NCBI GenBank assembly: GCA_965204725.1
Contig: OZ242005.1
Coordinates: 4,736,001 to 4,800,000 of the forward strand
Reading direction: 5' to 3'
DNA length: 64,000 nt
DNA from: Candidatus Latescibacterota bacterium
GTDB taxonomy: Bacteria; Latescibacterota; UBA2968; UBA8231
Under the pieces are notes generated by a model that was not told the DNA's origin, made no database searches, and saw only the letters and a program-made list of their open reading frames with translations. The translations under genes and the position numbers were made by a program. Positions 1-64,000 of this stretch are shown here, one piece after another. Numbering within the stretch: the first letter of the stretch is position 1; each line of letters starts with the position of its first letter.

Positions 1-532
1 ACAAGGTCTCTAGGTGTTCGATGGACTTTTTGAAGTCGCCGACCTTGTGATACGCCACGGCCATGTTGAAGCGGGCACCGACGTGATCGGGCTGGATCGC
101 AATGACTTTTTCGAGGTATTCGAGGCCCTCGGCCTGACGCTCGGTGCGGCAGAGCAAGGTCCCTAACCCGGCCATCGCTTCGACCATCAGGGAATCCAGC
201 CGCAGGGCTTCCTCGTAGTGGTGCTTGGCCTCGCGGTCGTATCCTTGGCCGTGGAGCATGACCGCGAGGTTGCAATGGGCCTCGGCGTAGTTGGGGTCGA
301 GTTGCAATGCCTCGTTCAGCAGCCTTTTGGCCTCGTACTTTTGCCCGTCGTCAAAGTACGCGTTGGCGAGGAGGACGCGCAGTTGGGGGTTGTAGGGTTC
401 GATGGTGACCTTGGCGTTGAGGTAGCGGATCTTCTCTTTGGCCCAGAGGTTGTACCCCCGCTTATCTTGGCGCTGGGCCGGCCCCTCGCTACCGAGCAAG
501 GCCAGCAATAGCAACGCGAGTGCGGCTCTCAT
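1..532 (-). CDS. Tetratricopeptide-repeat protein with signal peptide (C-terminal part runs off the window)
   Basis: Not in the ORF track. Manual translation from ATG 532 (ATGA overlap with the upstream stop) gives MRAALALLLLALLG...LLANAYFDDGQKYEAKRLLNEALQLDPNYAEAHCNLAVML..., which has typical TPR helices and stays open to base 1. Confidence 0.8.
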   Translation of the reverse strand, partial: MRAALALLLLALLGSEGPAQRQDKRGYNLWAKEKIRYLNAKVTIEPYNPQLRVLLANAYFDDGQKYEAKRLLNEALQLDPNYAEAHCNLAVMLHGQGYDREAKHHYEEALRLDSLMVEAMAGLGTLLCRTERQAEGLEYLEKVIAIQPDHVGARFNMAVAYHKVGDFKKSIEHLETL

Positions 533-1818
533 GGTTGGAACTTCTGAATCCGATCATTGAACGTATCGGCCACATAAATGAACCCCTCGGCGTCGCGGGC
601 GATGCCACCGGCCACCACCTCGCGCTCGCCTTCTTCGCCCGTGGCCATATCGACGACGACTTGGATGCGGCCGGTGAAGCGGAACTGATCATCCCCTGCG
701 CCCTCCTCGCCCCAGCGCGTCAGGTAGTGCCCCCGGTGGAACACCTCAATGCGACTGTGGCCGGCATTGACCACGAAAGCCCGATCGGCCGCTTCATCGA
801 CGGCAAAGTCGGTGGGCCGCAGCAAAAGCCCGTTGCCGCGGTCTTGGTGCGATTTGGGATCGCGGCCGATGGCGCGGCTCGCCGAGGTGCGCTTGGGGTC
901 GTCGTACACGACGAGCCGAGGGGCCTGCCAGTCCCCGGTGCGTAGGGCCAGCGGCTCGATCAGCGCGGCAAAGTGCCCTTGCCAAAGCCGCAGACTGGCT
1001 ACCAGCAGGGCCGGTATCGCATACTGGACTTGCTGCTCGCCGGCTGGGTCGAATAGCTGCAACTGGCTAATGCTCTCGATGTAGATGTCCTCGCCGTTGA
1101 TGACGATGTGGCGGGCGAACAGCCCGGCTAGTGGGCGCGTCCACAACAGCTTTCCATCCGGGGCAAATTTCGCCCAAAAGGCTTCTGGCTTCTGGTTCGG
1201 GCGGTGCAGGTTGTACACCACGTAGAGGTGACCGGCGGCGTCGAGGGCCAGCGCCGGCCCATCCAACGCACTCGTTTCCATACAGGCCAGCGGCTCATCG
1301 GTATAGACCCATGGGTCTAAGGCGCGGCCCGAGCGGTCGACGCGGTCGACGCGCCCCGCGCCCGCGCCGACGACAAAGACCGTGCCCTTGCGGCTGAGGG
1401 CCAGCCGCGTGGGGGCCGTGCCCTCGGCCAGTGCCCAGTTTGCGACGCGGCGGTGGAATCCACCCGTGGCCGTCGTGCTGACCAGCTCGTGTACGGTCTC
1501 ATCCTCGCCGAAGAAGCTGACGACCCGGTAGGTGTACTGGGTGTTGGCCAACAGGCCGGCGTCTGTAAAGGTGGTGTCGGCGGCGGATTCCACGCGGGCG
1601 ATGGCCGCGAACTCACCCCCGGCAGCGCGCTGGATTTCACCGTAGAGAAAGCCCGCTGAAAACCCTCGACGCCAAGTTAGCTGCGCGGTGGCCGTCTCGC
1701 TGGAAAAGGTGGCTTTGAGCACGGGGGGGGCCGCAAGCCAAGGCGGAACCTTCTTGCTGGCGAAGGGGCCGACGCAGGCGACGAGTGCGGTGGCGAGGCA
1801 AAAGACGAGTCGATTCAT
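529..1818 (-). CDS. Exported FN3-like + NHL-repeat (beta-propeller) protein, probable lipoprotein
   Basis: Hydrophobic N-terminus with LVAC; FN3-like TTFTDAGLLANTQYTYRV; NHL motifs LRPTDFAVD and GGIARDAEGFIYVADTFNDRIQKF. Confidence 0.7.
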   Translation of the reverse strand: MNRLVFCLATALVACVGPFASKKVPPWLAAPPVLKATFSSETATAQLTWRRGFSAGFLYGEIQRAAGGEFAAIARVESAADTTFTDAGLLANTQYTYRVVSFFGEDETVHELVSTTATGGFHRRVANWALAEGTAPTRLALSRKGTVFVVGAGAGRVDRVDRSGRALDPWVYTDEPLACMETSALDGPALALDAAGHLYVVYNLHRPNQKPEAFWAKFAPDGKLLWTRPLAGLFARHIVINGEDIYIESISQLQLFDPAGEQQVQYAIPALLVASLRLWQGHFAALIEPLALRTGDWQAPRLVVYDDPKRTSASRAIGRDPKSHQDRGNGLLLRPTDFAVDEAADRAFVVNAGHSRIEVFHRGHYLTRWGEEGAGDDQFRFTGRIQVVVDMATGEEGEREVVAGGIARDAEGFIYVADTFNDRIQKFQP

Positions 1819-1867
1819 AGCGCAAAAGAGATAGGCCCGCCCTCCCGCAATGTCAAGGAATGTGGAA

Positions 1868-4033
1868 TTACCCCAGAATGAAAACGGTGTTGCCGATCTT
1901 GCCGCTAAAGTAGTCGATGACCAGCCACAGCCCGTTGCACAGGGCCTCGCCCATGATCAGGCCCATAAAGAAATGCTGGCTCGCCCGATAGTGCGCCGCC
2001 CCGCCAAAACGCAAAATGAGCTTCTTGAGCACCCAAGCTAAGAGCACGCAAGACCAGATTTTGTCGAGCATGAAGTTCGCGCCAACTGGGAAGCCGATTG
2101 GATGGAAGGGCCACCACAAAAGGTGCTGCCGTGCCCAAGTCAGCAGGACCATGACCACGGCTCCACCAGCGAAGAATGCCAATCCCAACCCGTCGGCCCC
2201 GGCTGGCTCTAGGGTGCGCTGGGCGGCGTTGTAGATGGTCGCTGGGCCGCCGTGAAAACGCCAGCTATCGAGGTTGATGCCCCCGTACTTGTAGGCGAGG
2301 TAGAAGACCATCCAGCCGGAGCCGGCCGCGCCGATAAAGACGGCCGCGACCACCGCCCAGAACACGACTCGCCGACTGCGGCGGTCCATGTTTTGGATCA
2401 GCTTCAATCCATTGGCGACCATGGCCAGCAGGAAGATGCGGATGTCGGCCGACCAGATATAGGATAGGGAGAGGTTGAAGACGCCAGCCGCCCCGATCGT
2501 CTGCGAGCCGATGCCCTGCACGATGAGGTCTGGAGCGATCATGGGCGAGCGCACGGCCGCTAACCCCGCTTCGCACACGACCCGTGCGATGCCGATAAAC
2601 ACCAACAGGGCCACCGCCGCAAAGAGCGCGCCGACCCAGAGCGGGGTCCCCATCAGCCACAGCCAACCGGCGATGCCCCCGGTGCCGAAGAACACTCCGA
2701 GCACGGCCGTGCGATAGGACGCGATTTCGTCGCCGTCGTCTATATCTACATGGCGGCTGAGCGCCTTGCGCCATACGTCCCGCAAGTGGCCGCGCCCAGC
2801 CCACAGCCCCAAGACCACCATGGCGATGAGGGCGCCGCCGCCCTGATAGGCCAAGAGCGGCTCGTGCGCGACCCCATAGACAAATTTGCTAGTGGATTTG
2901 AGGCCGGATAGGGCGAGGAACTCGGCTTCGACCTTGGACAGCAGATAGAAAATCCATATCCCGGCCGCTATTTGGGTACTAATGAGATAGGAAAAGCCAA
3001 CGAGCGCGAAACTGATCCAGATTTGCAGGCTCTGCTGGCCGATAAACGACGGCACCGACCAAATCAGGCCGAAGCTGGGCAAGGACGGGTAGTATTGGTG
3101 CAGGGCCTTGAGGCTGCCATAGGCGAGCGGCACGGCCGCGCCCCACCACAAGACCCCGCGTTTGAGAAAGCCGTTGACCAGCCCGGTGCCGCGCTCGCCT
3201 TGCACGATGGCCACCCCGAGTTGAGTCAGCGGATAAGCCAGCCGCTCGTGCTCGACCCACTGCCGGCGCAAAATCACGGCCGTCGATACCATGGCCACGT
3301 ACAGCGAGAGGAGCAGCAAGGCCCACCAGCCCAGCGGCTCGACCCAAGCGGCGTAGGGAATGTCGGCGGCCGCACTGCCCTCGTAAAAGCCGTGGTTGCC
3401 CGCCCCATCATCAACGAGGATGCGCTTTGCCGGAAAGAGCGGAAAGAGCTTTTCGGCCCATTGGTTGGCTGGGGAGGCGTAGTAGAAAATGCCGGTGAGG
3501 GCCGGCAAAAGTTGCTGGGTTAGCCCCATGGTGCAAAGGGCGGAGACGACCAGCAACATCACGTACACCAGCACGAGCTCGGCGCGGTTGAGCGCGAGGG
3601 TCCCGCCGCGCTGTACCACCGGCACGTTCCACACCGCCGACAGGACGAGGAAAGCCCCAAACCAAAAACCGGGCGAGTACCAATCGACCGCACCCCGGCT
3701 GATCCAATAGCTGCAAAAGCCGCTGGTGGTCAGCAGGGCTAGCCCCACCGCTAGGCGGAAGTCGCGGGCCGTGAGCTTAAAGAGCGTATTGAGCAAGCCG
3801 ACCAGCACCAAAAACAGAAAGATGGCCCCCGGAGTATTGAAGTCGAAGGCCATGTTGGTCGCTCGCATCGCCATGTTGGCATAGGGCGCACCAATGGACA
3901 GGAAGAAGCTGAGGAACGAACCGACCCAAAAGCCGCGCAGCGTCAGATGAGAGCGGCCGGCGGCATCGGTGAGTTCGGCGTCTTGGCCGCCCGCGAGATG
4001 TCGGCCATAAGGGGCGGGGAGCGATCTATTCAC
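1868..4033 (-). CDS. Multi-pass membrane protein, DUF6785/DUF6784-type (OPT-like putative peptide transporter)
   Basis: Many TM segments; family motifs ILRRQWVEHERLAYPL and WWPFHPIGF. Start placed at GTG 4033, which overlaps the upstream TGA (GTGA). Confidence 0.7.
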   Translation of the reverse strand: MNRSLPAPYGRHLAGGQDAELTDAAGRSHLTLRGFWVGSFLSFFLSIGAPYANMAMRATNMAFDFNTPGAIFLFLVLVGLLNTLFKLTARDFRLAVGLALLTTSGFCSYWISRGAVDWYSPGFWFGAFLVLSAVWNVPVVQRGGTLALNRAELVLVYVMLLVVSALCTMGLTQQLLPALTGIFYYASPANQWAEKLFPLFPAKRILVDDGAGNHGFYEGSAAADIPYAAWVEPLGWWALLLLSLYVAMVSTAVILRRQWVEHERLAYPLTQLGVAIVQGERGTGLVNGFLKRGVLWWGAAVPLAYGSLKALHQYYPSLPSFGLIWSVPSFIGQQSLQIWISFALVGFSYLISTQIAAGIWIFYLLSKVEAEFLALSGLKSTSKFVYGVAHEPLLAYQGGGALIAMVVLGLWAGRGHLRDVWRKALSRHVDIDDGDEIASYRTAVLGVFFGTGGIAGWLWLMGTPLWVGALFAAVALLVFIGIARVVCEAGLAAVRSPMIAPDLIVQGIGSQTIGAAGVFNLSLSYIWSADIRIFLLAMVANGLKLIQNMDRRSRRVVFWAVVAAVFIGAAGSGWMVFYLAYKYGGINLDSWRFHGGPATIYNAAQRTLEPAGADGLGLAFFAGGAVVMVLLTWARQHLLWWPFHPIGFPVGANFMLDKIWSCVLLAWVLKKLILRFGGAAHYRASQHFFMGLIMGEALCNGLWLVIDYFSGKIGNTVFILG

Positions 4034-6672
4034 CGCACAGTTTGGGGCTTGACTGCGCAGGTGGGGCAGACGTGCCGCAGGTGTTCGCGCCGCACCTGCC
4101 ACAGGTCGAGGGCCTTCACTAATTCGCATTCGGCCTGCCCGACCTTGCCCCGCCGCTGCAACTTTCTCCGGTCCAGTGTTGAGTCCAGCTTGTGGGTTGG
4201 GACCGGGCAGGGGCCGTTGCGAAAGGCCAGCCCCAAGACCTCGCTGGCGGTCCCGTCCTCGCGCACGATCCGGTCCTTGAGGGCAAAGGACTCAATGCAG
4301 CCGCAGGGCACGGACAATTCGGCTACGTGGTAGGCCGTGCTGGTATCGTGGGTAGTGCCCAGCGCGAGGATGTAGCCACCGCCGTGGACCAATTGGCCGA
4401 TTGGACTGTCTGGGGCCCAGATGCCCGCTTCGAGGTGCCTGTGGCAATAGTCGCTGGCCCGCGGCCCAATCGCCGCCACCGCGTGGGTGGGATGCATGCT
4501 GCGCACGGCCTCGGGCCGCCGCCACAGCGCGTCTGGAATCGCGCCATTGGTGGTAGGCGTAGTCAATGGGTTAAAGACCGTTGCCGCGCGGTGATTGAAC
4601 GAAGGCGCCAGCAGGGTCCCCCGCTTACCGACCGCCTGCAAGAGCGCATCGACGACGGTCTCGGCCCCGCCCTCGACAAAGCCAATGGCCGATAGCGAGC
4701 TGTGTACCATCAAGTCCATGCCCGGGGTGACGCCCAAGCGGCGCAAGTCTCTGACCAGTTCCTGGCGGCCGATCATATTGGCCGGATCAATCAGCTCGGC
4801 ATAGCCCAATTCGGCGTGTGCGGCAAAGTACTCGTACACCCGATCGACGGCGACCGGACCATCCGTCCGCGGCCCGGCCTGATAGTCGGCTTCTTCGCAG
4901 GCGATGCACTCGGCGATTTCACCCACATTCCGGCGTCCATCCGCCCAAAACAAGGCCCACGGCGCAAGCTGGGTGGCCGCAATGCGCGCGTTGATCGCGG
5001 CGGGCGCGTTTTCGGCTGTCGGCGAGAGCACGGCCGTGCGCCGTGGCACCAGCCGGGCTTGGGCCGTGCGCCGCGCTCGCTTGCCCGGTCTCGCGGCCGC
5101 GGCGGCCGCGGCTGACACGTGCCGCTCGCCAGCGTCCATGGCCGCCAAGACTTCGCGCCGATGGCCTCCCCAGAGCCAGCGCGTGAGCCGCCGTACACTG
5201 CGGCTGTGCGCCTCGCGCACGTATTCGGCCTCGGCTCGGGGCCGTTCTTTCTTTTTTAATACGGAAAGAAAGTGCTGCGTTTCGGTGCGGACCAGTTCCT
5301 CTACCTCGCGGCTGCCCATGTCGGCCAAGTAGTACAGATAGGCCGCCATTGAGGCCGCGCAGGTCTCCAGTCCCCGCGGGCTGAGCAGTGCTTCCACGTC
5401 GGCCGAGGAGTGGTAAGCGTCGAAGCCGCGCCCGCTCTGGCGGTGATGCGTGGTGATCCAAGGGCAGGGAAATCCATACTGAGGGTCGCCGATCAAGGTG
5501 TCAGACGTCGACATGAATCGCTCTAGATGCACTCGATAGCCCGGCTTGTGTTGCCGCACCCCGGCCCGCAAGATCGCTGCGCCCACCCGGTCGACGAAAC
5601 CAGCCGACATGGGGATCGTCGCGTGCCACTCCAAGCGGCCATTGCAGACAGCGGGCTGGGAGCCAACTGTGTCGATACACGCGCCGGCCAAGGGAGTCTG
5701 CAAGCGCCGCACCCGCTCTAGATAGGCAAAGAACCCGTAGCACTCATAGGCGTTGACTAGGCGAATGGTGCGCTTGGGGCGCGCGAGTTTTCCCGCCGCA
5801 ATAAGCCCTTCGATCACGCGGGCGATCTCCAAGGTGATGGCCACGCCCGAAGCGTTGTCTATGGCCCCCGGCTCGGCACTGTGCGCGATGGCCCACACTT
5901 CGTCCTGTGGGTCGTCTGCTCCCTCGATGAGTCCGCAGACCACGTCGTGGCTGCCGACGTATTTGCGGATGTCGGCTCTTACGTGCAGGGTGAGGGGACC
6001 GTGCTGCTGCGCTAGCTGCCGCAGCCGCGCCCCCTGCTGCTCCGAGATCGCAAAGCCCACCAACCGCGCCGCCGCATGTTCTAGGGGAATCGCGCCCCAC
6101 CCGAATTTGGTCCACGCCACTGCGCTGGGCAGGTTGGGCACTGGCCGGTCGGTGATGACTGCGGCGGCCCCTTTTGCGGCCAAAAGCCCTAAGTGGGCGC
6201 GTGGATCGAGCTTGGTGAGCACAATCGCACCCGTGAGTCCGTCGATTGGCTGGCGTTGGATGTCTTCTACTTGGTCGAGAATCACCAGCCGCAGCCGCAA
6301 GCCGCAGGCCGGGGTCGCCGCGCTCCACTGGATGACGTGCCAAGGATTCTCCTGCCAATCCAGCACTCGCTCGGCGAGCGGATGCACTACATCCACGGTC
6401 GCGCCCGCGACATCGGCGGCCTCGCGGATGATCCACCGGCCCGACCCAAGACGCCCGCCGGTCTGGATGGACTCGACCTCCACGCGGACGCCAGCGGCCT
6501 CGTAGCGGTTCGTTAGCGTGGCCGTTGTTTCGCCGAAGCGATCAAACGAATTCCACCGATCGGTCTGCACCACGTCTCGCACGGCCGCCATGATCTTCTG
6601 CCCACTCGCCTGTTGCAACATCAGCGGCAGGGTTTGGCGACAGAGCTGCTGCAATGATTTTGGGCTAGGCAT
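4030..6672 (-). CDS. Fusion of an M28/DUF4910-like peptidase domain (with PA and HTH regions) and an AAC(3)/YokD-family acetyltransferase
   Basis: AHSAEPGAIDNASGVA and TSDT..GDP in the N-terminal part; LGVTPGMDLMVHSSLS, RSMHPTHAVAAIG and TAYHVAE in the C-terminal ~250 aa. Confidence 0.75.
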   Translation of the reverse strand: MPSPKSLQQLCRQTLPLMLQQASGQKIMAAVRDVVQTDRWNSFDRFGETTATLTNRYEAAGVRVEVESIQTGGRLGSGRWIIREAADVAGATVDVVHPLAERVLDWQENPWHVIQWSAATPACGLRLRLVILDQVEDIQRQPIDGLTGAIVLTKLDPRAHLGLLAAKGAAAVITDRPVPNLPSAVAWTKFGWGAIPLEHAAARLVGFAISEQQGARLRQLAQQHGPLTLHVRADIRKYVGSHDVVCGLIEGADDPQDEVWAIAHSAEPGAIDNASGVAITLEIARVIEGLIAAGKLARPKRTIRLVNAYECYGFFAYLERVRRLQTPLAGACIDTVGSQPAVCNGRLEWHATIPMSAGFVDRVGAAILRAGVRQHKPGYRVHLERFMSTSDTLIGDPQYGFPCPWITTHHRQSGRGFDAYHSSADVEALLSPRGLETCAASMAAYLYYLADMGSREVEELVRTETQHFLSVLKKKERPRAEAEYVREAHSRSVRRLTRWLWGGHRREVLAAMDAGERHVSAAAAAAARPGKRARRTAQARLVPRRTAVLSPTAENAPAAINARIAATQLAPWALFWADGRRNVGEIAECIACEEADYQAGPRTDGPVAVDRVYEYFAAHAELGYAELIDPANMIGRQELVRDLRRLGVTPGMDLMVHSSLSAIGFVEGGAETVVDALLQAVGKRGTLLAPSFNHRAATVFNPLTTPTTNGAIPDALWRRPEAVRSMHPTHAVAAIGPRASDYCHRHLEAGIWAPDSPIGQLVHGGGYILALGTTHDTSTAYHVAELSVPCGCIESFALKDRIVREDGTASEVLGLAFRNGPCPVPTHKLDSTLDRRKLQRRGKVGQAECELVKALDLWQVRREHLRHVCPTCAVKPQTVR

Positions 6673-6922
6673 GATTTCCTCCGGTTCGGTTGGGTATGTC
6701 CCCTATTCATGGCGGCTAGGCGGCTATATTGTAACAAGAATTTCGCGGTTGGGAAAATTTTACTTGATTACACCGCTTTGAACTTGACTGAGGGCGAACC
6801 GTCAGATACTTTGCTCGTCACAGGCTCTTTGGAAAGAGAGGTGCGTGTTTCTTGCCGGAAATCGCGAGCCAACCTAACTGGAGGGCCTGACTCATTTCAA
6901 GGCCCATTCGGCTTGTCCTTTT

Positions 6923-6949
6923 CTGGATTCCCGCTTTCGCGGGAATGAC
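6923..6949 (-). repeat. Stand-alone REP/dRS3-like palindrome GTCATTCCCGCGAAAGCGGGAATCCAG
   Basis: Exact reverse complement of the motif inside the MITEs (8865-8891); fits ATTCCC-N8-GGGAAT. Confidence 0.8.
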
Positions 6950-7061
6950 GCCTCGCGTCGTCAGGCAAGACGAGCCAAAAGCAACATGAGTGTTAGAACG
7001 CTTCTAACGGCTCTTCCACGCAGCAACGCCGTTGTCATCCACATTAAGGAATAGTTCCCAA

Positions 7062-7916
7062 ATGACGTACGACCCCGATTCGGTGCGACAGTACTTTGAT
7101 GAGTTTTCCGAGCGCGAATGGGATCGGCTCTCTAATTCTATACAAGGAAGAATCAAGTACAGAATTCATCGCCAATTCCTCGAGAAATTCGTCCGCCCTG
7201 AGATGCATGTACTGGATGCTGGATGTGGTCCGGGTCGGTTCGCGATCGATCTAATTAAACTGGGTGCTAATGTTACTCTTGTTGACTTGTCCAATGTACA
7301 ACTTGAGCTTGCTCGAAGCCACTTGAGCAAAGCCAACTTGCTACAGAGGGCCACAGCGATTCAGCAAGGAGATATCACACGCCTTGATACCATCGACGAT
7401 TCGACATTTGATGTTACCGTTTGCTACGGTTCCACAATATCATATACCTGCCAAGAATTTCCTCGGGCACTTGAGGAACTGATGCGCGTAACGCGGCCCG
7501 ACGGACACATAATTGCGAGCGTAACTTCACTGTTTGGCACTCTGCGGCTTGTGGGGCCTCTTGACGCTCGCGACTTCATCCGCTCGGCTGACTGTCACCT
7601 AGACTGGAAAGCCGTATTGTCGGGAGAACAAATCGCGTACACCAAGTCGGGATCTCCTGAGTTTCACCAACCGATGGTCCTATTCACGTCCGCCGGTTTT
7701 CTCTCAGTACTTGAGGACGCTGGCCTGACGGTTATAGAAATGGCCAGTTCTAATCCAATCGTACCATCTTTTACTTCTGTTTCATCAATTGCAGAAAGCG
7801 CGAGCGCCTCAGCAGAACTTGAGCGTTTGGAACTTGCCACCTGCAAGGCCCCAGGGCTGTTGGATGCTGGTGAACATTTGATCGCTGTTGCCAAGAAGAC
7901 CAGCGTTGGAAGCTAG
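7062..7916 (+). CDS. Class I SAM-dependent methyltransferase
   Basis: VLDAGCGPG motif I; ATG 7062 follows AAGGA; visibly lower GC than the flanks. Confidence 0.85.
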   Translation: MTYDPDSVRQYFDEFSEREWDRLSNSIQGRIKYRIHRQFLEKFVRPEMHVLDAGCGPGRFAIDLIKLGANVTLVDLSNVQLELARSHLSKANLLQRATAIQQGDITRLDTIDDSTFDVTVCYGSTISYTCQEFPRALEELMRVTRPDGHIIASVTSLFGTLRLVGPLDARDFIRSADCHLDWKAVLSGEQIAYTKSGSPEFHQPMVLFTSAGFLSVLEDAGLTVIEMASSNPIVPSFTSVSSIAESASASAELERLELATCKAPGLLDAGEHLIAVAKKTSVGS

Positions 7917-8056
7917 TAGCAGCCGCTGGCGTCTAGGGGGCGGGAATCCAGTCTTGAAGGATGTAGGATTGCTATAACAAGGCGTGGTAACAGCCGCATC
8001 TGCTTGCAGCAGGTGGGGACCGAGCGGCCCCCGGCTTAGGGTGCTTTTGTAGGCGG

Positions 8057-8617
8057 TCAACGCGCCCCAAAAATCTCGTTCAGATCAACGGCGAAGCCTT
8101 CAAGCGTCGGCGAGGTCAGCGTCTGTCCTTCGCCGTACAGGCCCACCACCTCGAAAGCACCCCCATCCAGCCGCAGCACCGTCACTGTCCGGGCATCTGG
8201 ATCGACCAGCCAGTATTCCCGCACCCCGTGTTTCGCATACAGGGCGCGTTTGAGCGTCCGGTCTCGCCCAGCCGTGGAAGGCGAGAGGATTTCTACGACC
8301 AAGTCCGGTGCGCCGAGGACATTCGTGCCGCCGAGCAACAGGTGCGCTCGCTCGTGGGAGACGAACAGTAGGTCTGGCTGAACTACGTCTGTATTCGACA
8401 ATACTACGTCGCAGGGGGCGAAAAAGACCTCGCCTAGCCCCCTCTCCGTCACGAATTGAGCGAGTCTCCATCCCAATTGGGTGCCAATTCGCTGATGTCC
8501 TACGTTGGGCGCGGGGGCCATGATCAATTCTCCGTCCAATAACTCGTAGCGTTGGTCATCCGGGGTGTGCTGATAGTCCTCATAGGTGAACTTGACAGCC
8601 GGCGTGGGACTGAGCAT
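8057..8617 (-). CDS. Uma2 family (PD-(D/E)XK-like) endonuclease
   Basis: RYELLDGEL, VQPDL, GAPDLVVEILSPST, KRALYAKHGVREYWLVDP. Confidence 0.92.
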   Translation of the reverse strand: MLSPTPAVKFTYEDYQHTPDDQRYELLDGELIMAPAPNVGHQRIGTQLGWRLAQFVTERGLGEVFFAPCDVVLSNTDVVQPDLLFVSHERAHLLLGGTNVLGAPDLVVEILSPSTAGRDRTLKRALYAKHGVREYWLVDPDARTVTVLRLDGGAFEVVGLYGEGQTLTSPTLEGFAVDLNEIFGAR

Positions 8618-8701
8618 GGCAACCCTCCTCTCTTGTTGTTTGATTGCGCGACATGCGAATTTCCTTTCAGCGAAAAATATACAAAAATAAAATCCCTCGA
8701 C

Positions 8702-8975
8702 CTAAATACGCGACACCTATTTTGCGTATGCCTTTTCTGCTGTTTCCGCTACGTCCGGGATCGAGGGCGTCCCGCCCTCGACGAGGGCAAGATGCCCTCG
8801 ATCCTTAGAGGCTGTCTGAAAACCCACCTTGGGTCCTGTTGAACACGCCGTAGAGACAGGATCCGTCATTCCCGCGAAAGCGGGAATCCAGCCGGGATCG
8901 TTGAGACGCAAAGGACGACCACCAGAGTTTTCAGACAGCTTCTTAGAAAGTTGGAGGCTAGTGTCGTGTAGTGAG
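8702..8975. repeat. Composite intergenic repeat, copy 1: terminal motifs, 48-bp double-hairpin core (8757-8804) and a nested MITE
   Basis: Core GGGATCGAGGGCGTCCCGCCCTCGACGAGGGCAAGATGCCCTCGATCC recurs five times in the window. The ends CTAAATACGCGACACC / CTAGTGTCGTGTAGTGAG form an imperfect inverted repeat. Confidence 0.85.
8808..8942. mobile_element. 135-bp MITE with IS5-family (IS1031-group-like) ends
   Basis: TIRs GAGGCTGTCTGAAAAC ... GTTTTCAGACAGCTTC, flanked on both sides by TTA (8805-8807 and 8943-8945). Confidence 0.8.
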
Positions 8976-9056
8976 CCCTCAACACAGATTCGCCCCGCTC
9001 TCCCCTTCAACGGCCCTCTATTGCCCGCACAAGACTCGTCGCGCACCGCTTGCAAC

Positions 9057-9100
9057 AAAAAACGGGGAGCTAGCGGACGAAACCGTCCACCAACTCCCCG
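9057..9100 (-). terminator. Intrinsic terminator downstream of the 84-aa gene
   Basis: Minus strand reads CGGGGAGTTGGTGGACG-GTTT-CGTCCGCTAGCTCCCCG followed by T6. Confidence 0.85.
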
Positions 9101-9127
9101 CTGGCCGAGCGCGGTATGCGATGCCTA

Positions 9128-9382
9128 TTAGTTGAGGTTGAGGACCTCCTCTAGCGCATCGATCTCTTGCAGGTCTAGGTCGACGTCTAAGAGATCGGCT
9201 TCGCGGTGGCGGTAGAACTCCTCGCGCCGCCGGCGCTTGCGCGCATAGGGGGTCTCGATGTTGTAGAGCCGGCAGAGCCGGCTGAAACTGCCCGGGGCAA
9301 TGCCCAGCGCACGGCTAGCTTCTTGGTTGCTCGCGTAGATGCGGGCCGCGCGCTTGATGCGTTCTGGCTCGATTTTGCGCAT
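9128..9382 (-). CDS. Small putative helix-turn-helix DNA-binding protein
   Basis: SNQEASRALGIAPGSFSRLCRLY is HTH-like; Arg-rich then acidic tail; GGAGA RBS; own terminator. Confidence 0.65.
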   Translation of the reverse strand: MRKIEPERIKRAARIYASNQEASRALGIAPGSFSRLCRLYNIETPYARKRRRREEFYRHREADLLDVDLDLQEIDALEEVLNLN

Positions 9383-9470
9383 GAGTTGCTTCTCTCCAGA
9401 TCTTCAATTGGTGCGAAGTTCGACGAAATTCAACGAAAAAAAGCCGCAGCATTTTCGCGCCACGGCCATC

Positions 9471-9493
9471 AAAAAAGCCGCTGGAAAGCGGCT
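9471..9493 (-). terminator. Terminator-like hairpin in the leader of the 84-aa gene
   Basis: Minus strand AGCCGC-TTTCCA-GCGGCT-TTTTT, about 90 nt upstream of the ATG. Confidence 0.55.
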
Positions 9494-10059
9494 GTATCGA
9501 GTTCGATGTATCGCCGGTTTCCGGGACGCAAAAGTGCCCTCCTTGTCGAAAGCGCTGTCCCGAAAACCCCGTGGGAAAGCCCTTGCATACGCGGTCAATC
9601 GCCTGAGACGATTACATTGCGAATGCGAGGTGAGTTCCCGATTCGGCTGGACGTTTTAGCCAGCCGATGCACACAACCTGAAGAGTCGTGCGTATATTCT
9701 AAGGGTTGGGACGAACGCGCGACGCGCGGATGCTGTTCGTAGCCCTCATGTTTGGGACCTTATGGCCGCCCCCATCGGGGAGCTGGCTCCTGAGCGTACT
9801 ACACGAAGATTGACGTGCGAAGAGAATCATTCTTTGCGGCCCTCCTCTCCATGGTGATGTGCAATTTGCTTTGCACGATTTTTAACTGTCTCTTAGTTTC
9901 ACTTTTAAGGTGATATAGTGTCAAGGAAAAAATGCCTAAAATCATAAAAAAAAGAACTTTACGTCATTTTTTGAATATCTCTTAGTTAATCCGAATACTT
10001 ATAACAAAAACGCACCAAACGGTGCGCGATCCCCAACGATAACGATTAAGGAGACCATT

Positions 10060-10380
10060 ATGTATTCGATTGGCTTGGCCATGCGGCTGCGCCCCAATGC
10101 GTACGCCGAGTACAAACAGGCTCACGACGACCTGTGGCCCGAAATCGCCGAGAGCATGACCGACAACGAGGTCAGCATGGCCATCTACCGCTTGGGCGAA
10201 CATCTCGTCATCCACGCGGTCGCCCCCACGGAGGCAGACTGGCTCAAGAGCCGCCAAGTTCCCATCCTAGAAAAATGGTACGATTACATGGCTCAGTTGC
10301 TGGAGACCGACGACGAGGGGCAGATCCTCTTTGAGGAGTTACCCGAAGCCTTTGCCTTCGGGATGTTCGAGCAAGCGTAA
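10060..10380 (+). CDS. rhaM: L-rhamnose mutarotase family protein
   Basis: MRLRP..EYKQAHDDLWPEI...KWYDYMA pattern; AAGGAG RBS. Confidence 0.75.
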   Translation: MYSIGLAMRLRPNAYAEYKQAHDDLWPEIAESMTDNEVSMAIYRLGEHLVIHAVAPTEADWLKSRQVPILEKWYDYMAQLLETDDEGQILFEELPEAFAFGMFEQA

Positions 10381-10383
10381 ACG

Positions 10384-11187
10384 CTAGTTGGCTTCCACCG
10401 GGTTTTGCAGTCGGCCGATCGAGTCTATTTCTACGATTACCTCATCGCCGGCTGCGAGCCACACGGGCGGTTTGCGCGCAAAACCCACGCCCTGCGGGGT
10501 GCCGGTGAGGATGACCGTGCCCGGCAGCAGGGTCGTATCTTGGCTGAGGAATTCGATCAGTTCGGCAACCGTGAAGATCATGTCGCCGGTGGTGTGGTCC
10601 TGCATGGTCGCACCATTGAGGATCGTGCGGATTCCGAGGGCCTGCGGGTCGGAGATTTCGTCGGCGGTGACCAGCACCGGCCCCAAAGGGCAGAAGGTGT
10701 CAAAGCCCTTGCCGCGGATCCATTGGCCGCCGCCGGCATGGAGCTGCCACTTGCGGGCCGAGACATCGTTGGCGCACGTATATCCGAGCACGTAGCTGAG
10801 GGCGTCGGCCCGCGCCACGTTGCGAGCGGCTTGGCCGATCACCACCGCGAGTTCGCACTCGTAGTCAACTTCCGGGCCGCGGCGGCAGCAGGCGGGCAGC
10901 CGGATTGCGTCGCCCGGGCCGCAGACCGCGCTCGTGGGCTTGGCAAAGACGACCGGCTGCTCGGGCGGCGCGAGGCCGGATTCGGCCGCGTGTTCTCGGT
11001 AGTTTAGCCCAATGCAGAAAATGTTGGTCGGGGCGAGCGGGGCGAGCCGCCTTTTGACGGCGACCTGTTCGCCAGTCGGCACGAGTTCCGCAAAGAGATC
11101 GCCAGCGAGCACAGAGGCTTGGCCCTCCTCGGCTTCAAGGCCCCAACGGACGGCGTCGTCAACGTCTATAAAGCGAATGATGCGCAT
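10384..11187 (-). CDS. Fumarylacetoacetate hydrolase family protein
   Basis: IFCIGLNYREH, VDYECELAVVIG, NDVSAR, GKGFDTFCPLGP, ILTGTPQGVG; start follows AAGGAG. Confidence 0.92.
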   Translation of the reverse strand: MRIIRFIDVDDAVRWGLEAEEGQASVLAGDLFAELVPTGEQVAVKRRLAPLAPTNIFCIGLNYREHAAESGLAPPEQPVVFAKPTSAVCGPGDAIRLPACCRRGPEVDYECELAVVIGQAARNVARADALSYVLGYTCANDVSARKWQLHAGGGQWIRGKGFDTFCPLGPVLVTADEISDPQALGIRTILNGATMQDHTTGDMIFTVAELIEFLSQDTTLLPGTVILTGTPQGVGFARKPPVWLAAGDEVIVEIDSIGRLQNPVEAN

Positions 11188-11220
11188 GTCTTTCTCCTTT
11201 GTTTTCCAGCACTTGGACAA

Positions 11221-11284
11221 ACTTTAAGGCAAGGCTGATAGCCCGTCAAATAGCCTTGACGCTTGGAATGGGGCCGCCTATTTT
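11221..11284. promoter_or_regulatory. Back-to-back divergent sigma-70-like promoters (FAH gene and BMC operon)
   Basis: Plus strand TTGACG(11256)-N17-TATTTT; minus strand TTGACG(11249)-N17-TAAAGT. Confidence 0.5.
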
Positions 11285-11322
11285 CCCCATGCTAATAGCA
11301 AACCCAACCCGAGGAAAAGAGC

Positions 11323-12735
11323 GTGCCCCCAAACGTCAGCGAAGAACACGTCCGCAAAATAGTCGAAGAAGTGGTGCAGCGAGTCGTCAGCGGCCAGGAC
11401 GGCCGCGAGGGTGGGGACACCGGCGTCTTCGCGACGATCGACTCGGCAGTCCAAGGCGCGACCCGCGCCCAGCAGCAGTTGGTTGCCTTGTCGCTAGAGC
11501 AACGCAAAAAGATCGTCGAGGCCCTCCGGCATACAGCCCACGCCCACGCCGAGGAGTTTTCGCGACGCGCCCTAGCCGAGACGGGAATGGGGCGGCTCGA
11601 AGACAAAATCGTCAAGCACCAAGTCGCGGCCGACACAACGCCCGGCGTCGAGGACCTAGAGGCGGCTTCGTGGACCGGCGACCACGGGCTGACCGTAGTC
11701 GAAATGGCACCCTACGGGGTCATCGGCGCCGTCACCCCATCGACGCATCCCGTGCCGACGATGGTCAACAATGCCATTTGCATTGTCGCCGCGGGCAATT
11801 CGGTCGTCTTCAACGTCCATCCGGCGGGCAAAGAGGTCTCCATGTTTGCGGTGGGCTTGATCAATCAAGCCATCGTCGCGGCTGGAGGCCCGGCCAACTT
11901 GGTGACCGCGGTCCAAACGCCCACCCTTGAGACAGCCAACGAATTGTTCAACCACCCGGGGGTCCGCCTCCTGCTGGTCACCGGCGGCCCGGGGGTGGCC
12001 AAGGCCGCGCTGGGCAGCCCAAAAAAGGCCATCATCGCCGGCCCGGGCAACCCGCCCGTGGTCGTCGATGAAACGGCCGATTTGGCCAAGGCCGCACGCG
12101 ACATCATCGACGGGGGAGGCTTCGACAACAACATTCTCTGCATCGGCGAGAAGCAGGTCTTTGCCGTCGCTGCAATTGCCGACGAGCTCAAGCGGCTGAT
12201 GGTCCAGTACAATGCCTACGAGCTCGATGCGCGGCAGGTCGAGGCCCTCGCGCAGGCGGCCTTTGTCCAAGGGCCAGACGGGCAGCTCGCCGCCAACCGC
12301 GAGTTGGTGGGGCGCGACGCGGCCGTGCTGGCCGACCGCATCGGCCTCCGGCTCGATTCGTCGCTGCGCCTACTCATTGGCGAGACCGACGCCAATCACG
12401 TTTTCGTGCGCGAGGAGCAGATGATGCCCTTTCTGCCGATCGTGCGGGTCCCCAACATCGATCAAGCCATCCGCGAGGCCGTCATCTCCGAGCACGGCTA
12501 CGGGCACACGGCCGTGATCCATTCGCGCAACATCGAAAACATGCACAACATGGCCCGCGCCGTAGATACCACTATTTTCGTCAAGAATGGGCCTTCCTAC
12601 GCCGGGGTTGGCTTGGGCGGCGAGGGCTTTGGGACGTACTCCATCGCCGGGCCGACGGGCGAGGGCCTGACTTCGCCGCGCACCTTTACCCGCCAGCGCC
12701 GCTGCGCCCTCGTAGATTACTTCCGCATTACCTGA
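11323..12735 (+). CDS. CoA-acylating aldehyde dehydrogenase (EutE/PduP-like) with N-terminal encapsulation peptide
   Basis: PYGVIGAVTPSTHP, VTGGPGV, AGPGNPP, FDNNILCIGEK, TGEGLTS; amphipathic N-terminal helix SEEHVRKIVEEVVQRV. Confidence 0.93.
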   Translation: MPPNVSEEHVRKIVEEVVQRVVSGQDGREGGDTGVFATIDSAVQGATRAQQQLVALSLEQRKKIVEALRHTAHAHAEEFSRRALAETGMGRLEDKIVKHQVAADTTPGVEDLEAASWTGDHGLTVVEMAPYGVIGAVTPSTHPVPTMVNNAICIVAAGNSVVFNVHPAGKEVSMFAVGLINQAIVAAGGPANLVTAVQTPTLETANELFNHPGVRLLLVTGGPGVAKAALGSPKKAIIAGPGNPPVVVDETADLAKAARDIIDGGGFDNNILCIGEKQVFAVAAIADELKRLMVQYNAYELDARQVEALAQAAFVQGPDGQLAANRELVGRDAAVLADRIGLRLDSSLRLLIGETDANHVFVREEQMMPFLPIVRVPNIDQAIREAVISEHGYGHTAVIHSRNIENMHNMARAVDTTIFVKNGPSYAGVGLGGEGFGTYSIAGPTGEGLTSPRTFTRQRRCALVDYFRIT

Positions 12736-13049
12736 TGCTCTTGGGCCAAGTCAAAGGGCACTTGGTTTCCACGGCCAAGGTCCCCAGCCTCAACGGCAAG
12801 AAGCTCTTAGTCGTCGAAATTGCGTCGGTGCGCGAGCACGGTCTGGTGCTGACGGGGCGGGATATGGTCTGCATCGACGCGGTACAAGCGGGCGAGGGCG
12901 AGTTGGTAATTTTAGTGCAGGGCAGCTCGTCGCGGGTCGCCCCGGACTTGGGTGATGTGCCAACCGACGCGGTCATCGTCGGCATCGTCGATTCGCTACA
13001 GGCCATGGGCCAGGACTTCGACTGTCGGGACCTGAGTCGCGAAGGGTAA
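12735..13049 (+). CDS. BMC pentamer (EutN/CcmL family, BMC-P)
   Basis: GQVKGHLVSTAK...DAVQAGEGELVILVQGSSSR...DAVIVGIVD. Confidence 0.95.
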   Translation: MLLGQVKGHLVSTAKVPSLNGKKLLVVEIASVREHGLVLTGRDMVCIDAVQAGEGELVILVQGSSSRVAPDLGDVPTDAVIVGIVDSLQAMGQDFDCRDLSREG

Positions 13050-13052
13050 GCG

Positions 13053-13733
13053 ATGGACATTGCACCAGCGGCCGGATTGGACCGCAAGCAGATTGAGGCG
13101 TTGGTGCGCCGGGCGGTGTACGATCGCCTGCCCGACGCTCAGCTAGCGCAGGCACCTCCAGCCCCGAGGCTGGTCGTCAACATGTCCGCCCGCCACGTCC
13201 ACCTCAATCAAAAAGCCCTAAACGCGCTCTTCGGCGCGGGTGCCGAGTTGACCGTCCAGAAGGCCCTGTACCAAGAGGGTGCTTTTGCCGCCGAGCAGAC
13301 GGTATCGGTTTTCGGCCCGCGCAAGCAGGTGATTCCCAACGTCCGCATCCTCGGCCCCTTGCGCGATTACAACCAAGTGGAACTGGCTTTTACGGATGCT
13401 CGCTTTTTGGGCATTGACGCGCCAGTGCGGCTCAGCGGCCACATCGACGGGACGCCCGGCTGCTACTTGGTCGGGCCGGCCGGGGGGCTGACGCTCGAAC
13501 GCGGCGTGATTCGGGCCGCCCGCCACGTCCATCTAAACCCGGCCGAGGCCGCGTACTACGAGGTCGGCCCGGGGGACTTGCTGCGGCTGGTCGTAGAAAG
13601 CGAGCAGGGCGGAGTGCTCGAAGGGTTGATCTGCCGAGTCAGCGACCACGAGCACTTGGAGGTCCACATCGACACGGACGAGGGCAATGCGATTGATTTG
13701 ATGCACGCCCGCAAGGTATATTTGGAGCGTTGA
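13053..13733 (+). CDS. pduL: PduL-type phosphotransacylase with N-terminal encapsulation peptide
   Basis: SARHVHL, VRILGPLR, ARHVHL, HIDTDEGNA; N-terminal helix DRKQIEALVRRAVYDRL. Confidence 0.93.
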   Translation: MDIAPAAGLDRKQIEALVRRAVYDRLPDAQLAQAPPAPRLVVNMSARHVHLNQKALNALFGAGAELTVQKALYQEGAFAAEQTVSVFGPRKQVIPNVRILGPLRDYNQVELAFTDARFLGIDAPVRLSGHIDGTPGCYLVGPAGGLTLERGVIRAARHVHLNPAEAAYYEVGPGDLLRLVVESEQGGVLEGLICRVSDHEHLEVHIDTDEGNAIDLMHARKVYLER

Positions 13734-13770
13734 ACGCAAAAATCCGCACAATTACTTCAGGAGGTAAGGG

Positions 13771-14334
13771 ATGTCGGATGCAATAGGCATGGTAGAAACC
13801 GTGGGGCTGGTCGGGGTCGTCGAGGCCGGCGACGCCATGGCCAAGGCCGCCAGCGTCCAGCTTTTGGGCTGGGATAGAGTCGGCTCTGGTTTGGTGACAG
13901 TGTTTTGCGCAGGCGATGTGGCCGCCGTCAAGTCGGCCGTAGATGCCGGTTCAACCGCTGCGGCCAAGGTCGGGGAGGTGCATTCAGTACACGTGATTCC
14001 CCGTCCCCACAGCGAGTTGACGGCCGTCGTGCCCGAGCGCGGCGACAGCAGCGACGGCGATGGCCCTATCCGCGCCTTGGGCCTCATTGAGACGAAGGGC
14101 ACCATCGGCGTGGTCGAAGCAGCCGACGCCATGAGCAAGGCCGCCGATGTGGAGATCGTCAAGCTCCAAGACATCGGCGGCGGGTACATCACCGTCATCG
14201 TCAGCGGCGACGTCGGCTCGGTGCAGGCGTCGGTCAGCGCCGGTGCTGAATCGGCCGAGCGCGTGGGCGAGCTCGTATCGCAGCACGTGATTCCTCGCCC
14301 CCACGACGATCTCGTCGCGCTATACTTGGAATAG
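13771..14334 (+). CDS. BMC shell protein with two tandem BMC domains
   Basis: Two repeats of A(I/L)G(M/L)(V/I)ET...DAMxKAA...GDV...HVIPRPH. Confidence 0.93.
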
Positions 14335-14345
14335 AGGAGAGAACA

Positions 14346-14609
14346 ATGAAAGCATTGGGTATGGTCGAGACCCGCGGTTTGGTTTGCGTCGTCGAAGCCC
14401 TCGACGCCATGTTGAAGACCGCCGACGTCAGCTATGCGGGCCAGAAGCGCGTGGGCAGCGGCCTAATCACCGTACTGGTCGAAGGCGACGTGGCGGCCGT
14501 CAAAGCGGCCGTGGATGCGGGAGCGCAAGCCGCCCAGCGCATCGGCGAGTTGCGCAGCGTCCACGTGATTCCCCGCCCGACTGAAGGACTGACCGATCAC
14601 CTCGGTTAG
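14346..14609 (+). CDS. BMC-H hexameric shell protein
   Basis: ALGMVETRG...DAMLKTA...[10 protein letters not shown]...HVIPRP. Confidence 0.95.
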
Positions 14610-14625
14610 CTAGGGGATCGAGGCT

Positions 14626-15042
14626 TTGCACATCGACGTTCCGGTCGTCACCGGCGACTTACTCGGGCGCGAACACAAGGGCGAGCGGGTACTCAGCGTA
14701 TCCCCCAGCGCCATCCTGACGCCAACGGCTTGGGATTACATCCGCCAGCACCGGTTGCAGGTGCAGCGCGGCGAGCCGGTCGCGGACGCGGGTCGGTGCG
14801 AGCAGCCCGACCGCCCCTGCGGCTGCGAGCACGAGGAGTTTGGTTCGGGGTTCGTCGAGCCGGAACGTTGCGGTGATTGCGCGGTCCACCAGCGCAAGAA
14901 GGCGGGCGATCCCGAGGCGAGTTGCGCTGGCTGCAATCGCTACAAGACGCTTTTGCAACAAATCGACAAGGGCCAAGCCACCGCCCCAGAAGCCTTAGTC
15001 GAGCAGATCACCGAGCTAGTCATTCACCGGCTGGCAGACTAA
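14626..15042 (+). CDS. Cys-rich BMC accessory protein with C-terminal encapsulation-peptide-like helix
   Basis: Seven Cys (C-x6-CxC, CxxC, CxxC); N-terminal AILTPTAWDYIR module; C-terminal PEALVEQITELVIHRL. Confidence 0.7.
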   Translation: MHIDVPVVTGDLLGREHKGERVLSVSPSAILTPTAWDYIRQHRLQVQRGEPVADAGRCEQPDRPCGCEHEEFGSGFVEPERCGDCAVHQRKKAGDPEASCAGCNRYKTLLQQIDKGQATAPEALVEQITELVIHRLAD

Positions 15043-15045
15043 GCT

Positions 15046-15630
15046 ATGGCGGACGCCCCGGCAGTCGGCATGATCGAGGTGGAGGGCGTGGCCGCGGCCA
15101 TTATGGGCGCAGATGCGGCCTGCAAGGCGGCGGACGTGAAGCTCGCCGGTTGGGCGTCAATCGGCGGTTACACCACGGCCTTTTTCACCGGATCAATTAG
15201 CGATGTGGCCGCCGCGCTGCACAGCGGTGAAGAAGCCGCCCGAGCAATAATAGAACACGTGGTAGCCGTGCCCCTCCACCAACCCGCCGCTCCCTGCCAC
15301 CATTTTGTCGATTTTCCGGCCGAAGCCCAAGGCGACTTCCCGGCTGGGGCCTTGGGGTTGGTCGAAACGCGCGGCTACGGGGTCCACATCCACATCAACG
15401 ATCAGATGGTCAAGACAGCGGCCGTCGAGGTAATCAACGTGCTGACGGTCCACGACCGCGTGGTGTGTTCGCTGATATTGGGAGACATCGGGGCTGTCAC
15501 CGAAGCCATCGCCGTCGCGCAAAAGCTGCTCGCCGGCTGCGAGCACTTGCTGGGCACGGCCCTGATCCCGCAGCCGCGGCCAGAGGTCTTAGCCGTTTAT
15601 GCCGCGCCGATGGGAGCGGGCGGTGGCTAG
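15046..15630 (+). CDS. BMC shell protein with two divergent tandem BMC domains
   Basis: AVGMIEVEG...DAACKAA and ALGLVETRG...DQMVKTA...GDIGAV...LIPQP. Confidence 0.88.
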   Translation: MADAPAVGMIEVEGVAAAIMGADAACKAADVKLAGWASIGGYTTAFFTGSISDVAAALHSGEEAARAIIEHVVAVPLHQPAAPCHHFVDFPAEAQGDFPAGALGLVETRGYGVHIHINDQMVKTAAVEVINVLTVHDRVVCSLILGDIGAVTEAIAVAQKLLAGCEHLLGTALIPQPRPEVLAVYAAPMGAGGG

Positions 15631-16771
15631 CGGGGCAATCGGCGTGCTGGAGACGCGCGGCATGGCGTCGCTCATGGCTTCCACCGACGCCATGCTCAAG
15701 GCCGCGGACGTCCAACTCTGCGGTCGGCACGGCATTGGTTCGGGTTGGCTCACCGCCGTAATCGCCGGTCGAGTGGCGGATGTAGAGGCGGCCCTTGGCG
15801 TCGGCGAGGTCGAGGCAAACCGCACGGGCGAGCTGATCGGTGCCCAAGTGGTGCCGCGGCCGGAGGCAGGCGTCATGGACGCCATGCCCCACGCAACGGG
15901 CCTCGGCGCCGAACAGGTCCAGCCGCGGGCGATTGGCTTATTGGAAACGCAGGGCCTGACGCCGCTAGTGGCTGGTGCCGACGCCATGCTCAAGGCCGCC
16001 CAAGTGGAGCTGGGAGGTTGGGCCTTCATCGGCGGTGCTCTGTGCCACGCGCCGGTCTTTGGCGATGTGGCGGCCGTGCAAGCGGCACTAGCAGCCGGCC
16101 GCCAAGCAGCCGAGCGGATTGGCTCGGTGTACGCGACCCTCGTTTTACCCCAGCCCAGCGCGGGGCTAGGTCCTCTGGTGCCGACCGCGCCAGTGACCGA
16201 GCCGTGCTCCACCGGTGCCTTGGGCCTCATAGAGACCATTGGGTACGCCGTGGTCGTGGGCAGTGCCGACGCCATGCTCAAAGCCGCGGATGTCCAAATC
16301 GAGTGCTTGAGCATCGGCAGCGGTGGGCGGATTGCCGCGCTGGCCACCGGCCAGCTCGATGACGTGCAGGCCGCCGTGCGCGCCGGTGCCGAGGCCGCCA
16401 CAGCCTTGGGGCAGCTCGATGCCTCGGCCGTAGTCTCTGGGCCTGATCCCATGCTAGTCGCCCGCTTTGCCGCCGCGGCCGAAGGGCTTGAGCCGGGAGC
16501 GCGGCAGGCCATGGGGCTGATTGAGACGCGCAGCACCGTGGCCTTGGTGCGGGCTGTAGATCGGATGCTCAAGGCCGCGGCCATCGAATACGAGGGGGCC
16601 TATAAAGTGGGATACTACTTGACGGCCGCCGTCGTCCGCGGCGATGTCGGTGCCGTGCAAGTCGCCATAGAGGCCGGCCGGCAGGAGGCCGTCGCCCACG
16701 GAGAATTGGTCTCGGCCTACGCCATTCCGCAGCTCTACAGCGGTCTCGAAGGCCGCCTGCCGCACGTTTAG
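15623..16771 (+). CDS. BMC shell protein with four tandem BMC domains
   Basis: Four repeats beginning AIGVLETRG, AIGLLETQG, ALGLIETIG and AMGLIETRS, each with D(A/R)MLKAA. GTG start 15623 follows GGAG and overlaps the upstream TAG. Confidence 0.9.
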   Translation: MASGAIGVLETRGMASLMASTDAMLKAADVQLCGRHGIGSGWLTAVIAGRVADVEAALGVGEVEANRTGELIGAQVVPRPEAGVMDAMPHATGLGAEQVQPRAIGLLETQGLTPLVAGADAMLKAAQVELGGWAFIGGALCHAPVFGDVAAVQAALAAGRQAAERIGSVYATLVLPQPSAGLGPLVPTAPVTEPCSTGALGLIETIGYAVVVGSADAMLKAADVQIECLSIGSGGRIAALATGQLDDVQAAVRAGAEAATALGQLDASAVVSGPDPMLVARFAAAAEGLEPGARQAMGLIETRSTVALVRAVDRMLKAAAIEYEGAYKVGYYLTAAVVRGDVGAVQVAIEAGRQEAVAHGELVSAYAIPQLYSGLEGRLPHV

Positions 16772-16784
16772 CGAGGACGCGAAA

Positions 16785-17948
16785 ATGATTCGGATTGACG
16801 ACGCAGTGATTACCGCTCAGACCTTGGAGACCCGCCTAGCGGGCGAACGGCAGGTCGAGATCGGCCCCGGGGCTAAGCTGACGCCCTCGGCGCAGGATTT
16901 TTTGCGCGTCCAAGGCGTTGAGCTCGTCCGCCGCGAAGCCGGCCACCAAGCCCCGCCAACGCCAGCACCAGCGGTTCCTCGCGCGGCCGGCCGCAAGGCA
17001 TTTGCTGGCATCTTCTGTCCCAATGTCGTCCTTTTCGACAGCCAGAACGCGATCAACCACGCCGAGATGGAGCGCTACATCAACTGGTTGATTGAGGTTG
17101 GGATCCACGGGCTGTATCCCAACGGCAGCACGGGCGAATTCGCACGCCTGTCGCGCGAGGAACGCCAAGACGTGGTGCGCTTGGTCTGCGAGGTCAACAA
17201 GGGGCGTGTCCCGGTGCTGGCCGGCGCCAGCGAGGCCAACGTGCGCGACGTGCTCGAGATGGCCGAATACTACGCCGCGCTCGGCGTGGATGCCATTGCG
17301 GTGATGCCCCCCTATTACTACGAAATTTCCACCGAAAGCCTCTTCGAGTACTTCGCCGAAATTGCCGAAGAATCGCCGCTGGACATCCTGCTGTACAACA
17401 TCCCGCAATTTACCCAAGAGCTGTCGCTAAACTTGATGGAGCGGCTCTTGCCCTACGAGCGGATCTTCGGCACCAAGGACTCCAGCCGCGACCTGCCGCG
17501 GCTGCTCAACACCATGCACCGCCTGCGCCAACAACGATCCGACTACGTGGTAATGACCGGTTGCGAGGAGATCGTATTTCCCTCGGTGATGATGGGGGCC
17601 AGCGGGGGCACCATCGCCACTTCGGGCATCGTCCCGGAAGTCATCGTCGAGCTTTATGAAAAGGCTGTAAGCGGCGACATTGAGCGGGCCCGCGAGCTGC
17701 AATACCGCATCCTCGACCTAATTAACCTCATGCTCTTAGGCGTCAACTTCCCAGAGGGCTTCAAGACCGGGGTGGCGGCCCGCGGCTTCGACGTAGGCCC
17801 CGCACGCACATCGAGCAGCGCGGCCGAGCAGGAGTACCTGCTCAAACTGGAGGCCCAAATCAACTGTGTCCTCGCGGATATGGGCTATCCCGTCCACGGC
17901 CCCCGCGCCTGCCCGACCACCAACCTGCCGTCGATCGTCGGGCGCTAG
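16785..17948 (+). CDS. DapA/NAL-family class I aldolase/lyase with N- and C-terminal extensions
   Basis: NGSTGEF, LYNIPQ, GTKDSS (Schiff-base Lys); extra N-terminal module AKLTPSAQDFLR followed by a Pro-rich linker. Confidence 0.88.
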   Translation: MIRIDDAVITAQTLETRLAGERQVEIGPGAKLTPSAQDFLRVQGVELVRREAGHQAPPTPAPAVPRAAGRKAFAGIFCPNVVLFDSQNAINHAEMERYINWLIEVGIHGLYPNGSTGEFARLSREERQDVVRLVCEVNKGRVPVLAGASEANVRDVLEMAEYYAALGVDAIAVMPPYYYEISTESLFEYFAEIAEESPLDILLYNIPQFTQELSLNLMERLLPYERIFGTKDSSRDLPRLLNTMHRLRQQRSDYVVMTGCEEIVFPSVMMGASGGTIATSGIVPEVIVELYEKAVSGDIERARELQYRILDLINLMLLGVNFPEGFKTGVAARGFDVGPARTSSSAAEQEYLLKLEAQINCVLADMGYPVHGPRACPTTNLPSIVGR

Positions 17949-19022
17949 ATGGCCCTCACCGGCGCGTGTGTGTTGGTCGTCGGGGCCGGTATCATCGGCC
18001 GCTCAACAGCCTATTTCCTCGCGCAACAAAACGCGCAGGTCACCCTGCTCGACGAGGGAATCGCCGCTGGCTCGCCCACGAGCCGGGCCTCTTTGGGCGT
18101 CCTTACCCACTGCAACGGCGGCGACAATCCCTACGCCCAGCTTTTGCGCGACGGCCATGCCCTACACGCCCGGCTGGCCCGCGACCTCAACGAAGACCTA
18201 GGAGCAGACGTGGGCTGGCGTCCCCTCGGCGGCATCGAGCTTTTTGCCGACCCATCCCAGCTAGAAGCGGTGTGGCACTTCAACCGCGCCCGCGGCTGTC
18301 GGGTCGAGCGGCTCGACGCCCGGGCCTTGTGCGCTGCGGAGCCGGCGTTGGATGGCGACGAGGGCCTGTATTTTGCCGACGATCACCGGGTGGACCCCCT
18401 CAAACTGGGCGCAGTGCTTTGGGCGGCTGCCGCCCAGCGGGATGCGTCCGCCGCTTGGGGCGAGCGCGTCTGGCGCGTGGCCCAAGCGGGCGAAACCGTT
18501 GAGGTCGCGACCACTCGCGGAACGCATCGCGCCGATTTTGCGGTCTTGGCCGCTGGGGCGTGGACCAGCGGCTTGGCCGCCCAACTCGGAGCCCGAGTCG
18601 CGCTGCGCCCAGTGCGGGGCCAACAAGCGCGTTTTACTGGCGCCCCGCTGCGCCACCTCGTGCGGGTCAACGGACGCCACCTCATTCCAGACGGCGGCGA
18701 AACGGTCGTGGGCTCGACGGTGGAGGAGGTCGGCTTTCGGTTGGAAACGACCCGCGCGGCCGCAGGGCAGTTCGCCGCAGAGGTACGCTCTGCGCTGGGG
18801 CGGCCCTTGCCCTTGTCGCGCCAGCAAGCCGGCCTGCGGCCCAAGCCCCGGGGCGGGCGGCCGCTCATCGGCCCGCTGACGGATGCGCCGCGGGTTTTTG
18901 TCGCGGCTGGGCACTACAAAAACGGCGTCTTGCTAGGCCCGATTACGGGCCAAATCGTCGCTCGCTGGATCGCCGCGGGAACCCCGGGGCGCGACATGCG
19001 CCGCTTCGCACCCGAGCGTTGA
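17949..19022 (+). CDS. FAD-dependent D-amino-acid/glycine oxidase family protein (ThiO-like)
   Basis: VVGAGIIG, RPVRGQ, AGLRP, GHYKNGVLLGP. Confidence 0.88.
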   Translation: MALTGACVLVVGAGIIGRSTAYFLAQQNAQVTLLDEGIAAGSPTSRASLGVLTHCNGGDNPYAQLLRDGHALHARLARDLNEDLGADVGWRPLGGIELFADPSQLEAVWHFNRARGCRVERLDARALCAAEPALDGDEGLYFADDHRVDPLKLGAVLWAAAAQRDASAAWGERVWRVAQAGETVEVATTRGTHRADFAVLAAGAWTSGLAAQLGARVALRPVRGQQARFTGAPLRHLVRVNGRHLIPDGGETVVGSTVEEVGFRLETTRAAAGQFAAEVRSALGRPLPLSRQQAGLRPKPRGGRPLIGPLTDAPRVFVAAGHYKNGVLLGPITGQIVARWIAAGTPGRDMRRFAPER

Positions 19023-19055
19023 ATTTATCACCACCTAACACCATTGAGGTTAAAC

Positions 19056-19997
19056 ATGCCATTGCAAAAAGAAGACCTACTCGCCGCGCTAAACTCGGTC
19101 ACCTCCATCCCGGTGGTCCCTTTTCGCGGCGGGCGCATCGACTACGACGCCCATGCCAAGAACATCAACTACCTAATGGAGAACAACCACTTAGACGGCG
19201 GCCGGCCCCGGGTGATTGGCATCGCCGGCACCAGCTTGGTCCACCACATTAGCGCGGCCGAGCAAGTGCGGCTATTGGGATTTACCGGGGAACTGATGGG
19301 CGGGCGCGGGGTGCTCATGGCCGGGATTGCCCCCAATCCGGTTGGGGATGCCGAGCGGTTGATCGAGCGGGAGGCCGCGCTCGAATATCCCCCGGATGTC
19401 TATCTCGTCATGCCGCTTACTGGCGTGGCCAATCCAGCGGGCATTTTTGCGTACTACGCGGATTTTGCCGAGCGGTTGGGACGTTCGTGCGGGGCCAAGT
19501 TGCTCTACTACCTGCGCAACCCAGCCGAGTGCGAGATCGCCGTGCGGCTGATGAACGAGTCCGAGCACTTCGTAGGGCTGAAGATCGGCACCACGGTCGA
19601 GGACGTCGAGCCGATTGTCGCGGGGGTGGAAGAGGGAGCAGCGCTGGTGATATGGGGCGTGGGGGACCGCTCAACCGGGCCGGCCGAGCGCGGCACCAAA
19701 GGCCACACATCGGGAATTAACGTAGCTTTCGCCCGCGCCTCCGACGAGATCAACAACGCCCAGCGCCGCGGCGATTTTGCGACCTCCCAGCAGATCGAAA
19801 ACCAACTCGCGGCCCTAGAGGAGATTCGCTTCCGCAACGGCCGCATGTACAACTATTCAGCCGTAGTTGAGGCCATGCACTTGGGCGGATTCAGCGATGT
19901 AGATGGCGGCGAGGGCGGCCCGTTCAACCCGCGAGTGCCGGCGGAAGTAGCCGAGGAAGTGGCCGCGGCCATAGCCGACATTATACCCTACCACTAA
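19056..19997 (+). CDS. Second, divergent DapA-family protein (aldolase/dehydratase/deaminase)
   Basis: SIPVVPF..GRIDYDAHAKNINYL, AGTS, LYY, FVGLKIG; start follows GAGGT. Confidence 0.72.
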   Translation: MPLQKEDLLAALNSVTSIPVVPFRGGRIDYDAHAKNINYLMENNHLDGGRPRVIGIAGTSLVHHISAAEQVRLLGFTGELMGGRGVLMAGIAPNPVGDAERLIEREAALEYPPDVYLVMPLTGVANPAGIFAYYADFAERLGRSCGAKLLYYLRNPAECEIAVRLMNESEHFVGLKIGTTVEDVEPIVAGVEEGAALVIWGVGDRSTGPAERGTKGHTSGINVAFARASDEINNAQRRGDFATSQQIENQLAALEEIRFRNGRMYNYSAVVEAMHLGGFSDVDGGEGGPFNPRVPAEVAEEVAAAIADIIPYH

Positions 19998-20293
19998 ACC
20001 CGGCGCAGCCGCTCTAGATAGGCCGCCCATTCAACCGGGAGCCGGTGCTGCTTTTGGCTATTGCAGTGCTTGCAGCAAGGGACCACGTTGGACTTGGTGG
20101 TTTGGCCGCCGCGGATGAGCGGCACCACGTGGTCCATGGTCAGCTCCTCGGGCGCAAACGACCGCTCGCAGTAGTGGCACTGGCCGGCGGCCCGTTCGCG
20201 CTTCCACCACTGAGAGCGGCGCAGCATCTTGGCCTTGGTTTTCTCTCGGGCGACGTGCTCGGCGTCGGCTGGGACGAAGTAGCTATTTTCCAT
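19994..20293 (-). CDS. Small HNH endonuclease
   Basis: CHYC...LTMDHVVPLIRGG...NVVPCCKHCNSQK. Confidence 0.92.
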   Translation of the reverse strand: MENSYFVPADAEHVAREKTKAKMLRRSQWWKRERAAGQCHYCERSFAPEELTMDHVVPLIRGGQTTKSNVVPCCKHCNSQKQHRLPVEWAAYLERLRRV

Positions 20294-20321
20294 GGGAGAG
20301 CAAGATGCTTAGCCAGCCGCT
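20228..20321. repeat. Left copy of the direct repeat bounding the TIR cassette
   Basis: 20228-20293 matches 22467-22532 with two mismatches; 20308-20321 matches 22533-22546; the left copy has a 14-bp insertion. Confidence 0.9.
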
Positions 20322-20734
20322 TACTCTGCTTGGTATCCCAAGTCCCACACGCGCAGAAGATCGCGACACCCCTGTTCAAAAGTTTGCGTAAAATCGATTA
20401 ACTGAATGGAAAACAGCGTCCAAGAAAGTTGCCCATAATTACAGGGTTGGTGCAAAAGGGGAATCATTTTGTTTTCAAAGTGATTCAGATAAAAAGAAAA
20501 CATCAGCTCTTTCTTTACCCAAGCGGATCCCACTGCATTTGGCGACAAGACAAGCACAAACCAATCGCAGCGGAGAATCGCTTCACCAATTTCATCATGC
20601 CATTGCTGTCCCCCAAGGACATTGGATCGACTGTACCAGACGCGAAGCCCATGCCGCCGCATCATGTCGACCAACTCTTCTACAAACGGCCGATCTCGGT
20701 CAGAATGCGAAAGAAAAATTTCCGTTGGCAACAT
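20321..20734 (-). CDS. TIR domain protein (TIR_2-like)
   Basis: IFLSHSDRDRPFVEEL...VLVLSPNAVGSAWVKKEL, with the catalytic-position Glu. Confidence 0.9.
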   Translation of the reverse strand: MLPTEIFLSHSDRDRPFVEELVDMMRRHGLRVWYSRSNVLGGQQWHDEIGEAILRCDWFVLVLSPNAVGSAWVKKELMFSFYLNHFENKMIPLLHQPCNYGQLSWTLFSIQLIDFTQTFEQGCRDLLRVWDLGYQAE

Positions 20735-20737
20735 AAT

Positions 20738-21184
20738 TCAAGAGATTGATGCAGATGTAGGCGGGGAGCTTGCTATATCGTTTTCCAGAATTGCCTGTGC
20801 GATTTGTTTAATCCCTTCTTCTTCCTCGTCGTATTCACCCATATCGATTATATGTAAGAGCCGAAGAATCCATGGAATATCTTCTTTGGGTATCTCTTCT
20901 GAATCGCCAACAAGGACGGGGATCAGGCGTTTGCGATAGTTTTGTTCGCCAAGAGCATACTCAATTTCCCGGCGTACCCAACTTGAACGCAGAGCGTCGG
21001 CGGTCAGGAGGACCACCATGGCTTCTGACTCTTTCAATGCTTGCGCTACCTTCTCCGTCAAAGTATCCTCAGACAGGATTTCACGGGTGGCATCCCACAC
21101 ATCAAGGCCAGCTTTTTCTAAGCCTACCGCGACCTTCTTGACAAAAGGCTCATCCTTATACGCATGGCTAATAAAGACTTTCAT
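20738..21184 (-). CDS. TIR domain protein (TIR_2-like)
   Basis: KVFISHAYKD...GLDVWD...SSWVRREIEYAL...LIPVL. Confidence 0.9.
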   Translation of the reverse strand: MKVFISHAYKDEPFVKKVAVGLEKAGLDVWDATREILSEDTLTEKVAQALKESEAMVVLLTADALRSSWVRREIEYALGEQNYRKRLIPVLVGDSEEIPKEDIPWILRLLHIIDMGEYDEEEEGIKQIAQAILENDIASSPPTSASIS

Positions 21185-21207
21185 AATCCAAACTATCCTT
21201 TCGTCCG

Positions 21208-21705
21208 CTAAAGATCCAGTAAAGTAAAAATACTAGCCAATAAGAAATACAACAAACCAAAGCATACCGGCACCCATTTCTCTACACCCGTAAGCGGAGA
21301 GTATAGCTTTCTATCTTTCCCTTTGCCGAGGGCTATCCATTCAGTATCGTAAGGAGCAACAGGTAGCATTTGCTCAAGTGCGAGAATGACCTTGTACTTA
21401 CCGCTGTTTAGCTGCCGATACGAACACACGACGCGCCACCACACGTAACAGAGGAGCATCAAGGCAACAAAAGGTACAAAGATGAGCAACGCTGGTTTCA
21501 GTATGTCCTCTTTGAGCAGCACGATAAAGGCGATAGTCAGCGTCGTATGCACACCGACGAAAAACGAGTTTGCTAGCATCCTTCGCGCACTGATCCTATC
21601 AGCCATTTCGACGTATAGCTTGTACTGGTCGAAAAGGTGATTCTCAAATTCGGCACCATAAGTATCTTTACTTTGGCGTAGCAAGTTTAGGCTGTTTTTG
21701 CTCAC
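21208..21705 (-). CDS. Small ~3-TM membrane protein, putative oligomeric pore effector
   Basis: FDQYKLYVEMADRISARR..ANSFF, two TM helices, SYRQLNSGKY..I..LE, and a C-terminal TM. From memory it resembles small TIR-associated octameric membrane proteins. Confidence 0.65.
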   Translation of the reverse strand: MSKNSLNLLRQSKDTYGAEFENHLFDQYKLYVEMADRISARRMLANSFFVGVHTTLTIAFIVLLKEDILKPALLIFVPFVALMLLCYVWWRVVCSYRQLNSGKYKVILALEQMLPVAPYDTEWIALGKGKDRKLYSPLTGVEKWVPVCFGLLYFLLASIFTLLDL

Positions 21706-21771
21706 TGTTTTTCTTCCTCGTTGATTTATGATGTATCCAATGGGTTATCGTAAAACATTTCTACTTTTTAG

Positions 21772-22188
21772 CTACAAAGACCATCTGCGAACAGCAGCTA
21801 CGATACTACTTGTTTGCCAACCAACCATTTCCTTGGCAACGTTTTGCACTTCAATCGGCATACGTTCTTGACCCCAAGGGGCAACTCCGATAATTGGCTT
21901 TCCATAGGATATGGCGATGTCGATTTCTTCCTGAATCCACCTTCTGTGATTGACATACATGCCAGAAACCACAAGAAAGCAGTTAATAGGGGCGATTTGT
22001 CGGTCAAGTGCTTGACGTAGTTCCCCATCTGTCTTTGTTTCAAGCGGATCGTGCTCTGGAACTGAGTAATTGCGCCAATAGAAGTAAGGTGCTTCGGAGA
22101 GAAACATCTCAAGGCGGTAGTACTCGGAGTTTTCGACTCTATGCCATACATGGCTTAAAAAAAGATCATACGTTTTAAGTTTTGGCAT
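21772..22188 (-). CDS. Thoeris ThsB-like TIR protein (DUF1863/MTH538)
   Basis: YDLFLSH.W...NYSVPEHDP...SGMYVNHRRWIQEEIDIA...KPIIGV.PWGQER. Confidence 0.88.
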   Translation of the reverse strand: MPKLKTYDLFLSHVWHRVENSEYYRLEMFLSEAPYFYWRNYSVPEHDPLETKTDGELRQALDRQIAPINCFLVVSGMYVNHRRWIQEEIDIAISYGKPIIGVAPWGQERMPIEVQNVAKEMVGWQTSSIVAAVRRWSL

Positions 22189-22412
22189 ATCTACACTTCC
22201 TTGATCATAACGACCGAATCTTCCGAACCGGCCATACCCCGTTCACGCTTTTGCGGAACATGCTTTCACGGGGCGGGCTTTGAAAATATATGGAACGTGG
22301 CCTACTACATCCTCCGTGTACACGGGGTGCCTTATGCCTAAGCGGGCTACGGGCACTGTTCATTCAAGGCGGCTTTAAGAAAGATACAAGAGCAGCATGG
22401 CCTGTTCAAGTG

Positions 22413-22532
22413 CTATGTTGGGCATTCACTCAGGGGCAGTGCCACGCCTTGTGTGTTGTGCAGCCCCTTGTCCTTGGTTTTCTCTCGGGCGACATGCTCG
22501 GCGTCGGCTGGGACGAAGTAGCTATTTTCCAT
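22413..22532 (-). pseudogene. Truncated 5' copy of the HNH gene (overlaps the right direct-repeat copy, 22467-22546)
   Basis: Translates MENSYFVPADAEHVAREKTK, identical to the HNH N-terminus, then unrelated DKGLHNTQ...*. Confidence 0.8.
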
Positions 22533-22533
22533 C

Positions 22534-23832
22534 TTAGCCAGCCGCTGAAGCCGCCTCGCGCAGCGCCTGCCGCGTCCCCGCCAAGTCGAAACAGGCCTCT
22601 TGATTGCCGCGCATAAAGCGGGTCGCCAGCTCTATGGCTTCGGCTTCGGTCAGCAGGCCGTCATCTACTTCGCCTTGGAGGGCGCGGGCGAGCCAGCGAC
22701 GCGCCTGAATCGCATAGGCCACCGAGCTGGTCGGCCAGCCCGTGTCGCCGCCAAAGGCAAAGAGCTTGGAAGCGGGAGCGGCGTGGATAAAGCGGCGCAC
22801 AAAGTCGCACGCGCTGGCCGGGTCGATGGACCACGCCCAGCAGAGATCGGCATACACGTTGCGGTAGTGTTTGGCCAGCGCGATCAATTCGCTCGAATAG
22901 GGATAGGCAATGTGCATCAGCACAAAGCGGCAGTCGAGGTAGCGCGCCAGCAAGGGGCAGAGGTGACCGCTTTTAATGCGATCGACGGGCATGCGGTCGT
23001 TGCCAGCGTAGTAGCCGGTGTGGATCTTGAACGGCAGCTCGTACTCGATTGCCAGCTCGGTGCCCCGCGCCCAGCACCAGTCGCCCAAAAGCAACCGGCT
23101 CGGCTCGTCGAGCTCTGCGCCTTGGAGCAGGCGTTGGAGGACGCGCTCGGCGTCGGCGTCCGCACGTTCTTCCCAGCGCAGCGTGCGGTTGTACGCGTGC
23201 TGGGCTTTGACCGCTATGGCATGGGAGCCGTGCTCGGCGAAGATGGCTTCCATGCCCTGCTTGAGGCTGGCCAAGTCGGCCACGACCACTCCGGTTTCTC
23301 GCTCAATGGCCTCGGGGTCGATTTGGCCGTTGCAAAAGGTGGCCCAAGACAAGTCGTAGAGGAAAAAGTCCACGCCCGACTCGTCGGGCGGGCAGGGCCA
23401 AGAGAAGTCGTCGGTTTGCACGTGGTCTAGCCGACCTATTTGGCGGAGTAGCTCGTATCGCCCGCCGGGCCGCCGCCAAGCGCTGAGCTTTTCTTGCGCC
23501 TTGTGCAGCTCGGCTGCGCTAAAATCGGCCATGCCATAGACCTCGTGCGCGAGGATGCACACGGCCTCGCCGTAGCCGGTGAAGCGGATGGCCGCAAAGG
23601 CCGAGCGAATGCGATCAAAGCGCGCACCAACGTCTGGATCGGAGGCATCGTTGAGCTTGTGCAAGTCTTCGCTCGTGGCCCCAGCGGCGATTAGGTCGGC
23701 GGGCACGTAGTTGCCAAAAAGGTCTTGCAAAATGTCCGGGCCATTCTCAATCCAGTCGCGCTCCCGGCGGAGGTGTTCGTGCGTGTCGATTAGCAGCGTG
23801 TCGGCTAGGTGTTGGCACAAGTCTGTGGTCAT
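22534..23832 (-). CDS. Amidohydrolase family protein
   Basis: IDTHEH, KIHTG, VLMH, FGGD metal-binding motifs. Confidence 0.88.
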   Translation of the reverse strand: MTTDLCQHLADTLLIDTHEHLRRERDWIENGPDILQDLFGNYVPADLIAAGATSEDLHKLNDASDPDVGARFDRIRSAFAAIRFTGYGEAVCILAHEVYGMADFSAAELHKAQEKLSAWRRPGGRYELLRQIGRLDHVQTDDFSWPCPPDESGVDFFLYDLSWATFCNGQIDPEAIERETGVVVADLASLKQGMEAIFAEHGSHAIAVKAQHAYNRTLRWEERADADAERVLQRLLQGAELDEPSRLLLGDWCWARGTELAIEYELPFKIHTGYYAGNDRMPVDRIKSGHLCPLLARYLDCRFVLMHIAYPYSSELIALAKHYRNVYADLCWAWSIDPASACDFVRRFIHAAPASKLFAFGGDTGWPTSSVAYAIQARRWLARALQGEVDDGLLTEAEAIELATRFMRGNQEACFDLAGTRQALREAASAAG

Positions 23833-23879
23833 GGCATTGCTCCGAGTTGAGGTGTCGCGTTTCCAAGCTGTTTAACAAT

Positions 23880-24308
23880 ATGGATTGGCATCCCTTCATC
23901 GTCCACTATCCCATCGCGCTCTTGTCCCTGAGTCCCCTGTGTGATCTAGGCGCACTGTGGCTGGGTCGCCGCGCCGGGCATCATCTGGCGTACGGCTTGC
24001 TGGTGTTAGGGGTACTAGCCGCGACGACCGCCGTGCTCAGCGGCAACGCGGCTGCGGCCACGGCTTGGGACGGACCAGCCGCCGCGCCATTAGCCACTCA
24101 CGAAGCCCTCGCCACTTGGACCTTGCTCTTGGGATTGGGGGTCGTTCTCGGGCGCTTGCCCCTGCATCTCAGGGGGCGGCTCGAAGGATGGCCGCTCTAT
24201 GTGTGGATTGCCCTCGGCGTCCTGATCGGCGGCTTGGTCTTGTGGACGGGCTACTGCGGCGGCGAACTCGTGTATATCCACGGCTTGGGCGTACGGGCCG
24301 ATCGCTGA
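23880..24308 (+). CDS. DUF2231-type membrane protein
   Basis: HPFIVHYPIAL, THEALA, TGYCGGELVY.HG.GV. Confidence 0.8.
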   Translation: MDWHPFIVHYPIALLSLSPLCDLGALWLGRRAGHHLAYGLLVLGVLAATTAVLSGNAAAATAWDGPAAAPLATHEALATWTLLLGLGVVLGRLPLHLRGRLEGWPLYVWIALGVLIGGLVLWTGYCGGELVYIHGLGVRADR

Positions 24309-24385
24309 TCGGCGGCTGGTTGACGCAGTTTGTTTGGCTTATTTTCGAGGGGCTGACCAGCACTCAACGCCCCGAGGAGCACCCT

Positions 24386-25786
24386 GTGAATCGCCCCAAC
24401 ATCCTGCTCATTATGACGGACGAACACGCGCCCATGTACAGCGGCCCCTACGGGCATCCGCTCGTGCAGACGCCCTTTATGGACCAATTGGCAGCCGAGG
24501 GCGCGACCTTTGCCAACGCCTACTGCAACTCTCCGCTCTGCCTGCCGTCGCGGATGTCGTTTATGACCGGCCGCTATATCAGCCCGATCGGAGCCTTTGA
24601 CAATGCCAGCCCCTTGCCGTCGGATGCGGTCACGTGGGCCCATCGGCTGCGCGCGGTTGGCTACGATGTGGTACTCTCGGGCAAACAGCACTTTTGCGGC
24701 CCCGATCAGCTGCACGGCTTCCGCGCCCAGCTAGCGCGCGATTTACACGCCGAGTTGTGGACCAAAAATGGCGTCCTGCGCGGTACGCCCGACTGGAGCA
24801 AGGGCACCCCGCCAGCCGACAAGCCTTGGGGCGGCGTGGCCGAGGCCGGGCCGGGGACGACCTTAGAGATCGAAGTGGATGATCTAGTTGAGGAACGGGC
24901 ACTCGCTTACCTGCGCGATCCGGCTCGCAAAAAGCGGCCTTGGGCACTAAATGTTTCGTTTATTGCGCCGCATTTTCCGCTCGTAGTCCCCGAGCGGTTT
25001 TTCAACCTCTATCCGCTCGAGCAAATCGACATGCCGGAAATTCCCCCCGGCCACCTCGAAAACCAGCACCCCGTCCACCAGCGGATGCGGGCCATGTTTG
25101 GGGCGGGCCATTTTCCCGCCGAACAGGTGCGCCGCGCCCGCGCTGGCTACTATGGGCTGATTACCTATCTCGACGAGAAGATAGGTCGCCTGCTCGCTGT
25201 CCTAGAGGAGACCGGTCAGCGCGACAACACGCTCATCGCGCATTTCAGCGATCACGGGGAAATGAACGGCGAGCACGGGATGTGGCGGAAGTCGAGCCTG
25301 TACGAGGCGTCTGCCAAGGTGCCCCTGCAAATGGTCTATCCCGGGCACATCCCGGCCGGGCGGCGCATCGGCCAAGTGGTGTCGCTGGTGGATCTGGTGG
25401 CGACCATCGTCGAGCTCGCTGGCGCACCTCGCACGGGGGCTCTCGATGGCGATAGTCTGCTCGGATTGTTGCAAGGGCGGGACGCGCACTGGAAAGACCA
25501 AGCATTTTCCGAATATCTAGCGCACGGCGTGGCGCGGCCAACGGCCATGTTGCGACGCGGCCGCTACAAGCTCCACTACAGCTTAGGGGATCCGCCCCAG
25601 CTATACGATGTAGAGGCCGACCCCAACGAGTTCGACGACCTAGCAGGCCATCCCGCTCATGCGGCTCCGCTAGCTGACCTCCAAGAGCAGCTATTATCCG
25701 CATGGGACCCGGTCGCCTTAGATAGGCAGGTGCGGCAAAGCCAGCAGGACCGGCTCTTGATCGAACGCGCCGCACGGCTCGACTGA
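24386..25786 (+). CDS. Formylglycine-dependent sulfatase (choline-sulfatase-like)
   Basis: RPNILLIMTDEH, CLPSR (CxPxR), GKQH, SDHGE; GTG start follows GAGGAG. Confidence 0.92.
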   Translation: MNRPNILLIMTDEHAPMYSGPYGHPLVQTPFMDQLAAEGATFANAYCNSPLCLPSRMSFMTGRYISPIGAFDNASPLPSDAVTWAHRLRAVGYDVVLSGKQHFCGPDQLHGFRAQLARDLHAELWTKNGVLRGTPDWSKGTPPADKPWGGVAEAGPGTTLEIEVDDLVEERALAYLRDPARKKRPWALNVSFIAPHFPLVVPERFFNLYPLEQIDMPEIPPGHLENQHPVHQRMRAMFGAGHFPAEQVRRARAGYYGLITYLDEKIGRLLAVLEETGQRDNTLIAHFSDHGEMNGEHGMWRKSSLYEASAKVPLQMVYPGHIPAGRRIGQVVSLVDLVATIVELAGAPRTGALDGDSLLGLLQGRDAHWKDQAFSEYLAHGVARPTAMLRRGRYKLHYSLGDPPQLYDVEADPNEFDDLAGHPAHAAPLADLQEQLLSAWDPVALDRQVRQSQQDRLLIERAARLD

Positions 25787-25860
25787 GCATAAATTCGATT
25801 GGGGGCCGCTAGACGCAGACTCGACCATGATACATCTAGCCGATTTCATCGACCGACAGC

Positions 25861-26943
25861 TTAGGCGTCCGGCTCGTACTTTGGCTGCCTCGGCGCACGA
25901 TCCCGCTCCAGCCGATAGGCACTCCCGGCAAGCGGCAGCTCGACGCGGGCGCCGCCGCGCTGGTGCGACTCGACAAATGCGAAAATTAGCTCCGTATTAG
26001 CCCGCGCCAGTGCGGCGCCGCCACGCGGCGGCTCGCCCGTATCGAGGGAGTGGACCAGATCTTCGATCAAGCAGAGCGTTGAAGCCCGGTGCTCGAAAGA
26101 AGGGAACTCCACCACGCCCAGTACATTGCGGCCCCGGTGATCGCGTACTGCCGGTGCCCGCAACTGCCACTCCTTATCATTGCCCAGCGCCGTCACCACG
26201 CCCTTTTCGCAGACGGCCTCCACTTCCATTCCCCGACCCGAATTGAGCGCGTACGCAACGACCCCGTTGGCGAACTGGATGATGCCGTGCCCGACCGGGT
26301 CCTCGCGCAGGATGTTCCCGTCGATTATTTCGTCGCCATTGGGCAAATGCGCCTGCAACCAAGCAGCGGGGGCGTCGGAGTTGAGACGCTGGAGCAGGTC
26401 AAAGCTGTGGCTGGCGCCGTTGAAGAGCGCGCTGGTTTGGTGGATGATAAGGGTTTGCAACGCGCCGATTTCCCCAGAATCAATGACGGCCTTCATTTGG
26501 TCGTAGCCGGGGTAAAAGCGGCGATTGGTGCCCATGTTGAGCACGACGTTGTGGCGCTGGCAGGCTTCGACCATGCGGTCGGCTTCGGCCAGCGAGGCCG
26601 AGAACGCCTTTTCCGCGTAAATCGCCCGGGCACCCGCTTCGGCGGCTGCCATGACGATCTCGGCCCGGTGCTCGGGCTGAGTGGCAACGCTGACGATGTC
26701 CGGGGCTTCGCGGGCGAGCATTTCGCGGTAGTCGGTGTATTGCTTGTCCGCGGGAATGCCGTAGCGCTCGCCGACCTGTTCCATTACATCGACGCGCAGG
26801 TCCGAACAGGCGATGAGGTCCGTGCGCTCACAAGCCTCATACCCGGCGGCGTGAGAGTACGGGCGCATATTGGCTGGGACTTCGTTGTCAATGAAAGCAC
26901 CCATGCGACTGCAACCGATGAGAACGGCTTTGTACTGATCCAT
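25861..26943 (-). CDS. Gfo/Idh/MocA family oxidoreductase
   Basis: LIGCSRMG, DIVSVAT, IYAEKA, NRRF. Confidence 0.88.
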   Translation of the reverse strand: MDQYKAVLIGCSRMGAFIDNEVPANMRPYSHAAGYEACERTDLIACSDLRVDVMEQVGERYGIPADKQYTDYREMLAREAPDIVSVATQPEHRAEIVMAAAEAGARAIYAEKAFSASLAEADRMVEACQRHNVVLNMGTNRRFYPGYDQMKAVIDSGEIGALQTLIIHQTSALFNGASHSFDLLQRLNSDAPAAWLQAHLPNGDEIIDGNILREDPVGHGIIQFANGVVAYALNSGRGMEVEAVCEKGVVTALGNDKEWQLRAPAVRDHRGRNVLGVVEFPSFEHRASTLCLIEDLVHSLDTGEPPRGGAALARANTELIFAFVESHQRGGARVELPLAGSAYRLERDRAPRQPKYEPDA

Positions 26944-26954
26944 TTGCGGCTCCT

Positions 26955-28598
26955 TTACCAAAATTTGGCGATGTTTTCTTCCGCCTTGGTCATCACCTCC
27001 ACCAAGGCGGCGCGGCCTTCGCGGTTGGCTGCGAGGGCGCGTTGGATGGCCGGTGCCAACTCTGAGGGCGTTTCGACGCGCTCGGCGTGGGCACCGAGGG
27101 CCTCGGCTACCTGCGCGTAGTGCCCGCCGAGTTGATTGCTCTGATAGTGTTCGCTGGCATAGGGCATGTACTGGTCGTAGTGGGTCATTACGCCGTTGTT
27201 GAGCACCACCGTGAGAATGGGAATCTCTGCGCGCACCGCGGTCTCAATATCAAGGCCCGCCATGCCAAAAGCCGCGTCGCCCATGATGTTGATGACCTGC
27301 TTGTCCGGCGCGGCCAACTTGGCCCCCAGCGCCAAGCCCAAGCCGTAGCCAAGCTGGGTCGACTTGCCCCAGCCGAGGTATCCTCTGGGGACTTGGGGCC
27401 GCCAAAACGGCACGAGCTGATCGCGGGGATAGCCCGAATCGTGGGTGATGATGGTGTTGGGCACCTCCACGGCGCGGGCGAGTTCGGCGAAGACCCGGTA
27501 GGGATTTATCGGCACCTCGTCCGAGCGGAACCTCGGCGCCCACTCGGCGTTGAACTCAGCGCGGATGGCCGCGATCTCGGCCGCGACCCCGCGCTCGTCT
27601 TCTCGCCCGCCCGCCCCGAGCTGCCGGCGGACCTCCTCGGCGATCTGCTCCAGCACGATCCGCGCATCGCCGATGGCCCCTAAGTCGATCCGATAGTCCT
27701 TATTGAGATCCTCAGCGCAGTTGGTCACCTGTGCCATGACGGCGCGGTCGGGCATGGGGGCGTTGAAGTTCGAGATGGTAAAGCTGGTGCCCACTCCTAG
27801 GACGAAGTCGGTCTTTTGCCGGAAGCGCTCGACCATCAGTGTGCCGGTGTACCCGCCAGTGCCCAGCGCGAGCGGATGGTTTTCAGGGAACGCGCTCTTG
27901 CCGGCCAAGGTGGTCATAACGGGCACGTTGAGCAGTTCGGCGAGGGCTACGAGCGAGTCCGTGGCTTCGGCCCACAAGACGCCGTGGCCGGCGTTGATGA
28001 CCGGACATTCGGCCTTAACCAGCGCGGCAACCAAGTCGCGGACAGCGTCTGGGTCGGCCCCGGACTTATAGGCTTTGATCGGTTGGTAGTCAAAATCTCC
28101 GGGGAACTCGGCGTTGCCTAAATCGCTGGGAATTTCTACGAGCACCGGCCCGGGGCGGCCGTGAGCGAGCTGGCTAAAGGCGCGGCGCATCAGCCCGGGA
28201 ATGCGCTCAACTTGGTTGATGGTGGCGGCCCATTTGGTGATGCCGCCATAGTTGGCTACCGAGTCGAAGTTAGGAGGGACTTGGGTGCGGGCCGTGGATA
28301 CGCCTCCGGGCAGGAGCAGCAGGGGGATGGAGTCGGCGTAGGCTTGGGCCGCGCCGCCGAGCGCGTTTTCGGCCCCCGGCCCGGTCTGCATGGTAAAGAC
28401 GCCAAAGGGGCGGCCGTTGGTCGTGCGACTGAAGCCGTCGGCCATGTTGACGCCCGTCCGCTCTTGGCGGCAGATAACGGGCCGGATTCCAGCGCGAGCC
28501 GCCTCGTCAATCAGGGTCTGGGCGGGAAAGGCCGATAGCCACGAAACGCCTTCGGCCTTGAGGATGTGGGCAATGGCTTGGTTGCCGTTCATGGGCAC
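26955..28598 (-). CDS. Thiamine-pyrophosphate-dependent enzyme (acetolactate synthase large subunit-like)
   Basis: RQERTGVNMADG, GPGAEN, RPGPVLVEIP, GDAAFG-x-NNG TPP motif. Confidence 0.92.
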   Translation of the reverse strand: MPMNGNQAIAHILKAEGVSWLSAFPAQTLIDEAARAGIRPVICRQERTGVNMADGFSRTTNGRPFGVFTMQTGPGAENALGGAAQAYADSIPLLLLPGGVSTARTQVPPNFDSVANYGGITKWAATINQVERIPGLMRRAFSQLAHGRPGPVLVEIPSDLGNAEFPGDFDYQPIKAYKSGADPDAVRDLVAALVKAECPVINAGHGVLWAEATDSLVALAELLNVPVMTTLAGKSAFPENHPLALGTGGYTGTLMVERFRQKTDFVLGVGTSFTISNFNAPMPDRAVMAQVTNCAEDLNKDYRIDLGAIGDARIVLEQIAEEVRRQLGAGGREDERGVAAEIAAIRAEFNAEWAPRFRSDEVPINPYRVFAELARAVEVPNTIITHDSGYPRDQLVPFWRPQVPRGYLGWGKSTQLGYGLGLALGAKLAAPDKQVINIMGDAAFGMAGLDIETAVRAEIPILTVVLNNGVMTHYDQYMPYASEHYQSNQLGGHYAQVAEALGAHAERVETPSELAPAIQRALAANREGRAALVEVMTKAEENIAKFW

Positions 28599-28694
28599 GG
28601 CGTCCCTTTCCGAGGTTAAGACCTCTATCTAAGAAACTCTGTAGGGGCAACCCCACAAAACTTGCGTAGAACGTTGGACAGAGACCTAGCTGCG

Positions 28695-29972
28695 TCAAGA
28701 GGCTCGCCGGCCGCGCCCAATGCTCCACCAGACGACGAGGGCCTCCACAGTGTGGCCGCTGAGTAGGGCACCCACGGCTTGGGTCGCGCCGTGGAGCTCG
28801 AAATTGGCGAGCAGGGCCAGCATCAGCAAGACGGTCGCCACCCGCGACGGGGCACTCGGCGCCATGGCTTGGGTGCGGTGCTGGAGCAGACCGATGCCGT
28901 GGAAGTAGCTACGTAGGCTGACGACAAAGGGAAAGCCCGTAAACAGGAGCAAGGGCGTCTTGCAGTCGGCGATCAACTCGGGGCCGATGCCGATCCAAGC
29001 GCCGAGTATGTAATGGACGGCCGGCGTCCAAAACAGCACCCCTATCCAAGCACAGGAAAACAGACAACAGCCCCAGCAGAAGCGGCGAATTTTGCCCAAA
29101 TCCCCTTCTTGGCGAAAGGCTGTCGGCAGGTTGCGTAGTTCGTTGAGCCAGCCGTAGGGGATGTGCCCGAGCGCATAGACGATGGTCAGCACGGCCAGCG
29201 CTTGGGTGCCGTCGGCACTGCGAGCGACAAACATGTTGATCAGCGGCCGGGTGCCGGCCTGCACGGCCATAATCAGCGCCAAGGGCCAAAAGAAGCGCAG
29301 GACGTACAGGTATGTCAGGGCCGGCGCGTTGGCTCGTGCGGGCCAGCGCACCAAGCACCAGCGGCCCCACGCGACCACGCCAAGCTCGGCGAGCGCACCC
29401 GTGTACACGGCGAGGACCGGCAGTGCGATGGGGGTCTGGCGGACGAAGCCGAGCGGCAGCAGCGCAAAGACTGCGAGGATGCTGAGGGCGATCCCGGTGG
29501 TGGTGGCGTAGGCGGGGATGTCGGTGCGGCGGACGCGGATGAGCGCACCGCTGTACAAGCGCGTCATCCCTTGTAGGACGGGGTAGGGGACGAGCCACAG
29601 CAGGGCCAAGCGCACTGCGTCGCCGAGGGCGGGATCCACCCCGTGCAGGTCGTTGATGATCCAAGTCCCCAGCGGCGTCAGCGCCAAGCTGGCTAAAATG
29701 CCAGCCAATAGCAGCCCGGCCGCGAGCACAAAGCGGGCGCAGACTCGGTAGCCTTGGGCGTTCTCGACGAGGACCAAGCCGAGCTGCCGCACTTGGGATA
29801 GGGTGCCGGCGAAGAATAAAGCCAATCCAAAGGCCAGCCCAAAGGCGGCCAGCGTTTCGACCGCCCGCGGCATCCGCGCCATGCCGCCGTTGAGGAACTG
29901 GCCGCTAAGCTCTTGCACCAGTGCCGTCACCACTAGGGGCAACATGAAGCGGGTTAGCTGGGCATAGCTCAT
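28695..29972 (-). CDS. ANKH-like (MOP/MATE superfamily) membrane exporter
   Basis: AVETLAAFGLAFGL, FFWPLALIMAVQ..RPLINMFVAR and GHIPYGWLNELR closely parallel the vertebrate ANKH segments as recalled. Confidence 0.72.
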   Translation of the reverse strand: MSYAQLTRFMLPLVVTALVQELSGQFLNGGMARMPRAVETLAAFGLAFGLALFFAGTLSQVRQLGLVLVENAQGYRVCARFVLAAGLLLAGILASLALTPLGTWIINDLHGVDPALGDAVRLALLWLVPYPVLQGMTRLYSGALIRVRRTDIPAYATTTGIALSILAVFALLPLGFVRQTPIALPVLAVYTGALAELGVVAWGRWCLVRWPARANAPALTYLYVLRFFWPLALIMAVQAGTRPLINMFVARSADGTQALAVLTIVYALGHIPYGWLNELRNLPTAFRQEGDLGKIRRFCWGCCLFSCAWIGVLFWTPAVHYILGAWIGIGPELIADCKTPLLLFTGFPFVVSLRSYFHGIGLLQHRTQAMAPSAPSRVATVLLMLALLANFELHGATQAVGALLSGHTVEALVVWWSIGRGRRAS

Positions 29973-30044
29973 CTACGCATCCGAGCGGTTATAGAGCTGT
30001 CCTACATCGTTCATAAGGGATGTTCTGCATGGCGTTTTGGGTAT

Positions 30045-30072
30045 GAGATACTTCGCTACGCTCAGTATGACA
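30045..30072. repeat. Second REP-like palindrome type (GAGATACTTCGCTACGCTCAGTATGACA)
   Basis: Resembles the widespread GTCATTCTGAGCG..GCGAAGAATCTC intergenic repeat; single copy in this window. Confidence 0.5.
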
Positions 30073-30105
30073 AGGGCTGGGGGGCGTACATTAACTTCAC
30101 CTTCC

Positions 30106-30360
30106 TTTGCGTCCGCCCTTTCTGCGGTTCCCGCTGCGTCCGGGATCGAGGGCGTCCCGCCCTCGACGAGGGCAAGATGCCCTCGATCCTTAGAGGCTGT
30201 CTGAAAACCCACCTTGGGGCATGTTGAACAAGCCGTAGAGACAGGATCCGTCATTCCCGCGAAAGCGGGAATCCAGACGGGATCGTTTAGACGCAAAGGA
30301 CGACCACCAGAGTTTTCAGACAGCTTCTTAGAAGAGTAGCGGCTGGTGGCGTGTAGTAAG
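30106..30360. repeat. Composite intergenic repeat, copy 2 (core 30142-30189)
   Basis: Colinear with 8721-8975. Confidence 0.88.
30193..30327. mobile_element. 135-bp MITE, copy 2
   Basis: Same TIRs as 8808-8942, flanked by TTA/TTA, with only a few substitutions. Confidence 0.82.
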
Positions 30361-30386
30361 GTGCAACCGTTCGCCGGGATGATCCT

Positions 30387-33023
30387 TCAAACTCTGATTT
30401 TTTCTGCTAATTGCTGCCGCACGTCCTTCCCAGCGACCATTTTCTCCGCGACCGCGAACAGGCCCTTGCCGTTGCTTTCTCGCTCCCACAAGGCGCCAAT
30501 GGTTCGCTTTTCGTTGGTGTCCGACCCTTCGGCGATGTGTGCGCCCTTGTATTCGACGACGAGGAGACGATCGTCGTTTAGCAAGGCGATAAAGTCCGGG
30601 TAGAATTTGTCTGTTGCGGTGGGTAGCCAAAACGAGTTGGGATGACGTGCGACATTGCGAATCCAGTACTTCACGGCCGCCAGACTGTCGATGACCTGAG
30701 CGCATTGCATTTCCTCGCCGTCGTCCGCGCCGTCAAAGGCGGGAACGCGCTCTGGCCCTAAAAAATGCTTGTGCGGTTTCCAACGCCCGCGATAGAACCG
30801 CTGATCCCAGTACATGTCGTCCGCAAATGTGAAGGTCGCGTCAAACGAGACCGTTGCGTTAGCCTCGGATTCAAAGAGGTACTGCTGATAGACACTGCTG
30901 CGTTCCTTCTGCCGAATGGCCGCGATTTTGCTTTCGATTTTCTTGGCGAGCAAGAACTTGCAACGCATCAGCGCGGCGATGGTCATGCCGCGTGTATTGA
31001 GCAGGTGATCGACGAGTTGGCGCAGCCATTTGAGCAGTTCGCTTTGGTGAATATCCATCTGGCGCACCTGCCGGTCGAGCCACAGGACGAGGGCCTCAAC
31101 GGTCCAGCCTTCGACGACCATGTCCAGTGCCAATTGCGCGTCTTCGCTGGCGAACTGGTAGGTGATGCGCTTGCCGTCGAGGTCAATTTCAAAGCTGCGC
31201 GCCGTCTCGCGGATAGTGAATTCCTGTTCGTCCATTTTCGGCGAATAATCGAGTAGCGACCAGTCGTGGTATTCCATGAACACATCCGTATCGGCGTATT
31301 CTAGGGTGCCTTGGATTTCCGCCATGAGACGCGGGACGGTGAATGGCTGCTCCTGTTCGGCCGGGGATAGGTGTTCTTTGACTGCGGCGCGGTGTTGGGC
31401 AACGGCGGTGGCAAACCCTTTTCGCTCCTGTTCGGGCAACGTCTCCGCAATCGCCTGCTCGCGGTCCCGATTGATCCAGCCGGTAAGCGCGATTTCGACC
31501 TGTCCTTCAGCGGTTTCGCGCGCTAGCAATCCGTCGTGCTTGGCCTCTTTGAGTTCGGATAGAATTTCCGGGGTGGCTGGGGTTGTATATCTGAATACCG
31601 GGTCTGGCTTTTCCGGCGGACCAAACAAGTCGCTCTGAAGGTCGAGCGTCCGCTGCACCGGCTCGATGTTGTCGCAGGCTTCCTCTTCCTCAAAGCCCAT
31701 ATCTACCAATTTGTCGGCCAAGGCACGGGCCGCTTCGCCAAAAGATGGCTCGGAGAGGAAGGCGTAGGCTTTGTTGAGGTCGGGTGCTTGGCGTCGCTTG
31801 GCGTAAGGCATCCGCAGGACGCGGCCGAGCAGCTGCTCGACGTCGGTCGCGCTTTGGATGCGCGATACCGAGCAGAAAATGTAGGCGAAAGAGCAGTCCC
31901 ATCCTTCTTTGAGTGCCTCAATCGTAATGACGTATTCGATGGGACAGGTGCGGTCGAACAAGTCAATGCCGTCGAGTCCGCGCTGGTCGCCGGTGGCAAT
32001 GGCGATTTTGCTTTCCGGGATTTTCTCAATGCCGATCAGGTGTTCTTTCAGGGCCGTAGCCGTTACTTCTTGGTTTTTCGGCTGCGCTTGGAACAAGACG
32101 ATGGGACGGATGTAGGCGGCATCGTCCTTGGCGGTCTCGGCAAGCGAAGCACAAGCGGCGATGGCTCCGTTCACCGCGTTCTGCCAAGTGTCGTGCTCGG
32201 CGAGCATGATGGGCAGTTTGATCATTTCTTCGCGCTTGAGTTCTTGGGCGGTGACGCTGTACAAAATGTTCGACTTGCGCTGCGGCGTCGCCGTGAACTC
32301 GACGATGGCACAGGGGTTGACCCGCGTCTGCATTTCCCGCGTCAGGCCGGTGACGGCGTTGTGGGCTTCATCGACGATCATCAGGGGCCGATGCCGATGT
32401 AGCAGGTTGGCGAAAGAGAATTTGACGTCGCCGTTGTCCATTTTCTCTAGGCCCGATGCGGCTTGCTGCACTGCGGAGAAGTGCGGTTCCAGCTCTTCGT
32501 TGTGGGCATACACTTTGCGCCCTTCGGTGCTTTTCACCCGCAGCGTTTGGATGGTGCCGACCACAATGCAGCAGTGGTCGCGCAAGTCGTGCGGCCGGAT
32601 GTGGGTGAAGTCGGCAATGTCGAATACGCGCACCCGGCCGGCGAATGCGTCGTCTAGCACTTGACGATACGCATGGCGGGTGTTTTTCAGGGCTTCGACT
32701 GTCTGCCGACGGATGGTATTCGTCGGGACCAGCCACAGCACCAGTGGATGGTCCTTTTCGACCCAAGCATTGCGGGCGATAGAGACGGCGTGAGCGGCGA
32801 GGATTGTTTTGCCGCCGCCAGTGGGCAGGCGCAGGCACACGTAGGGCACGTCCGGCAATTCTTCTAGCGGAGCGTAAGGTCCGGCATAGCCTTTAAGCCG
32901 TGCGGCCTGCTCTGGCTCTTGGGTTATGGCTTCGTAGGCGTTCTTCGCACCGGCGACGCGGGCTTCCTCCAAGAAGCGGCGCAGGACAGCGAGGGTGTCG
33001 GCTTGATATTGTTTTAGCTGCAT
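30387..33023 (-). CDS. Type III restriction enzyme Res-like subunit (SF2 helicase + nuclease)
   Basis: PTGGGKT, DEAH, TATP, LKEGWD, QLLGRVLR, and C-terminal FYPDF...VEYKG. Confidence 0.9.
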   Translation of the reverse strand: MQLKQYQADTLAVLRRFLEEARVAGAKNAYEAITQEPEQAARLKGYAGPYAPLEELPDVPYVCLRLPTGGGKTILAAHAVSIARNAWVEKDHPLVLWLVPTNTIRRQTVEALKNTRHAYRQVLDDAFAGRVRVFDIADFTHIRPHDLRDHCCIVVGTIQTLRVKSTEGRKVYAHNEELEPHFSAVQQAASGLEKMDNGDVKFSFANLLHRHRPLMIVDEAHNAVTGLTREMQTRVNPCAIVEFTATPQRKSNILYSVTAQELKREEMIKLPIMLAEHDTWQNAVNGAIAACASLAETAKDDAAYIRPIVLFQAQPKNQEVTATALKEHLIGIEKIPESKIAIATGDQRGLDGIDLFDRTCPIEYVITIEALKEGWDCSFAYIFCSVSRIQSATDVEQLLGRVLRMPYAKRRQAPDLNKAYAFLSEPSFGEAARALADKLVDMGFEEEEACDNIEPVQRTLDLQSDLFGPPEKPDPVFRYTTPATPEILSELKEAKHDGLLARETAEGQVEIALTGWINRDREQAIAETLPEQERKGFATAVAQHRAAVKEHLSPAEQEQPFTVPRLMAEIQGTLEYADTDVFMEYHDWSLLDYSPKMDEQEFTIRETARSFEIDLDGKRITYQFASEDAQLALDMVVEGWTVEALVLWLDRQVRQMDIHQSELLKWLRQLVDHLLNTRGMTIAALMRCKFLLAKKIESKIAAIRQKERSSVYQQYLFESEANATVSFDATFTFADDMYWDQRFYRGRWKPHKHFLGPERVPAFDGADDGEEMQCAQVIDSLAAVKYWIRNVARHPNSFWLPTATDKFYPDFIALLNDDRLLVVEYKGAHIAEGSDTNEKRTIGALWERESNGKGLFAVAEKMVAGKDVRQQLAEKIRV

Positions 33024-33026
33024 GGA

Positions 33027-34565
33027 TCAGGTCCGCGCTTTCACATCATAAGGCGTCTGTTTGAAGACGATGCCCTCCCGGTCGAGCGTCGCTGGCGTCA
33101 AGCGCGACTGCTCGCCATAGACCGTGAGCGGTCCGTCAAAAACAGGAGCCTCTCGCGTAATTTCCGCCCGAATCGCAGCGAGGGTCGCCCGGGTCAAGAC
33201 ATTGCCGCCGCCCGGTCGCCTGTCACTCAGAATGCCGTTGTAGAGCAGGGCGTAGGCGCGGCCATCGTGCAGACCGAGAAGCGGCGAGCTCCCGTCGCCA
33301 TTCCACGGCCGGCCGGTCTCGCTGAACCAGATATGTGCGGCCAGCACGGGAAAGCGGATGTCGGAGCGAATATGTCCTTCCTCGTCGAACACTGGCGGGC
33401 CGAGGCGATAGAAGCGGAAGCCGCCGCCGCCTTGCCAGCCGACGCTTTTGGAGATGCCGCCTTGTTCGCCGTCAATCACTTTGTTCAGGCGCGGGACGCA
33501 GTGAGTAATGGCGTGCTCGCCCATTTCTATGCCGATGTAGCGACGGCCCATTTTGTGCGCGACCGCCGCGGTGGTGCCGGAGCCGAGGAAGGAGTCGAGG
33601 ACGAGGTCGCCGGGGTTGGTGGCGAGGTGGAGGATGCGTTGGATGAGGCGTTCGGGTTTGGGTGTGCCGAAAACCTCCGCCTCGTTAAAGACGCGGGCTT
33701 CCCGTTTGGCCTCCTGATTGTCGCCTACCTCTTTGCGATACCACAAGGTCTTGGAAACTGTGCCTTGTTTCACTTCGGAGAGAAACCGCTTTATGGAAGG
33801 CACGTTGTTGCCGTGTTTGCCAAACCATACTCGGTTATCCGCTACCAATTCTTGAAAGCGTTCCTTTGAAACGACCCAACAACGACCCGCAGGTGGGTTG
33901 ACGACCCGTCCCGATGGCGTGGTGATGGGATAGTCATAAACGGCGGAATATGTCTTGACATCTAAGCCGCTGATTTTCCACTCGCCTCTCGGGTCGTCGT
34001 CCAAGTTCTTATAGCGGGCGTTCATTTCGGCGGTTCGCGGCAACAGATTCGGTCGCCACCTCTCCTTGCTTTTTGCAAAGCAAACAATATGATCGTGGCT
34101 ATCCGAAAGCCATTTTGCATCGTTCTGCGGCGCGTATTTTTTTTCCCAGATGACATTAGCCACGAAATTCTTCCGCCCAAATACCTCGTCCATGATGACT
34201 TTGAGATAGTGCAATTCGTTATCGTCAATAGACGCCCAAATGGAGCCGTCCTCGGCCAACAGTTCGCGCAAAAGTCCAAGACGCGGCCACATCATCGCCA
34301 GCCATTGCGTATGTTCGAGATTGTCGTCGTAGTGCTCAAATGCCGAGCGCGTGTTATACGGCGGGTCGATGTAGATGCACTTCACTTGGCCGGCGTAGAA
34401 CGGCAGCAAGGCTTTGAGGGCTTCGAGGTTGTCGCCTTGGATGAGGGCGTTGGTGGCGTCTGGGTCGCCGGTGGAAAGGTCAGGGGCTTCTTCGAGGAGA
34501 CGATAGGGGACTTGGGTGGCGGCGTGGAGGTCGGTGGGACGGGTTAGCCAGTGTAGAGTCGGCAT
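33027..34565 (-). CDS. Type III Mod-like adenine DNA methyltransferase
   Basis: IYIDPPYN, TPKPE, VLDSFLGSGTT. Confidence 0.92.
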   Translation of the reverse strand: MPTLHWLTRPTDLHAATQVPYRLLEEAPDLSTGDPDATNALIQGDNLEALKALLPFYAGQVKCIYIDPPYNTRSAFEHYDDNLEHTQWLAMMWPRLGLLRELLAEDGSIWASIDDNELHYLKVIMDEVFGRKNFVANVIWEKKYAPQNDAKWLSDSHDHIVCFAKSKERWRPNLLPRTAEMNARYKNLDDDPRGEWKISGLDVKTYSAVYDYPITTPSGRVVNPPAGRCWVVSKERFQELVADNRVWFGKHGNNVPSIKRFLSEVKQGTVSKTLWYRKEVGDNQEAKREARVFNEAEVFGTPKPERLIQRILHLATNPGDLVLDSFLGSGTTAAVAHKMGRRYIGIEMGEHAITHCVPRLNKVIDGEQGGISKSVGWQGGGGFRFYRLGPPVFDEEGHIRSDIRFPVLAAHIWFSETGRPWNGDGSSPLLGLHDGRAYALLYNGILSDRRPGGGNVLTRATLAAIRAEITREAPVFDGPLTVYGEQSRLTPATLDREGIVFKQTPYDVKART

Positions 34566-34651
34566 GGGTTAGTTTAGCCTCTATCCTGACATTCTTGTTT
34601 TATGGTAGGTCCTATCATGGAAAGATCGCATTCTCTCCATTCATGTAATTT

Positions 34652-35707
34652 TTAGCTATTGCCGTCAAGAAGTCTCGTAGCTGCCGTTCTTGCTCTTGCA
34701 ATCAATGCTTGGGTTTGTTCGGTGTTGTCTATAAAGATTTTTAACTCAGCAGACATCTGACGTTTGGTACGCTGGAATTCTTTTTCGATTTTAGGAGCAT
34801 CGTCCATATCTGATACGAGGTTCTCAAAAGCGTCGAGTGACCCTTGAATATCTTCTTCTGTATTGTCACACATCTGTATAAATTCAATCAGTTCATTCTT
34901 ATCCTCTTCTGCAATCTCGGACTCGCTGTTTAGTACTGCATTCAGGTTATTACCCATGCTTTCTAGGGCTTGTCGATATCGAATGTTGCCCTGCTGTAAC
35001 CATGAAGCGACCTCATCAATTTTAGGAGCCAATGAACGGATAATCGCCCGTTGCTTCTTAGGCCCTATATCTTTCGGACTTTTGAGCTGATCAGATACAC
35101 TTTCCATATCCAGTGCTAGGGTATTAAGACGTTCTCCTAATTCACCGACCATCTTCGTCATAGTCTCCATACTCTCTTCTAGCTCGACCCTATAGTCAAG
35201 AATACCACGTTCATCCTGATCGTCAGCTTCCGTTACTAGAGATTGTGTACCAGTGTCGGTTAAAGAAGAGCCTGTGGTGCCGAAATCGATAACGGGGCTC
35301 CCAAATTGTATTTCGCCAGTCCGCACCCCTTCTATGTATTTCTGAAATTCTTGTCTGGCATTGTTCATTTTTGTAAAGTGAGTACTGTAAGAAATAACAC
35401 GATACGATTGGAGATCGAACGGAACCTCCTTAATCTCTTGGGCGAGTAGTATGACTTTCTTCTTGAAAGCGTGTGCCAGTCCCAACTCGTAATAGACATT
35501 CGGATTCGCCGTCGATAGGTCCGCGATAATAAGATCGCTACCGCTTATCGACTGGACAATATCCTCCATGATATTTCGTTGGCTAAGAATATCATCGGCT
35601 CTCTTTACCTCATAGCCCGCCTTAGACAAAGGGTCGTGTATCAGATAATCATATATATTTTCAAATTCCTCCTCGAAGGGCATTAGAACAAAGGCTTTCG
35701 ATTTCAT
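34652..35707 (-). CDS. Nucleoside 2-deoxyribosyltransferase/TIR-like domain plus helical C-terminal domain
   Basis: AFVLMPF, RADD, IIADLS..NPNVYYELGLAH; low GC. Confidence 0.75.
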   Translation of the reverse strand: MKSKAFVLMPFEEEFENIYDYLIHDPLSKAGYEVKRADDILSQRNIMEDIVQSISGSDLIIADLSTANPNVYYELGLAHAFKKKVILLAQEIKEVPFDLQSYRVISYSTHFTKMNNARQEFQKYIEGVRTGEIQFGSPVIDFGTTGSSLTDTGTQSLVTEADDQDERGILDYRVELEESMETMTKMVGELGERLNTLALDMESVSDQLKSPKDIGPKKQRAIIRSLAPKIDEVASWLQQGNIRYRQALESMGNNLNAVLNSESEIAEEDKNELIEFIQMCDNTEEDIQGSLDAFENLVSDMDDAPKIEKEFQRTKRQMSAELKIFIDNTEQTQALIARARTAATRLLDGNS

Positions 35708-35976
35708 ACAAGAAATTCCTCCTTATATGCCATCTCCTTTTTCGTTTCCGATCTCTGCCATAGAATGGCCGGCACCAGATCCTTCAAAGGATGTTCAAAG
35801 ATCTCGGACGCGGTTCGATGGTTCGCCATGATCAATTCAGGAGCCGCATCCAGCATGATTTCTTCAAATTCGTCAAGACTGGCGGCCTCAATGTGCAAGC
35901 CCTCAATGTCGCTTTGAGCATAGAACACCTGCGCCTCGTCGTCCCACACAGCCTTTACCGTAAAAGTGCGCTTCAT
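35704..35976 (-). CDS. DUF1902 (HicB-like) antitoxin-type protein
   Basis: VKAVWDDEAQVFYAQSDIEGLHIEAASLDEF; AAGGAG RBS. Confidence 0.8.
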   Translation of the reverse strand: MKRTFTVKAVWDDEAQVFYAQSDIEGLHIEAASLDEFEEIMLDAAPELIMANHRTASEIFEHPLKDLVPAILWQRSETKKEMAYKEEFLV

Positions 35977-36044
35977 AATGTACTCCTTTCGCCGCACCAG
36001 ACTCGTAGTTCGTAGCGAAATCCTTCATCAACTATTCGTGGCAT
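35973..36044 (-). other. 23-aa ORF MPRIVDEGFRYELRVWCGERSTL, possible toxin remnant or coupling peptide
   Basis: AGGAG RBS; its stop overlaps the DUF1902 start (ATGA). Confidence 0.4.
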
Positions 36045-36564
36045 GGTTTTCTCCTAAAGAGTATGTACGGAAACTCGCGATTCTCGACCTGAATCGGTGC
36101 TTCGCCGCCCACTCGACAAGAAACTCGTCGGCTTCTTCTATGGTCAGGTAGCCAGTCTTAATCAGCGTCAACACCAAGTCCTCCGTCTTACAGAGCACCA
36201 AGTCTTCGCGGCGGCGTTGGCCCTTAGCGGACGCCTTGCGGTCCTGAAGCCCAGCGATCCAATTCCGCGTAAGCGCAACAGCCAGAACAGCGCACTCACC
36301 AGCCCCAAGCCGCCCACCTGCCCGAAGTTCTGTAAACAGGACAACCTCCACTGGATCGCGGACGCTTTGTAACTCAAGTGTGCCCGAAGCCACAGCATCT
36401 TCAACCACCGCCCTTTGTTCCAAACGCCTTACTTCATCAAAAACTTGGTCGAGTAGCACGACCGCTGTGCCAAGTTGACCGAGTAACTCAGTCCGACCGA
36501 TCTTGACAAAATTCAGCAAGATCGAAGTGTCGAGGACAATCGGCGTTGGGCCTTGCTGCGGCAT
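36028..36564 (-). CDS. PIN-domain protein (DUF3368-like)
   Basis: IVLDTSILLNF, LGAGE..VLA.A, DRKA. Confidence 0.8.
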   Translation of the reverse strand: MPQQGPTPIVLDTSILLNFVKIGRTELLGQLGTAVVLLDQVFDEVRRLEQRAVVEDAVASGTLELQSVRDPVEVVLFTELRAGGRLGAGECAVLAVALTRNWIAGLQDRKASAKGQRRREDLVLCKTEDLVLTLIKTGYLTIEEADEFLVEWAAKHRFRSRIASFRTYSLGENHATNS

Positions 36565-36574
36565 TCAAAGGGCC

Positions 36575-37798
36575 TCATTCCGCCAAATCGAGAATCGTCT
36601 CGTCGTCAATATCCAACAGCCGCCCTACTTCCAACAGCCGTCCCTGCGAAATCTCCTCGCGCCACCACGCTTCCAAAGCCAGCGACAGAATCTGCCAAGC
36701 CAATTCGTGGTCCCAAGATGCTTCGTCTGCGGAATCCTCTATATCCGAAGACGCCTTTACAGTGCGGAGGTATCGCTTGGCGTCTTTAGACTGGTCGAGC
36801 AGTGCTTGGGCTTGGGCTTGACTGACGAGATTCAAGCCGCGCAGCCGCCAAACCGCCGCCGCATAGCTCACCTCAAAGTGCCAAGCCAAAAGCACCACAT
36901 CGGCGTAGGTTACATGCTGTGAGCGCGCCGGGCTACGCAACTGACCTTGGATTCCTTCTTCAGTGACGGCATCCACCGCTGCTTCCTCGCGGCGCGTTCC
37001 CCGCCCCTTACCCAAGTTGTGCAGAAAATCTCGGAAGCCCTCTTCGGGCATGAGGAAGGCCGCGGCAAAGGCATTGGCCCGCTGTTCGGTTCGCGTCTTG
37101 GCATTATGAGCACTCGTAACAGTGGCCGCCTCATCGCGGTCCATAAGCGCGTGGCTGTGTTCGTGGGCAAACGAAAACCGCCGCCGCACCGGGGCTTGGG
37201 TGCGGTTGGCTAAAATCGCCATGCCGAAGTCGGGGCTACTCAGAAAAAGTCCCGAGATTTCATCGGGTAATGGCAAAGAGGCCGTCCAGATATTCTGGTG
37301 GGCCAAGGTCTCAGGCACTTTGACGGGGGCTTGGCCTAAGTTGAGACGCCGACGCTCTTGCTCGGCCACAAGCTGGCCTTGGGCAATCGCCTGCCCTACC
37401 GACCTCGGGGGCGGCAGTTCGTAACGCGGTAGAGAGACAGCAGACCTGCCGCCCGTTAGGCGTCGCAACGACGCCCCCTCTCGGAGCAAGCGCAGACAAC
37501 GCCGCGCTTGGTTTTGAACGACCTCCTTTTGCAGGCCCGGCTCGGCGCGAAAAAGCGCAACGACCGGGTCTTCCTGTTCGATCGGCCTATTCGGATCAAC
37601 AAACCATTCGACTGGCCGACCATACAGGTCCGCAAGATGAGTCAGCTCAAGCGTAGAGACCTGCCGCTGGCCGGATTCCATGAGGCTAATGGCGGACCGC
37701 TGGAGGCCGAGCGCGGCACCGGCGGCCTCTTGGGTGATCTGCTGGCTTTCGCGTACCCAGCGCAGCCGTTGCCCGATCTCTTCAGGAGTAATGAGCAT
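36575..37798 (-). CDS. XRE-family HTH fused to ImmA/IrrE metallopeptidase
   Basis: N-terminal HTH (ITQEAAGAALGLQRSAISLMESG); RRRFSFAHEHSH; EQRANAFAAAFLMP. Confidence 0.92.
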   Translation of the reverse strand: MLITPEEIGQRLRWVRESQQITQEAAGAALGLQRSAISLMESGQRQVSTLELTHLADLYGRPVEWFVDPNRPIEQEDPVVALFRAEPGLQKEVVQNQARRCLRLLREGASLRRLTGGRSAVSLPRYELPPPRSVGQAIAQGQLVAEQERRRLNLGQAPVKVPETLAHQNIWTASLPLPDEISGLFLSSPDFGMAILANRTQAPVRRRFSFAHEHSHALMDRDEAATVTSAHNAKTRTEQRANAFAAAFLMPEEGFRDFLHNLGKGRGTRREEAAVDAVTEEGIQGQLRSPARSQHVTYADVVLLAWHFEVSYAAAVWRLRGLNLVSQAQAQALLDQSKDAKRYLRTVKASSDIEDSADEASWDHELAWQILSLALEAWWREEISQGRLLEVGRLLDIDDETILDLAE

Positions 37799-37855
37799 GG
37801 AGTACCTCCGAATTCTAATGACGACAGTAAAGTTTAGATTATCGAACGAACTGTG

Positions 37856-38083
37856 TCAAATATCGGCATATTTCCTCCGGGTTGCTTTAAGAATGCCACC
37901 GCGTTTGCGAATAGCGTCCAATTGATCTGGATACTTATTCCGCACGGATTGCTCGCCGGAACCTGCGCTGGTTTTCGACCTTGGCACGGCGTATATCTCC
38001 CGGTTGCGTTTTTTGCAGAACCTTCGGATAAACGCTTCCTGCTGCTTGTCTTCGCAGAGGACGGTGATCTTTGAACGAGTCAT
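37856..38083 (-). pseudogene. Probably truncated TOPRIM-like partner of the AAA ATPase
   Basis: ITVLCED..QEAFIRRF...GSGEQSVR; only 75 aa and no downstream DxD motif; ATGA coupling to the ATPase. Confidence 0.55.
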
Positions 38084-39174
38084 GGCGCGAGCCCTTGGGC
38101 ATAGAGTTCGGAGACTTTTAACATCGTGTCGTTTTTGACTTCCAAGATGCGCGTATGGCTTTCTGGTTCGCGTCCTAACCAAATCGCCTTGTCTGCGAGA
38201 AAATCAATCGCTTCTGGATGGTGAGAAATCAACACGATCTGCGGCAGCGTATCGCCACAGCCATCCTCCAACTCGGCGAGCCAAGGTTGCAACTCCGGGA
38301 GCGTTATATAGTTGTCCGGCTCATCCAAAAACAGAGTGCGTTCAGCACTATCGGCAAAGAGCAACATATAAAGTACGATCAAAGTACGCTGACCATCTGA
38401 GAGTTGGTCGAACCGATAGACATGGCTGGCCTCTCCATCCCTCGCAGAAAACACGGCCTGTAGCTCCCTGTAATCACTGCCCTTTTGTACAAGCCTTAAA
38501 TCGACGAAGCCGGGCATAACACCGCGTAGATGCTCCATCGCCTCAAAGACCCGGCGCGGATTCTCCTGTAAGTGCCCCTGATACCACGACGCAAAATTTT
38601 CTCCGCTTTCGCTGAGCCTATCGGTATCGGACTCCGAACCGCTGCTCATGCGTTTTGTCTCCAAAAAGAGCGTTACAAAACGGCGGACTTGAGTGCGGAA
38701 TGCACACAACCGCGTATTGTCGCGGCGCGCAGCCACCGGCGCTAGCCCCGACAACATCCAATCAAAAGAATATCTCGGTCCTTCGCTGTGGTCATCGCGG
38801 TATAGCTGCACCTCGCCCTCTGCAAAAACAAAGAGCGGCTTACTACCGAACAAAAGCTCTTCGCGCTGCACCCGCACAAAGCGTCTTTCCGGCTCGTGCT
38901 CAACCATGAGCCGATACAGGCATGGTCCCCCAGAGATGTCGATTTCCAATTCAAAATGTTGCAGGGTATTTTCATTCCAATGCGTGAGGTCGGTGGCGGA
39001 AAACAGTTGGCCGATCCGGGCGTCGCCGCGAACAAAGTCGCGCAGTTTTTCTACGACCTCAAACACAGCCGACTTGCCGCAGCCGTTTGCCCCGAGTAGC
39101 AGCGTCAACTCTCCCAAACGCAAGTCGAAGTTGGTGAGGCATTTGTAGTTGTCAATGTAGAGGCGCTTTAGCAT
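38080..39174 (-). CDS. ABC-type/AAA_21 ATPase (defence-associated)
   Basis: GANGCGKS, LSDGQR, FLDEPDN, ISHHP. Confidence 0.88.
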   Translation of the reverse strand: MLKRLYIDNYKCLTNFDLRLGELTLLLGANGCGKSAVFEVVEKLRDFVRGDARIGQLFSATDLTHWNENTLQHFELEIDISGGPCLYRLMVEHEPERRFVRVQREELLFGSKPLFVFAEGEVQLYRDDHSEGPRYSFDWMLSGLAPVAARRDNTRLCAFRTQVRRFVTLFLETKRMSSGSESDTDRLSESGENFASWYQGHLQENPRRVFEAMEHLRGVMPGFVDLRLVQKGSDYRELQAVFSARDGEASHVYRFDQLSDGQRTLIVLYMLLFADSAERTLFLDEPDNYITLPELQPWLAELEDGCGDTLPQIVLISHHPEAIDFLADKAIWLGREPESHTRILEVKNDTMLKVSELYAQGLAP

Positions 39175-39253
39175 GGCAGATCAAACTCCCATAAAATCCG
39201 CTAGCACTGAACGCACGGTGCAAGACGGAAGATCGCGGCGGAACAAGCGAGAC

Positions 39254-40864
39254 TCAAGGCGCGGCCCGGACGATCTGGCCGGCGCGGCTGTCGGCTATTT
39301 CGCCATGCTCAACGGCGATCCGTCCGTTGACGATTACGCAGTCGATGCCTTGCGGATAGCGGTAGGGGTCGGCAAAGTCGGCGCGCTCGCCGATGGCTTG
39401 GGGGTCGAAAACCACGAGATCGGCCCAGTAGCCTTCGCGCAAGAGACCGCGCTCGCGCAAGCGGAAGCGGGCGGCGGGGTGGCCCGTGAGCTTGTGGATG
39501 GCCTCTTCCCAGCGCAGCGCGCCCTGCTCGCGGACGAAGCGGCGCAAAAAGTAGGGGAAGGCCCCATAAGAGCGGGGATGGTGCTTGCCCTCGGCCAACG
39601 TTCCTTCGGGAACCAGCGAGAAGCCATCGGAGATGACGCCGCCGACCGGGTGCCGGGCGATGTTGAGGAAGTCCTCCTCAGACACGTCCTCGGCCAGCAT
39701 CCACGGCCGCGCCCGCTCTTCGACGAGAAGGTCGCAGACCGCGTCGTGGGGTTTTTGGCCGCGCCGCCGACCAATCTCGGCAAAGCTCAGGCCGACTAGG
39801 TCGGCGTTGCGCTCGGCACTGCCCAGCCAAATTTTGTCCCAGTGCCCATCCCGCGCCAAGTTGCGCTTGCGGCTGCCGCCGCTCTCGGCCCCGTGCTGCA
39901 TGGTGTCCTGCTCAATCGCGGCGCGAGTTGCCGGGTCTTGGAGCCGGCTCAGCAGGGCCGCGTCGCCGCCGGCCAAGGCCCAAGGGGGCAACAGCGACTT
40001 GAGGGTGGTGCTGCCGATCGTATAGGGAATGGCGTCGCAGCTAATGTCGCCGCCGGCCCGGCGCTTCTGGTCAATCGCGGCGAGCAACTCGCGGGTCGCG
40101 CCGATCATTGGCGCACCGGGCTGCATGTGCGAGACGTGGGCTGCGACCGCGGCTTGCTCCCCAACGGCAAGGACCTCGCCGACCGCTTGGGCAATCGACT
40201 CGGTCTGGTTGCGGATGTGCGAGGTGTAGATGCCGCCGTACTCAGAGACGACCTTCCCCAATTCGACCAATTCTTCCAGCGTCGAATACGGCCCCGGCGC
40301 GTAGGCCAAGCCCGACGAAAGCCCCATCGCGCCGTCTTCCATGGCGCGGGCGACCAGCGCCTTCATCTGCTCCATTTCAGCCGCAGTCGGCGGCCGGTCG
40401 TCGTAGCCCATGGCCGCGACGCGCACGTTGCCGTGGCCGACCAAGGTCGCGGCATTCGTGCCCAATCCACTGGCTTCAAGCCGCTGGAAATAAGCCCCGA
40501 AATGAGTCCAGTCGCACTGCAAGCCCCGGGTCATGGCCGGGTCGAGTGGGCCGTAGTACGGCTCGTAGTCGCGGGTGGGCGCGGCCGAGACGCCGCAGTT
40601 GCCCATGACTTGGGTCGTAATGCCCTGCGTTAGGGAGCTGAGGGCGCGGCCGTCGAGCGCGATCGTCAGGTCCGAATGCGTGTGGATGTCGATAAAGCCG
40701 GGGCAGGCAATGCGGCCCTCGGCGTCGAGGATGTGCCGGGCCGGGGCCGCCGCAGGGTCGCCGATAGCCACGATGCGGCCTTGCTCAACGGCGATGTCGC
40801 CGCGGAACGCCGGCCAGCGGCTGCCATCGAGGAGCTCGGCGTTGCGGATTAGGAGATCGTACAT
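39254..40864 (-). CDS. N-acyl-D-amino-acid deacylase (D-aminoacylase) family
   Basis: PGFIDIHTHSD, GNCG, YTSHIR, HPRSYG. Confidence 0.92.
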   Translation of the reverse strand: MYDLLIRNAELLDGSRWPAFRGDIAVEQGRIVAIGDPAAAPARHILDAEGRIACPGFIDIHTHSDLTIALDGRALSSLTQGITTQVMGNCGVSAAPTRDYEPYYGPLDPAMTRGLQCDWTHFGAYFQRLEASGLGTNAATLVGHGNVRVAAMGYDDRPPTAAEMEQMKALVARAMEDGAMGLSSGLAYAPGPYSTLEELVELGKVVSEYGGIYTSHIRNQTESIAQAVGEVLAVGEQAAVAAHVSHMQPGAPMIGATRELLAAIDQKRRAGGDISCDAIPYTIGSTTLKSLLPPWALAGGDAALLSRLQDPATRAAIEQDTMQHGAESGGSRKRNLARDGHWDKIWLGSAERNADLVGLSFAEIGRRRGQKPHDAVCDLLVEERARPWMLAEDVSEEDFLNIARHPVGGVISDGFSLVPEGTLAEGKHHPRSYGAFPYFLRRFVREQGALRWEEAIHKLTGHPAARFRLRERGLLREGYWADLVVFDPQAIGERADFADPYRYPQGIDCVIVNGRIAVEHGEIADSRAGQIVRAAP

Positions 40865-41067
40865 GGTCTTTTCCGGGAGGTTAATGGAGCGCGGCATAAC
40901 CGCATTGGGATTGGCTGAGGGTAGTATAGGCGGGTTGACGGCTTCGCTCAAGCTAGTTGACCCTTTGGACGCATGTTGATACGTTTGGGCGAACACCGCA
41001 AACCAACGCGGGGTTAAACGAGGCGGTTCGATCGCGCTCAATCCACCCTAAACCGATGCGAGGTCTT

Positions 41068-42849
41068 ATGAAACGCAGCATCTGCATATTGATCAGCGCG
41101 TGGCTGCTCAGCGGCTGCGGCGACAGCCCCTCCGACCAAGAGCCAGCGGAATCGGCCAGCCAGCCTACGGAAGCCGAGCAATCGGAGTTTAAGGAGGTCC
41201 CCCGGAACCGGACCTTGATTATGGATTGCGCCGACAACAGCACGTGCGCCGGGCAAATCCAAGACTACAATTCGTTCAACCCCTATCTGATAGAAACCAC
41301 TTCGCGCACGGGGTACAATTTCGTTTTTGAGCCGCTGTACTTTTACAATGCCTTCGACGGCAAGCAGGTTCCTTGGATCGCCACCAAGCACCGCTTTAAC
41401 GCCGACTATACAGAAGTGGAAATCAACATTCGCCCGGGGGTCAAGTGGAGCGACGGCATGCCGTGGACGGCGCACGATTTGGTCTTTACGATCAACATGC
41501 TCAAGGACAACGCGCCCCTTTTGTCCTATTCGACCGACATTAAGAATTGGGTTCAAGAGGCCGTGGCGGTCGATAGCCTGACGGCGCGCATTGCGCTGAC
41601 GGCGCCCAACCCGCGCTTTGTATTTTCGTATTTCACCCACAACTTCGGCAATGGGGTGCCGATTGTGCCCAAGCACGTGTGGGAAGGGCAGAAGCCAGAC
41701 ACCTTTGAAAACTTCGATCCGCAAAAAGGCTGGCCCGTGTATTCCGGGCCTTACAAGCTGGCGTTATCCACGCCGCAGCAGCGGATATGGGACTTGCGCC
41801 CCGAGTGGTGGGCCGCTGCCACCGGCTTCCAATCCCTGCCCAAAGTTGAGCGCGTCATCTACCTGCCTTATATGGAGGAATCCAAGCGCGTCCAGAATCT
41901 AATCGCCAACCACATAGATACCGCCCTAGATCTCCGACCGCCCAACATCCTGACCGTGCTCGACCGCAACCCCCGCGTGACGACGTGGAGCGGGCGGACG
42001 CCGCCGTACGGCTACATTGATTTCTGGCCCATTTCGCTGGGCTTTAACAACTTAGAGGAGCCCTTTTCAGACGTGAACGTACGCCGCGCGATCAACTACG
42101 CCATCGACCGCGAGCAGCTCGTGGAGATCGGCTGGCAGGGAGCGGGCACTTCGACGCTTTTGCCCTTTCCCGAGTATCCCGCGCTTAGGCCGTACTTCAG
42201 CGAGGTCAAAGATTTGCTGGATCAATACGAGATCGGGGTTTTTGACTTGGACAAGAGCGCGGCCCTGATGAAGAAAATGGGCTGGCAGCGGCCCGAAGGC
42301 GGCTATTGGACTAAAGATGGCGAGCCATTTAAGATGGTCATCAACATCTTCCCGATTTTCCAAGACATCACGCCGGTCCTAGTCGCGCAACTAGAGCGAG
42401 CGGGTTTTGACGCGGACTTCCGCAACACCCCGGATAGCTATACCCGCATGTCGCACGGCGTGGCCCGCTCCTTTATTAACGGGCACGGCGGCAGCGTGCG
42501 CGACCCATACTTTACGCTGCGGCTCTACCACAGCCGCTTCGTGCAGCCCACCGGCCAACCGGCCGAGTACTTCTGGCGCTGGAAGAACGAGGAATTCGAC
42601 CGGATCGTCGATCAAATGGCGGCCGTCGCGCCGCGCGATCCGCGGCTAGTACAATTGTACCGCGAAGCCATGGAAATCTGGCTCGCCGAACTGCCGTCGA
42701 TCCCGATCCTACAGTGGTATCACCGCATTCCGCACAACCAAACTTACTGGCGCAACTGGCCCTCGGAATACAGCCCGTACATCAACAGCGCCTATTGGCA
42801 CCGGGTGTGGCTGTTGGTGTTGCTCAATTTGCAGCCGGTGCAGGGATAG
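41068..42849 (+). CDS. ABC transporter substrate-binding lipoprotein, family 5
   Basis: Lipobox LSGC; IRPGVKWSDG.PWTAHDLVFT; VRRAINYAIDR. Confidence 0.92.
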   Translation: MKRSICILISAWLLSGCGDSPSDQEPAESASQPTEAEQSEFKEVPRNRTLIMDCADNSTCAGQIQDYNSFNPYLIETTSRTGYNFVFEPLYFYNAFDGKQVPWIATKHRFNADYTEVEINIRPGVKWSDGMPWTAHDLVFTINMLKDNAPLLSYSTDIKNWVQEAVAVDSLTARIALTAPNPRFVFSYFTHNFGNGVPIVPKHVWEGQKPDTFENFDPQKGWPVYSGPYKLALSTPQQRIWDLRPEWWAAATGFQSLPKVERVIYLPYMEESKRVQNLIANHIDTALDLRPPNILTVLDRNPRVTTWSGRTPPYGYIDFWPISLGFNNLEEPFSDVNVRRAINYAIDREQLVEIGWQGAGTSTLLPFPEYPALRPYFSEVKDLLDQYEIGVFDLDKSAALMKKMGWQRPEGGYWTKDGEPFKMVINIFPIFQDITPVLVAQLERAGFDADFRNTPDSYTRMSHGVARSFINGHGGSVRDPYFTLRLYHSRFVQPTGQPAEYFWRWKNEEFDRIVDQMAAVAPRDPRLVQLYREAMEIWLAELPSIPILQWYHRIPHNQTYWRNWPSEYSPYINSAYWHRVWLLVLLNLQPVQG

Positions 42850-42892
42850 CCGCGGCCGCAGCATAGTACCGGGGTCGCTCGTTGGTCATGGG

Positions 42893-42965
42893 CTTACTAC
42901 ACGACACCAGTCTCTAAGGATCGAGGGCATCTTGCCCTCGTCGAGGGCGGGACGCCCTCGATCCC
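42893..42965 (-). repeat. Composite repeat, copy 3 (empty TTA site, no MITE)
   Basis: Core 42918-42965; terminal motif CTTACTACACGACACCAG at 42893-42910. Confidence 0.85.
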
Positions 42966-42998
42966 GCTTTGCTGAGAACGCACTTCGACGGAGTGGGA

Positions 42999-43874
42999 TT
43001 ACTCAACGAAAACGAGCATACCCCAATACGTCGAATAATGCACACACTCGGTGCTGATAAAACGACTGTCGCCATCGGGGAAGGGCGACCACGTACTGAG
43101 CACCCCAGAATCCTCCTCGTCCCCCTGATCGAACCGCATGAAGTTGGCTTTCCACTTATCCCCCACCTTCGGAGGAATGGAACGATCCCCTAACAGGTCT
43201 AGATCGTCGGCTTGGACGCGGTCCGACAAGCTGTCCTCCTCTGCATCCTCATATCCATCCGCGACTAATGCGTTCAAAGCAGCTTGGCTCATACCGCTCC
43301 ACGGAAAGAGAAATTCCACCGTCCACGACTCGTCCCGGTCCGTTCGATCCTCCAAATTGCCCGATACGACAACCGCACTTTCAGTGCCGGAATCCCAGTG
43401 AAGAAATTCGGGCCTGCGGTCATCGGTCCATGGTGGATCGAGATAAAGGACGTCCGTCTGGGTATTGAGCGCGTTGATGATCAGTTGGACGTAAGGGGTG
43501 CCGTCCATGTCCGGGTCGAGAAACAACTCGACGGTATTATCCAAATACAGCTTTTGGTAGTCCCGTTCCGTAAACGTCGCCAGAATGTTTTCGTCCTTGC
43601 ACTGGAACAGGACCAAGAGTCCGCGTTCATTCCAGAGGGCTTGGACGGTTGTGATCGAAGGAGACAGCGTCTCCCCGTTGGGGTAAGCCCGGTCCACCAT
43701 TTTGGCAAGCGGGGCTAAGCTCCAGCTTTTCTCGTCGGCGCGGCCGTCTATGGTCATGTCCTCGTCGGTGAAGTGGACCTGATACTCCACAGGAATCGCC
43801 GAGGCAGCAACCGCCATCGCCAAAAGGGCGACCGGCAGCAGCCGTGCTAGGATGCTAAAACGAATCGCATTCAT
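42999..43874 (-). CDS. Secreted CBM9-like (DOMON-fold) sugar-binding protein
   Basis: Signal peptide; IDGRADEKSW, VELFLDP, WTVEFLFPW, WKANFMR, TWSP. Confidence 0.78.
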   Translation of the reverse strand: MNAIRFSILARLLPVALLAMAVAASAIPVEYQVHFTDEDMTIDGRADEKSWSLAPLAKMVDRAYPNGETLSPSITTVQALWNERGLLVLFQCKDENILATFTERDYQKLYLDNTVELFLDPDMDGTPYVQLIINALNTQTDVLYLDPPWTDDRRPEFLHWDSGTESAVVVSGNLEDRTDRDESWTVEFLFPWSGMSQAALNALVADGYEDAEEDSLSDRVQADDLDLLGDRSIPPKVGDKWKANFMRFDQGDEEDSGVLSTWSPFPDGDSRFISTECVHYSTYWGMLVFVE

Positions 43875-43923
43875 GTCCTACCTCCTTGGGATTAAGGATT
43901 GGTTTGAGATTGTCAGAGCCAAT

Positions 43924-46410
43924 CTACTCGCTCTGCAAGCCTTTGGTGATCGGCTCGCGCATCAGGGCTACCGTGTGCAACAACACCCCCGCACCGGCCG
44001 GGGCTGCCGCGGCCAAACTGCCCAGCGCGAGGAACAGCCATCCATCGTCTGTCCGTTGTGCGAACTGGCTCAACCATTCTTCGACGCCGAGGTGCGCCAA
44101 GGGGCCGATCAGCAGACACCCGGCCAGCACCAGCCACAGCAGCCGCCGCGCCAACAGACCCGCCACATGCCGACTCTCGGCACCCAACGTCCGCATGAAG
44201 GCGATATTGCGCCGCTGATGGGACACCGTAATCGCCGTCAGGCCGTAGGCTCCCAGCGCAGCAATGAACACAGCCAAGAGGGCGGACCCGACAGCGAGCC
44301 ATAGCCAGATTCGGTCGTCTCGGTAGTACGCGGCCAAGTGGTCTTCGAGCCGCGACAGGTGCAGGATTTCGTCGGGGGCTATGGCTTGCCATGTGCGCTC
44401 GATGTGCTCAAGGGCCTCGTTGCCGGCCTTGGGGGCAAGGCGCACGAAGAACAAGTCATGGTCTCTTATATTGGAGTCGAGTAAGAGCACACCCGGTTCG
44501 ACCTCGCTTTTCAGCGAGTAGAAGTAATAGTCGCTCAGCACCCCTACGACGCGCCCCTCGCCATTGGGCATCTGACGGGCTAGGCGTCTCGTAAACTGCA
44601 CCACTTGGCCGATGGGTTGGTCCCAACCTGCTTGGGCGACAAAGGTCTCATTGACAAGAATGCCCGCTTGATCCGGCCCCAGATTGGCACCCTGTACGAG
44701 GTGGAGGCCGAGCGTCTCGACAAAACTCGAGTCCACTCGTAGGCACTGCGCCCTGATCTTGCGATCTTTACCGGGCAGTATCGTCTCTTCCATCCCTCGC
44801 GTTGGCGTTCTCTTCTCTTTCTGTAAAAAATGATCCTTACTCATGGCCACCGACTTGATTCCACTATGGGCGAGCAGCCCCTCTTTGAGCCGATGCCGGA
44901 ACATCTTGTCGATGCCCTCCCTCAACGCATCCGTGTCAAGCATCAGCACATCGTCCGGCACGAAGCCCAGATCAAATGCCTGTAGGTAGTGTAGTTGCCG
45001 AGCCATCACCAAACTCATGCCCGCCAGCCCAGCGCAGGCGGCAAACTGCATCACCACTAACGCACCGCCTAGTGCTGACCGACGACTGAGGAGGCTGGTG
45101 CGACCCACCGCCTCGCTCGGGTTGATCCGCGCCAAAATTAGGCCGGGATAGGCGGCGGCCAACAGACTGGTGAGTACCAACAGGACCAGCCCACCCACGA
45201 TGAAGGAGGGGGCAAGGTAGTCGAGACGCAGGTCTTGACCCAACATTGCATTGAACGCGGGCAGCAGCACCTCGCCGAGAGCCAAGCCGACAGCCAGCGA
45301 CACGCCACACACTACCACCGTCTCGATCCAGAATTGCACCGGCAGTTGCCGACGGGTGGCTCCCAAGGCGACGCGCACCCCCACTTCTAACCCGCGCGTA
45401 CTCGCCCGCGCCGTGGCGAGGTTGACGTAGTTGACCACGGCTACGGCCAGCAGAAGCACAGCAATGGCCAAGACGATATAGGTCGCCAGCGGGTCGCGCG
45501 GCGGGGCGATGCCATCGTATCCGTCCCATTGGATCACGTCGGTGCCCGTGTGCAGCGTCGATAGGGGTTGCAACACCATGCTAAAGTCTGGATTGAGGGG
45601 AGCCAGCTTTTTGCTGTAATCGGAGGAGTTTTCAATGTACAACTGCCGTATCAAGGCTTCGGTCTGCTTCAAATCGCCCTCGTTGGCGTCCTTCAGCAGG
45701 ACGAATAGAATGCAGTTCCGGTCCCAGAAGTCATCAATCCAGCGCCACAGACGCTCCGAATTGTGAAAGGGCAATAGGATATTCAACTGAATCGACGAGT
45801 TCGCCGGCGGCGGGGCGACCACGGCTTGGATGGTGTATTCCTTGCGCTCGTGTTGGGGCCACCCCACATCGATCCGTATTACCTGCCCCACCGCCGGCTC
45901 GTCGCCGAAGTAGCGGCGGGCGAAATCGCGGCTGACCACGACGCCGTCTTTTGCCTGTAGAGCCGTCCGCGGGTCGCCCGCGTCGAGGGGGAAAGAAAAC
46001 ACTTCAAAGAAATTCTCATCAACCAGCAGAAACGGCTCGTCGTTCCACCTATCGCCTATCCGCACGCGGATGCGCCGACCTTCCAACGACGACCTGTGCC
46101 CAGAAGCCAGCCGGACTGTTTCCTCGACCTGAGGCACGGCGTTCTGGATCGCCTCGGCCATGGCGACCGGGGCATAATCCCCGAACTTCACACGGTCATA
46201 GCCCGGGATTTTGAGGTCGAACACCACCCGGTATAGGTGCGCCCCGTTCTCGTGGAAGCTATCGTAGCTCCACTCGCGTGACACCAGCGCATGCGCCAAC
46301 ACGCAGAAGCCAAACGCCAGCGACAGACTGCACACCTCAATGAAGCCCAGCAGCTTGTGCCGGCGCAGGATGCGCACGGCGGTCCGTAAGTAATTACCAA
46401 GCATTCTCAT
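43924..46410 (-). CDS. ABC transporter permease (duplicated MacB/FtsX-type)
   Basis: SYDSFHENG..LYRV, NYVNLATARASTRGLEVGVR..LGA; two FtsX halves. Confidence 0.9.
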   Translation of the reverse strand: MRMLGNYLRTAVRILRRHKLLGFIEVCSLSLAFGFCVLAHALVSREWSYDSFHENGAHLYRVVFDLKIPGYDRVKFGDYAPVAMAEAIQNAVPQVEETVRLASGHRSSLEGRRIRVRIGDRWNDEPFLLVDENFFEVFSFPLDAGDPRTALQAKDGVVVSRDFARRYFGDEPAVGQVIRIDVGWPQHERKEYTIQAVVAPPPANSSIQLNILLPFHNSERLWRWIDDFWDRNCILFVLLKDANEGDLKQTEALIRQLYIENSSDYSKKLAPLNPDFSMVLQPLSTLHTGTDVIQWDGYDGIAPPRDPLATYIVLAIAVLLLAVAVVNYVNLATARASTRGLEVGVRVALGATRRQLPVQFWIETVVVCGVSLAVGLALGEVLLPAFNAMLGQDLRLDYLAPSFIVGGLVLLVLTSLLAAAYPGLILARINPSEAVGRTSLLSRRSALGGALVVMQFAACAGLAGMSLVMARQLHYLQAFDLGFVPDDVLMLDTDALREGIDKMFRHRLKEGLLAHSGIKSVAMSKDHFLQKEKRTPTRGMEETILPGKDRKIRAQCLRVDSSFVETLGLHLVQGANLGPDQAGILVNETFVAQAGWDQPIGQVVQFTRRLARQMPNGEGRVVGVLSDYYFYSLKSEVEPGVLLLDSNIRDHDLFFVRLAPKAGNEALEHIERTWQAIAPDEILHLSRLEDHLAAYYRDDRIWLWLAVGSALLAVFIAALGAYGLTAITVSHQRRNIAFMRTLGAESRHVAGLLARRLLWLVLAGCLLIGPLAHLGVEEWLSQFAQRTDDGWLFLALGSLAAAAPAGAGVLLHTVALMREPITKGLQSE

Positions 46411-46471
46411 GGCTCCGGCTCCTTCCGTGTATCCACTTTCCTTACTAGCGTCACGGCCTTATCTCCGATAT

Positions 46472-46487
46472 AGCAAGATGTATGCCA
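46472..46487 (-). promoter_or_regulatory. Sigma-54 -24/-12 promoter for the ABC permease
   Basis: Minus strand TGGCAT-ACATC-TTGCT matches TGGCAC-N5-TTGC(A/T). Confidence 0.8.
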
Positions 46488-46553
46488 TACTCTATATATC
46501 ACTGAAAAACAACGAGATACATTGAATCGGGCCTCTTGGCTGTGCTGGGGCGA

Positions 46554-46592
46554 GTGTCCGCTGGTGATACAGAGGTGTCCGCTGGCGATACA
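46554..46592. promoter_or_regulatory. Tandem enhancer-binding-protein sites
   Basis: GTGTCCGCTGG(T/C)GATACA twice with a 21-bp period, each TGT-N11-ACA. Confidence 0.7.
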
Positions 46593-46690
46593 CTTTTCTA
46601 CGGCGGTCAGCCCCTAGCCACAGGCAGGAAGATGCGTAACGTCTGTTATTGATTGGGGAGTAAGGACTAGTTATATCTCTAATCAGATAG

Positions 46691-46772
46691 CTTACTACAC
46701 GACGCCAGCGACCCGCTTTCCTAAGGATCGAGGGCATCTTGCCCTCGTCGAGGGCGGGACGCCCTCGACCCC
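46691..46772 (-). repeat. Composite repeat, copy 4 (empty TTA site)
   Basis: Core 46725-46772; terminal motif 46691-46708. Confidence 0.85.
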
Positions 46773-46791
46773 GGACGCAGTTTGGAGAATT

Positions 46792-46917
46792 ATGAGCAAA
46801 ACATGGCCGGTACAGGACGCGACGGCGCGGTTCAGCGCACTCCTTAAAACGAGCCTTGCCGAAGGGCCGCAAAGGTCCGCCGGCGGCACACTCGAAAGCG
46901 GCTCCCATGCCTGTTGA
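46792..46917 (+). pseudogene. N-terminal remnant of a Phd/YefM antitoxin
   Basis: MSKTWPVQDATARFSALLKTSLAEGPQ then unrelated sequence; GGAG RBS. Confidence 0.65.
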
Positions 46918-48283
46918 AGCCGACCACATCCTCGTCGTTGACGACGATCCCGATGTCCTCGTCGCGGCCCGCTTGCTCCTCAAGCAGCAGGGCTACCAAG
47001 TCCGCACCGAGACCGATCCCCAAGCCATTCCGCCCATCCTCAAGCAGGACGCGCCCGCAGTCGTCCTCCTCGACATGAACTTCACCCAAGAGGCGACCAG
47101 CGGTCAGGAGGGGTTCTACTGGCTCCAGCAAATTAGCGAGCTGGCCCCAACCACCGTCGTCTTGCTAATCACCGCGTATGGCGATGTCGAGATGGCCGTG
47201 CGCGCCATCAAGGAAGGGGCGGTTGATTTCGTGCTCAAACCTTGGCAGAACGAAAAGTTGCTCGCCACCCTGTCCGCCGCCCTAGCACTACACCGCTCGC
47301 GCCGGGAAGCCCATCGCCTACACGCCCGCCAGCAACGGCTGGCCGCCGACCTCGACCAGCCCTTTGGCGACATCATTGGCCAAGCCCCGGTTCTAAAGGA
47401 GGTTTTCCAAGCCGTCGCCAAGGTGGCCGCGACCGACGCCAGCGTCCTCATCCTCGGCGAGAATGGCACGGGCAAGGAACTAGTGGCGCGCGCCATTCAC
47501 CGCCGCTCGCAACGCGCCGGCGAAGTCTTCATCGCCGTCGATATGGGCTCCCTGAGCGAAACCCTGTTTGAGAGCGAGCTCTTCGGCCACGTCAAAGGGG
47601 CCTTCACCGACGCCCGCAGCGACCGCGCCGGTCGCTTTGAAATCGCCTCCGGGGGCACCCTGTTCCTCGACGAGATCGGCAACCTGCCCCTGCCCTTGCA
47701 GGTCAAGCTGCTCGCGGCCCTGCAAAACCAGCAGGTCGTCCGCGTCGGCGCCAATCAGCCCGTGCAAGTAGATGTGCGCCTTATCTGCGCCACCAACCAG
47801 CCCATCCACGAAATGGCCGCGGTCGGCACCTTCCGCCAAGACCTCCTCTACCGCATCAACACCGTGGAAATCCCCCTGCCTCCCCTGCGCGAGCGCCCCG
47901 AGGACATCGCGCTGTTGGCCCGGCACTTCCTCGACCTGTACCGGACCAAGTACCGCAAGGCCCTGACTGACCTGACCGCCGAGGCGTTGGCCCACTTGCG
48001 CGCGTACGCTTGGCCGGGCAATGTGCGGGAATTGCAGCACGCGGTGGAACGCGCCGTCATTATGAGCGAGGGGAACCGCCTGACCGCGAGCGATTTTCCC
48101 CTGATGGCGGCTCCATCCCCTCGGGAAGAGGTCGCCTTTGACAGCTACAACCTCGAAGACGTCGAGCACGAGGTCATCGCCCGGGTGCTACGCAAGCACC
48201 AAGGCAACGTCAGCCAAACCGCCCGGGAACTCGGCCTCACCCGCACGGCCCTCTATCGCCGCATGGAGAAACATGGCCTTTAG
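46907..48283 (+). CDS. Sigma-54-dependent response regulator (NtrC family)
   Basis: ILVVDDD, LLDMNF, GENGTGKE, GAFTDA, FLDEIG, WPGNVREL, Fis-type HTH. Confidence 0.95.
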   Translation: MPVEADHILVVDDDPDVLVAARLLLKQQGYQVRTETDPQAIPPILKQDAPAVVLLDMNFTQEATSGQEGFYWLQQISELAPTTVVLLITAYGDVEMAVRAIKEGAVDFVLKPWQNEKLLATLSAALALHRSRREAHRLHARQQRLAADLDQPFGDIIGQAPVLKEVFQAVAKVAATDASVLILGENGTGKELVARAIHRRSQRAGEVFIAVDMGSLSETLFESELFGHVKGAFTDARSDRAGRFEIASGGTLFLDEIGNLPLPLQVKLLAALQNQQVVRVGANQPVQVDVRLICATNQPIHEMAAVGTFRQDLLYRINTVEIPLPPLRERPEDIALLARHFLDLYRTKYRKALTDLTAEALAHLRAYAWPGNVRELQHAVERAVIMSEGNRLTASDFPLMAAPSPREEVAFDSYNLEDVEHEVIARVLRKHQGNVSQTARELGLTRTALYRRMEKHGL

Positions 48284-48295
48284 AAGCCATTGCTC

Positions 48296-48571
48296 TCAGC
48301 CCTGCTCGTGGGCTTCTTTATACGCTTTCAGAACCGCATTGATCCGCGTCTGATAGCCTGCGCCTTGGTGCCGGAACCATTCTAGTACATCCTTATCCAG
48401 ACGCAGGGTAATCTGCGCCTTGCCCGGTGCCGGCTTCAAGCCCTTTTGCACGAGGGCCTGAGCGAACATTTCTGGCGACAGCGGCGGAACATCGGAGTAA
48501 TCAATGGCCTCATCCTCCATCGCGTCCAGCCGCTTGAGTGTGCGCTTGATAGATTCTTTGTTCGCGTTCAT
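48296..48571 (-). CDS. brnA: BrnA-family antitoxin
   Basis: IDYSDVP, ITLRLDKDVLEWFR..GAGYQTRINAVL. Confidence 0.9.
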   Translation of the reverse strand: MNANKESIKRTLKRLDAMEDEAIDYSDVPPLSPEMFAQALVQKGLKPAPGKAQITLRLDKDVLEWFRHQGAGYQTRINAVLKAYKEAHEQG

Positions 48572-48803
48572 TAGCTTTCCTCATCGAGATAATTCTCGTA
48601 ATAGCACCTCGCTGGGTATGTGCGACGACAACGACACGTCCCCGTAGGGAACCGAGGGTGATGAAACGCCGCTCGCCATAGTCTTGGCGCTCGTCGGGGA
48701 TGGTCACCGTGATGTCGGCAAAGACAGCGGCGGCGACCTCAAAGTCGATCCCGTGTTTGGCAAAATTGGTTTGCCGCTTGAGCTCATCCCACTCGAATCG
48801 CAT
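48510..48803 (-). CDS. brnT: BrnT-family toxin
   Basis: FEWDE.K...N..KHGIDF, YGERR, RIISMRKA. Confidence 0.92.
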   Translation of the reverse strand: MRFEWDELKRQTNFAKHGIDFEVAAAVFADITVTIPDERQDYGERRFITLGSLRGRVVVVAHTQRGAITRIISMRKANEREQRIYQAHTQAAGRDGG

Positions 48804-48885
48804 AAATAAATGTAACTACAATTCATAGCTACGAAAAAGGGGACCAGCCGTTTTCCGGTCCATCTCGTTGCAGGGACATTTCATT

Positions 48886-50223
48886 ATGAGCTTTAAGCAT
48901 CGTCTAATGCAAGGGTATCGCGCCTTTCGCACGCGGGTCGTGGTGCGCGTCGCCCTCCTCGGCGTCACCTTGTGGCTGCTGTTCTACGCAATAGAAGAGG
49001 CGAACCATCCGGCCATCGTCGTCGTCGTCCTCGCCCTGCTCTATCAGACCTACGCCCTCGTTCACTACGTCGAGCGCACCAACCGCGACTTGGCGCGCTT
49101 TTTGGCCGCCATCCGCTACGCCGATTTCTCGCAGAACTTTGTCTCCGGCGGCCTCGGCACCTCTTTTGACGAACTCAAGACCGCGTTCAATGAGGTCCTC
49201 GACGCCTTTCGCCAAGCGCGAGCCGAAAAGGAGGAACAAGCGCACTACCTGCAAACGGTCGTGCAACACATTGGCATCGGCTTGATTGTGTTCGACAGCG
49301 ACGGCGAGGTGTCGCTGATCAACAACGCGGCCAAGCGTCTTTTGGGAGTGCCTCGCTTGGGCCACATCGCCGACCTCAACCGCGTCAATCCCATCCTAAC
49401 CACTACCCTGCAAAACCTCGGCCCCCAAGGCCGCGACTTGGTGGGCTTTGCCGAGATTCAGCTCGCCCTCCACGCATCGGTGTTCCGCCTGAGCCACCGC
49501 GAGCACACCCTAGTCGCCCTCCACGATATTGGCCCGGACCTCGACGAAAAGGAAATGGAGGCTTGGCAAAACCTAATCCGCGTACTCACCCACGAGATCA
49601 TGAATTCCATCACTCCGATCGCTTCGCTGGCCGCGACCGCGGACGGAATGCTAAAAGAGGACATCCTCGACGCCGAGGCCACCGAAGACATCCGCAACGC
49701 AGTGAGCACGATCCAACGCCGCAGCGAGGGCCTGCTGCACTTTGTCGAAGCCTACCGCGGCCTCACCCGCGTACCAGCGCCCTCCTTTGAGATTGTCTCA
49801 GTGGCCGACCTGTTCGCCCGAGTGGAGCAGCTAATGCGGCCCCAGTTCGTCAAGTCCGCTGTCGAATTGCGGATTCAAGTTGATCCGCCCAGCCTCGAAT
49901 TGACCGCCGACCCCGAGCAAGTCGAGCAGATCCTCATCAATCTGCTGAGCAATGCCCGCGAAGCCACCGCCCACCGCGCTAGGGCCGGTGTTGACCTGAC
50001 CGCTCATCTAGCGCACGACAAGGTCGTCGTCGAGGTCGCGGACAATGGGTCGGGGATCGTCGAAGAAGCCCTCGGCAAGGTTTTCATTCCCTTCTTCACG
50101 ACCAAGCGCGACGGCTCCGGCATCGGGCTGAGCCTGTGCCGCCAGATCATGCGGCTCCACCGCGGGTCCATCTCTGTCCGCTCGGAGCCGGGAGTGCGGA
50201 CGGTGTTTGCGTTGCGATTTTGA
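48886..50223 (+). CDS. Sensor histidine kinase (PAS-like + HisKA + HATPase)
   Basis: LTHEIMNS, INLLSNA, DNGSG, FIPFFTTK, GSGIGL. Confidence 0.93.
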   Translation: MSFKHRLMQGYRAFRTRVVVRVALLGVTLWLLFYAIEEANHPAIVVVVLALLYQTYALVHYVERTNRDLARFLAAIRYADFSQNFVSGGLGTSFDELKTAFNEVLDAFRQARAEKEEQAHYLQTVVQHIGIGLIVFDSDGEVSLINNAAKRLLGVPRLGHIADLNRVNPILTTTLQNLGPQGRDLVGFAEIQLALHASVFRLSHREHTLVALHDIGPDLDEKEMEAWQNLIRVLTHEIMNSITPIASLAATADGMLKEDILDAEATEDIRNAVSTIQRRSEGLLHFVEAYRGLTRVPAPSFEIVSVADLFARVEQLMRPQFVKSAVELRIQVDPPSLELTADPEQVEQILINLLSNAREATAHRARAGVDLTAHLAHDKVVVEVADNGSGIVEEALGKVFIPFFTTKRDGSGIGLSLCRQIMRLHRGSISVRSEPGVRTVFALRF

Positions 50224-50245
50224 GCGGATCAGCGAGGGGAGACCG

Positions 50246-51271
50246 CTAGAATGCAACGGCGAGTTGCACCGTGGTCGTGCTGACTTGCTGGTTTGCGTAA
50301 TCCTCGTCTCGCACCCATTCGAGGGCTGGCGAGAACCACGTTGCCAATTCCACCGAGAGCCCGGCGAGCAACCGCCGCGTGGGCAGTTTTAGCGCCCGTG
50401 CTTCTTCCGTGCCCTGATAGCCGACGACTACCGTTGCCTCCCTGCCCGCAAGGCGGACAGCGCAAGCCGCTTCAAGCAACCAACTCGACGGTTGAGCGCC
50501 GCGACCGGCATACTCCACTTCGTGGGCTACAAAGTGCCCCAGCGAAGCTAGGTATTCGCCAGTCAGCGCTGCGTTTGCGTAACGCAGCTCAGTGCGGGCT
50601 GTCCAGCCGGGCACGCTATGGCGGCCCCGCGTATCGGCAATTACCTCTTGGAGAGCACCTGAAACACCGATGTCGCTGATATAGGACAGGTTTAGACCGA
50701 ACTCGGCCTCACCGCGCTCCAGCAAATAGCCAATTGCAGCACCGTAACCACCATTTTGGTCCTCATCGCCGTAGAAGCCGAAGATAGACCCGTGCAATCC
50801 GCCAGACGACAACCCCAATTGCAAGGCAAGCTCATTTGTTTCGCCGAGTTGGAGCGTCAGCGGATCGGAGATCAACGCGGGAGGCCAATTCGCAAATGGG
50901 ACGTATTGCTGACCAGCGGAGAAAAACCACGAGCCTTCCGGCGGCCCAATGGTCAGGCTGGCACTGTCGAGCGCGACTTGCTCGGCTTCCTCCAGCCCAA
51001 TGTCCTCTTCCTCGTACAGCAGGGTGGCCCCGGCCCCAATCCAGTCGTTTAGTTCCGCCTCGACCACAAGCTCGGCTTGCCCCACGCCGACCCCCGCGGC
51101 GCGGTCTCCTTCGTCCAGGTGCCGATAGACCCCTTCGAGTTGGACCGTGCCGCCGATCTCCCACCCAACTTGCTCAGGCTGCACGGCCTCGGCCAGCCCC
51201 AGCCCGTGCCCGACCCATAAAACCGAGCCGACGAGGATGGAGCTTTTCCCCTTCATCGCTGGCTTGCTCAA
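50246..51271 (-). CDS. Outer-membrane beta-barrel, LbtU-like porin
   Basis: Signal peptide; LLYEE, GQQYVPF, ISDPLTLQLGET; C-terminal Phe. Confidence 0.72.
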   Translation of the reverse strand: MSKPAMKGKSSILVGSVLWVGHGLGLAEAVQPEQVGWEIGGTVQLEGVYRHLDEGDRAAGVGVGQAELVVEAELNDWIGAGATLLYEEEDIGLEEAEQVALDSASLTIGPPEGSWFFSAGQQYVPFANWPPALISDPLTLQLGETNELALQLGLSSGGLHGSIFGFYGDEDQNGGYGAAIGYLLERGEAEFGLNLSYISDIGVSGALQEVIADTRGRHSVPGWTARTELRYANAALTGEYLASLGHFVAHEVEYAGRGAQPSSWLLEAACAVRLAGREATVVVGYQGTEEARALKLPTRRLLAGLSVELATWFSPALEWVRDEDYANQQVSTTTVQLAVAF

Positions 51272-52110
51272 TCAAACAAAGCGAGCCAATCGTCCACGCT
51301 TTGGGCCACCGACTCGGGATAAGCTCGGCTGCGGGCGATAAAGCCGGGGACGCCGTCGCGGCCGCTGGGCTGAGCCGGGTCGCTGTAGCGCAGGTCGAGG
51401 CTCCAGCGGATGTGGTCGGAGTGGTTGGGGATGGAGCGGTGGATGGTTTTGTGCTGGATGAGCAGGACGCTGCCGACTTTGACCGGGCAGCTAACCTGCT
51501 CGCCGGGGGGCAGGTCCTGATTGGTGATGCCTTTGAAGTTGGCCCCCGGTCCCATGCCGTGCTCGTGGCCCATGAGTGGGACGCGGTGGCTGCCGGCAAT
51601 GACTTCCATACAGCCGTTGTCAAGAGTGGCATCGACCAAGGGGATCCAAAAATTGACCATGAAGGTCTCTTCGGCGTCAGGCTGCAAATAGCCCAAGTCT
51701 TGGTGCCAAGGCACCACCGTGGAGTCTTGGTTGGGCAATTTGGCGCGCAGGTTGAATTGCGGGTGGGCCATTATTTCGGGGCCGATCACCGATTCGACAA
51801 GGTCGAGCAGCGCCGGTTGGGTCAAAATGGCGAACATGCCCTCGGTTTTGAGCTTGCCGTTGACTTGGCGCAACAGCGGGGCGGGGTCGGCCAACTGGGC
51901 GTGGATGGGGATCAGGCGCTTGGCAAAGGGCAGGGCCGCGTGCAGGTCGGACAGTTCGCCGGCCGCGTGGGCCTGCTGGGCCGCGGCATCGACAAGCGCG
52001 TCGATTTCGGCGATGAGGCGGTCAAAGACCGCGGGGTCGAGGACATCCTCGACGAGGAGATAGCCTTCGGTGCGGTAGAAGTCGAGTTGATCGGAGGTGA
52101 GGCCGCTCAT
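51268..52110 (-). CDS. Phytanoyl-CoA dioxygenase (PhyH) family Fe(II)/2OG enzyme
   Basis: FYRTEGYL, PWHQD, NGCMEVIAGSH, HRS.PN.S...R.S. Confidence 0.92.
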   Translation of the reverse strand: MSGLTSDQLDFYRTEGYLLVEDVLDPAVFDRLIAEIDALVDAAAQQAHAAGELSDLHAALPFAKRLIPIHAQLADPAPLLRQVNGKLKTEGMFAILTQPALLDLVESVIGPEIMAHPQFNLRAKLPNQDSTVVPWHQDLGYLQPDAEETFMVNFWIPLVDATLDNGCMEVIAGSHRVPLMGHEHGMGPGANFKGITNQDLPPGEQVSCPVKVGSVLLIQHKTIHRSIPNHSDHIRWSLDLRYSDPAQPSGRDGVPGFIARSRAYPESVAQSVDDWLALFD

Positions 52111-52154
52111 CGGAGTTGTCCTTTGGCTGGGGGTGGATTGAGGTTGGGTTAATG

Positions 52155-52273
52155 CTAAGTACACGACACCAGCTTTAGTTCCCGATGAATCCGGGATCGA
52201 GGGCGTCCCGCCCTCGACGAGGGCAAGATGCCCTCGATCCTTGGAAGGCTGGCGGCAGGTGTCGTGTAGTAAG
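52155..52273. repeat. Composite repeat, copy 5 (both terminal motifs, no MITE)
   Basis: CTAAGTACACGACACCAG ... core 52193-52240 ... CAGGTGTCGTGTAGTAAG. Confidence 0.85.
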
Positions 52274-52320
52274 GGGTTAATGTACAGTTTTACCGAGGGG
52301 GTCAGCAAGCGCGGCCCGGC

Positions 52321-52348
52321 TTGACGGCATCGGCGTTCCTCGTATCTT
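52321..52348 (+). promoter_or_regulatory. Putative sigma-70 promoter for the aspS leader
   Basis: TTGACG-N16-TATCTT, about 10 nt before the leader ATG. Confidence 0.5.
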
Positions 52349-52357
52349 TAGCCCACT

Positions 52358-52423
52358 ATGATGACCCGTCAGAACAACCGCACGCCCAATAATAATCCAC
52401 TCGCCCCATTGCGCGTGTTCTGA
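52358..52423 (+). CDS. Asn-rich leader peptide 1 (MMTRQNNRTPNNNPLAPLRVF)
   Basis: Five Asn codons (AAC AAC; AAT AAT AAT) in a GC-rich background, followed by attenuator hairpins. Confidence 0.8.
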   Translation: MMTRQNNRTPNNNPLAPLRVF

Positions 52424-52445
52424 CGACTAACCCCAACCAAATCTC

Positions 52446-52487
52446 AAACCCGTCGCGAACACGCATCGCGGCGGGTTTTCTGTTTTT
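52446..52487 (+). terminator. Attenuator terminator 1
   Basis: AAACCCGTCGCGA-7 nt-TCGCGGCGGGTTT, then TCTGTTTTT. Confidence 0.85.
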
Positions 52488-52500
52488 AGGAGCGATTGCA

Positions 52501-52587
52501 ATGACATTCCAGCACCCGGCACGCGCCCTTTCGCATAACAACAACGACAATAACCCCGCCATTCGGGCTCGATGGCGTTGGCCGTGA
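52501..52587 (+). CDS. Asn/Asp-rich leader peptide 2 (MTFQHPARALSHNNNDNNPAIRARWRWP)
   Basis: AGGAG RBS at 52488-52492; codon run AAC AAC AAC GAC AAT AAC. Confidence 0.85.
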   Translation: MTFQHPARALSHNNNDNNPAIRARWRWP

Positions 52588-52610
52588 CCGGATTCCACCC
52601 TCACCCCAAC

Positions 52611-52643
52611 CCGCCGTTGAGCCTCGTGCCGACGGCGGTTTTT
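52611..52643 (+). terminator. Attenuator terminator 2
   Basis: CCGCCGTTG-10 nt-CGACGGCGG-TTTTT, 25 nt upstream of the aspS ATG. Confidence 0.82.
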
Positions 52644-52668
52644 CATGTACAGCCAACGGGAGGCTATC

Positions 52669-54429
52669 ATGCACCGCTATCGCACACACACCTGTGGCGA
52701 ACTCCGCCAGCACCACGCCGGCCAGACCACTCGCCTGAGCGGCTGGATACACCGCCGAAGGGATCACGGGGGCATCCTGTTTCTAGATCTGCGCGACCAC
52801 TACGGCCTCACCCAACTCGTGCTCGCGCCGGGAAACGACGTTGCGGCCACCGCAGCCAAGGTCCCCCGCGAATCCGTAATCCGCGTCGAGGGTGACGTGC
52901 GAAAGCGGTCGCCTGAGACCATCAACCGGGCGATGGAGACTGGCGAGATTGAAATCGCTGTCCGCGAATTGGCAGTGCTCTCGCCGGCCGAGCCGCTCCC
53001 CTTTGCCGTGGCCGAAGATCCCGAAGTGGGGGAGAGCACCCGGTTGTCCTATCGCTTCTTGGACCTGCGCCGAGCCGGGCTGCACCGCCGCATTCAGCTT
53101 CGCTCGGAGGTGATCGCCAGCATCAGACGACGCATGACGGGCATGGGTTTTGCCGAATTTCAGACGCCCATTCTCACCAGCAGTTCGCCCGAGGGCGCAC
53201 GCGATTACCTCGTACCGAGCCGGCTCTATCCCGGCGAGTTCTACGCGCTACCGCAAGCCCCTCAGCAGTTCAAGCAGCTCCTGATGGTGTCCGGCTTCGA
53301 CCGCTATTTCCAGATCGCGCCCTGCTTCCGCGACGAAGACGCCCGTGCCGACCGCTCCCCCGGCGAGTTCTACCAACTCGACCTCGAGATGGCCTTTGTC
53401 GAGCAGGAGGATGTCTTCGCGGTGATCGAGGAACTCTTTTATGGTCTGTTTCGCGAGTTCACTGCTTGGGAAGTGACCGCACCGCCGTTCCCGCGTCTTT
53501 CCCACGCCGACGCCATGCTGCGGTTCGGTACGGACAAACCAGACCTGCGCTTAGGACTCGAAATTCAGGACCTCTCCGACATATTCACGGAATCCTCGTT
53601 CAGGTTGTTCAGGGACATCGTGGCAGCCGGAGGAGTCGTCCGCGCCCTGTGCGTTCCCGGTCTAGAGGCGCAGCCGCGCTCGTTTTTTGGCAGCCTCGAA
53701 GCGTTCGTCCAAGAAGCAGGCGGCAAGGGGCTGGCGTACCTCATCAACGGAGTGCAACCCACAGGCTCAATCGCCGCAGCTTTGGAGCAGAGTGTACGCA
53801 ACCGCATTATCGAGGCGTGTGCCGCCGCTCCGGGGTCCGCTATTTTCTTCCTCGCCGGGCCGCCCGCCGAGGCAGCGGCCTTGGCGGGACGGTTGCGCCT
53901 GCATCTGGCGGACCGGCTCGATTTGCGTCGGGAGGGTTGCTATGAATTCTGCTGGGTCGTCGATTTTCCCATGTACGAATGGGATGCGGACCGCGCTGGT
54001 GTAGCCTTTGCACACAACCCGTTCTCCATGCCGCAGGGCGGTATGGCGGCCTTGGCGGACCAGCCGCCGCTGGCGATCAAGGCGTATCAGTACGACATCG
54101 TATGCAACGGCCTCGAACTGTCGAGCGGCGCCATCCGCAATCACCGGCCGGACATCATGTACAAGGCGTTTGAGCTGGCCGGGCACTCGCGGCGGGAAGT
54201 GGATCGCAGATTCGGGGGCATGATCCGCGCCTTTCGCTACGGCGCTCCACCGCACGGCGGCATCGCGCCCGGCATTGACCGCATCGTCATGCTGATAGCG
54301 GACGAACCGAACATCCGGGAGGTTATCGCCTTCCCGATGAGCCAGAACGCACAGGATCCGCTCATGGGCGCGCCGAGCAAGGTGTCGCCGGAGCAGTTGC
54401 GGGAGTTGCACCTAGCAGTCTGGGAGTGA
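52669..54429 (+). CDS. aspS: Aspartate--tRNA ligase (possibly non-discriminating Asp/Asn)
   Basis: YRTHTCGEL, RRDHGG, GARDYLVP, LPQAPQQFKQLLM, CFRDED, GAPPHGG.A.G.DR; GGGAGG RBS. Confidence 0.96.
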   Translation: MHRYRTHTCGELRQHHAGQTTRLSGWIHRRRDHGGILFLDLRDHYGLTQLVLAPGNDVAATAAKVPRESVIRVEGDVRKRSPETINRAMETGEIEIAVRELAVLSPAEPLPFAVAEDPEVGESTRLSYRFLDLRRAGLHRRIQLRSEVIASIRRRMTGMGFAEFQTPILTSSSPEGARDYLVPSRLYPGEFYALPQAPQQFKQLLMVSGFDRYFQIAPCFRDEDARADRSPGEFYQLDLEMAFVEQEDVFAVIEELFYGLFREFTAWEVTAPPFPRLSHADAMLRFGTDKPDLRLGLEIQDLSDIFTESSFRLFRDIVAAGGVVRALCVPGLEAQPRSFFGSLEAFVQEAGGKGLAYLINGVQPTGSIAAALEQSVRNRIIEACAAAPGSAIFFLAGPPAEAAALAGRLRLHLADRLDLRREGCYEFCWVVDFPMYEWDADRAGVAFAHNPFSMPQGGMAALADQPPLAIKAYQYDIVCNGLELSSGAIRNHRPDIMYKAFELAGHSRREVDRRFGGMIRAFRYGAPPHGGIAPGIDRIVMLIADEPNIREVIAFPMSQNAQDPLMGAPSKVSPEQLRELHLAVWE

Positions 54430-54452
54430 AAGTTGCTGGCCGATTCCGGTCA

Positions 54453-54586
54453 GAAGCGGTCTGCAAACTCTGGTGGTCGTCCCTTGGGTCTAAACGATCC
54501 CGGCTGGATTCCCGCCCCGTGTCGGGGCACGGGGTGACGTTCTTTTTACGGGAATGACGCCCCAAGGTGAGGTTTCAGACCGCTTC
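54453..54586. mobile_element. Diverged, inverted copy of the MITE
   Basis: Ends GAAGCGGTCTGCAAAC / GTTTCAGACCGCTTC flanked by TCA/TCA. The interior matches the reverse complement of 8808-8942, with the palindrome loop expanded. Confidence 0.75.
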
Positions 54587-54720
54587 TCAGGGAGCCCCGA
54601 GTCTTATCTTGCTGACCAATTCCGTTTGGGCGTTATTGGAAAAGTATAGCTCATCGCCTTGGCCGAAAATAAAATAAACAACCCGACCATGTCCCAATAC
54701 AGAGAGGCTGGAAGCACGCT

Positions 54721-56754
54721 ATGAAAGACGAGTTTTTCGAGCAGGACGAGGGACGGCAATCAGCGTTCATGCCTGACCACAGCTACTTTTCCAACCTGAT
54801 CTGGCATATCGCCGACCTGCTGCGCGGCCCTTACCGGCCGCCCCAGTACGAGCGCGTCATGCTGCCTATGACTGTGCTGCGGCGGTTCGACTGCGTACTC
54901 GCTCGGACCAAGCCCGATGTTCTGGCCGCGTACGATCTCTGGGGCGACAGGCTCCACGGCGATGCACTCGACATCAGACTGAACAGAGCCGCCGGCCAGC
55001 GCTTCCACAACCACTCGCCCCTCGACTTCGAGAAGCTCAAGGGCGATCCAGACAACATCGCCCCGCACCTCGTTAGCTACATCCACGGCTTTTCGGCCAA
55101 CGTGCGCCGCATCTTCGAGTACTTTGAATTTGAGGCGGAAATCGAGAAGATGCGCGAGGCCAATCTCCTGTACCTCGTCGTCTCAAAATTCTGCGACGTG
55201 GACCTACACCCCGCTAGCGTTCCGAACGAGCAGATGGGACACATCTTTGAGAACCTCATCCGCCGCTTCAACGAACTAGCCAACGAGACCGCCGGCGACC
55301 ACTTCACGCCGCGCGAGGTCATCCGGCTGATGGTGAGCATCCTCTTCATTCACGACGACGAACTGCTCGCCACGCCCGGAACCGTGCGTAAGCTCCTCGA
55401 CCCGGCTTGCGGCACCGGCGGCATGTTGGCCGAGGCGCAAAACTACTTGCGAGACCACCACAGTGCCGCCCGGCTCTACGTCTATGGGCAGGACTACAAC
55501 AATCGCGCCTTTGCTACCGCAGCCTCCGACATGCTGATGAAGCAGGTTGACCACAACGGCATCGGCGACAACGTCCGCTTTGGCGACAGCTTCACAGAAG
55601 ACCAATTTGAGGACGAGACCTTCGACTACTTTCTCACCAATCCGCCCTTCGGCGTGGACTGGAAGAAGCAGAAGCGGGCGATCCAAGATGAGCACGACAA
55701 GCTCGGCTTTGAGGGTCGCTTTGGTGCTGGGCTATCGCGCGTGAACGACGGCTCGCTGCTTTTCCTGCAACACATAATCCACAAGTTCGAGCCGGTGCGC
55801 CCGGACGAGCGTAAGCATGGCTCGCGCTTGGCTATCGTATTCAGCGGCTCGCCGCTCTTTACCGGCGGTGCTGGCTCCGGCGAGAGCAACATTCGCAAGT
55901 GGATCATTGAGAACGACTGGCTCGAAGCGATCATCGCCTTGCCGGAGCAGATGTTCTACAACACTGGCATCGGCACCTATGTCTGGATCGTCACCAATCG
56001 CAAAGAGGAGCAGCGGCGGGGGAAAATTCAGCTTCTCGACGCCCGCGACTTGTGGACCGCGGGCGGGAGCGCAGACAACAAACGCAGCCTTGGCGACAAG
56101 CGCCGCCACATCGCCGCAGAGCAGAGCGCGGAGATCGTTGCGCTATATGGCCGCTTTGAGGACGGTGACCGCTCCAAGATTTTCGACAACGACGACTTTG
56201 GTTACACGCGCGTGACCGTGGAGCGCCCCCTGCGCTTGCGTTACCAGATGACCATAGAAGACAAGGCCCGTTTTCTCGATGCCTGCCCGTACCTGCTCGA
56301 CGACGTGCAGGCCATTGACAAGGAGTTGGGACGCGAGCCATCGTCCGACTGGAATGCGACGTGGGAGCGCATCGCGGCTCTCCTGCATGAGCACCAATCG
56401 CGCTGGAAGAAGGTGGAACAGAAGCTCTTCCGAGATGTGTTCACAGAGAAGGATGCGGAGGCCGAGCCGGTCAGGAAGGATGGCCGAGAGAACAGCTACG
56501 AGCCCGACCCTGAACTGCGCGGCTTCGAGAATGTGCCGCTCAAGGACGACGTTGACGCCTATTTCGAGCGCGAGGTGCGCCCTCACGTCCCCGAGGCTTG
56601 GATGGACCGCGACAAGGACAAAATCGGTTACGAGATCAACTTCAACCGCCACTTCTACGAGTACACGCCGCCGCGCCCGTTGGAAGAGATTGACGGGGAT
56701 TTGAAGAAGGCGGAGGAGAAGATCGTGCGGCTACTGCGGGAGGTGGTGGGGTGA
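54721..56754 (+). CDS. hsdM: Type I RM methyltransferase subunit
   Basis: IWHIADLLRG, HFTPREV, DPACGTGG, NPPF, FYNTGI. Confidence 0.95.
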   Translation: MKDEFFEQDEGRQSAFMPDHSYFSNLIWHIADLLRGPYRPPQYERVMLPMTVLRRFDCVLARTKPDVLAAYDLWGDRLHGDALDIRLNRAAGQRFHNHSPLDFEKLKGDPDNIAPHLVSYIHGFSANVRRIFEYFEFEAEIEKMREANLLYLVVSKFCDVDLHPASVPNEQMGHIFENLIRRFNELANETAGDHFTPREVIRLMVSILFIHDDELLATPGTVRKLLDPACGTGGMLAEAQNYLRDHHSAARLYVYGQDYNNRAFATAASDMLMKQVDHNGIGDNVRFGDSFTEDQFEDETFDYFLTNPPFGVDWKKQKRAIQDEHDKLGFEGRFGAGLSRVNDGSLLFLQHIIHKFEPVRPDERKHGSRLAIVFSGSPLFTGGAGSGESNIRKWIIENDWLEAIIALPEQMFYNTGIGTYVWIVTNRKEEQRRGKIQLLDARDLWTAGGSADNKRSLGDKRRHIAAEQSAEIVALYGRFEDGDRSKIFDNDDFGYTRVTVERPLRLRYQMTIEDKARFLDACPYLLDDVQAIDKELGREPSSDWNATWERIAALLHEHQSRWKKVEQKLFRDVFTEKDAEAEPVRKDGRENSYEPDPELRGFENVPLKDDVDAYFEREVRPHVPEAWMDRDKDKIGYEINFNRHFYEYTPPRPLEEIDGDLKKAEEKIVRLLREVVG

Positions 56755-58058
56755 GCCACCTTGCTTGGGTCAACTCACTGCCTGAGTCTTGGGAGGTGAA
56801 GCCGCTTCGGGCGACGACTGATTATGTGGTAAGTAACGTCGATAAATTGTCGGTTGACCACGAAATACCGGTTCGATTGTGCAATTACACGGACGTTTAC
56901 AACAACGATTTCATTTCTATGAGCCTCGACTTCATGCAGGCAACAGCGACCGAAGACGAGATCGAGAAATTCGGCTTACAAGTCGGAGATGTTGTCATCA
57001 CGAAGGATTCAGAGTCATGGGATGACATAGGTGTCCCCGCACTTGTCCGGGAGACAGCCGACGACCTCGTGTGCGGTTATCACCTCGCGCTTCTTCGTCC
57101 CCGTCGCCACCAGTTGGCAGGTGCATTCCTGCTCCGGTGCCTCCAAGCAAAGCCGATATGTGTCCAACTGGAACTTGCTGCGAATGGAGTGACTCGCTTT
57201 GGGCTAGCGAAGTCTGAGATAGGGGGTGTCACGTTGCCGGTGCCGCCGCTTTCAATCCAGTACGCCATCGCCGACTACCTTGACCGCGAGACGGCGCGGC
57301 TGGATGCACTGGTGGCAGAAAAGGAGCAACTGCTGGAACTGTTGGCCGAGAAACGCCGTGCGCTCATCACCCGCGCCGTCACCCGCGGCCTCGACCCAAA
57401 CGTCCCGCTCCGCGACTCCGGTGTTTCATGGCTCGGCGAGATTCCGACGCATTGGAAGGTGATCCTATTGCGCTTTGCCTGCTGCTCAATTGAGACGGGT
57501 GGAACACCGTCTATCGATTACGTGGATGATACGAGCGAAACCAGTGTGGACTGGTTTACTCCTGGCGATTTTGGAAGCGATCTAGTTCTCCGCGAGTCGT
57601 CACGCAGACTCGCTCAAGAGGCGGTGTCATCGGGGAAGGCTAAGCTATTCCCGGCTGGTTCTGTGTTTGTTGTAAGTATAGGAGCGACACTCGGGAAGGT
57701 GGGAATCATCGAAGCACCAGCCTCTGCCAATCAACAGATCAACGTCATGATTCCGCGAGGTACTGTTGAGCCACATTTCCTTGCTCATGTTCTTTGGATA
57801 CTTGGGGACGTAATGGGTGCAATGGCTAACAGTGCAACATTACCGATTCTGAATCAGCAAAGAATGGGAGAAATACGTGTTCCGGTTCCTCCAGTTTCCG
57901 AGCAGCGAGAGATCGTGTCTGCTATCGCAAGCGAGACAAAAAGGATCGAGTGCGTTTGGATAGCTGCCGAACACACGATTGCACTTCTCAAGGAACGCCG
58001 CTCTGCCCTCATCGCGGCTGCCGTGACCGGGCAGATTAACGTAGGGAGCGCGACATGA
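56751..58058 (+). CDS. hsdS: Type I RM specificity subunit
   Basis: Two TRDs with conserved spacers PPLSIQYAIADYLD...LAEKRRALITRAVTRGL and LKERRSALIAAAVTG. Confidence 0.93.
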   Translation: MSHLAWVNSLPESWEVKPLRATTDYVVSNVDKLSVDHEIPVRLCNYTDVYNNDFISMSLDFMQATATEDEIEKFGLQVGDVVITKDSESWDDIGVPALVRETADDLVCGYHLALLRPRRHQLAGAFLLRCLQAKPICVQLELAANGVTRFGLAKSEIGGVTLPVPPLSIQYAIADYLDRETARLDALVAEKEQLLELLAEKRRALITRAVTRGLDPNVPLRDSGVSWLGEIPTHWKVILLRFACCSIETGGTPSIDYVDDTSETSVDWFTPGDFGSDLVLRESSRRLAQEAVSSGKAKLFPAGSVFVVSIGATLGKVGIIEAPASANQQINVMIPRGTVEPHFLAHVLWILGDVMGAMANSATLPILNQQRMGEIRVPVPPVSEQREIVSAIASETKRIECVWIAAEHTIALLKERRSALIAAAVTGQINVGSAT

Positions 58059-59305
58059 TCGTCACAGGTCTCAAGCTAACCAACCTCCGCGCCATCAAGG
58101 CAGCCGAGTTCCGCTTCCCGGAGATGCCGGGCTTCAATCTCATTGTCGGCGTCAACGGAGTCGGCAAAACGAGCGTACTGGATGCGCTGAGCGTTTGCCT
58201 TTCGGGAGTAGTGAAATCGGCGAATAAGCTCCGAGGCCAAGTCAAGAGGTTCTCGGACGACGACATCCGTATCGGGGCCGACTCCCTTACGGTCGAGCTT
58301 ACGGTCAAGTGGGACATCCAAATGGACCAAGAGTATAGCTACCTCGTCCACAAGCCACGCGAGGCGAGTGCTCCGCAAAAGAAGAAGGCGGGACTGCCGC
58401 GAGAGCAGGTTCACGAGACGCCGGAGAGAAGGCAGTTCATTGGTGATGCGCCGCCCACTGTATCCGGCGACGAGCGCGACGGAAGGCCGCTTGCACTATT
58501 CTTTTCGACCAATCGCGCAGTGCCGTCCGAGCGAGCTCCGCGAAAGGGTGTCGCTGCCGGAGGTATAGAAGCGGCGTTCGCGGATGCTTTCTTGGATCGC
58601 GAGCTTCGGCTCGGCGAGATCGGTGACTGGCTGAAGGTCCAAAAATCCTTATGCAACGAACCTGTACTGGCCGCCTGCGAAGATGCCGTGAAGAGCTTCC
58701 TTCCGGGCTACGCGAATCTGCGGCTAGGAGATAAGGGTCGCCCGCAACTTTGGATTGATCGGGATTCTACGACAATTCCTGTCCGGCAACTCTCGGATGG
58801 CGAACGCGGGATACTGGCCCTCGTATTGGACCTGACCCGGCGGCTTGCACAGGCCAACCCCAATCTCACCGACCCGGTCTCCCAAGCCGGAGCGGTCATC
58901 CTGATCGACGAAATCGACTTGCATCTGCACCCGAAGTGGCAGCGGCAAATCGTTCACAAGCTGACTGAAACCTTTCCGGGCTGCCAGTTCATCGCTACAA
59001 CCCACTCGCCGCAGGTAATCGGCGAAATATCCCACGCATGCATCCAGATCATCTCAGACGGCAAGGTCTGTTTGCCGACCCACTCCCTTGGCGTCGATTC
59101 AAGCCGAGTCTTGGAAGAGATTATGGACGCGGAGCCGCGAACAAAGAAGGTGAAAAAACTGCTGTCGAATGTATCGCAAGTGATCGGAAAAGAGCAGTTC
59201 GACCAAGCCCGAGGCTTAGTAGAGGAACTCGCTGATTACCTCGGAGATAATGACCCCGAAGTAACGAGGCTGCTGACACTTCTTGAGTTCATGGAGGGGG
59301 AATGA
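58055..59305 (+). CDS. ABC-type ATPase, Septu PtuA/retron-effector-like
   Basis: GVNGVGKT, QLSDGE, LIDEIDLHLHPKWQ, QFIATTHSP. Confidence 0.85.
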   Translation: MIVTGLKLTNLRAIKAAEFRFPEMPGFNLIVGVNGVGKTSVLDALSVCLSGVVKSANKLRGQVKRFSDDDIRIGADSLTVELTVKWDIQMDQEYSYLVHKPREASAPQKKKAGLPREQVHETPERRQFIGDAPPTVSGDERDGRPLALFFSTNRAVPSERAPRKGVAAGGIEAAFADAFLDRELRLGEIGDWLKVQKSLCNEPVLAACEDAVKSFLPGYANLRLGDKGRPQLWIDRDSTTIPVRQLSDGERGILALVLDLTRRLAQANPNLTDPVSQAGAVILIDEIDLHLHPKWQRQIVHKLTETFPGCQFIATTHSPQVIGEISHACIQIISDGKVCLPTHSLGVDSSRVLEEIMDAEPRTKKVKKLLSNVSQVIGKEQFDQARGLVEELADYLGDNDPEVTRLLTLLEFMEGE

Positions 59306-59967
59306 GGACGATCACCAAGGGGCGAGAACCTGCGAATCTTACGCAGCATCGCTTGACGCCGCCAAGCGACGGCTACAAACCCAGCTACGACAACTACCCG
59401 TATAAGGAAGCACTCCGGGAAGTTCTAGTGAGAGAACAGCGTGGACTCTGCTGTTACTGCATGAAAAAGATTAGCAGCGACCGAGAAGAAATGAAGATTG
59501 AACATTGGCGATCCCAGAGTCTGTATCCGACCGAGCAGCTCAGTTATCGCAATATCCTCGCCGCGTGTCTGGGCGGGGAAGGACAGCCGCCACACCACCA
59601 ACACTGCGACACGCGCAAGGGAGACAAGGATCTCAAATGGAATCCGGCTGAGCCGGCACATAGTATCGAAACGCGGCTTCGATATGAGGCAGATGGCAGT
59701 ATCCGGTCCGATGACCCCACGTTTGACACCCAGCTCTGCCAAGTGCTGAACCTCAATCTCGCGGAACTAAAGAACAGGCGAAAAGATGTCCTCGACATAG
59801 TTCTTGGATGGTGGAGTCGCGAGAAGGCAAAAATCAAAGGTCCCGTACCGCGATCAAGATTTGAACAGAAACGCGACCAGTGGGCAGGCGGAGCGGGTGC
59901 GCTCAAACCGTACTGCCAAGTCGTCATCTGGTGGCTGGATCAGCGCTTGAAGAGGATGCCCGCATGA
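59302..59967 (+). CDS. HNH endonuclease, PtuB/TIGR02646-like
   Basis: [29 protein letters not shown]. Confidence 0.85.
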
Positions 59968-62900
59968 GCGACTCCCGCCATTCCGAAGCCGCCTTCGAGG
60001 CCGTAATCGAAGCGCACCTGCTCCAAAACGGCTACATCCCCATTGCCCGCGAAGGCTTCGACCGCGACCATGCGATCTTTCCCGCCACCGTCCTCGCTTT
60101 CATCCGCGAGACCCAGCCCGTAGAATGGGCCAAACTAGAAGCACTCCACGGCGACCAGACCGGCGAGCAGATTCTCACGGACCTGTGCAAGTGGATGGAC
60201 GCCAACGGCTCGCTCGCGACCCTGCGCCACGGCTTCAAGTGCTACGGACGGACGCTCCACGCGGCATTCTTCAAGGCGGCCCATGAACTGAACCCGGAAC
60301 TCGAAGCCCGCTACGCAGCCAACCGGATCGGCCTCACCCGCCAACTCCGCTTTTCCCCTCAATCGGAGAAATCGCTCGACATAACGCTGAGCCTGAACGG
60401 CATCCCCATCGCCACGGTCGAGCTCAAAAACCCGCTCACCGGGCAGACGGTAGAGGATGCGATTGGCCAGTACCGGCGCGACCGCGACCCCCGCGAGCCG
60501 ATCTTCGAGTTCAAACGCCGCACACTCGTTCACTTTGCCGTTGATACAGAATGCGTGTGTATGACCACGCGCCTAGCCGGCGACGCCACTCACTTCCTGC
60601 CCTTCGACAAGGGATGCAACGGCGGCGCTGGGAATCCACACGATGGCCGCGCCTATCGGACAGCGTACCTCTGGGAAGAAGTGCTCGCCCGGGATAGCCT
60701 GCTCGATGTGCTCGCCCGGTTCGTCCACTTGCAGACCGAAGAGAAGCGCGACGACTACGGCCGCAAGGTAAAGGCTGAGGCGATGATCTTCCCGCGCTAC
60801 CACCAGCTCGATGCCGTCCGGCTACTCGTGCAGAAGGCGCGCTGCGAGGGCGTCGGCAACAACTACCTCATTGAGCACTCGGCTGGCAGCGGCAAGAGCA
60901 ATACGATCGGCTGGCTCGCGCACCGCCTCGCTTCCCTGCACGACGAGGCAAACGAGCGCGTCTTCGACAGCGTGATCGTGGTGACCGATCGCGTCGTGTT
61001 AGACCAGCAACTGCAAGACACGATCTACCAGTTCGAGCACAAGCTCGGGGTCGTCCAGAAAATTGACGAGCGTTCCCGCCAGCTTGCCGAGGCCCTAGAA
61101 AACGCCGTCCCAATTATCATCACCACGCTACAGAAGTTCCCCTTTGTGTCGCGGCAATTGCTCAAGATGGCGGAGGAGCAGGGCGTTGAGGGGACGGGGG
61201 TACTGCCTACCCGACGCTGCGCCGTTATCATCGACGAAGCACACAGCTCACAGGGCGGGGAGGCATCAACGGATCTCAAGGAGGTCCTAGGGGGCGAAAA
61301 TCTGCTGGAAGAGGCTCGGAAACGAGCTGAGGAGGAAGGCCGTGCGGACCAAGAGGAACTATTCCGCAGCATGGCCAAGCGCGGCCAGCAAGCGAACCTG
61401 AGTTTCTTCGCCTTCACGGCCACGCCCAAACACAAGACCCTTGCCGTGTTCGGCCAAGACGGCGAGCCGGTCCATCGCTACGCGATGCGTCAGGCAATCG
61501 AGGAAGGCTTCATCCTCGATGTGCTCAAGCACTACACCACGTACGCGACCTACTTCAAATTGCTCAAGGCTTGCGAAGACGATCCAAACGTCGAGCGGAA
61601 GAAAGCAGCCCTAGCGTTAGCGCGTTTTCTACGCCTGCACCCCCACAACATCGCGCAGAAGACGGAGGTGATGGTCGAGCACTTCCACGCCGTCACGCGC
61701 CACAAGATCGGCGGTCGCGCCAAAGCAATGGTCGTCACCGGCTCCCGACTGGAAGCGGTGCGATACAAGCAGAGCTTTGATCGCTACATCCAAAAGAAAC
61801 AGTACGCAATCAAAACACTGGTAGCCTTCTCGGGCGAAGTTCGAGACGACCAACTCCCGAGCGAATCATACACCGAAGAGAAGATGAACCTAGGCATCCG
61901 GGAGAAGGAGCTTCCAGAAAAGTTCGCAACACAGGAATACCAAGTGCTGCTCGTCGCGGAGAAATACCAGACCGGATTTGATCAGCCGCTCCTGCACACG
62001 ATGTACGTGGACAAGCGGCTGGCAGGCATCCAAGCGGTCCAGACGCTCTCCCGCCTGAACCGAACCCACCCGCTAAAGGAGGACACGTTTGTTCTCGACT
62101 TTGTAAACGACCGCGAAGAAATCTGCGCGGCGTTCAAGGTCTATTACGAAGGGGCGGAAATGGGAACGGAGGTCGATCCCGCCCGCATGTACGCAGTCAA
62201 GGAAGAACTCGACAAGGCTGGGATATATCTCGACGAAGAGGTTGAGCGGTTCTGTGCAGTGTATTTCAAGCCCAAGCAGCGTCAGAGCCCCCAAGATCAC
62301 CAAGCAATGAACGCCGCGCTCGATCCTGCGGTGACGCGCTTTACCGTCCGGCGGAAAGACGACGAGGCCGAGGCCGATCTCTGGCGCGGAAAGGTCCAAG
62401 CGTTTTGCAACCTCTACGGCTTTCTGAGCCAAGTCATCCCGTATCAGGACTCGGACCTCGAACGCCTGTACGTGTTCCTGCGCCATCTGACGGCAAAGCT
62501 GCCACGGCGTCGGAGTGGCCTCGCCTACCAGTTTGACGACGAGGTGCGGCTCGAGTACTACCGCCTACAAAAAATCAGCGAAGGCTCGATTGCCCTCGCC
62601 GGCGGTGACGCGCACGCCCTAGATGGGCCGACCGAAGTTGGCAGCGGGGCCGTGCATGAGGAACCGATGCCGCTTTCGCAGCTCATTGACGTTGTCAACG
62701 GACGCTTTGGGACCGACTTCAATCAGGCCGACCAGCTCTTCTTCGACCAGATCGTCGAGGCGGCCGTAAGCGACGATGGACTGCGCCAAGCAGCCGCCGT
62801 GAACCCAGAGGACAAATTCGAGTTGGTGTTCAGAAATCTTCTCGAACGGCTCTTCGTCGAGCGCATGGACCAGAACGAGGCGATCTTCGTCCGCTACATG

Positions 62901-63533
62901 AACGACCAATCGTTCCAACAGGTGGTGGGCGAGTGGCTGGCGTCTCAGGCGTACCAGCGGCTCCAAGACACCACCCGCCTGCCGCCTGCTTTGCGCATCG
63001 TCGCCGCCCAGCCCGACGAGCGTTACGTCACCTGCGTCCCGCTCGTGCCACTTGCGATCGCGGCTGGCGAGTTCGGCGATCCTCAAAACGTGGCAGCCGA
63101 GGAGCACTGGGAGTGGGTCGAGGTGGATTCTACACACCGCTTGCGACCGGGGATGTTCGTCGCGCAAATCGTGGGCCACTCAATGGAACCCACGGTCCCC
63201 CACCGAGCCTATGGTTTGTTCCGCGCCCCCGTGGAAGGTACGCGCCAAGGTAAGACGGTGCTGGTTCAACTCCACGACGCTACCGACCCCGAAACCGGGG
63301 CACGGTACACCCTCAAGCGCTATGAAAGCGAGAAGGTCCAAGACGGGGACTCTTGGCGGCACACAACGATCACGCTGAAGCCGACCAATCCCGAGTTCGA
63401 TCCCATCGTGCTCGCGGATGCCGACGAGGGTGAAGTGGCAGTCGTGGCGGAACTGGTGGAAGTGCTCGCTGCAATGCCTGCTGATGGACGCTCAGAAGCT
63501 CCCTACTCAGCGTCCGACAATCCGCCGTCTTGA
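59964..63533 (+). CDS. hsdR: Type I RM restriction subunit with C-terminal S24/LexA-like domain
   Basis: [34 protein letters not shown]; tail contains AAG, GHSMEP and TLKRY. Confidence 0.93.
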
Positions 63534-64000
63534 AATATGAGTTTTATGTCGTCGTATGAGAGAATCGTCTTCGCGCCGAGGTTCACTCGCGTCAGCGGGT
63601 TGCCCTTTAGTTGCACGACCTCGGCGATAGACATGCCCTGCATGAGCGCTATCGTCTTTGCCGCTAACTCTTCCTTGGTCGCGGCAAAGGTAAAGGCAAA
63701 CATCTCCTTGACTGTCGCCGCGTTGTACGCATCGGGGTGCTTGCCGAATTTGAAGCGAACCTTTGTTTTGGAGCCGCCAGCTTCCTTGAGGTGAATCTCC
63801 ACCTCGTCTTTTTCCACCTTGGACTTTTCGATCGTTACCTTGGTCCCTCGCCTGTAGTGGCGGACGGATGCCTCTTCCATATTGGCGGCTTCCAACCGCG
63901 CTTCTTCGGCAAAGTCTTCCGCATCAGAAGCCTGTATGTCCCGCACGCCGCCTACCGTCCCTCGATAAGAAACCTCTGGCCCCGGGAATACATTGGTAGC
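63503..64000 (-). CDS. Hypothetical protein (5' end outside the window)
   Basis: Frame stays open to base 64000; C-terminal [14 protein letters not shown] motif. Confidence 0.55.

Follow-up and report, generated by a model that had tools for sequence, protein, structure and literature searches.

What supplies the aldehyde to the organelle encoded at positions 10060–19997 of the window, the whole 64,000-nucleotide stretch of a Candidatus Latescibacterota genome analysed here, and does its DapA-family gene set it apart from the known BMC types? A preliminary description had read the locus as a metabolosome of atypical type. Pfam and NCBIfam searches placed all the genes it listed within this interval, on the + strand except the FAH-family gene (Table 1). 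As it had also stated, these searches detected neither a glycyl-radical or B12 enzyme nor a class II aldolase, alcohol dehydrogenase or acyl kinase, a result that covers the operon ORFs only, not the rest of the genome. The one acetate kinase gene of the genome (C1:1011991-1013139) lies outside the operon. Related loci keep the operon gene order down to 65% DapA1 identity, so the arrangement is not due to chance. The cluster is thus genuine and conserved, the locus encodes most of a bacterial organelle with a protein shell (metabolosome), and the metabolosome reading is borne out.

Table 1. Genes of the locus, with positions in the window and the supporting family matches.
Feature	Position	Strand	Evidence
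rhaM-like mutarotase-family gene	10060-10380	+	PF05336 55.9 bits
FAH-family hydrolase/isomerase gene	10384-11220	-	PF01557 256.6 bits; divergent to operon
AldDH, CoA-acylating aldehyde dehydrogenase	11323-12735	+	NF011927 652.9 bits, cut-off 403
BMC-P pentamer (vertex) protein	12735-13049	+	PF03319 86.2 bits
PduL phosphotransacylase	13053-13733	+	PF06130 218.2 bits; NF011652 221.2 bits, cut-off 209
BMC-T (T1), tandem of two canonical BMC domains	13771-14334	+	PF00936 174.6 bits, 2 stretches
BMC-H hexamer protein	14346-14609	+	PF00936 94.2 bits
Cys-rich scaffold-like protein, 138 aa	14626-15042	+	alignments; no Pfam family
BMC-T (T2)	15046-15630	+	PF00936 105.2 bits, 2 stretches
Q4 shell protein, four tandem BMC domains	15599-16771	+	PF00936 242.6 bits, 4 stretches
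DapA1, probable DHDPS/NAL-family class I (Schiff-base) aldolase	16785-17948	+	PF00701 195.2 bits, residues 73-359
DAO/ThiO-like FAD oxidase	17949-19022	+	PF01266 180.6 bits
DapA2, divergent DHDPS-family protein	19044-19997	+	PF00701 39.9 bits (weak)
small HNH-domain protein, convergent	19994-20293	-	PF14279 57.2 bits

Among the shell proteins, T1 carries IPRPH at the end of both halves, and Q4 has its own conserved signature in each of the four BMC domains. Translation of Q4 probably begins at a GTG at 15623 that overlaps the stop codon of T2, for a product of 382 aa; a length of at least 379 aa was seen in 57 of 60 orthologous ORFs. Of 7,999 candidates scored, 727 were Q4 homologues at E <= 1e-20, and the best 120 of these measured 285-404 aa, mostly about 380. 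A BMC-P gene is nearly universal in the phylum (146/168 genomes), and three further ones form a satellite in the source genome (G000:C1:2589366-2590161).

The first DapA-family gene is tied to these shell genes. T2 lay upstream of DapA1 in 71/71 examinable loci, always together with Q4 and DapA1, and the Q4 gene ended within 400 nt of DapA1 in all 71; the trio stays intact even where the remaining organelle genes are ~2 Mb distant. DapA1 was present in 85 of 168 phylum genomes. Its residues 1-50 form a TPSA targeting-like domain and residues 51-72 a variable linker; a TIM-barrel catalytic domain follows. The DHDPS fold spans residues 73-359, so the extension (72 aa) is N-terminal only. Elsewhere in the 5.4-Mb genome the TPSA domain recurs in a single protein, the scaffold (the two proteins give hits at E 9e-25 and 2e-23; next best E 0.096). 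In a library of 1.84 billion proteins it was found in 919, many of which start with a classical encapsulation peptide.

Sister DapA enzymes were found in six genomes (47-52% identity) and at 80 metagenome loci. In place of the N-terminal domain, all of them, including 80/80 of the metagenomic homologues, end in an amphipathic tail similar to an encapsulation peptide, as judged by inspection, and in 38 of 65 examinable loci a BMC-domain gene starts no more than 400 nt downstream. In a quick tree the clade with the N-terminal domain (SH-aLRT 100) was nested within the C-terminal-peptide family (SH-aLRT 99), and the nine other DHDPS paralogues of the genome fell apart from the DapA1 family. The gene is thus conserved, shell-linked and targeting-domain-bearing, and from these sequence features we infer that DapA1 is a conserved, encapsulated cargo protein.

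Targeting elements are present in four proteins of the locus: AldDH, PduL, the Cys-rich scaffold and DapA1. The N-terminal encapsulation peptide of AldDH is a conserved helix (SEEHVRKIVEEVVQRVV) and that of PduL a conserved LDRKQIEALVRRAVYD, each followed by a variable linker. AldDH, present in 49/65 loci, matched PDB entries 5jfl and 4c3s at about 442 bits. The scaffold, encoded in 53 of 70 loci, matched no Pfam family over its 138 aa; it opens with a TPSA domain, continues with a conserved Cys-rich module (GRCxxPDRxCGC..EEFGSGFVEP..CxxC..CxGC) and ends in an amphipathic helix resembling an encapsulation peptide. Its AlphaFold2 model (mean pLDDT 80.7; 90-97 over residues 1-50) has a strand-helix-strand-helix-strand order in residues 1-50 and a helix at 121-137.

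What DapA1 catalyses was approached through its motifs, solved relatives and sister loci. It scored below every NCBIfam cut-off, and neither a family model nor a solved relative names its substrate. The best PDB match was the KDG aldolase 4uxd (130 bits), followed by YagE; PxGSTG, MPPYY, YNIPQFT and KDSS are shared with 4uxd. The catalytic Lys231 is kept in 60/61 orthologues and Tyr204 in 51/61, Cys replacing it in the other 10 aligned ORFs, and the GSTGE and GCEE motifs are conserved alongside. Sister DapA genes in two phylum clades and 15 of the 80 metagenome loci are flanked by genes for an enolase-superfamily dehydratase, an SDR and an MDR dehydrogenase. These dehydratases matched no characterised equivalog, and the orthologous dehydratase of the source genome lies 4.4 Mb off in an uninformative context. 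Fold, motifs and sister context indicate that DapA1 is a probable sugar-acid aldolase of the DHDPS/NAL family, whose substrate is probably split, within the shell, to give a reactive aldehyde along with pyruvate. A role as DHDPS itself was rejected: DapA1 falls below the TIGR00674 cut-off, has no Arg138 equivalent, and the genome holds a better dapA candidate elsewhere.

To call the organelle atypical for lacking a class II aldolase goes too far. The only class II aldolase of the genome (G000:C1:1672527-1673252) carries a C-terminal encapsulation peptide (...ALVERITEEVLRQLR), and tagged homologues adjoin AldDH in sister clades; three loci (L122, L128, L134) combine a tagged class II aldolase with a C-terminal-peptide DapA. 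The enzyme is nearly universal in the phylum (145/168 genomes). Because the genome encodes it, though away from the operon, the organelle counts as PVM-like with a further aldolase rather than as an entirely new type.

We favour, at about an even chance, a scheme in which two deoxy-sugar routes converge on lactaldehyde, DapA1 and the class II aldolase feeding one organelle. As a fifth cargo, the class II aldolase would act as its PVM counterpart does, cleaving L-fuculose- or L-rhamnulose-1-phosphate, and DapA1 would split non-phosphorylated 2-keto-3-deoxy-L-fuconate or -L-rhamnonate into pyruvate and L-lactaldehyde, so that both would supply the same aldehyde to the lumen; substrate, aldehyde and reaction direction are proposals. 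AldDH would convert lactaldehyde to lactyl-CoA and NADH, PduL would form lactyl-phosphate and free CoA, and a kinase encoded outside the locus would make ATP. A route of NAD+ regeneration is presumed; the locus lacks an alcohol dehydrogenase. In PVM organelles the class II aldolase acts on fucose and rhamnose (Axen 2014, PMC4207490, in part), non-phosphorylative routes for these sugars yield pyruvate plus lactate or lactaldehyde (PMC10444878, in part), and a dapA homologue in the C. jejuni fucose locus is fucose-induced (PMC12566272, in part). The sister sugar-acid genes and the tagged class II aldolase favour the non-phosphorylative deoxy-sugar route to pyruvate and lactaldehyde over hydroxy-amino-acid catabolism, the two possibilities originally put forward. 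Against the lactaldehyde scheme, it assigns no role to the ThiO-like oxidase and DapA2, which are co-transcribed, and no NAD+-recycling enzyme.

The upstream neighbours had been cited in favour of deoxy-sugars. The adjoining FAH and rhaM-like genes, and the best named NCBIfam relative of FAH, 2,4-didehydro-3-deoxy-L-rhamnonate hydrolase (220.9 bits, far below the 500 cut-off), count toward lactaldehyde; in the PDB, HpcE (213.7 bits) outscored the L-2,4-diketo-3-deoxyrhamnonate hydrolase 8gsr (183.7 bits). Synteny of FAH held in part, the gene lying upstream in 34/63 loci. The support from rhaM weakened: the gene is upstream in 17/63 examinable loci, all of the closest clade, and scored 41.5 bits against the RhaM equivalog TIGR02625 (cut-off 99.6). 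In the favoured scheme FAH, the rhaM-like gene, the FAD oxidase and DapA2 would all be cytosolic, lineage-specific additions.

DapA1 might instead be an encapsulated aldehyde generator acting on another 2-keto-3-deoxy sugar acid, a pentonate yielding glycolaldehyde or a hexonate (KDG or KDGal) yielding glyceraldehyde, with the class II aldolase feeding a second, different aldehyde. The KDG aldolase and YagE matches are in keeping with this, as are the flanking dehydratases, best matched, weakly, by gluconate, galactonate and arabinonate dehydratase models. Glycolate-oxidase-like GlcD/E- and GlcF-like genes moreover share an operon with the sister DapA in L087/L090 and in L085, and one family has GlcD/GlcF-like genes in its sister loci; the GlcF-like gene (300.8 bits, cut-off 333) would suit glycolate, and with it glycolaldehyde, no less well than lactate. 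However, FAD_binding_4/CCG enzymes can oxidise D-lactate too, a single shared aldehyde would be more parsimonious than one AldDH serving two dissimilar ones, and FAH, the rhaM-like neighbour and the tagged class II aldolase indicate deoxy-hexoses. We consider this reading rather unlikely.

The downstream genes could point to an amino-acid route, in which the oxidase would produce a 4-hydroxy-2-oxo acid from a 4-hydroxy-2-amino acid or an N-substituted amino acid, and DapA1 and/or DapA2 would release pyruvate and an aldehyde for oxidation in the organelle. The oxidase is a DAO-family protein, judged by sequence closest to glycine oxidase ThiO (159.6 bits to TIGR02352, cut-off 250.8; 83-103 bits to PDB glycine oxidases). 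It starts at 17949, immediately after the DapA1 stop at 17948, 21 nt separate it from DapA2, and the three genes stand together in 50-57 of 75-76 loci (oxidase downstream of DapA1 in 57/76, DapA2 in 50/75). In a profile alignment to DapA1, DapA2 retains a Lys at the position of the Schiff-base Lys but lacks GSTGE and YNxP; its best PDB match is 3e96 (43.3 bits). Yet neither gene belongs to the core: in a split-locus clade of three genomes that retains shell and DapA1, DapA2 was found in 0/3 and the best oxidase match has 32-35% identity. Neither gene lies beside any of the 80 metagenomic sister loci or near DapA in the six sister genomes, where sugar-acid genes occur instead, and no targeting sequence could be recognised in either protein, both oxidase termini being flush with the fold. 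Such a route appears distinctly unlikely.

Still less likely, in our view, DapA1 is packaged without generating any aldehyde, being either an inactive or structural protein of the core or a pyruvate-using enzyme, which would leave the class II aldolase as sole signature enzyme. DapA1 is indeed the less widespread, at 85/168 genomes against 145/168 for the class II aldolase and 146/168 for BMC-P, and a silent encapsulation-peptide cargo has been discussed for the SPU RpiB-like protein (PMC11585597, in part). Against this stand the conserved Lys, Tyr, GSTGE and GCEE motifs, the dehydratase neighbours, which suggest a working pathway, and two genomes (G101, G102; 91-93% complete) in which DapA1 is present and a class II aldolase search gave no hit at E <= 1e-40. 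Hydroxyproline breakdown, by D-hydroxyproline oxidase, a DapA-family pyrroline-4-hydroxy-2-carboxylate deaminase and organellar processing of alpha-ketoglutarate semialdehyde, matches the triad here in the outline of the known pathway (DAO-family oxidase, DapA-family enzyme, aldehyde dehydrogenase), and near-identical DNA occurs in runs labelled as sponge metagenomes, sponges containing collagen, but it is highly improbable: the 94% complete genome has no proline-racemase-family epimerase (PF05544), a sister clade can dispense with oxidase and DapA2, the ancestral DapA1 context is one of sugar-acid genes, and we know of no precedent for a CoA-acylating AldDH and PduL acting on a keto-diacid semialdehyde.

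Set against main-text type descriptions, the locus fits no characterised BMC type. As far as parts of Axen 2014 (PMC4207490) and Sutter 2021 (PMC8217296) describe it, PVM is similar in AldDH, PduL, BMC-H/T/P, several BMC-P paralogues, an encapsulation-peptide-tagged class II aldolase in the genome and lactaldehyde as predicted aldehyde. The differences are that here the class II aldolase gene stands alone, outside the locus, the phylum is another, the locus lacks a lactate/malate-dehydrogenase-type recycling enzyme, a DeoR regulator and acetate kinase, and three components are extra: the DapA-family aldolase, the TPSA-domain scaffold and the four-domain shell protein. The SPU-like locus of Latescibacteria single-cell genomes comes from the same phylum and has AldDH and PduL, its predicted source of the aldehyde being a class II aldolase (Axen 2014, PMC4207490, in part). 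DERA of the SPU metabolosome resembles DapA1 by description, being a class I (Schiff-base) signature aldolase with an N-terminal extension of ~70 residues as encapsulation element, but it is a DeoC rather than a DHDPS/NAL protein and uses a sugar phosphate rather than, probably, a non-phosphorylated sugar acid (PMC11585597, in part). MUF2 was listed as a type for which no signature enzyme is apparent (Sutter 2021, PMC8217296, in part). BMC cargo of the DapA-family aldolase kind was not described in the literature searched. Non-encapsulated DHDPS/NAL aldolases (P. torridus 4uxd, YagE) share fold, Schiff-base Lys and catalytic Tyr, but identity is limited, and DapA1 adds the targeting domain and a fixed place beside shell genes. 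The L-2-keto-3-deoxyfuconate aldolases that Watanabe reportedly described in 2020 are likewise said to be non-encapsulated members of this family. At the downstream edge of the operon, the HNH-domain gene is a conserved convergent neighbour, present in 54 of 73 loci.

The locus encodes a metabolosome: in addition to BMC-H and BMC-P shell genes it holds a peptide-bearing AldDH and a phosphotransacylase (table). ORF listing and family scans bore out the gene list and coordinates of the preliminary description, and family scans of the operon likewise agreed with it that glycyl-radical, B12, class II aldolase, alcohol dehydrogenase and kinase families are missing. Neighbouring operon genes lie end to end or share a few bases; the oxidase, a DAO/ThiO-like FAD enzyme, starts at window position 17949, with the stop of DapA1 at 17948. 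PF00936 was found in five genes of the locus and PF03319 in one. All nine BMC-domain matches of the genome (5.43-Mb assembly, 94% complete) fell within the locus, and a genome-wide search located three further BMC-P genes as a satellite. The AldDH is of the CoA-acylating type (NF011927, 652.9 bits, cut-off 403) and PduL matched the phosphotransacylase model NF011652 (221.2 bits, cut-off 209). No NAD+-recycling alcohol dehydrogenase was found; in family scans AldDH was the only dehydrogenase family among the ORFs of 10060–19997. The 138-aa Cys-rich protein, here called the scaffold, matched no family in a Pfam scan.

Features of the locus, its surroundings and the source genome (contig G000:C1). 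Positions are window coordinates unless a contig or locus is named; genes from AldDH to DapA2 are in operon order. The last column gives the related loci that hold the gene over those long enough to show it (tblastn of window proteins against 77 loci).
Feature	Position	Strand	Basis	Related loci
DUF6785/DUF6784 protein	1868–4129	-		
Class I methyltransferase	7032–7916	+		
Uma2-family putative endonuclease	8057–8617	-		
rhaM-like gene	10060–10380	+	ORF listing, family scans	17/63
FAH-family gene	10384–11220	-	ORF listing, family scans	34/63
AldDH	within 10060–19997	+	ORF listing, family scans	49/65
BMC-P	within 10060–19997	+	ORF listing, family scans	51/67
PduL	within 10060–19997	+	ORF listing, family scans	51/67
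T1 (BMC-T)	within 10060–19997	+	ORF listing, family scans	52/69
BMC-H	within 10060–19997	+	ORF listing, family scans	52/70
Scaffold (138 aa)	within 10060–19997	+	ORF listing, family scans	53/70
T2 (BMC-T)	within 10060–19997	+	ORF listing, family scans	71/71
Q4 (four BMC domains)	15599–16771	+	ORF listing, family scans	71/71
DapA1	within 10060–19997	+	ORF listing, family scans	
Oxidase	within 10060–19997	+	ORF listing, family scans	57/76
DapA2	within 10060–19997	+	ORF listing, family scans	50/75
Small HNH gene	19994–20293	-		54/73
Low-GC stretch	20321–22188	-		
Three TIR-domain genes	20321–20734, 20738–21184, 21772–22188	-		
8xMP membrane-protein gene	21208–21705	-		
Class II aldolase (PF00596)	G000:C1:1672527–1673252			
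Satellite, three BMC-P genes	G000:C1:2589366–2590161		genome-wide search	
DUF6785/DUF6784 homologue	L088:5114–7444			

Relatives of DapA1, a DHDPS/NAL-family aldolase, were found at 77 loci (65–93% identity; scan with one genome per species), nearly all in MAGs labelled Latescibacterota and some in MAGs labelled Gemmatimonadetes/-ota. T2 and Q4 were present at every examinable locus. At 18 loci T2-Q4-DapA1 stood alone (the split-locus clade); in three genomes of this clade AldDH is encoded away from these genes, and in one the second locus comprises AldDH, PduL, BMC-H and three BMC-P genes. The divergent DHDPS-family protein DapA2 was found in 0 of 3 split-locus genomes searched, and the best oxidase match in three genomes was 32–35% identical. 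Since these genomes keep T2-Q4-DapA1 with no DapA2 found and with so distant an oxidase match, shell genes and DapA1 form the constant unit, to which the oxidase and DapA2 have been added. The synteny of the oxidase, FAH and rhaM, named in the preliminary description as a check, held unevenly: the oxidase is kept at most examinable loci, FAH at about half and rhaM at a minority. Of 168 species genomes of the phylum, 85 have a DapA1-type gene (E ≤ 1e-90) and 146 have BMC-P.

Q4 is a single ORF in 57 of 60 cases, each domain carrying its own signature, and has 727 homologues at E ≤ 1e-20 among 7,999 candidates scored. The main text of Sutter 2021 (PMC8217296, sections 6 and 11) describes six shell protein classes, none four-domain, though its supplements may mention one; a phrase search of the literature found no paper on a four-BMC-domain protein. 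A Q4 trimer would contain 12 domains, that is two pseudohexamers, stacked or adjacent.

A conserved amphipathic helix opens both AldDH and PduL, and a variable linker comes next, which is the classical encapsulation-peptide layout. DapA1 opens with a highly conserved block of ~50 residues and then a variable Pro/Ala-rich linker; DapA1 had been described as having extensions, and since its fold begins at residue 73 there is one, N-terminal. The same block, here called the TPSA domain, opens the scaffold, where it is followed by a conserved Cys-rich module and, at the C-terminal end, by the amphipathic helix EALVEQITELVIHRL. Searched alone, the domain matched no Pfam family. In a search of every six-frame fragment of the genome, its profile (invariant positions T10, L14, T33, P34 and D38) detected DapA1 and the scaffold only (E = 9e-25 and 2e-23), the next match being at E = 0.096. 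In the scaffold model the domain is predicted with pLDDT 90–97 as strand-helix-strand-helix-strand, and the weaker AlphaFold2 model of DapA1 (N-domain ~80, residues 51–79 a low-confidence linker) gave the same N-domain topology. The DapA1 model was left out of the fold search because its mean pLDDT was only 62.3; Foldseek matched the scaffold model, TPSA included, to no PDB entry at E ≤ 0.001. A complex prediction for the N-domains of DapA1 and the scaffold scored 0.00 against a mark of 0.32 and counts neither way. In the split-locus clade DapA1 is the sole TPSA protein (3/3 genomes), so the domain is independent of the scaffold. Both ends of the oxidase lack an extension, and no linker sets off the conserved C-terminus of DapA2.

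Against 1.84 billion representative proteins the TPSA profile found 919 at E ≤ 0.001. The best 150 of these, classed by simple motifs, comprised 10 DapA fusions, 18 scaffolds, 47 proteins of ~230 aa with an ACxANR motif and 75 unassigned, many of which are by eye fragments or variants of the named classes. The ~230-aa proteins usually open with a classical encapsulation peptide, and 2 of 10 tested gave sub-threshold matches to RpiB (PF02502). In many of them (library P0060–P0157) TPSA lies between the classical N-terminal peptide and a degenerate RpiB-like domain. P0072 (250 aa), which by eye resembles a PduO/EutT-type adenosyltransferase, carries TPSA twice. A passage of the SPU study (PMC11585597) describes the stretch of RPI corresponding to TPSA as an unstructured linker.

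Six genomes from two other families of the phylum encode a DapA at 47–52% identity without the N-domain. Each of these sister genes is followed directly 3' by a BMC-T gene, and at the end of each protein a linker leads into a classical C-terminal encapsulation peptide of the form ...EIQAIVAEVVRQMR; a BMC-type AldDH is encoded elsewhere in 5/5 sister genomes searched. A metagenome scan seeded with the sister proteins yielded 80 loci (53–98% identity), all 80 with a C-terminal tail that on inspection is of the encapsulation type. At 38 of 65 examinable metagenome loci a BMC-domain gene begins ≤400 nt downstream, and none of the 80 has a homologue of the oxidase, DapA2, FAH or rhaM. In a quick maximum-likelihood tree of 40 rows (15 N-domain DapA1, 16 C-terminal-peptide DapA within 325–420 aa and 9 paralogues of the source genome), the N-domain clade (SH-aLRT 100) was nested inside the C-terminal-peptide family (SH-aLRT 99), apart from all paralogues; the tree came from a quick search and has a midpoint root and long paralogue branches. 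The simplest reading is one family of organelle-targeted aldolases, within which the source lineage exchanged its targeting device.

The genomic surroundings of the sister enzymes suggest acid sugars. The operon of one family reads rhodanese, GlcD/E-like, GlcF-like, enolase-superfamily dehydratase, SDR, DapA and BMC-T; in another genus GlcD-like, GlcF-like, DapA and BMC-T are joined by an MDR dehydrogenase. An MDR dehydrogenase and a dehydratase lie ≤5 kb away in the split-locus clade, a dehydratase homologue occurs at 15 of 80 metagenome loci, and the recurrent neighbour clusters include some that, by eye only, resemble D-2-hydroxyacid dehydrogenases and anion:cation-symporter-type MFS transporters. 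Searched against the PDB, the dehydratases and SDR beside the sister DapA matched uncharacterised or generic entries only. The orthologous dehydratase of the source genome has uninformative neighbours (ilvBN-like, AMP-binding, PfkB).

By its residues DapA1 belongs with the pyruvate-dependent class I aldolases in the DHDPS/NAL family. The Schiff-base lysine K231 was kept in 60/61 orthologues, the catalytic tyrosine Y204 in 51/61 and GSTGE, the carboxylate-binding S/T-T motif, in 59–61/61; the GCEE motif was also kept, and the K, Y and GSTGE features were invariant in a 21-row alignment. Ten of the 61 aligned ORFs combine Tyr204 to Cys with Gln208 to Arg, which may mark a real subclade or be an effect of ORF calling or alignment. 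The best solved relative is the Picrophilus torridus KDG aldolase (4uxd, 130 bits), which has PxGSTG, MPPYY, YNIPQFT and KDSS in common with DapA1. The family libraries searched contain no model for cleavage of L-KDF/L-KDR to pyruvate and L-lactaldehyde, and in the ESM Atlas DapA2 matched only 'DHDPS family' clusters.

Which aldehyde the organelle handles is suggested by a second aldolase. The source genome has one class II aldolase, outside the window and the operon, a lone gene amid housekeeping genes whose C-terminus ...ESALVERITEEVLRQLR is a classical encapsulation peptide; the gene probably encodes satellite cargo for this organelle. Of the 168 genomes of the phylum, 145 have a homologue, among them 78 of the 85 DapA1-positive ones; of the seven lacking it, two are incomplete (58–75%), three belong to one genus and two are 91–93% complete. 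A tagged class II aldolase adjoins AldDH in the split-locus and C-terminal-peptide clades, and three metagenome loci (L122, L128, L134) combine it with tagged DapA, BMC-T, PduL, BMC-H, BMC-P and AldDH. Axen 2014 (PMC4207490) and Sutter 2021 (PMC8217296) give the class II aldolase as the signature enzyme of PVM organelles, which handle L-fucose and L-rhamnose, with lactaldehyde as its product. Because two aldolases feeding one AldDH would most economically give the same aldehyde, the DapA1 product would be lactaldehyde and DapA1 a predicted 2-keto-3-deoxy-L-fuconate/-rhamnonate aldolase. Published non-phosphorylative routes end in pyruvate and lactate or lactaldehyde (PMC10444878), and the C. 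jejuni fucose locus includes a fucose-induced dapA homologue (PMC12566272). The adjoining rhaM-like and FAH genes were both counted as fitting this deoxy-sugar reading; the best named NCBIfam relative of FAH is diketo-deoxyrhamnonate hydrolase, far below cut-off, and HpcE ranked higher in a PDB search.

The main rival to lactaldehyde is glycolaldehyde from pentonates, which the GlcD/GlcF-like genes beside sister DapA would fit and to which the economy of one aldehyde for two aldolases is opposed. The preliminary description had also proposed, from the oxidase and the DapA-family genes, catabolism of a hydroxy amino acid such as hydroxyproline; the hydroxyproline route is disfavoured, as 4-hydroxyproline 2-epimerase (PF05544) had 0 matches in the 94% complete genome. 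A DapF-like gene nearby in one clade had hinted that DapA1 might be the true lysine-pathway dapA, a reading that was rejected: DapA1 scored below cut-off against TIGR00674 (158.3 bits, cut-off 206.15), its YNIPQFT motif aligns Phe with DHDPS Arg138, which binds aspartate semialdehyde, and among nine other DHDPS-family members of the genome the one at C1:2564744 is a better DHDPS match.

On the preferred lactaldehyde reading, the organelle resembles a PVM-type metabolosome in its working. Its probable ancestor is the class II aldolase organelle found across the phylum, which had been described before from single-cell genomes of Latescibacteria (Axen 2014, PMC4207490; Youssef 2015). It differs in three respects: its integrated cargo includes a DapA-family aldolase, DapA1 and the scaffold have a non-classical targeting domain in common, and a four-domain shell protein is added. 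Unlike in PVM loci, family scans found no lactate/malate-dehydrogenase-type recycling enzyme, DeoR regulator or acetate kinase in the operon, the sole acetate kinase of the genome being remote from it; the PVM signature class II aldolase is absent from the operon and present as one peptide-tagged copy elsewhere. The searchable literature contained no text linking microcompartments with DHDPS-family enzymes. The Sutter 2021 catalogue (PMC8217296) lists MUF2-3, MIC2-7 and others without an obvious signature enzyme; a search for MUF2 found nothing beyond the catalogue, whose main text gives no composition, and its preprint, and the BMC Caller paper does not discuss MUF types.

One tentative reading, to which we give somewhat less than an even chance, joins these results. 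Encapsulation-tagged DapA-family aldolases would be an undescribed, widespread class of signature enzyme admitting non-phosphorylated sugar acids; the source lineage would have exchanged the C-terminal peptide for the ~50-aa folded TPSA, a second general targeting module found also on the scaffold and on RpiB-like and adenosyltransferase-like proteins; and the shell would have gained Q4, whose trimer could make two pseudohexamers, stacked or adjacent, that are linked covalently and staple tiles to each other. Should the lactaldehyde model hold, phosphorylative and non-phosphorylative routes for deoxy sugars would meet in a single organelle. For many catalogued microcompartment types with an aldehyde dehydrogenase, no source of the aldehyde is known (Sutter 2021, section 8, PMC8217296). 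A tagged DapA-family aldolase is a concrete, assayable candidate for such types, seen in about half of the species genomes (85/168) of a widespread uncultured phylum and at least 80 metagenome contigs. The small folded targeting domain and the four-domain shell tile are also offered as parts for shell engineering.

Several genes around the locus merit record. The Uma2-family and methyltransferase genes upstream are kept in the closest relatives only. A DUF6785/DUF6784 protein is encoded ~7 kb upstream, and in a distant family of the phylum a homologue stands two genes upstream of sister DapA; this recurrence near both DapA loci may be due to chance or to a connection with transport. The 99-aa HNH-domain protein, convergent to DapA2, keeps its position in related loci at 52–91% identity, unusual for a nuclease-type gene. 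Conserved Lon-N, iron-dependent repressor and ZnuABC genes downstream were set aside as housekeeping neighbours outside the organelle system. Between the locus and these usual neighbours, the stretch with the three TIR-domain genes and the 8xMP gene has a GC content of 0.485 against ~0.63 on both flanks and looks like an inserted anti-phage defence islet.

What the first reader, a model, noticed from the sequence alone, without database searches (positions are those of the whole stretch)
15046..16771. Four-domain BMC shell protein coupled to a two-domain one: possible 4+2 hetero-pseudohexamer
Seen: one uninterrupted ORF with four divergent BMC domains, whose GTG overlaps the stop of a two-domain BMC gene (GTGGCTAG). 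Established: shell tiles have six BMC domains (6x1 for BMC-H, 3x2 for BMC-T), so four domains cannot close a single tile as a homo-oligomer. Inference: a 1:1 heterodimer gives a fully asymmetric tile with six different pore loops (SIGG, TVHD, GIGSG, FIGG, SIGSG, KVGY). The alternative is three chains forming two linked or stacked tiles.
Basis: partly seen in the sequence, partly recalled or inferred. Interest (0 to 1): 0.86.

Follow-up and report, generated by a model that had tools for sequence, protein, structure and literature searches.

The report
Four-plus-two domain microcompartment shell tile
Two overlapping genes encode a two-domain and a four-domain shell protein that most likely join one-to-one into a single hexagonal microcompartment tile with six different sides, a building block I did not find described in print.

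Summary
Window 15623-16771 is one open frame of 382 aa with four PF00936 (BMC) domains. Its GTG overlaps the TAG of a 194-aa two-domain BMC gene by 8 nt.

It is not an assembly artefact. Contigs of four runs from four studies show no indels. 116 of the 120 best database hits are 369-404 aa.

The pair is a fixed module:
- 61 of 61 complete four-domain genes have the two-domain gene directly upstream, and 60 of those junctions run from an 8-nt overlap to a 12-nt gap.
- In 168 genomes of the phylum, 83 have both genes, 84 neither and 0 the four-domain gene alone. One has the two-domain gene alone, cut by a contig end.
- No true six-domain fusion turned up.

A complex model puts the partner between domains 4 and 1 and so closes the ring (ipSAE 0.80, best control 0.01). 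It had no paralog control and could be memory of solved BMC rings.

Domain homology suggests an H-T-H-T ring derived from repeated T-H units, related to an undescribed three-domain family.

Verdict: a 1:1 asymmetric 4+2 tile is the best reading, about 0.68. It rests on computation only.

The parts
15046..15630 (+). Two-domain BMC shell gene (T2b, 194 aa, 19.6 kDa), domains b1 and b2. It is the proposed partner that closes the ring.
   Evidence: Pfam finds PF00936 twice, E 1.8e-30. An ortholog lies directly upstream of the four-domain gene in 61 of 61 loci. It is present in 84 of 168 genomes of the phylum, and 83 of those also hold the four-domain gene.
15623..16771 (+). Four-domain BMC shell gene (Q4, 382 aa from GTG 15623, 38.2 kDa). 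An alternative ATG stands at 15599. Domains: D1 15635-15862, D2 15929-16156, D3 16217-16441, D4 16508-16732.
   Evidence: Pfam finds PF00936 four times, E 2e-73. 116 of the 120 best homologs are 369-404 aa. The model of the chain alone has pLDDT 91.2 and pTM 0.90.
15612..15630 (+). Coupling junction: GGGAG (15612-15616), GTG start (15623-15625) and TAG stop of the upstream gene (15628-15630), an 8-nt overlap.
   Evidence: Read from the sequence. The same 8-nt overlap occurs in 36 of 61 loci, a 1-4 nt overlap in 5, a gap of 1-12 nt in 19 and a gap of 175 nt in 1.
14626..15042 (+). 138-aa Cys-rich ORF with no Pfam family. Its first ~50 residues resemble the N-terminal extension of the aldolase downstream of Q4.
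   Evidence: BLASTP gives 36% identity over 50 aa, E 3e-7. No Pfam hit. A weak match to the C-terminus of TIGR02536, E 3e-4, lies far below its cut-off. A full-length tblastn match occurs in 48 of 68 related loci.
16785..17948 (+). DHDPS-family (class I pyruvate) aldolase with a ~70-aa N-terminal extension, directly downstream of Q4. It is the likely signature enzyme of the compartment.
   Evidence: PF00701 matches residues 73-359, E 1.3e-57. NCBIfam matches are all below their cut-offs. The N-terminus resembles the 138-aa ORF.
13771..14334 (+). Ordinary two-domain BMC-T gene (T2a, 187 aa).
   Evidence: PF00936 twice, E 3.7e-52. It is absent from genomes G056, G053 and G059, which still hold T2b and Q4.
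14346..14609 (+). Single-domain BMC-H gene (87 aa).
   Evidence: PF00936 once, E 4.8e-27.
11323..13733 (+). Metabolosome core: CoA-acylating-type aldehyde dehydrogenase (11323-12735), BMC-P (12735-13049) and PduL phosphotransacylase (13053-13733).
   Evidence: PF00171, PF03319 and PF06130. NF011927 matches at E 2.5e-196, above its cut-off.

Best explanation
The two genes make one shell tile.

The 194-aa chain (domains b1, b2) and the 382-aa chain (D1-D4) are made in equal amounts from overlapping, coupled reading frames. They associate 1:1 into a flat pseudohexamer of about 58 kDa, with ring order D1-D2-D3-D4-b1-b2. The four-domain chain forms a 240-degree arc. The two-domain chain fills the 120-degree gap, with b1 against D4 and b2 against D1.

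All six positions keep the edge lysine, so the tile can tessellate with BMC-H and BMC-T neighbours. It has no rotational symmetry. Its centre is lined by six different, individually conserved loops:
- four small ones (Gly/Ser/Ala tips in b1, D1, D2, D3);
- two bulky ones (His-Asp/Asn-Arg in b2, Tyr-Tyr in D4).

Each of its six edges and each lumen-facing patch is unique.

The ring is a relic of repeated T-H units (b1b2+D1 and D2D3+D4), giving an H-T-H-T pattern. Two H-like domains fused to either side of the second T unit.

Shown here: the domain counts, the conservation of the pair, the junction and the homology pattern. Inferred: the physical 1:1 assembly (model only), the role of the pore, and the role in the shell of a probably deoxy-sugar/lactaldehyde-type metabolosome.
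For: 1. Arithmetic. Four PF00936 domains in one chain and two in the neighbour. Known tiles hold six domains (Sutter 2021, passages read).

2. Fixed pair.
- 61 of 61 complete four-domain genes (60 loci plus the window) have a two-domain gene directly upstream on the same strand.
- 41 of 61 junctions overlap, 36 of them by 8 nt. 19 have a 1-12 nt gap and 1 a 175-nt gap.
- Phylum scan of 168 genomes: Q4 (E <= 1e-88) in 83 and T2b (E <= 1e-67) in 84. Both occur in 83. T2b occurs alone in 1 (G096), where it is cut by the end of a 2050-nt contig. Q4 never occurs alone. Neither occurs in 84.

3. Each of the six domain positions is a separate clade (support 0.97-1.0) across 61 loci, so the six-domain set is older than these lineages.

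4. The pair is never fused and never seen further split.
- No protein longer than 404 aa stands among the 120 best Q4 hits.
- None of the 5 proteins over 340 aa that I Pfam-scanned, of the 7 such among the best 150 representatives for T2b, has more than four domains.
- The search for longer proteins gave 2 hits. One is an ordinary Q4. The other reads as a frame-shifted chimaera.

5. Complex model.
- ipSAE 0.81/0.78/0.80, with the best of 3 controls at 0.01.
- The tool states that 58 of 80 solved complexes and 2 of 110 mismatched pairs reached the mark. It adds that these counts hold only roughly here, because my own alignments were used.
- Partner pLDDT is at least 87, and the runs agree in at least 88% of their contacts.
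- Contacts are confined to Q4 residues 6-90 (D1) with T2b 109-142 (b2), and Q4 303-359 (D4) with T2b 7-87 (b1). That is ring closure.

6. Q4 alone folds with pLDDT 91.2 and pTM 0.90. Neighbouring domains superpose on the synthetic tandem BMC-H of 6NER (TM on target 0.86-0.90, rmsd 2.5-3.7 A over 178-189 columns).

7. The lysine of the D-x-x-x-K motif is invariant in all six domains: K26, K124, K220 and K317 in 37 Q4 orthologs, and K27 and K123 in 37 T2b orthologs.

8. Genomes G056, G053 and G059 (99-100% complete) hold only 8 BMC domains: T2b, Q4 and two remote single-domain genes. The other BMC-T is therefore not the needed partner.

9. Homology of the junctions.
- The T2b profile aligns with Q4 D2-D3 (probability 99.9, E 2.8e-31).
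- D1 and D4 both score best with BMC-H.
- The inter-chain joints D4-b1 and b2-D1 are therefore homologous to the intra-chain joints D1-D2 and D3-D4.
Against: There is no experiment.

The complex score may reflect memory of the many solved BMC hexamers and trimers. The tool itself warns that close relatives of a true partner also pass.

I could run no control with the other two-domain protein, with two BMC-H chains, with T2b x3 or with Q4 x3. The cap is one job, and Q4 x3 exceeds the size limit.

Adjacent, overlapping shell genes are usual in BMC operons, so coupling alone is not specific. Co-occurrence would also be perfect if both proteins were separate tiles of one shell type.

The T2b profile is about as similar to the ordinary BMC-T (E about 1e-35 to 1e-38) as to Q4 D2-D3. 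T2b could therefore still trimerise like an ordinary BMC-T.

Covariation across the interface could not be assessed. Only 2 of the 25 listed contact pairs vary on both sides.
Confidence: 0.68

Rival explanations
1. The four-domain chain is completed by whatever single BMC domains are at hand (4+1+1 with BMC-H, or 4+2 with any BMC-T). The two-domain neighbour forms its own ordinary homotrimer. The two genes are then just two tiles of one shell.
For: BMC-H genes occur in every genome checked that has Q4. T2b has the normal two-domain build of a BMC-T and resembles the ordinary BMC-T at E about 1e-35. Mixed hexamers of BMC-H paralogs are reported for carboxysomes (recalled; only search listings seen). 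No paralog control was run for the complex model.
Against: The T2b family was found only with Q4 in the 168 genomes scanned: 83 of 84, the exception being a contig end. In the library of 1.84 billion representatives it has only 3 clusters at E <= 1e-30. An independent trimer would be expected to occur without Q4 somewhere. The b2 loop (invariant L133, V135, V139, V140 and C141; T134, H136 and R138 nearly invariant) is unlike any ordinary BMC-T domain in the locus. The tight 1:1 coupling is conserved in 60 of 61 junctions.
Confidence: 0.13
2. Three four-domain chains form twelve domains, that is two tiles. These would either be stacked face to face (D1D2 x3 on D3D4 x3, like double-layer BMC-T) or lie side by side, tied by a shared chain. 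The two-domain protein is a separate tile.
For: Twelve is a multiple of six. Double-stacked trimers exist among permuted BMC-T (Sutter 2021, passage read). The termini of BMC domains lie on one face, so a short linker could bridge two stacked discs (recalled, not tested).
Against: The single-chain model places the four domains in one rigid arrangement (pTM 0.90). Its neighbouring domains sit as ring neighbours do in 6NER. In the complex model both ends of that arc touch the partner. All four edge lysines are invariant, which is not required for a disc that sticks out of the shell layer. The domains are not circularly permuted: each matches PF00936 positions 1-74/75 in order. The homology pattern pairs D2 with D3, not D1D2 with D3D4. 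I could not fold Q4 x3, since 1146 residues exceed the limit.
Confidence: 0.08
3. The four-domain chain does not sit in the facet as a closed tile. It would act as an open arc, for instance a scaffold, an assembly nucleus or an edge piece.
For: Nothing here shows a closed tile experimentally. The two genes that flank the pair share a ~50-aa N-terminal domain of no known family, which hints at some special docking role.
Against: The free ends of the arc fall in a predicted interface whose columns are more conserved than the rest of the protein: mean column entropy 0.69 against 1.05 bits. This is weak, because these positions are conserved in any BMC domain. A dedicated two-domain partner of exactly the missing size is always encoded beside it.
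Confidence: 0.06
4. Artefact: a mis-assembled or frame-shifted run of separate BMC genes.
For: One relative (L061) has the frame broken into 3+1 domains. Two database entries (P0134, P0371) read as frame-shifted versions by eye.
Against: 60 loci and 83 genomes keep the open four-domain frame. Contigs of four runs from four studies show no indel. Each domain position is under separate conservation.
Confidence: 0.01

Closest known systems
BMC-T(s), standard tandem-domain shell trimers (such as PduT, CcmO and Haliangium BMC-T1; the names are recalled, and PDB hits 3pac, 3n79 and 6n06 appear)
   Same: Several canonical, non-permuted PF00936 domains lie in one chain and form a hexagonal pseudohexamer of six domains. 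The linkers are of similar length. T2b by itself has exactly this build.
   Different: A BMC-T has two domains per chain and closes as a homotrimer with three-fold symmetry and two kinds of loop. Here one chain has four domains and cannot close alone. The proposed tile has two different chains, no symmetry and six kinds of loop.
Synthetic BMC-H tandem fusion in a Haliangium shell (PDB 6NER)
   Same: It is the best sequence hit (E 1.9e-34) and the best fold hit (TM on target 0.86-0.90). It shows that covalently linked canonical BMC domains sit as ring neighbours and still build shells.
   Different: It is man-made, has two identical domains and forms a homotrimer.
Mixed hexamers of BMC-H paralogs (CcmK3/CcmK4 of beta-carboxysomes; recalled, with only search listings seen)
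   Same: A tile made of more than one gene product.
   Different: Those are single-domain chains mixing in variable ratios. Here the ratio and the order around the ring would be fixed by the covalent links.
Three-domain BMC proteins (about 290 aa, such as P0136, P0128, P0129, P0131 and P0133). I found no paper on them.
   Same: This is the closest natural relative of Q4 beyond its own family. P0136 aligns colinearly with D1-D2-D3 (36% identity, E 1.3e-37). It presumably also obeys the rule of six, as 3+3.
   Different: It has three domains, so a homodimer could close the ring with two-fold symmetry and needs no second gene. I did not examine its gene neighbourhood.
BMC-T(dp), double-stacked permuted trimers (CcmP and CsoS1D; Sutter 2021, passages read)
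   Same: A multi-domain BMC protein that yields twelve domains per trimer. It is the model for the stacked rival.
   Different: Those domains are circularly permuted, two per chain. Here all domains are in the canonical order.

Membership tests
BMC-domain shell protein (PF00936) | One or more PF00936 domains above Pfam's gathering score | tested here: met
   Q4 scores 242.8 bits with 4 stretches. T2b scores 105.2 bits with 2 stretches. The cut-off is 24.5 bits.
BMC-domain shell protein (PF00936) | Encoded with a BMC-P (PF03319) gene and metabolosome core enzymes | tested here: met
   BMC-P, aldehyde dehydrogenase and PduL lie 2-4 kb upstream on the same strand. Three further BMC-P genes lie elsewhere in the genome.
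BMC-domain shell protein (PF00936) | Conserved edge lysine used in tile-to-tile contacts (Lys-26 of PduA) | tested here: met
   K26, K124, K220 and K317 of Q4, and K27 and K123 of T2b, are invariant in 37 orthologs each. The role of PduA Lys-26 comes from the abstract of PMC4139245 as listed. The residue-by-residue equivalence is inferred from the shared D-x-x-x-K motif and was not superposed.
BMC-domain shell protein (PF00936) | Forms a closed cyclic tile of six domains in a shell | tested here: inconclusive
   Only a model exists: ipSAE 0.80 against a best control of 0.01, with contacts at both ends of the arc. There is no experiment.
BMC-T(s), standard tandem trimer | Exactly two PF00936 domains per chain | tested here: not met
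   Q4 has four, so I do not file Q4 as a BMC-T. T2b has two and meets this feature.
BMC-T(s), standard tandem trimer | Homotrimer with three-fold symmetry | not testable with these tools
BMC-T(dp)/BMC-T(sp), permuted trimers | Circularly permuted BMC domains | tested here: not met
   In the genome-wide scan all six domains match PF00936 from position 1 to position 71-75 of 75, in order. The strand-helix order of the model is the canonical one in each domain.
Three-domain BMC family (undescribed) | Three PF00936 domains in a chain of about 290 aa | tested here: not met
   Q4 has a fourth domain and a separate two-domain partner. It is related but is not a member.

The most novel reading that the evidence does not exclude
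Microcompartment tiles obey only the rule 'six domains per ring', and nature uses more partitions of six than the textbook 6x1 and 3x2. A three-domain family would close as 3+3, and this pair as 4+2. The 4+2 tile is the end point of that series: a fully asymmetric, single-copy-addressable hexagon. Its one-sided pore is bulky in b2 (His/Asp/Arg) and D4 (Tyr-Tyr) and small in the other four loops. Its unique lumen face serves as a dedicated conduit and docking site for the cargo genes that flank it, both of which carry the same ~50-aa N-terminal domain.
Probability: 0.25. Interest if true: 0.88.

Novelty: new variant of a known kind. Interest (0 to 1): 0.78.

Why it matters
Shell proteins of bacterial microcompartments are classed as hexamers (one domain), trimers (two domains, with permuted variants) and pentamers. 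The 2021 catalogue lists only these in the passages I read.

A conserved four-domain protein with an obligate two-domain partner would be a further building block, and the first natural tile without any symmetry. That matters in four ways.

- Permeability: a pore shaped by six different loops can be tuned for one asymmetric metabolite or cofactor.
- Assembly: six different edges could fix the tile's orientation in a facet.
- Cargo loading: there is one unique inner face per tile.
- Engineering: the tile would have exactly one addressable copy of each position.

It also shows that automated typing by 'one or two domains' can overlook or discard such genes. The family is not rare. It is present in 83 of 168 genomes of this phylum and has more than a hundred database clusters.

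Tried and rejected
- Six-domain fusions were sought three ways. The only candidate, P0371 (411 aa, one sequence), reads as a frame-shifted merge of T2b and the start of Q4 and was rejected.
- Relatives with weaker Q4 matches (E about 1e-47) were checked for three-domain genes. G073, G011, G035 and G018 hold only ordinary one- and two-domain genes read through stops.
- A metagenome scan with the three-domain alignment A4 was meant to show the neighbourhoods of three-domain genes. Its patterns were too general. By my own HMM, 78 of the 80 loci had at most two domains per frame, one had a cut three-domain frame (L084) and one was another 2+4 pair (L151). The neighbourhood of the three-domain family stays unexamined.
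- Covariation between the chains: only 2 of the 25 listed contact pairs vary on both sides. One lies at the 94th and one at the 33rd percentile of corrected mutual information. This is uninformative.
- Expression: no RNA holder was listed.
- The 138-aa ORF and the aldolase N-terminus found no Pfam family even at E 10.
- Literature: five searches, for phrases meaning three- or four-domain BMC proteins and for mixed, tandem or asymmetric tiles, found no paper that describes such proteins. I looked into:
  - Sutter 2021 (PMC8217296; passages);
  - Axen 2014 (PMC4207490; passages);
  - MCPdb (PMC8007038; passages);
  - Youssef 2015 (PMC4454575; passages);
  - the archaeal microcompartment preprint (passages).
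  None mentions more than two BMC domains per chain in the passages shown. Supplementary Data 2 of Sutter 2021 lists every locus and may well include this one under some type label. Subscription journals are not covered.
Full report
WHAT IS THERE.

The + strand of window 11323-19997 carries a microcompartment operon:
- aldehyde dehydrogenase (11323-12735)
- BMC-P (12735-13049)
- PduL (13053-13733)
- a two-domain BMC-T, here T2a (13771-14334)
- a BMC-H (14346-14609)
- a 138-aa ORF without a Pfam family (14626-15042)
- a second two-domain BMC gene, here T2b (15046-15630)
- the gene in question, here Q4 (15623-16771)
- a DHDPS-family aldolase with an N-terminal extension (16785-17948)
- a DAO-family flavoprotein (17949-19022)
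- a second, weaker DHDPS-like gene (19044-19997)

Pfam finds four PF00936 stretches in Q4 (E 2e-73) and two in T2b (E 1.8e-30). The genome (5.43 Mb, 2 contigs) has nine PF00936 matches in all, every one of them in this operon. It has four BMC-P genes, one here and a triplet about 2.2 Mb away.

THE JUNCTION.

GGGAG stands 6 nt upstream of the GTG. An in-frame ATG at 15599 would add 8 residues. In relatives the start I picked is a GTG in 52 and an ATG in 9 of 61 loci. In 36 of 61 it overlaps the upstream stop by the same 8 nt, so I take the GTG as the start.

IS IT REAL?

Contigs of four runs from four studies were laid on 14300-17000, and no insertion or deletion was seen:
- X1 and X3 cover the whole stretch with no difference. 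Either may be the window's own source.
- X4 covers 15248-17000 with no difference.
- X6 covers 14796-16287 with 36 substitutions and 16305-17000 with 16 substitutions, all without gaps.

Of the 120 best database hits to Q4, 116 are 369-404 aa long at 54-96% identity. The other 4 are 285-322 aa. The four-domain frame is therefore a conserved gene.

THE PAIR IS A FIXED MODULE.

A scan of one genome per species gave 77 loci. Nine of them (L069-L077, mostly labelled Bacillota) are ordinary one- or two-domain loci and were set aside.

I counted BMC domains in stop-to-stop frames of the other 68 loci, using an HMM built from the window's nine domains.
- 60 loci hold a complete four-domain frame.
- 7 are cut by contig ends (L058, L062-L067).
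- 1 (L061) has the frame broken into overlapping 3+1 pieces.

With the window that makes 61 complete genes. All 61 have a two-domain gene directly upstream on the same strand. The offsets of start against stop are -8 nt in 36, -4 in 2, -1 in 3, +1 to +12 in 19, and +175 in 1.

A profile search of all 168 genomes held for this phylum gave the following:
- Q4 (E <= 1e-88) in 83 genomes and T2b (E <= 1e-67) in 84.
- Both in 83, Q4 alone in 0, neither in 84.
- T2b alone in 1, G096. There T2b runs off the end of a 2050-nt contig.

The thresholds are mine. They were chosen at the wide gaps in the E-value lists. The genomes are kin, so these are not independent events.

NEVER FUSED, NEVER SEEN SPLIT FURTHER.

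- No hit longer than 404 aa is among the best 120 for Q4.
- T2b searched against 1.84 billion representatives gave 997 hits at E <= 1e-3 but only 3 at E <= 1e-30. Seven of the best 150 exceed 340 aa. I Pfam-scanned five of these: one is a four-domain protein and four have two domains plus tails.
- The search for longer proteins gave 2 hits. One is an ordinary Q4. The other (P0371) reads as a frame-shifted merge.

SIX DIFFERENT, INDIVIDUALLY CONSERVED DOMAINS.

Within the window the six domains are 19-44% identical to each other. In a tree of all domains from the 61 loci, each of the six positions is its own clade (support 0.97-1.0).

Each pore loop is conserved in its own way across 37 orthologs:
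- b1: S38 invariant, I39 nearly so, G40 and G41 invariant
- b2: L133, V135, V139, V140 and C141 invariant; T134, H136 and R138 nearly invariant
- D1: H36 ... G39, S40, G41, W42
- D2: G132, W133 ... G137, G138, A139, L140 ... H142
- D3: S233, G234, G235, R236
- D4: K328, V329, G330, Y331

I aligned these to the canonical loop of the locus's BMC-H. The tips are small (Gly/Ser/Ala) in b1, D1, D2 and D3. They are bulky or charged in b2 (His-Asp-Arg) and D4 (Tyr-Tyr). Which residues actually line the pore is inferred from the alignment, not from coordinates.

The lysine of the D-x-x-x-K motif is invariant in all six domains. In PduA that lysine (Lys-26) governs hexagonal tiling (abstract of PMC4139245 as listed). 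The equivalence is inferred.

STRUCTURE MODELS.

Q4 alone folds with mean pLDDT 91.2 and pTM 0.90. The relative placement of its four domains is therefore confident. Foldseek's best PDB matches are chains of 6NER, a synthetic tandem BMC-H fusion (TM on target 0.86-0.90, rmsd 2.5-3.7 A over 178-189 columns). No match in either PDB search covers more than two of the four domains.

- ipSAE was 0.81, 0.78 and 0.80, and the best of three controls was 0.01.
- The tool's mark was reached by 58 of 80 solved complexes and 2 of 110 mismatched pairs. The tool says these counts hold only roughly here, because my own alignments were used.
- Partner pLDDT is at least 87, and the runs agree in at least 88% of their contacts.
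- The confident contacts lie only in Q4 6-90 (D1) against T2b 109-142 and 189 (b2), and in Q4 303-359 (D4) against T2b 7-87 (b1).

The partner thus bridges the two ends of the arc, giving the ring order D1-D2-D3-D4-b1-b2. This supports binding but does not show it. BMC rings are well represented among solved structures. The tool warns that relatives of a true partner also pass.

WHO ELSE COULD FILL THE GAP?

Genomes G056, G053 and G059 (99-100% complete) hold only eight BMC domains: T2b, Q4 and two remote single-domain genes. T2a is therefore dispensable. T2b or BMC-H remain as candidates. 44 of the 61 loci have a second two-domain gene within the fetched flanks.

ORIGIN.

- The T2b profile aligns with Q4 D2-D3, linker included (187 columns, probability 99.9, E 2.8e-31).
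- In genome scans T2a aligns with D2-D3 (E about 1e-52). T2a plus the following BMC-H, read through the stop, aligns with D2-D3-D4 (E about 1e-80).
- Profile-profile scores between domain classes: b1 scores best with the first domain of T2a (106) and then D2 (101). b2 scores best with D3 (113). D1 scores best with BMC-H (147), as does D4 (154).
- D1 is followed by an MPH motif (P89 and H90 invariant, M88 nearly so). D4 ends in L-P-H, where L379 is invariant and H381 nearly so.

The operon therefore reads as three T-H units in a row: T2a-H, T2b-D1 and D2D3-D4. The last H-T-H is fused into one gene, and the ring reads H-T-H-T. The deep branches are short-domain signals of modest strength, so I hold this scenario at roughly even odds.

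A three-domain family also exists. The 52 best hits to P0136 are 287-345 aa. Sources name two of them as Candidatus Sumerlaeia and Candidatus Hydrogenedentota bacteria. P0136 aligns colinearly with D1-D2-D3 (36% identity, E 1.3e-37). After its own family, its next hits are Q4 proteins at 36-44% identity over 95-99% of its length.

CONTEXT.

Upstream of the operon lie two genes. One is like L-rhamnose mutarotase (E 1.4e-10, below its cut-off). The other, on the - strand, is like 2,4-didehydro-3-deoxy-L-rhamnonate hydrolase (E 1.9e-65, below its cut-off).

With a pyruvate-aldolase-type signature enzyme, a CoA-acylating-type aldehyde dehydrogenase and PduL, the compartment plausibly handles an aldehyde from a 2-keto-3-deoxy sugar acid, for example lactaldehyde from rhamnose or fucose. 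This is inference. Youssef 2015 proposed a fucose/rhamnose compartment for this phylum on other grounds (passages read).

The 138-aa ORF and the aldolase share a ~50-aa N-terminal domain (36% identity, E 3e-7). Among the 68 related loci, a tblastn search with the 138-aa protein gave these results:
- 48 have a full-length match, mostly just upstream of T2b.
- 16 match only residues 1 to 46-77, just downstream of Q4, at the start of the next gene.
- 1 has a partial match at a contig start.
- 3 have no match.

The pair is thus flanked by genes that carry this domain. Whether the domain docks on the tile is untested.

VERDICT.

The rivals are:
- promiscuous completion by BMC-H, with T2b a separate trimer (0.13)
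- Q4 trimers making two tiles (0.08)
- an open-arc role (0.06)
- artefact (0.01)

In five phrase searches and in passages of five papers I found no description of BMC proteins with three or four domains, or of a fixed two-chain tile. Supplements and subscription journals were out of reach.

I rate it a new variant of a known kind, of high interest to the field, awaiting one co-expression experiment.

Noticed in passing
proteins P0136, P0128, P0129, P0131, P0133 and the 52 best rows (not in the window): A conserved family of three-domain BMC proteins of about 290 aa. Pfam finds PF00936 three times in the four I scanned. Sources name two members as Candidatus Sumerlaeia and Candidatus Hydrogenedentota bacteria. 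The family is colinear with D1-D2-D3 of the four-domain protein. It would fit a 3+3 tile, and I found no paper on it. Two members (P0312, P0315) share the same longest-contig length, so they may lie on one contig.
   Followed up: partly
window 14626-15042 (+) and 16785-16940 (+): A 138-aa protein with seven cysteines (including two C-x-x-C and one C-x-C) and no Pfam family shares its first ~50 residues with the N-terminal extension of the aldolase. One or the other lies next to the 2+4 gene pair in 64 of 68 related loci. It could be a shell-docking or encapsulation domain.
   Followed up: partly
own genome G000:C1:2589366-2590161 (outside the window): A triplet of BMC-P genes lies about 2.2 Mb from the main locus. 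Sutter 2021 calls a BMC-P triplet a common feature of its FRAG locus types, found among others in Gemmatimonadetes and candidate phyla, and also lists one for its ACI type (passages).
   Followed up: no
window 10060-11220: A gene like L-rhamnose mutarotase (+ strand) and a gene like 2,4-didehydro-3-deoxy-L-rhamnonate hydrolase of the FAH family (- strand) lie just upstream of the operon. Both score below their NCBIfam cut-offs. They hint that the compartment serves a non-phosphorylative deoxy-sugar route.
   Followed up: partly
window 19994-22188 (- strand): Directly after the operon lies a run of small genes that looks like a defence island: an HNH endonuclease (99 aa), two TIR_2 proteins (137 and 148 aa), an 8xMP membrane protein (165 aa) and a ThsB-like TIR protein (138 aa).
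   Followed up: partly
locus L061:3225-4428: In one relative the four-domain frame is broken into overlapping 3-domain and 1-domain frames. This is either a sequencing error in that metagenome bin or a real frameshift. It was not examined base by base.
   Followed up: no
window 16439-16441 (codon for Gly273 of Q4): The window's protein has Gly273 in the V-S-x-P-D motif of D3, where at least 90% of 37 orthologs have Arg. By alignment to the P-R-P motif of the other domains this looks like the counterpart of PduA Arg-79. An Arg stands there only in D1 (window) and D3 (most orthologs), and Gln or other residues stand there in the other four domains. The six edges are therefore chemically unequal.
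   Followed up: no

Follow-up and report, generated by a model that had tools for sequence, protein, structure and literature searches.

We find that aspS2, an accessory aspartyl-tRNA synthetase gene of a Candidatus Latescibacterota bacterium, is, with a probability that we put at roughly 80%, gated by two classical leader-peptide attenuators arranged in series, as judged from the sequence of a 64,000-nucleotide window (the whole stretch of DNA that was analysed) and of related loci. On our best reading these attenuators sense Asn-tRNA(Asn), and also Asp-tRNA, and aspS2 is probably turned on at a shortage of charged asparagine tRNA. Each unit combines the features by which leader-peptide attenuators are recognized, namely a translatable ORF, a cluster of cognate codons, an intrinsic terminator and an antiterminator that cannot form alongside it. 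The original prediction of two full attenuator units upstream of aspS is thereby borne out, every element that it listed being found in place.

The gene controlled by these leaders and its immediate signals are the following:

52669..54429, + strand: aspS2, a bacterial-type aspartate--tRNA ligase of 586 aa (NF001750, 787.6 bits, cut-off 443)
52658..52663, + strand: GGGAGG, ribosome-binding site of aspS2, read from sequence
54513..54536, + strand: hairpin with a T-rich tail 3' of aspS2, part of a dispersed repeat

The prediction had called this gene simply aspS, which is right as to its being a bacterial-type AspRS and wrong if taken to mean the housekeeping gene. It is an accessory second paralogue, 44% identical to the housekeeping aspS of the same Latescibacterota genome, aspS1 (G000:C1:1815514-1817250). 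Outside relatives of aspS2 are 55-61% identical to it, as against 44% for aspS1, and the gene was probably acquired horizontally; orthologues (E <= 1e-180) occur in 33 of the 76 genomes of the family.

Unit 1 comprises a promoter, a first leader ORF (ORF1) and the segments of the alternative RNA folds:

52321..52348, + strand: sigma-70-like promoter, TTGACG, 16 nt, TATCTT (1 site found against a shuffle mean of 0.3)
52358..52423, + strand: leader ORF 1, 21 codons, MMTRQNNRTPNNNPLAPLRVF*, in frame in relatives, which have 3-8 Asn codons there
52367..52375, + strand: region 1, CGTCAGAAC, pairing with GTTCTGACG at 52417-25 in the MFE fold
52413..52425, + strand: region 2, GCGTGTTCTGACG, the partner common to regions 1 and 3
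52446..52487, + strand: intrinsic terminator, 13-bp stem 52446-58/52466-78, loop 52459-65, T tail to 52487

The 3' end of the promoter lies 9 nt from the ATG, so ORF1, which has no Shine-Dalgarno sequence, would be leaderless or nearly so; it is this promoter-like match that suggests such a start, and a TTGAC(G/A) -35 element stands at the matching place in 25 of 27 aligned relatives. Asn codons occupy 52373-78 and 52388-96 (AAT AAT AAT), and the TGA stop (52421-23) falls within region 2. The antiterminator joins GCGTGTTC (52413-20) to GAACACGC (52457-64) and is extended by GACG (52422-25) with CGTC (52451-54), both segments of region 3 lying within the terminator's 5' arm and loop. The unit folds at -41.1 kcal/mol (z = -4.33), a stability equalled by 0 of 200 shuffles.

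Unit 2 follows directly and is built on the same plan:

52488..52492, + strand: AGGAG, ribosome-binding site of ORF2, 8 nt before the ATG, kept in 11 of the 13 covering sequences of alignment A2
52501..52587, + strand: leader ORF 2, 28 codons, MTFQHPARALSHNNNDNNPAIRARWRWP*, in frame in relatives, where 3 or 6 nt are inserted or lost
52515..52530, + strand: long form of a candidate region 1, paired with 52571-86 (RNAalifold consensus columns 35-50/91-106)
52566..52577, + strand: region 2, GGCTCGATGGCG, 5' strand of the antiterminator, pairing with 52612-23
52611..52643, + strand: intrinsic terminator, arms 52611-19/52630-38, 10-nt loop, TTTTT at 52639-43

ORF2 has six Asn/Asp codons in a row (N-N-N-D-N-N, 52537-54), and a homologous peptide is present in G162, whose AspRS is 64% identical. 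The 12-bp antiterminator includes 2 G-U pairs. The terminator alone reaches -18.0 kcal/mol and was missed by the terminator scan because its loop is 10 nt; the whole fold of the unit is no better than that of shuffles (z = -0.61, 53/200), and the single-sequence MFE favours the antiterminator. The predicted 6-bp 1:2 helix, CGCCAT (52557-62) with ATGGCG (52572-77), is present in the sequence, but RNAalifold favours the longer helix listed above, in which changes are one-sided only.

These elements suggest the following course of events. From the promoter at 52321-48, transcription would start on the ORF1 AUG or no more than ~3 nt from it. With ample Asn-tRNA(Asn), a ribosome would reach the UGA at 52421-23 and, because this codon lies inside region 2, the finishing ribosome would mask that region (52413-25), allowing the terminator at 52446-87 to form and the transcript to end. 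With scarce Asn-tRNA(Asn), the ribosome would instead stall on AAU AAU AAU (52388-96), ~17-19 nt before region 2, which would then be free to pair with 52451-64, where the terminator has its 5' arm and loop, and permit read-through. Unit 2 would repeat the test with its N-N-N-D-N-N run (52537-54), using region 2 at 52566-77, its partner at 52612-23 and the terminator at 52611-43, and only transcripts that pass both units would reach aspS2, a tandem layout that may multiply the dynamic range. With more AspRS2, the levels of Asp-tRNA(Asn), on which GatCAB acts, and of Asp-tRNA(Asp) would both increase. Stalling, termination and induction at these leaders are what we infer from their architecture.

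The same arrangement recurs wherever aspS2 could be inspected. Upstream regions were inspected in 32 of the 33 aspS2 genomes (G041, with a contig end there, was left out), and none of these 32 lacks an Asn/Asp-rich leader ORF with a terminator, two units being present in 17 and one in 15. This recurrence upholds the earlier argument that a logic shared by units of diverged sequence speaks against chance. Leader DNA was detected in 28 of 168 phylum genomes, all within this family. In distant orthologues (64-69% identity) the leaders are beyond BLAST detection and their helix sequences differ, and the layout is the same, with leader peptides such as MTQIRANNNQDHNRTSTGGTAPAG and MQTLRNTLNNRLNADANRRRAGRSVF; G162 has two units, with peptides MTTNSQNRRNQNACDDNTVAAGFDVF and MRTTYFTSLIHDDNNPNTHVTRTRFRVP and a perfect 12-bp antiterminator (-36.0 kcal/mol, z = -5.15). 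Asn/Asp richness thus outlasts full turnover of the leader sequence, every leader has more Asn than Asp codons, and the leader stop codon always lies within or adjoins a segment able to base-pair with the terminator's 5' arm. Ranging from one unit to two, and to a leader joined to the lysS end, these loci provide a natural series in which attenuator evolution under a retained logic can be followed.

An alignment of aspS upstream regions, proposed with the original prediction, gave a divided answer: the Asn/Asp codons and their frame are conserved, and helix covariation is weak. In the alignments the leader stems are conserved far above synonymous sites, with 13 of 16 columns invariant in region 2 of unit 1, 23 of 27 in its terminator arms and 11 of 12 in region 2 of unit 2, as against 2 of 27 in the unit 1 spacer and, as a baseline, 29% of the four-fold sites of aspS2. 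The terminator helices of both units are 99-100% paired across relatives and nearly invariant; that of unit 2, which RNAalifold predicts, is 100% paired in 14 sequences, its 3 variable pairs changing on one side only. The unit 1 antiterminator, predicted independently by RNAalifold, is 98.1% paired over 27 sequences and has 2 pairs changed on both sides, a number matched by 17 of 500 shuffles. That of unit 2 is paired in 98.8% of cells with one-sided changes only, and no pair anywhere in unit 2 has changed on both sides in relatives. The predicted 1:2 helix of unit 1 is present in this genome and paired in 92.3% of cells; in the aligned relatives 5 of its 9 pairs vary, by breaking only and with no compensatory change, and region 1 is missing in G134 and G172. 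Formal covariation support for the leader helices is therefore weak, and such counts are little informative because the stems hardly vary.

Strongly conserved stems would also be expected of a switch made of RNA only, which would bind some ligand, protein or tRNA and act through the two terminators, with small ORFs that are untranslated and Asn codons that are incidental to A-rich loops; the lack of a clear Shine-Dalgarno sequence in ORF1 and in some distant leaders fits this as well. We consider this explanation very improbable, since every indel in the leader ORFs of relatives (3, 6, 18 and 21 nt) is divisible by three, the position of the stop codon relative to region 2 is maintained, and Asn/Asp richness endures as the remaining residues and the helix sequences are exchanged. 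Moreover, AATAATAAT in its alternative frames yields stops or Ile, and at E <= 10 no Rfam family, T-box included, accounts for the region. An Rfam cmscan of positions 51900-52900 at that threshold gave four weak matches, none of them to the T-box (RF00230) or to a His, Trp, Thr, Leu or Phe leader, the best being that of a terminator hairpin to CrfA with 20.1 bits against a gathering score of 38. In-frame ORFs, Asn/Asp codons retained through sequence turnover and the placement of the stop codons all argue for ribosome-dependent attenuators in series, as had been predicted.

Hardly more probable is a mode of action in which the leaders work mainly through translation (coupling or re-initiation, or masking of the ribosome-binding site) or through Rho-dependent polarity, and intrinsic termination is secondary. 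Such a route is suggested by the single-unit genomes, where the T tract adjoins the aspS2 ribosome-binding site, and by G158 and G155, where the Asn-rich stretch and the end of lysS share one reading frame. However, a GC-rich hairpin and, directly after it, a T run close each unit, as is characteristic of intrinsic terminators, and the alternative helix always aims at the 5' arm of this hairpin and never at the ribosome-binding site.

Asn makes up 2.7% of the codons in long ORFs of this genome, as against 3-8 Asn codons, often accompanied by Asp, in each of the leaders. Short frames with at least three consecutive Asn codons number 31 genome-wide, 6 of which are accompanied by a terminator-like hairpin, and 2 of these 6 are the adjacent units before aspS2. 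Three other candidate Asn leaders, ORFs with an NNN run and a hairpin, were set aside, as they precede unrelated genes (HD-like, unknown and sigma-54 activator). The region upstream of aspS1 has no Asn/Asp-rich uORF and no terminator-like site, and that of asnS has no Asn/Asp-rich uORF, holding only the terminator of the upstream gene and a repeat hairpin. Outside Latescibacterota, a comparable leader was found at 0 of 76 aspS loci.

Leader-peptide attenuation is textbook knowledge for Trp, His, Leu, Thr, Ile/Val and Phe, with trpL, hisL, leuL, thrL, pheL and ilvL as the leaders of Escherichia coli and pheST, under its pheM leader, as a synthetase operon controlled in this way. Attenuation of aminoacyl-tRNA synthesis operons was reportedly treated by Lopatovskaya and colleagues in 2010. 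The general mechanism has been described (PMC1183508), and the aspS2 leaders have in common with the E. coli ones the short ORF, the cluster of regulatory codons, the terminator with its exclusive antiterminator and the stop codon that masks region 2; with pheST they also share the type of target, an aminoacyl-tRNA synthetase. They differ in their Asn and occasional Asp codons, in the serial arrangement of two units, in the accessory AspRS that they precede and in their occurrence in Latescibacterota. No attenuator for asparagine or for an AspRS was described in the main texts covered by our literature search, which did not include Lopatovskaya et al. 2010, in agreement with the earlier statement that no Asn-codon attenuator on aspS was known.

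The closest functional parallels are found among T-boxes. Saad and colleagues are said to have described, in 2012, an Asn-specific T-box that controls genes for amidation dependent on tRNA in Clostridium acetobutylicum. One of the three aspS genes of this species is listed as T-box regulated (PMC2494555). In both systems the charging of tRNA(Asn) would control read-through into genes for indirect Asn-tRNA formation, including an extra aspS; the sensor in C. acetobutylicum is an RNA that binds tRNA, whereas the sensor proposed here is a ribosome on a leader ORF. Serial arrangement has its counterpart in the Bacillus thrZ and trpE leaders, for which two or three adjacent T-boxes are reported in the same source (PMC2494555). 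Like aspS2 on our reading, thrZ is an auxiliary synthetase gene behind serial charging-sensitive terminators, although the units in thrZ and trpE are T-boxes rather than leader-peptide units and concern another amino acid.

The aspS2 genome encodes AsnRS (465.8 bits, cut-off 342.6), GlnRS (697.1 bits) and GatB (558.5 bits); a search for AsnA found none, and the best match to AsnB, with 61 bits, is below the cut-off of 267. The single tRNA-Asn carries U1-A72, which GatCAB needs on tRNA(Asn) (PMC4206432). Bacterial-type AspRS, GatCAB and a tRNA(Asn) with U1-A72 thus occur together in one genome, as expected where an AspRS is non-discriminating, and we infer that AspRS2 charges tRNA(Asn). AsnRS is encoded by every one of the 31 genus genomes, so this property cannot be deduced from AsnRS absence; the closest outside relatives of aspS2 are from genomes without an AsnRS above the cut-off (5 of 5 tested). 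The same combination of AsnRS, GlnRS and GatCAB without Asn synthetase, and likewise a second AspRS and U1-A72 in tRNA(Asn), is reported for Thermus thermophilus and Deinococcus radiodurans, with AspRS2 and GatCAB, and for Bdellovibrio, with its ND-AspRS (PMC4206432). The second AspRS of Thermus and Deinococcus is of archaeal type, ~430 aa long and proven to be non-discriminating (PMC4206432), whereas ours is of bacterial type, has 586 aa and is judged from its sequence. The consulted passages of PMC4206432 make no mention of attenuator control of the Thermus, Deinococcus or Bdellovibrio AspRS genes.

The two paralogues could not be sorted into a discriminating and a non-discriminating enzyme by comparison with PDB chains, and this approach was rejected. 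Matches of the anticodon-binding domain of AspRS2 reach 91-89 bits for Asp/Asn chains and 86-83 for Asp-only chains, the corresponding values for the N-terminal domain of AspRS1 being 113-105 and 87 and 81 bits. The His of the RRRDHGG motif matters in tRNA(Asn) recognition. Both AspRS2 and AspRS1 have it, as do the Asp/Asn chains, and the Asp-only chain of Thermus has Leu. By these measures AspRS1 looks at least as ND-like as AspRS2 and, unlike in the comparison with Thermus and Deinococcus, the first AspRS, too, may be non-discriminating here. Phyletic complementarity between aspS2 and GatB was rejected as well, GatB being present in 31 of 31 genus genomes; as these include all 10 without aspS2, the transamidation route is independent of this gene. 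AsnB exceeds its cut-off in 3 of the 10 genomes without aspS2 and in 1 of the 21 with it, a partial complementarity among genomes that are kin.

It is also conceivable that the same attenuators serve another trigger than a nutritional lack of asparagine, and that aspS2 is a backup or inhibitor-insensitive AspRS that is switched on when AspRS1 or AsnRS is inhibited or failing, for example through a natural aminoacyl-adenylate mimic. We regard this as unlikely, although several observations agree with it: the gene is accessory, probably of horizontal origin, and is being lost in some genomes (two TGA stops in G022, one TAG in G157, truncation in G172), and Asp codons stand among the Asn codons, by which both products of a non-discriminating AspRS would be sensed. 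Indolmycin-resistant TrpRS1, for example, has an attenuator. The existence of this resistant enzyme is documented (PMC9437257), and auxiliary synthetases with charging-sensitive control include thrZ with its multiple T-boxes (PMC2494555). On the other side, no genes for inhibitor biosynthesis or immunity adjoin aspS2, whose neighbours vary, and the excess of Asn over Asp codons in each leader is a better fit to asparagine supply than to inhibition of AspRS in itself. A bolder view, to which we give somewhat less than even odds, is that AspRS2, in a lineage that has AsnRS, GlnRS and GatCAB and lacks asparagine synthetase, is a horizontally acquired entry step of tRNA-dependent Asn synthesis, induced by Asn starvation, gated by the two serial attenuators and regulated like a biosynthetic enzyme. 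If so, bacteria that make Asn only on tRNA would gauge its supply through a ribosome reading that same tRNA, and the codon content of leaders could be a sequence-readable marker for the roles of duplicated synthetases in uncultured phyla.

The aspS2 locus also varies in its surroundings. In this genome aspS2 has genes for a 2OG oxygenase and a porin as neighbours; in G158 and G155 it is lysS that lies next to it, and in G157 asd. Downstream, the transcript probably ends at the hairpin at 54513..54536, the core of which has 59 copies genome-wide and 0 in a reversed control.

We found that the 560-nt gap between the AspRS gene (aspS2, encoding AspRS2) and a divergent oxygenase-like gene contains, on inspection of the sequence, every element of the original prediction, which had placed two tandem attenuators with Asn-rich leader peptides (units 1 and 2, with leader ORFs ORF1 and ORF2) upstream of aspS. 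The features of the locus are as follows.

50246-51271, minus strand: LbtU-family siderophore porin, upstream of aspS2
51268-52110, minus strand: 2OG-Fe(II) oxygenase-like gene, upstream of aspS2
52321-52348: promoter-like TTGACG-16-TATCTT, its 3' end 9 nt upstream of the ORF1 ATG
52358-52423: ORF1, translation MMTRQNNRTPNNNPLAPLRVF*
52446-52478: unit 1 hairpin, 13-bp and GC-rich, 3' of ORF1, with a T tail to 52487
52501-52587: ORF2, AGGAG upstream, translation MTFQHPARALSHNNNDNNPAIRARWRWP*
52611-52619 with 52630-52638: unit 2 hairpin, 9-bp, 3' of ORF2, followed by TTTTT
52669 (start): aspS2, GGGAGG upstream, NF001750 787.6 bits against a cut-off of 443
54721-58058: hsdM-like (677 aa) and hsdS-like (435 aa) genes, directly downstream of aspS2

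Unit 1 folds (-41.1 kcal/mol, z = -4.33) into the anti-antiterminator helix 1:2 together with the terminator, while masking of its first 55 nt, the footprint we assumed for a ribosome stalled on AAT AAT AAT, leaves region 2 (52413-25) paired with 52451-64 (-17.8 kcal/mol). With the ribosome stalled on these codons, this pairing would precede the existence of the 3' arm of the terminator; a ribosome at the ORF1 stop codon, itself within region 2, would leave the terminator as the sole remaining structure. Because region 1 (52365-52371) has ACCCGTC in common with the terminator 1 5' arm (52448-52454), RNAalifold additionally suggests a 1:4 helix, between region 1 and the terminator 3' arm, beside the antiterminator (2:3), and a four-strand swap between 1:2 + 3:4 and 2:3 + 1:4 is possible. 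The geometry of unit 2 matches that of unit 1 (Asn/Asp codons at 52537-54, region 2 at 52566-77, its partner at 52612-23, stop at 52585-87). Here the antiterminator (-30.5 kcal/mol) is stronger than the terminator (-18.0 kcal/mol) and is picked by the MFE of the entire unit, whose stability does not exceed that of shuffles (z = -0.61). An anti-antiterminator is again predicted, although RNAalifold draws it longer (52515-30 with 52571-86) than the 6-bp helix originally proposed.

Our survey of relatives covered the upstream region in 32 of 33 genomes with aspS2, G041 being left out at a contig end. In all 32, one or more short ORFs rich in Asn/Asp precede a terminator, with two units in 17 genomes and one in 15, so that the expected conservation of Asn/Asp codons and reading frame is borne out. 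Leaders detectable by BLAST occur in 28 of 168 phylum genomes, all within one family; they contain 3 to 8 Asn and keep their frame despite indels of 3, 6, 18 and 21 nt. Unit 1 of G005 no longer has its start and has acquired a premature stop. The five most distant aspS2 orthologues (64-69% identity) have the same leader design, undetected by BLAST, with peptides such as MTQIRANNNQDHNRTSTGGTAPAG and MQTLRNTLNNRLNADANRRRAGRSVF and, in the two-unit leader of G162, MTTNSQNRRNQNACDDNTVAAGFDVF and MRTTYFTSLIHDDNNPNTHVTRTRFRVP. In each of them, the ORF closes with a segment that pairs with the terminator's 5' arm, and the terminator differs in sequence; the energies of antiterminator and terminator are, respectively, -27.4 and -25.2 kcal/mol in G158, -36.8 and -28.2 in G128, -36.0 and -18.8 in unit 1 of G162, and -25.8 and -32.6 in its unit 2. 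The two-unit layout is probably ancestral, because G162 has both units and its unit 2 peptide is recognisably like that of the window. Collinear alignment of units 1 and 2 (score 39 against 23.2 +/- 4.3, reached by 2 of 500 shuffles) hints at an old duplication. In G158 and G155 an Asn-rich stretch is in frame with lysS as a 45-residue tail: the LysRS profile stops at residue 142 of a 187-residue fragment (L142 1-564 and L143), the residues beyond it include DNNGDNNNQGNNN, and the stop codon adjoins the antiterminator upstream of aspS2. In these two genomes the upstream lysS thus seems to overlap the leader or to be fused with it.

Both terminators are almost invariant among relatives. Our reference was the set of 175 four-fold sites in aspS2, of which 29% are invariant across 19 sequences; the corresponding columns in unit 1 number 13/16 in region 2, 23/27 in the terminator arms, 5/8 in the terminator loop and 2/27 in the spacer; conservation of the loop is what would be predicted for a partner of the antiterminator. 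The antiterminator of unit 1, compared over 27 sequences, shows 98.1% pairing and two pairs changed on both sides, a level of covariation reached in 17 of 500 shuffles. The signal is thin overall: helix 1:2 of unit 1 is 92.3% paired and five of its nine pairs vary by breaking only, and unit 2 shows one-sided changes and no compensatory pairs. The same topology, rebuilt from different sequences in the distant orthologues, is a better structural argument than covariation.

The genome holding the window, judged by the names of its near relatives to belong to Latescibacterota, encodes AsnRS (465.8 bits), GlnRS (697.1 bits) and GatB (558.5 bits), and its single tRNA-Asn (GTT) has U1-A72; a genome search found no AsnA and, for AsnB, nothing above 61 bits against a cut-off of 267. 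According to PMC4206432, Thermus, Deinococcus and Bdellovibrio share this inventory, which is the signature of tRNA-dependent asparagine synthesis, and therefore an Asn-codon attenuator on AspRS makes metabolic sense. Two bacterial-type AspRS genes are present, aspS2 and the housekeeping aspS1 (C1:1815514-1817250; 44% identity); the same paper describes a second AspRS as rare and, where known, archaeal in type. An Asn-rich leader of this kind is absent upstream of aspS1 and asnS, and is specific to aspS2. A search of 41 relatives found aspS1 in all 41 and aspS2 (86-91% identity) in 16 genomes besides that of the window; family-wide, aspS2 occurs in 33 of 76 genomes (E <= 1e-180). Horizontal acquisition of aspS2 is likely, since its best matches outside the phylum are 55-61% identical; by label these are mostly Alphaproteobacteria, with Fibrobacteria, Chitinivibrionales, Victivallis and Planctomycetes MAGs. 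The gene appears dispensable and is in decay in some genomes. It is reduced to fragments with two TGA stops in G022 (C1:4024545-4025208) and to residues 179-394 downstream of a shortened leader in G172 (L138), and has an internal TAG in G157 (C330:1569-3320), where the leader is weak (z = 0.31).

AsnRS over the cut-off is absent in all five genomes with the closest outside relatives of AspRS2, and the His of its RRRDHGG motif is as in PDB Asp/Asn ligases, the Thermus Asp-only enzyme having Leu. We counted this His, whose significance we presume, toward a non-discriminating character. These two points make AspRS2 a candidate for the non-discriminating enzyme. What speaks against a clean split is that AspRS1 has this His too and gives the clearer match to the Asp/Asn ligases. 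GatB is kept in all 10 genus genomes without aspS2, and AsnB exceeds its cut-off in 3 of these 10 against 1 of 21 with aspS2, a complementarity that, among kin, is suggestive only. AspRS2 is most readily viewed as an auxiliary enzyme under inducible control, whose trigger may be nutritional or a failure of AspRS1 or AsnRS. Within the genus, G015 and G017 stand apart as a set: both lack aspS2, their AsnB exceeds 500 bits, and their AsnRS is of a full-length type (546-548 bits, where most of the genus has about 470). That AsnRS type recurs in G024 (515 bits), likewise without aspS2, and the genus-level search found no AsnB in it.

The proposed mechanism is that of classical attenuation. Among the closest systems in logic are the pheST leader and, reportedly, the Asn T-box of Clostridium acetobutylicum. 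The multiple T-boxes upstream of thrZ, as described in PMC2494555, are also among the closest. No Asn-codon attenuator was found in the literature searched, Lopatovskaya et al. 2010 being outside its reach, and such attenuators are apparently unpublished.

The flanking genes of aspS2 vary among relatives. On its 3' side, a terminator-like hairpin (54513-54536) precedes the type I restriction-modification genes; its core occurs genome-wide in 59 copies (29 forward and 30 reverse; reversed control 0), one of them directly 5' of asnS (L120 1544-1521). This hairpin is dispersed and REP-like, and therefore may not be a dedicated aspS2 terminator. Just 5' of the aspS2 promoter lies an interspersed repeat (52150-52285, about 125 nt) that forms a hairpin and is bordered at both ends by GGTTAATG; BLAST of 52140-52295 against the genome gave 194 hit lines, in which a core of some 95 nt is 88-96% identical, and the repeat resembles an element of the MITE or REP type. 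In G013 (L011 1091-1313), an insertion of about 48 nt with its own hairpin splits the -35 from the -10 of the unit 1 promoter.
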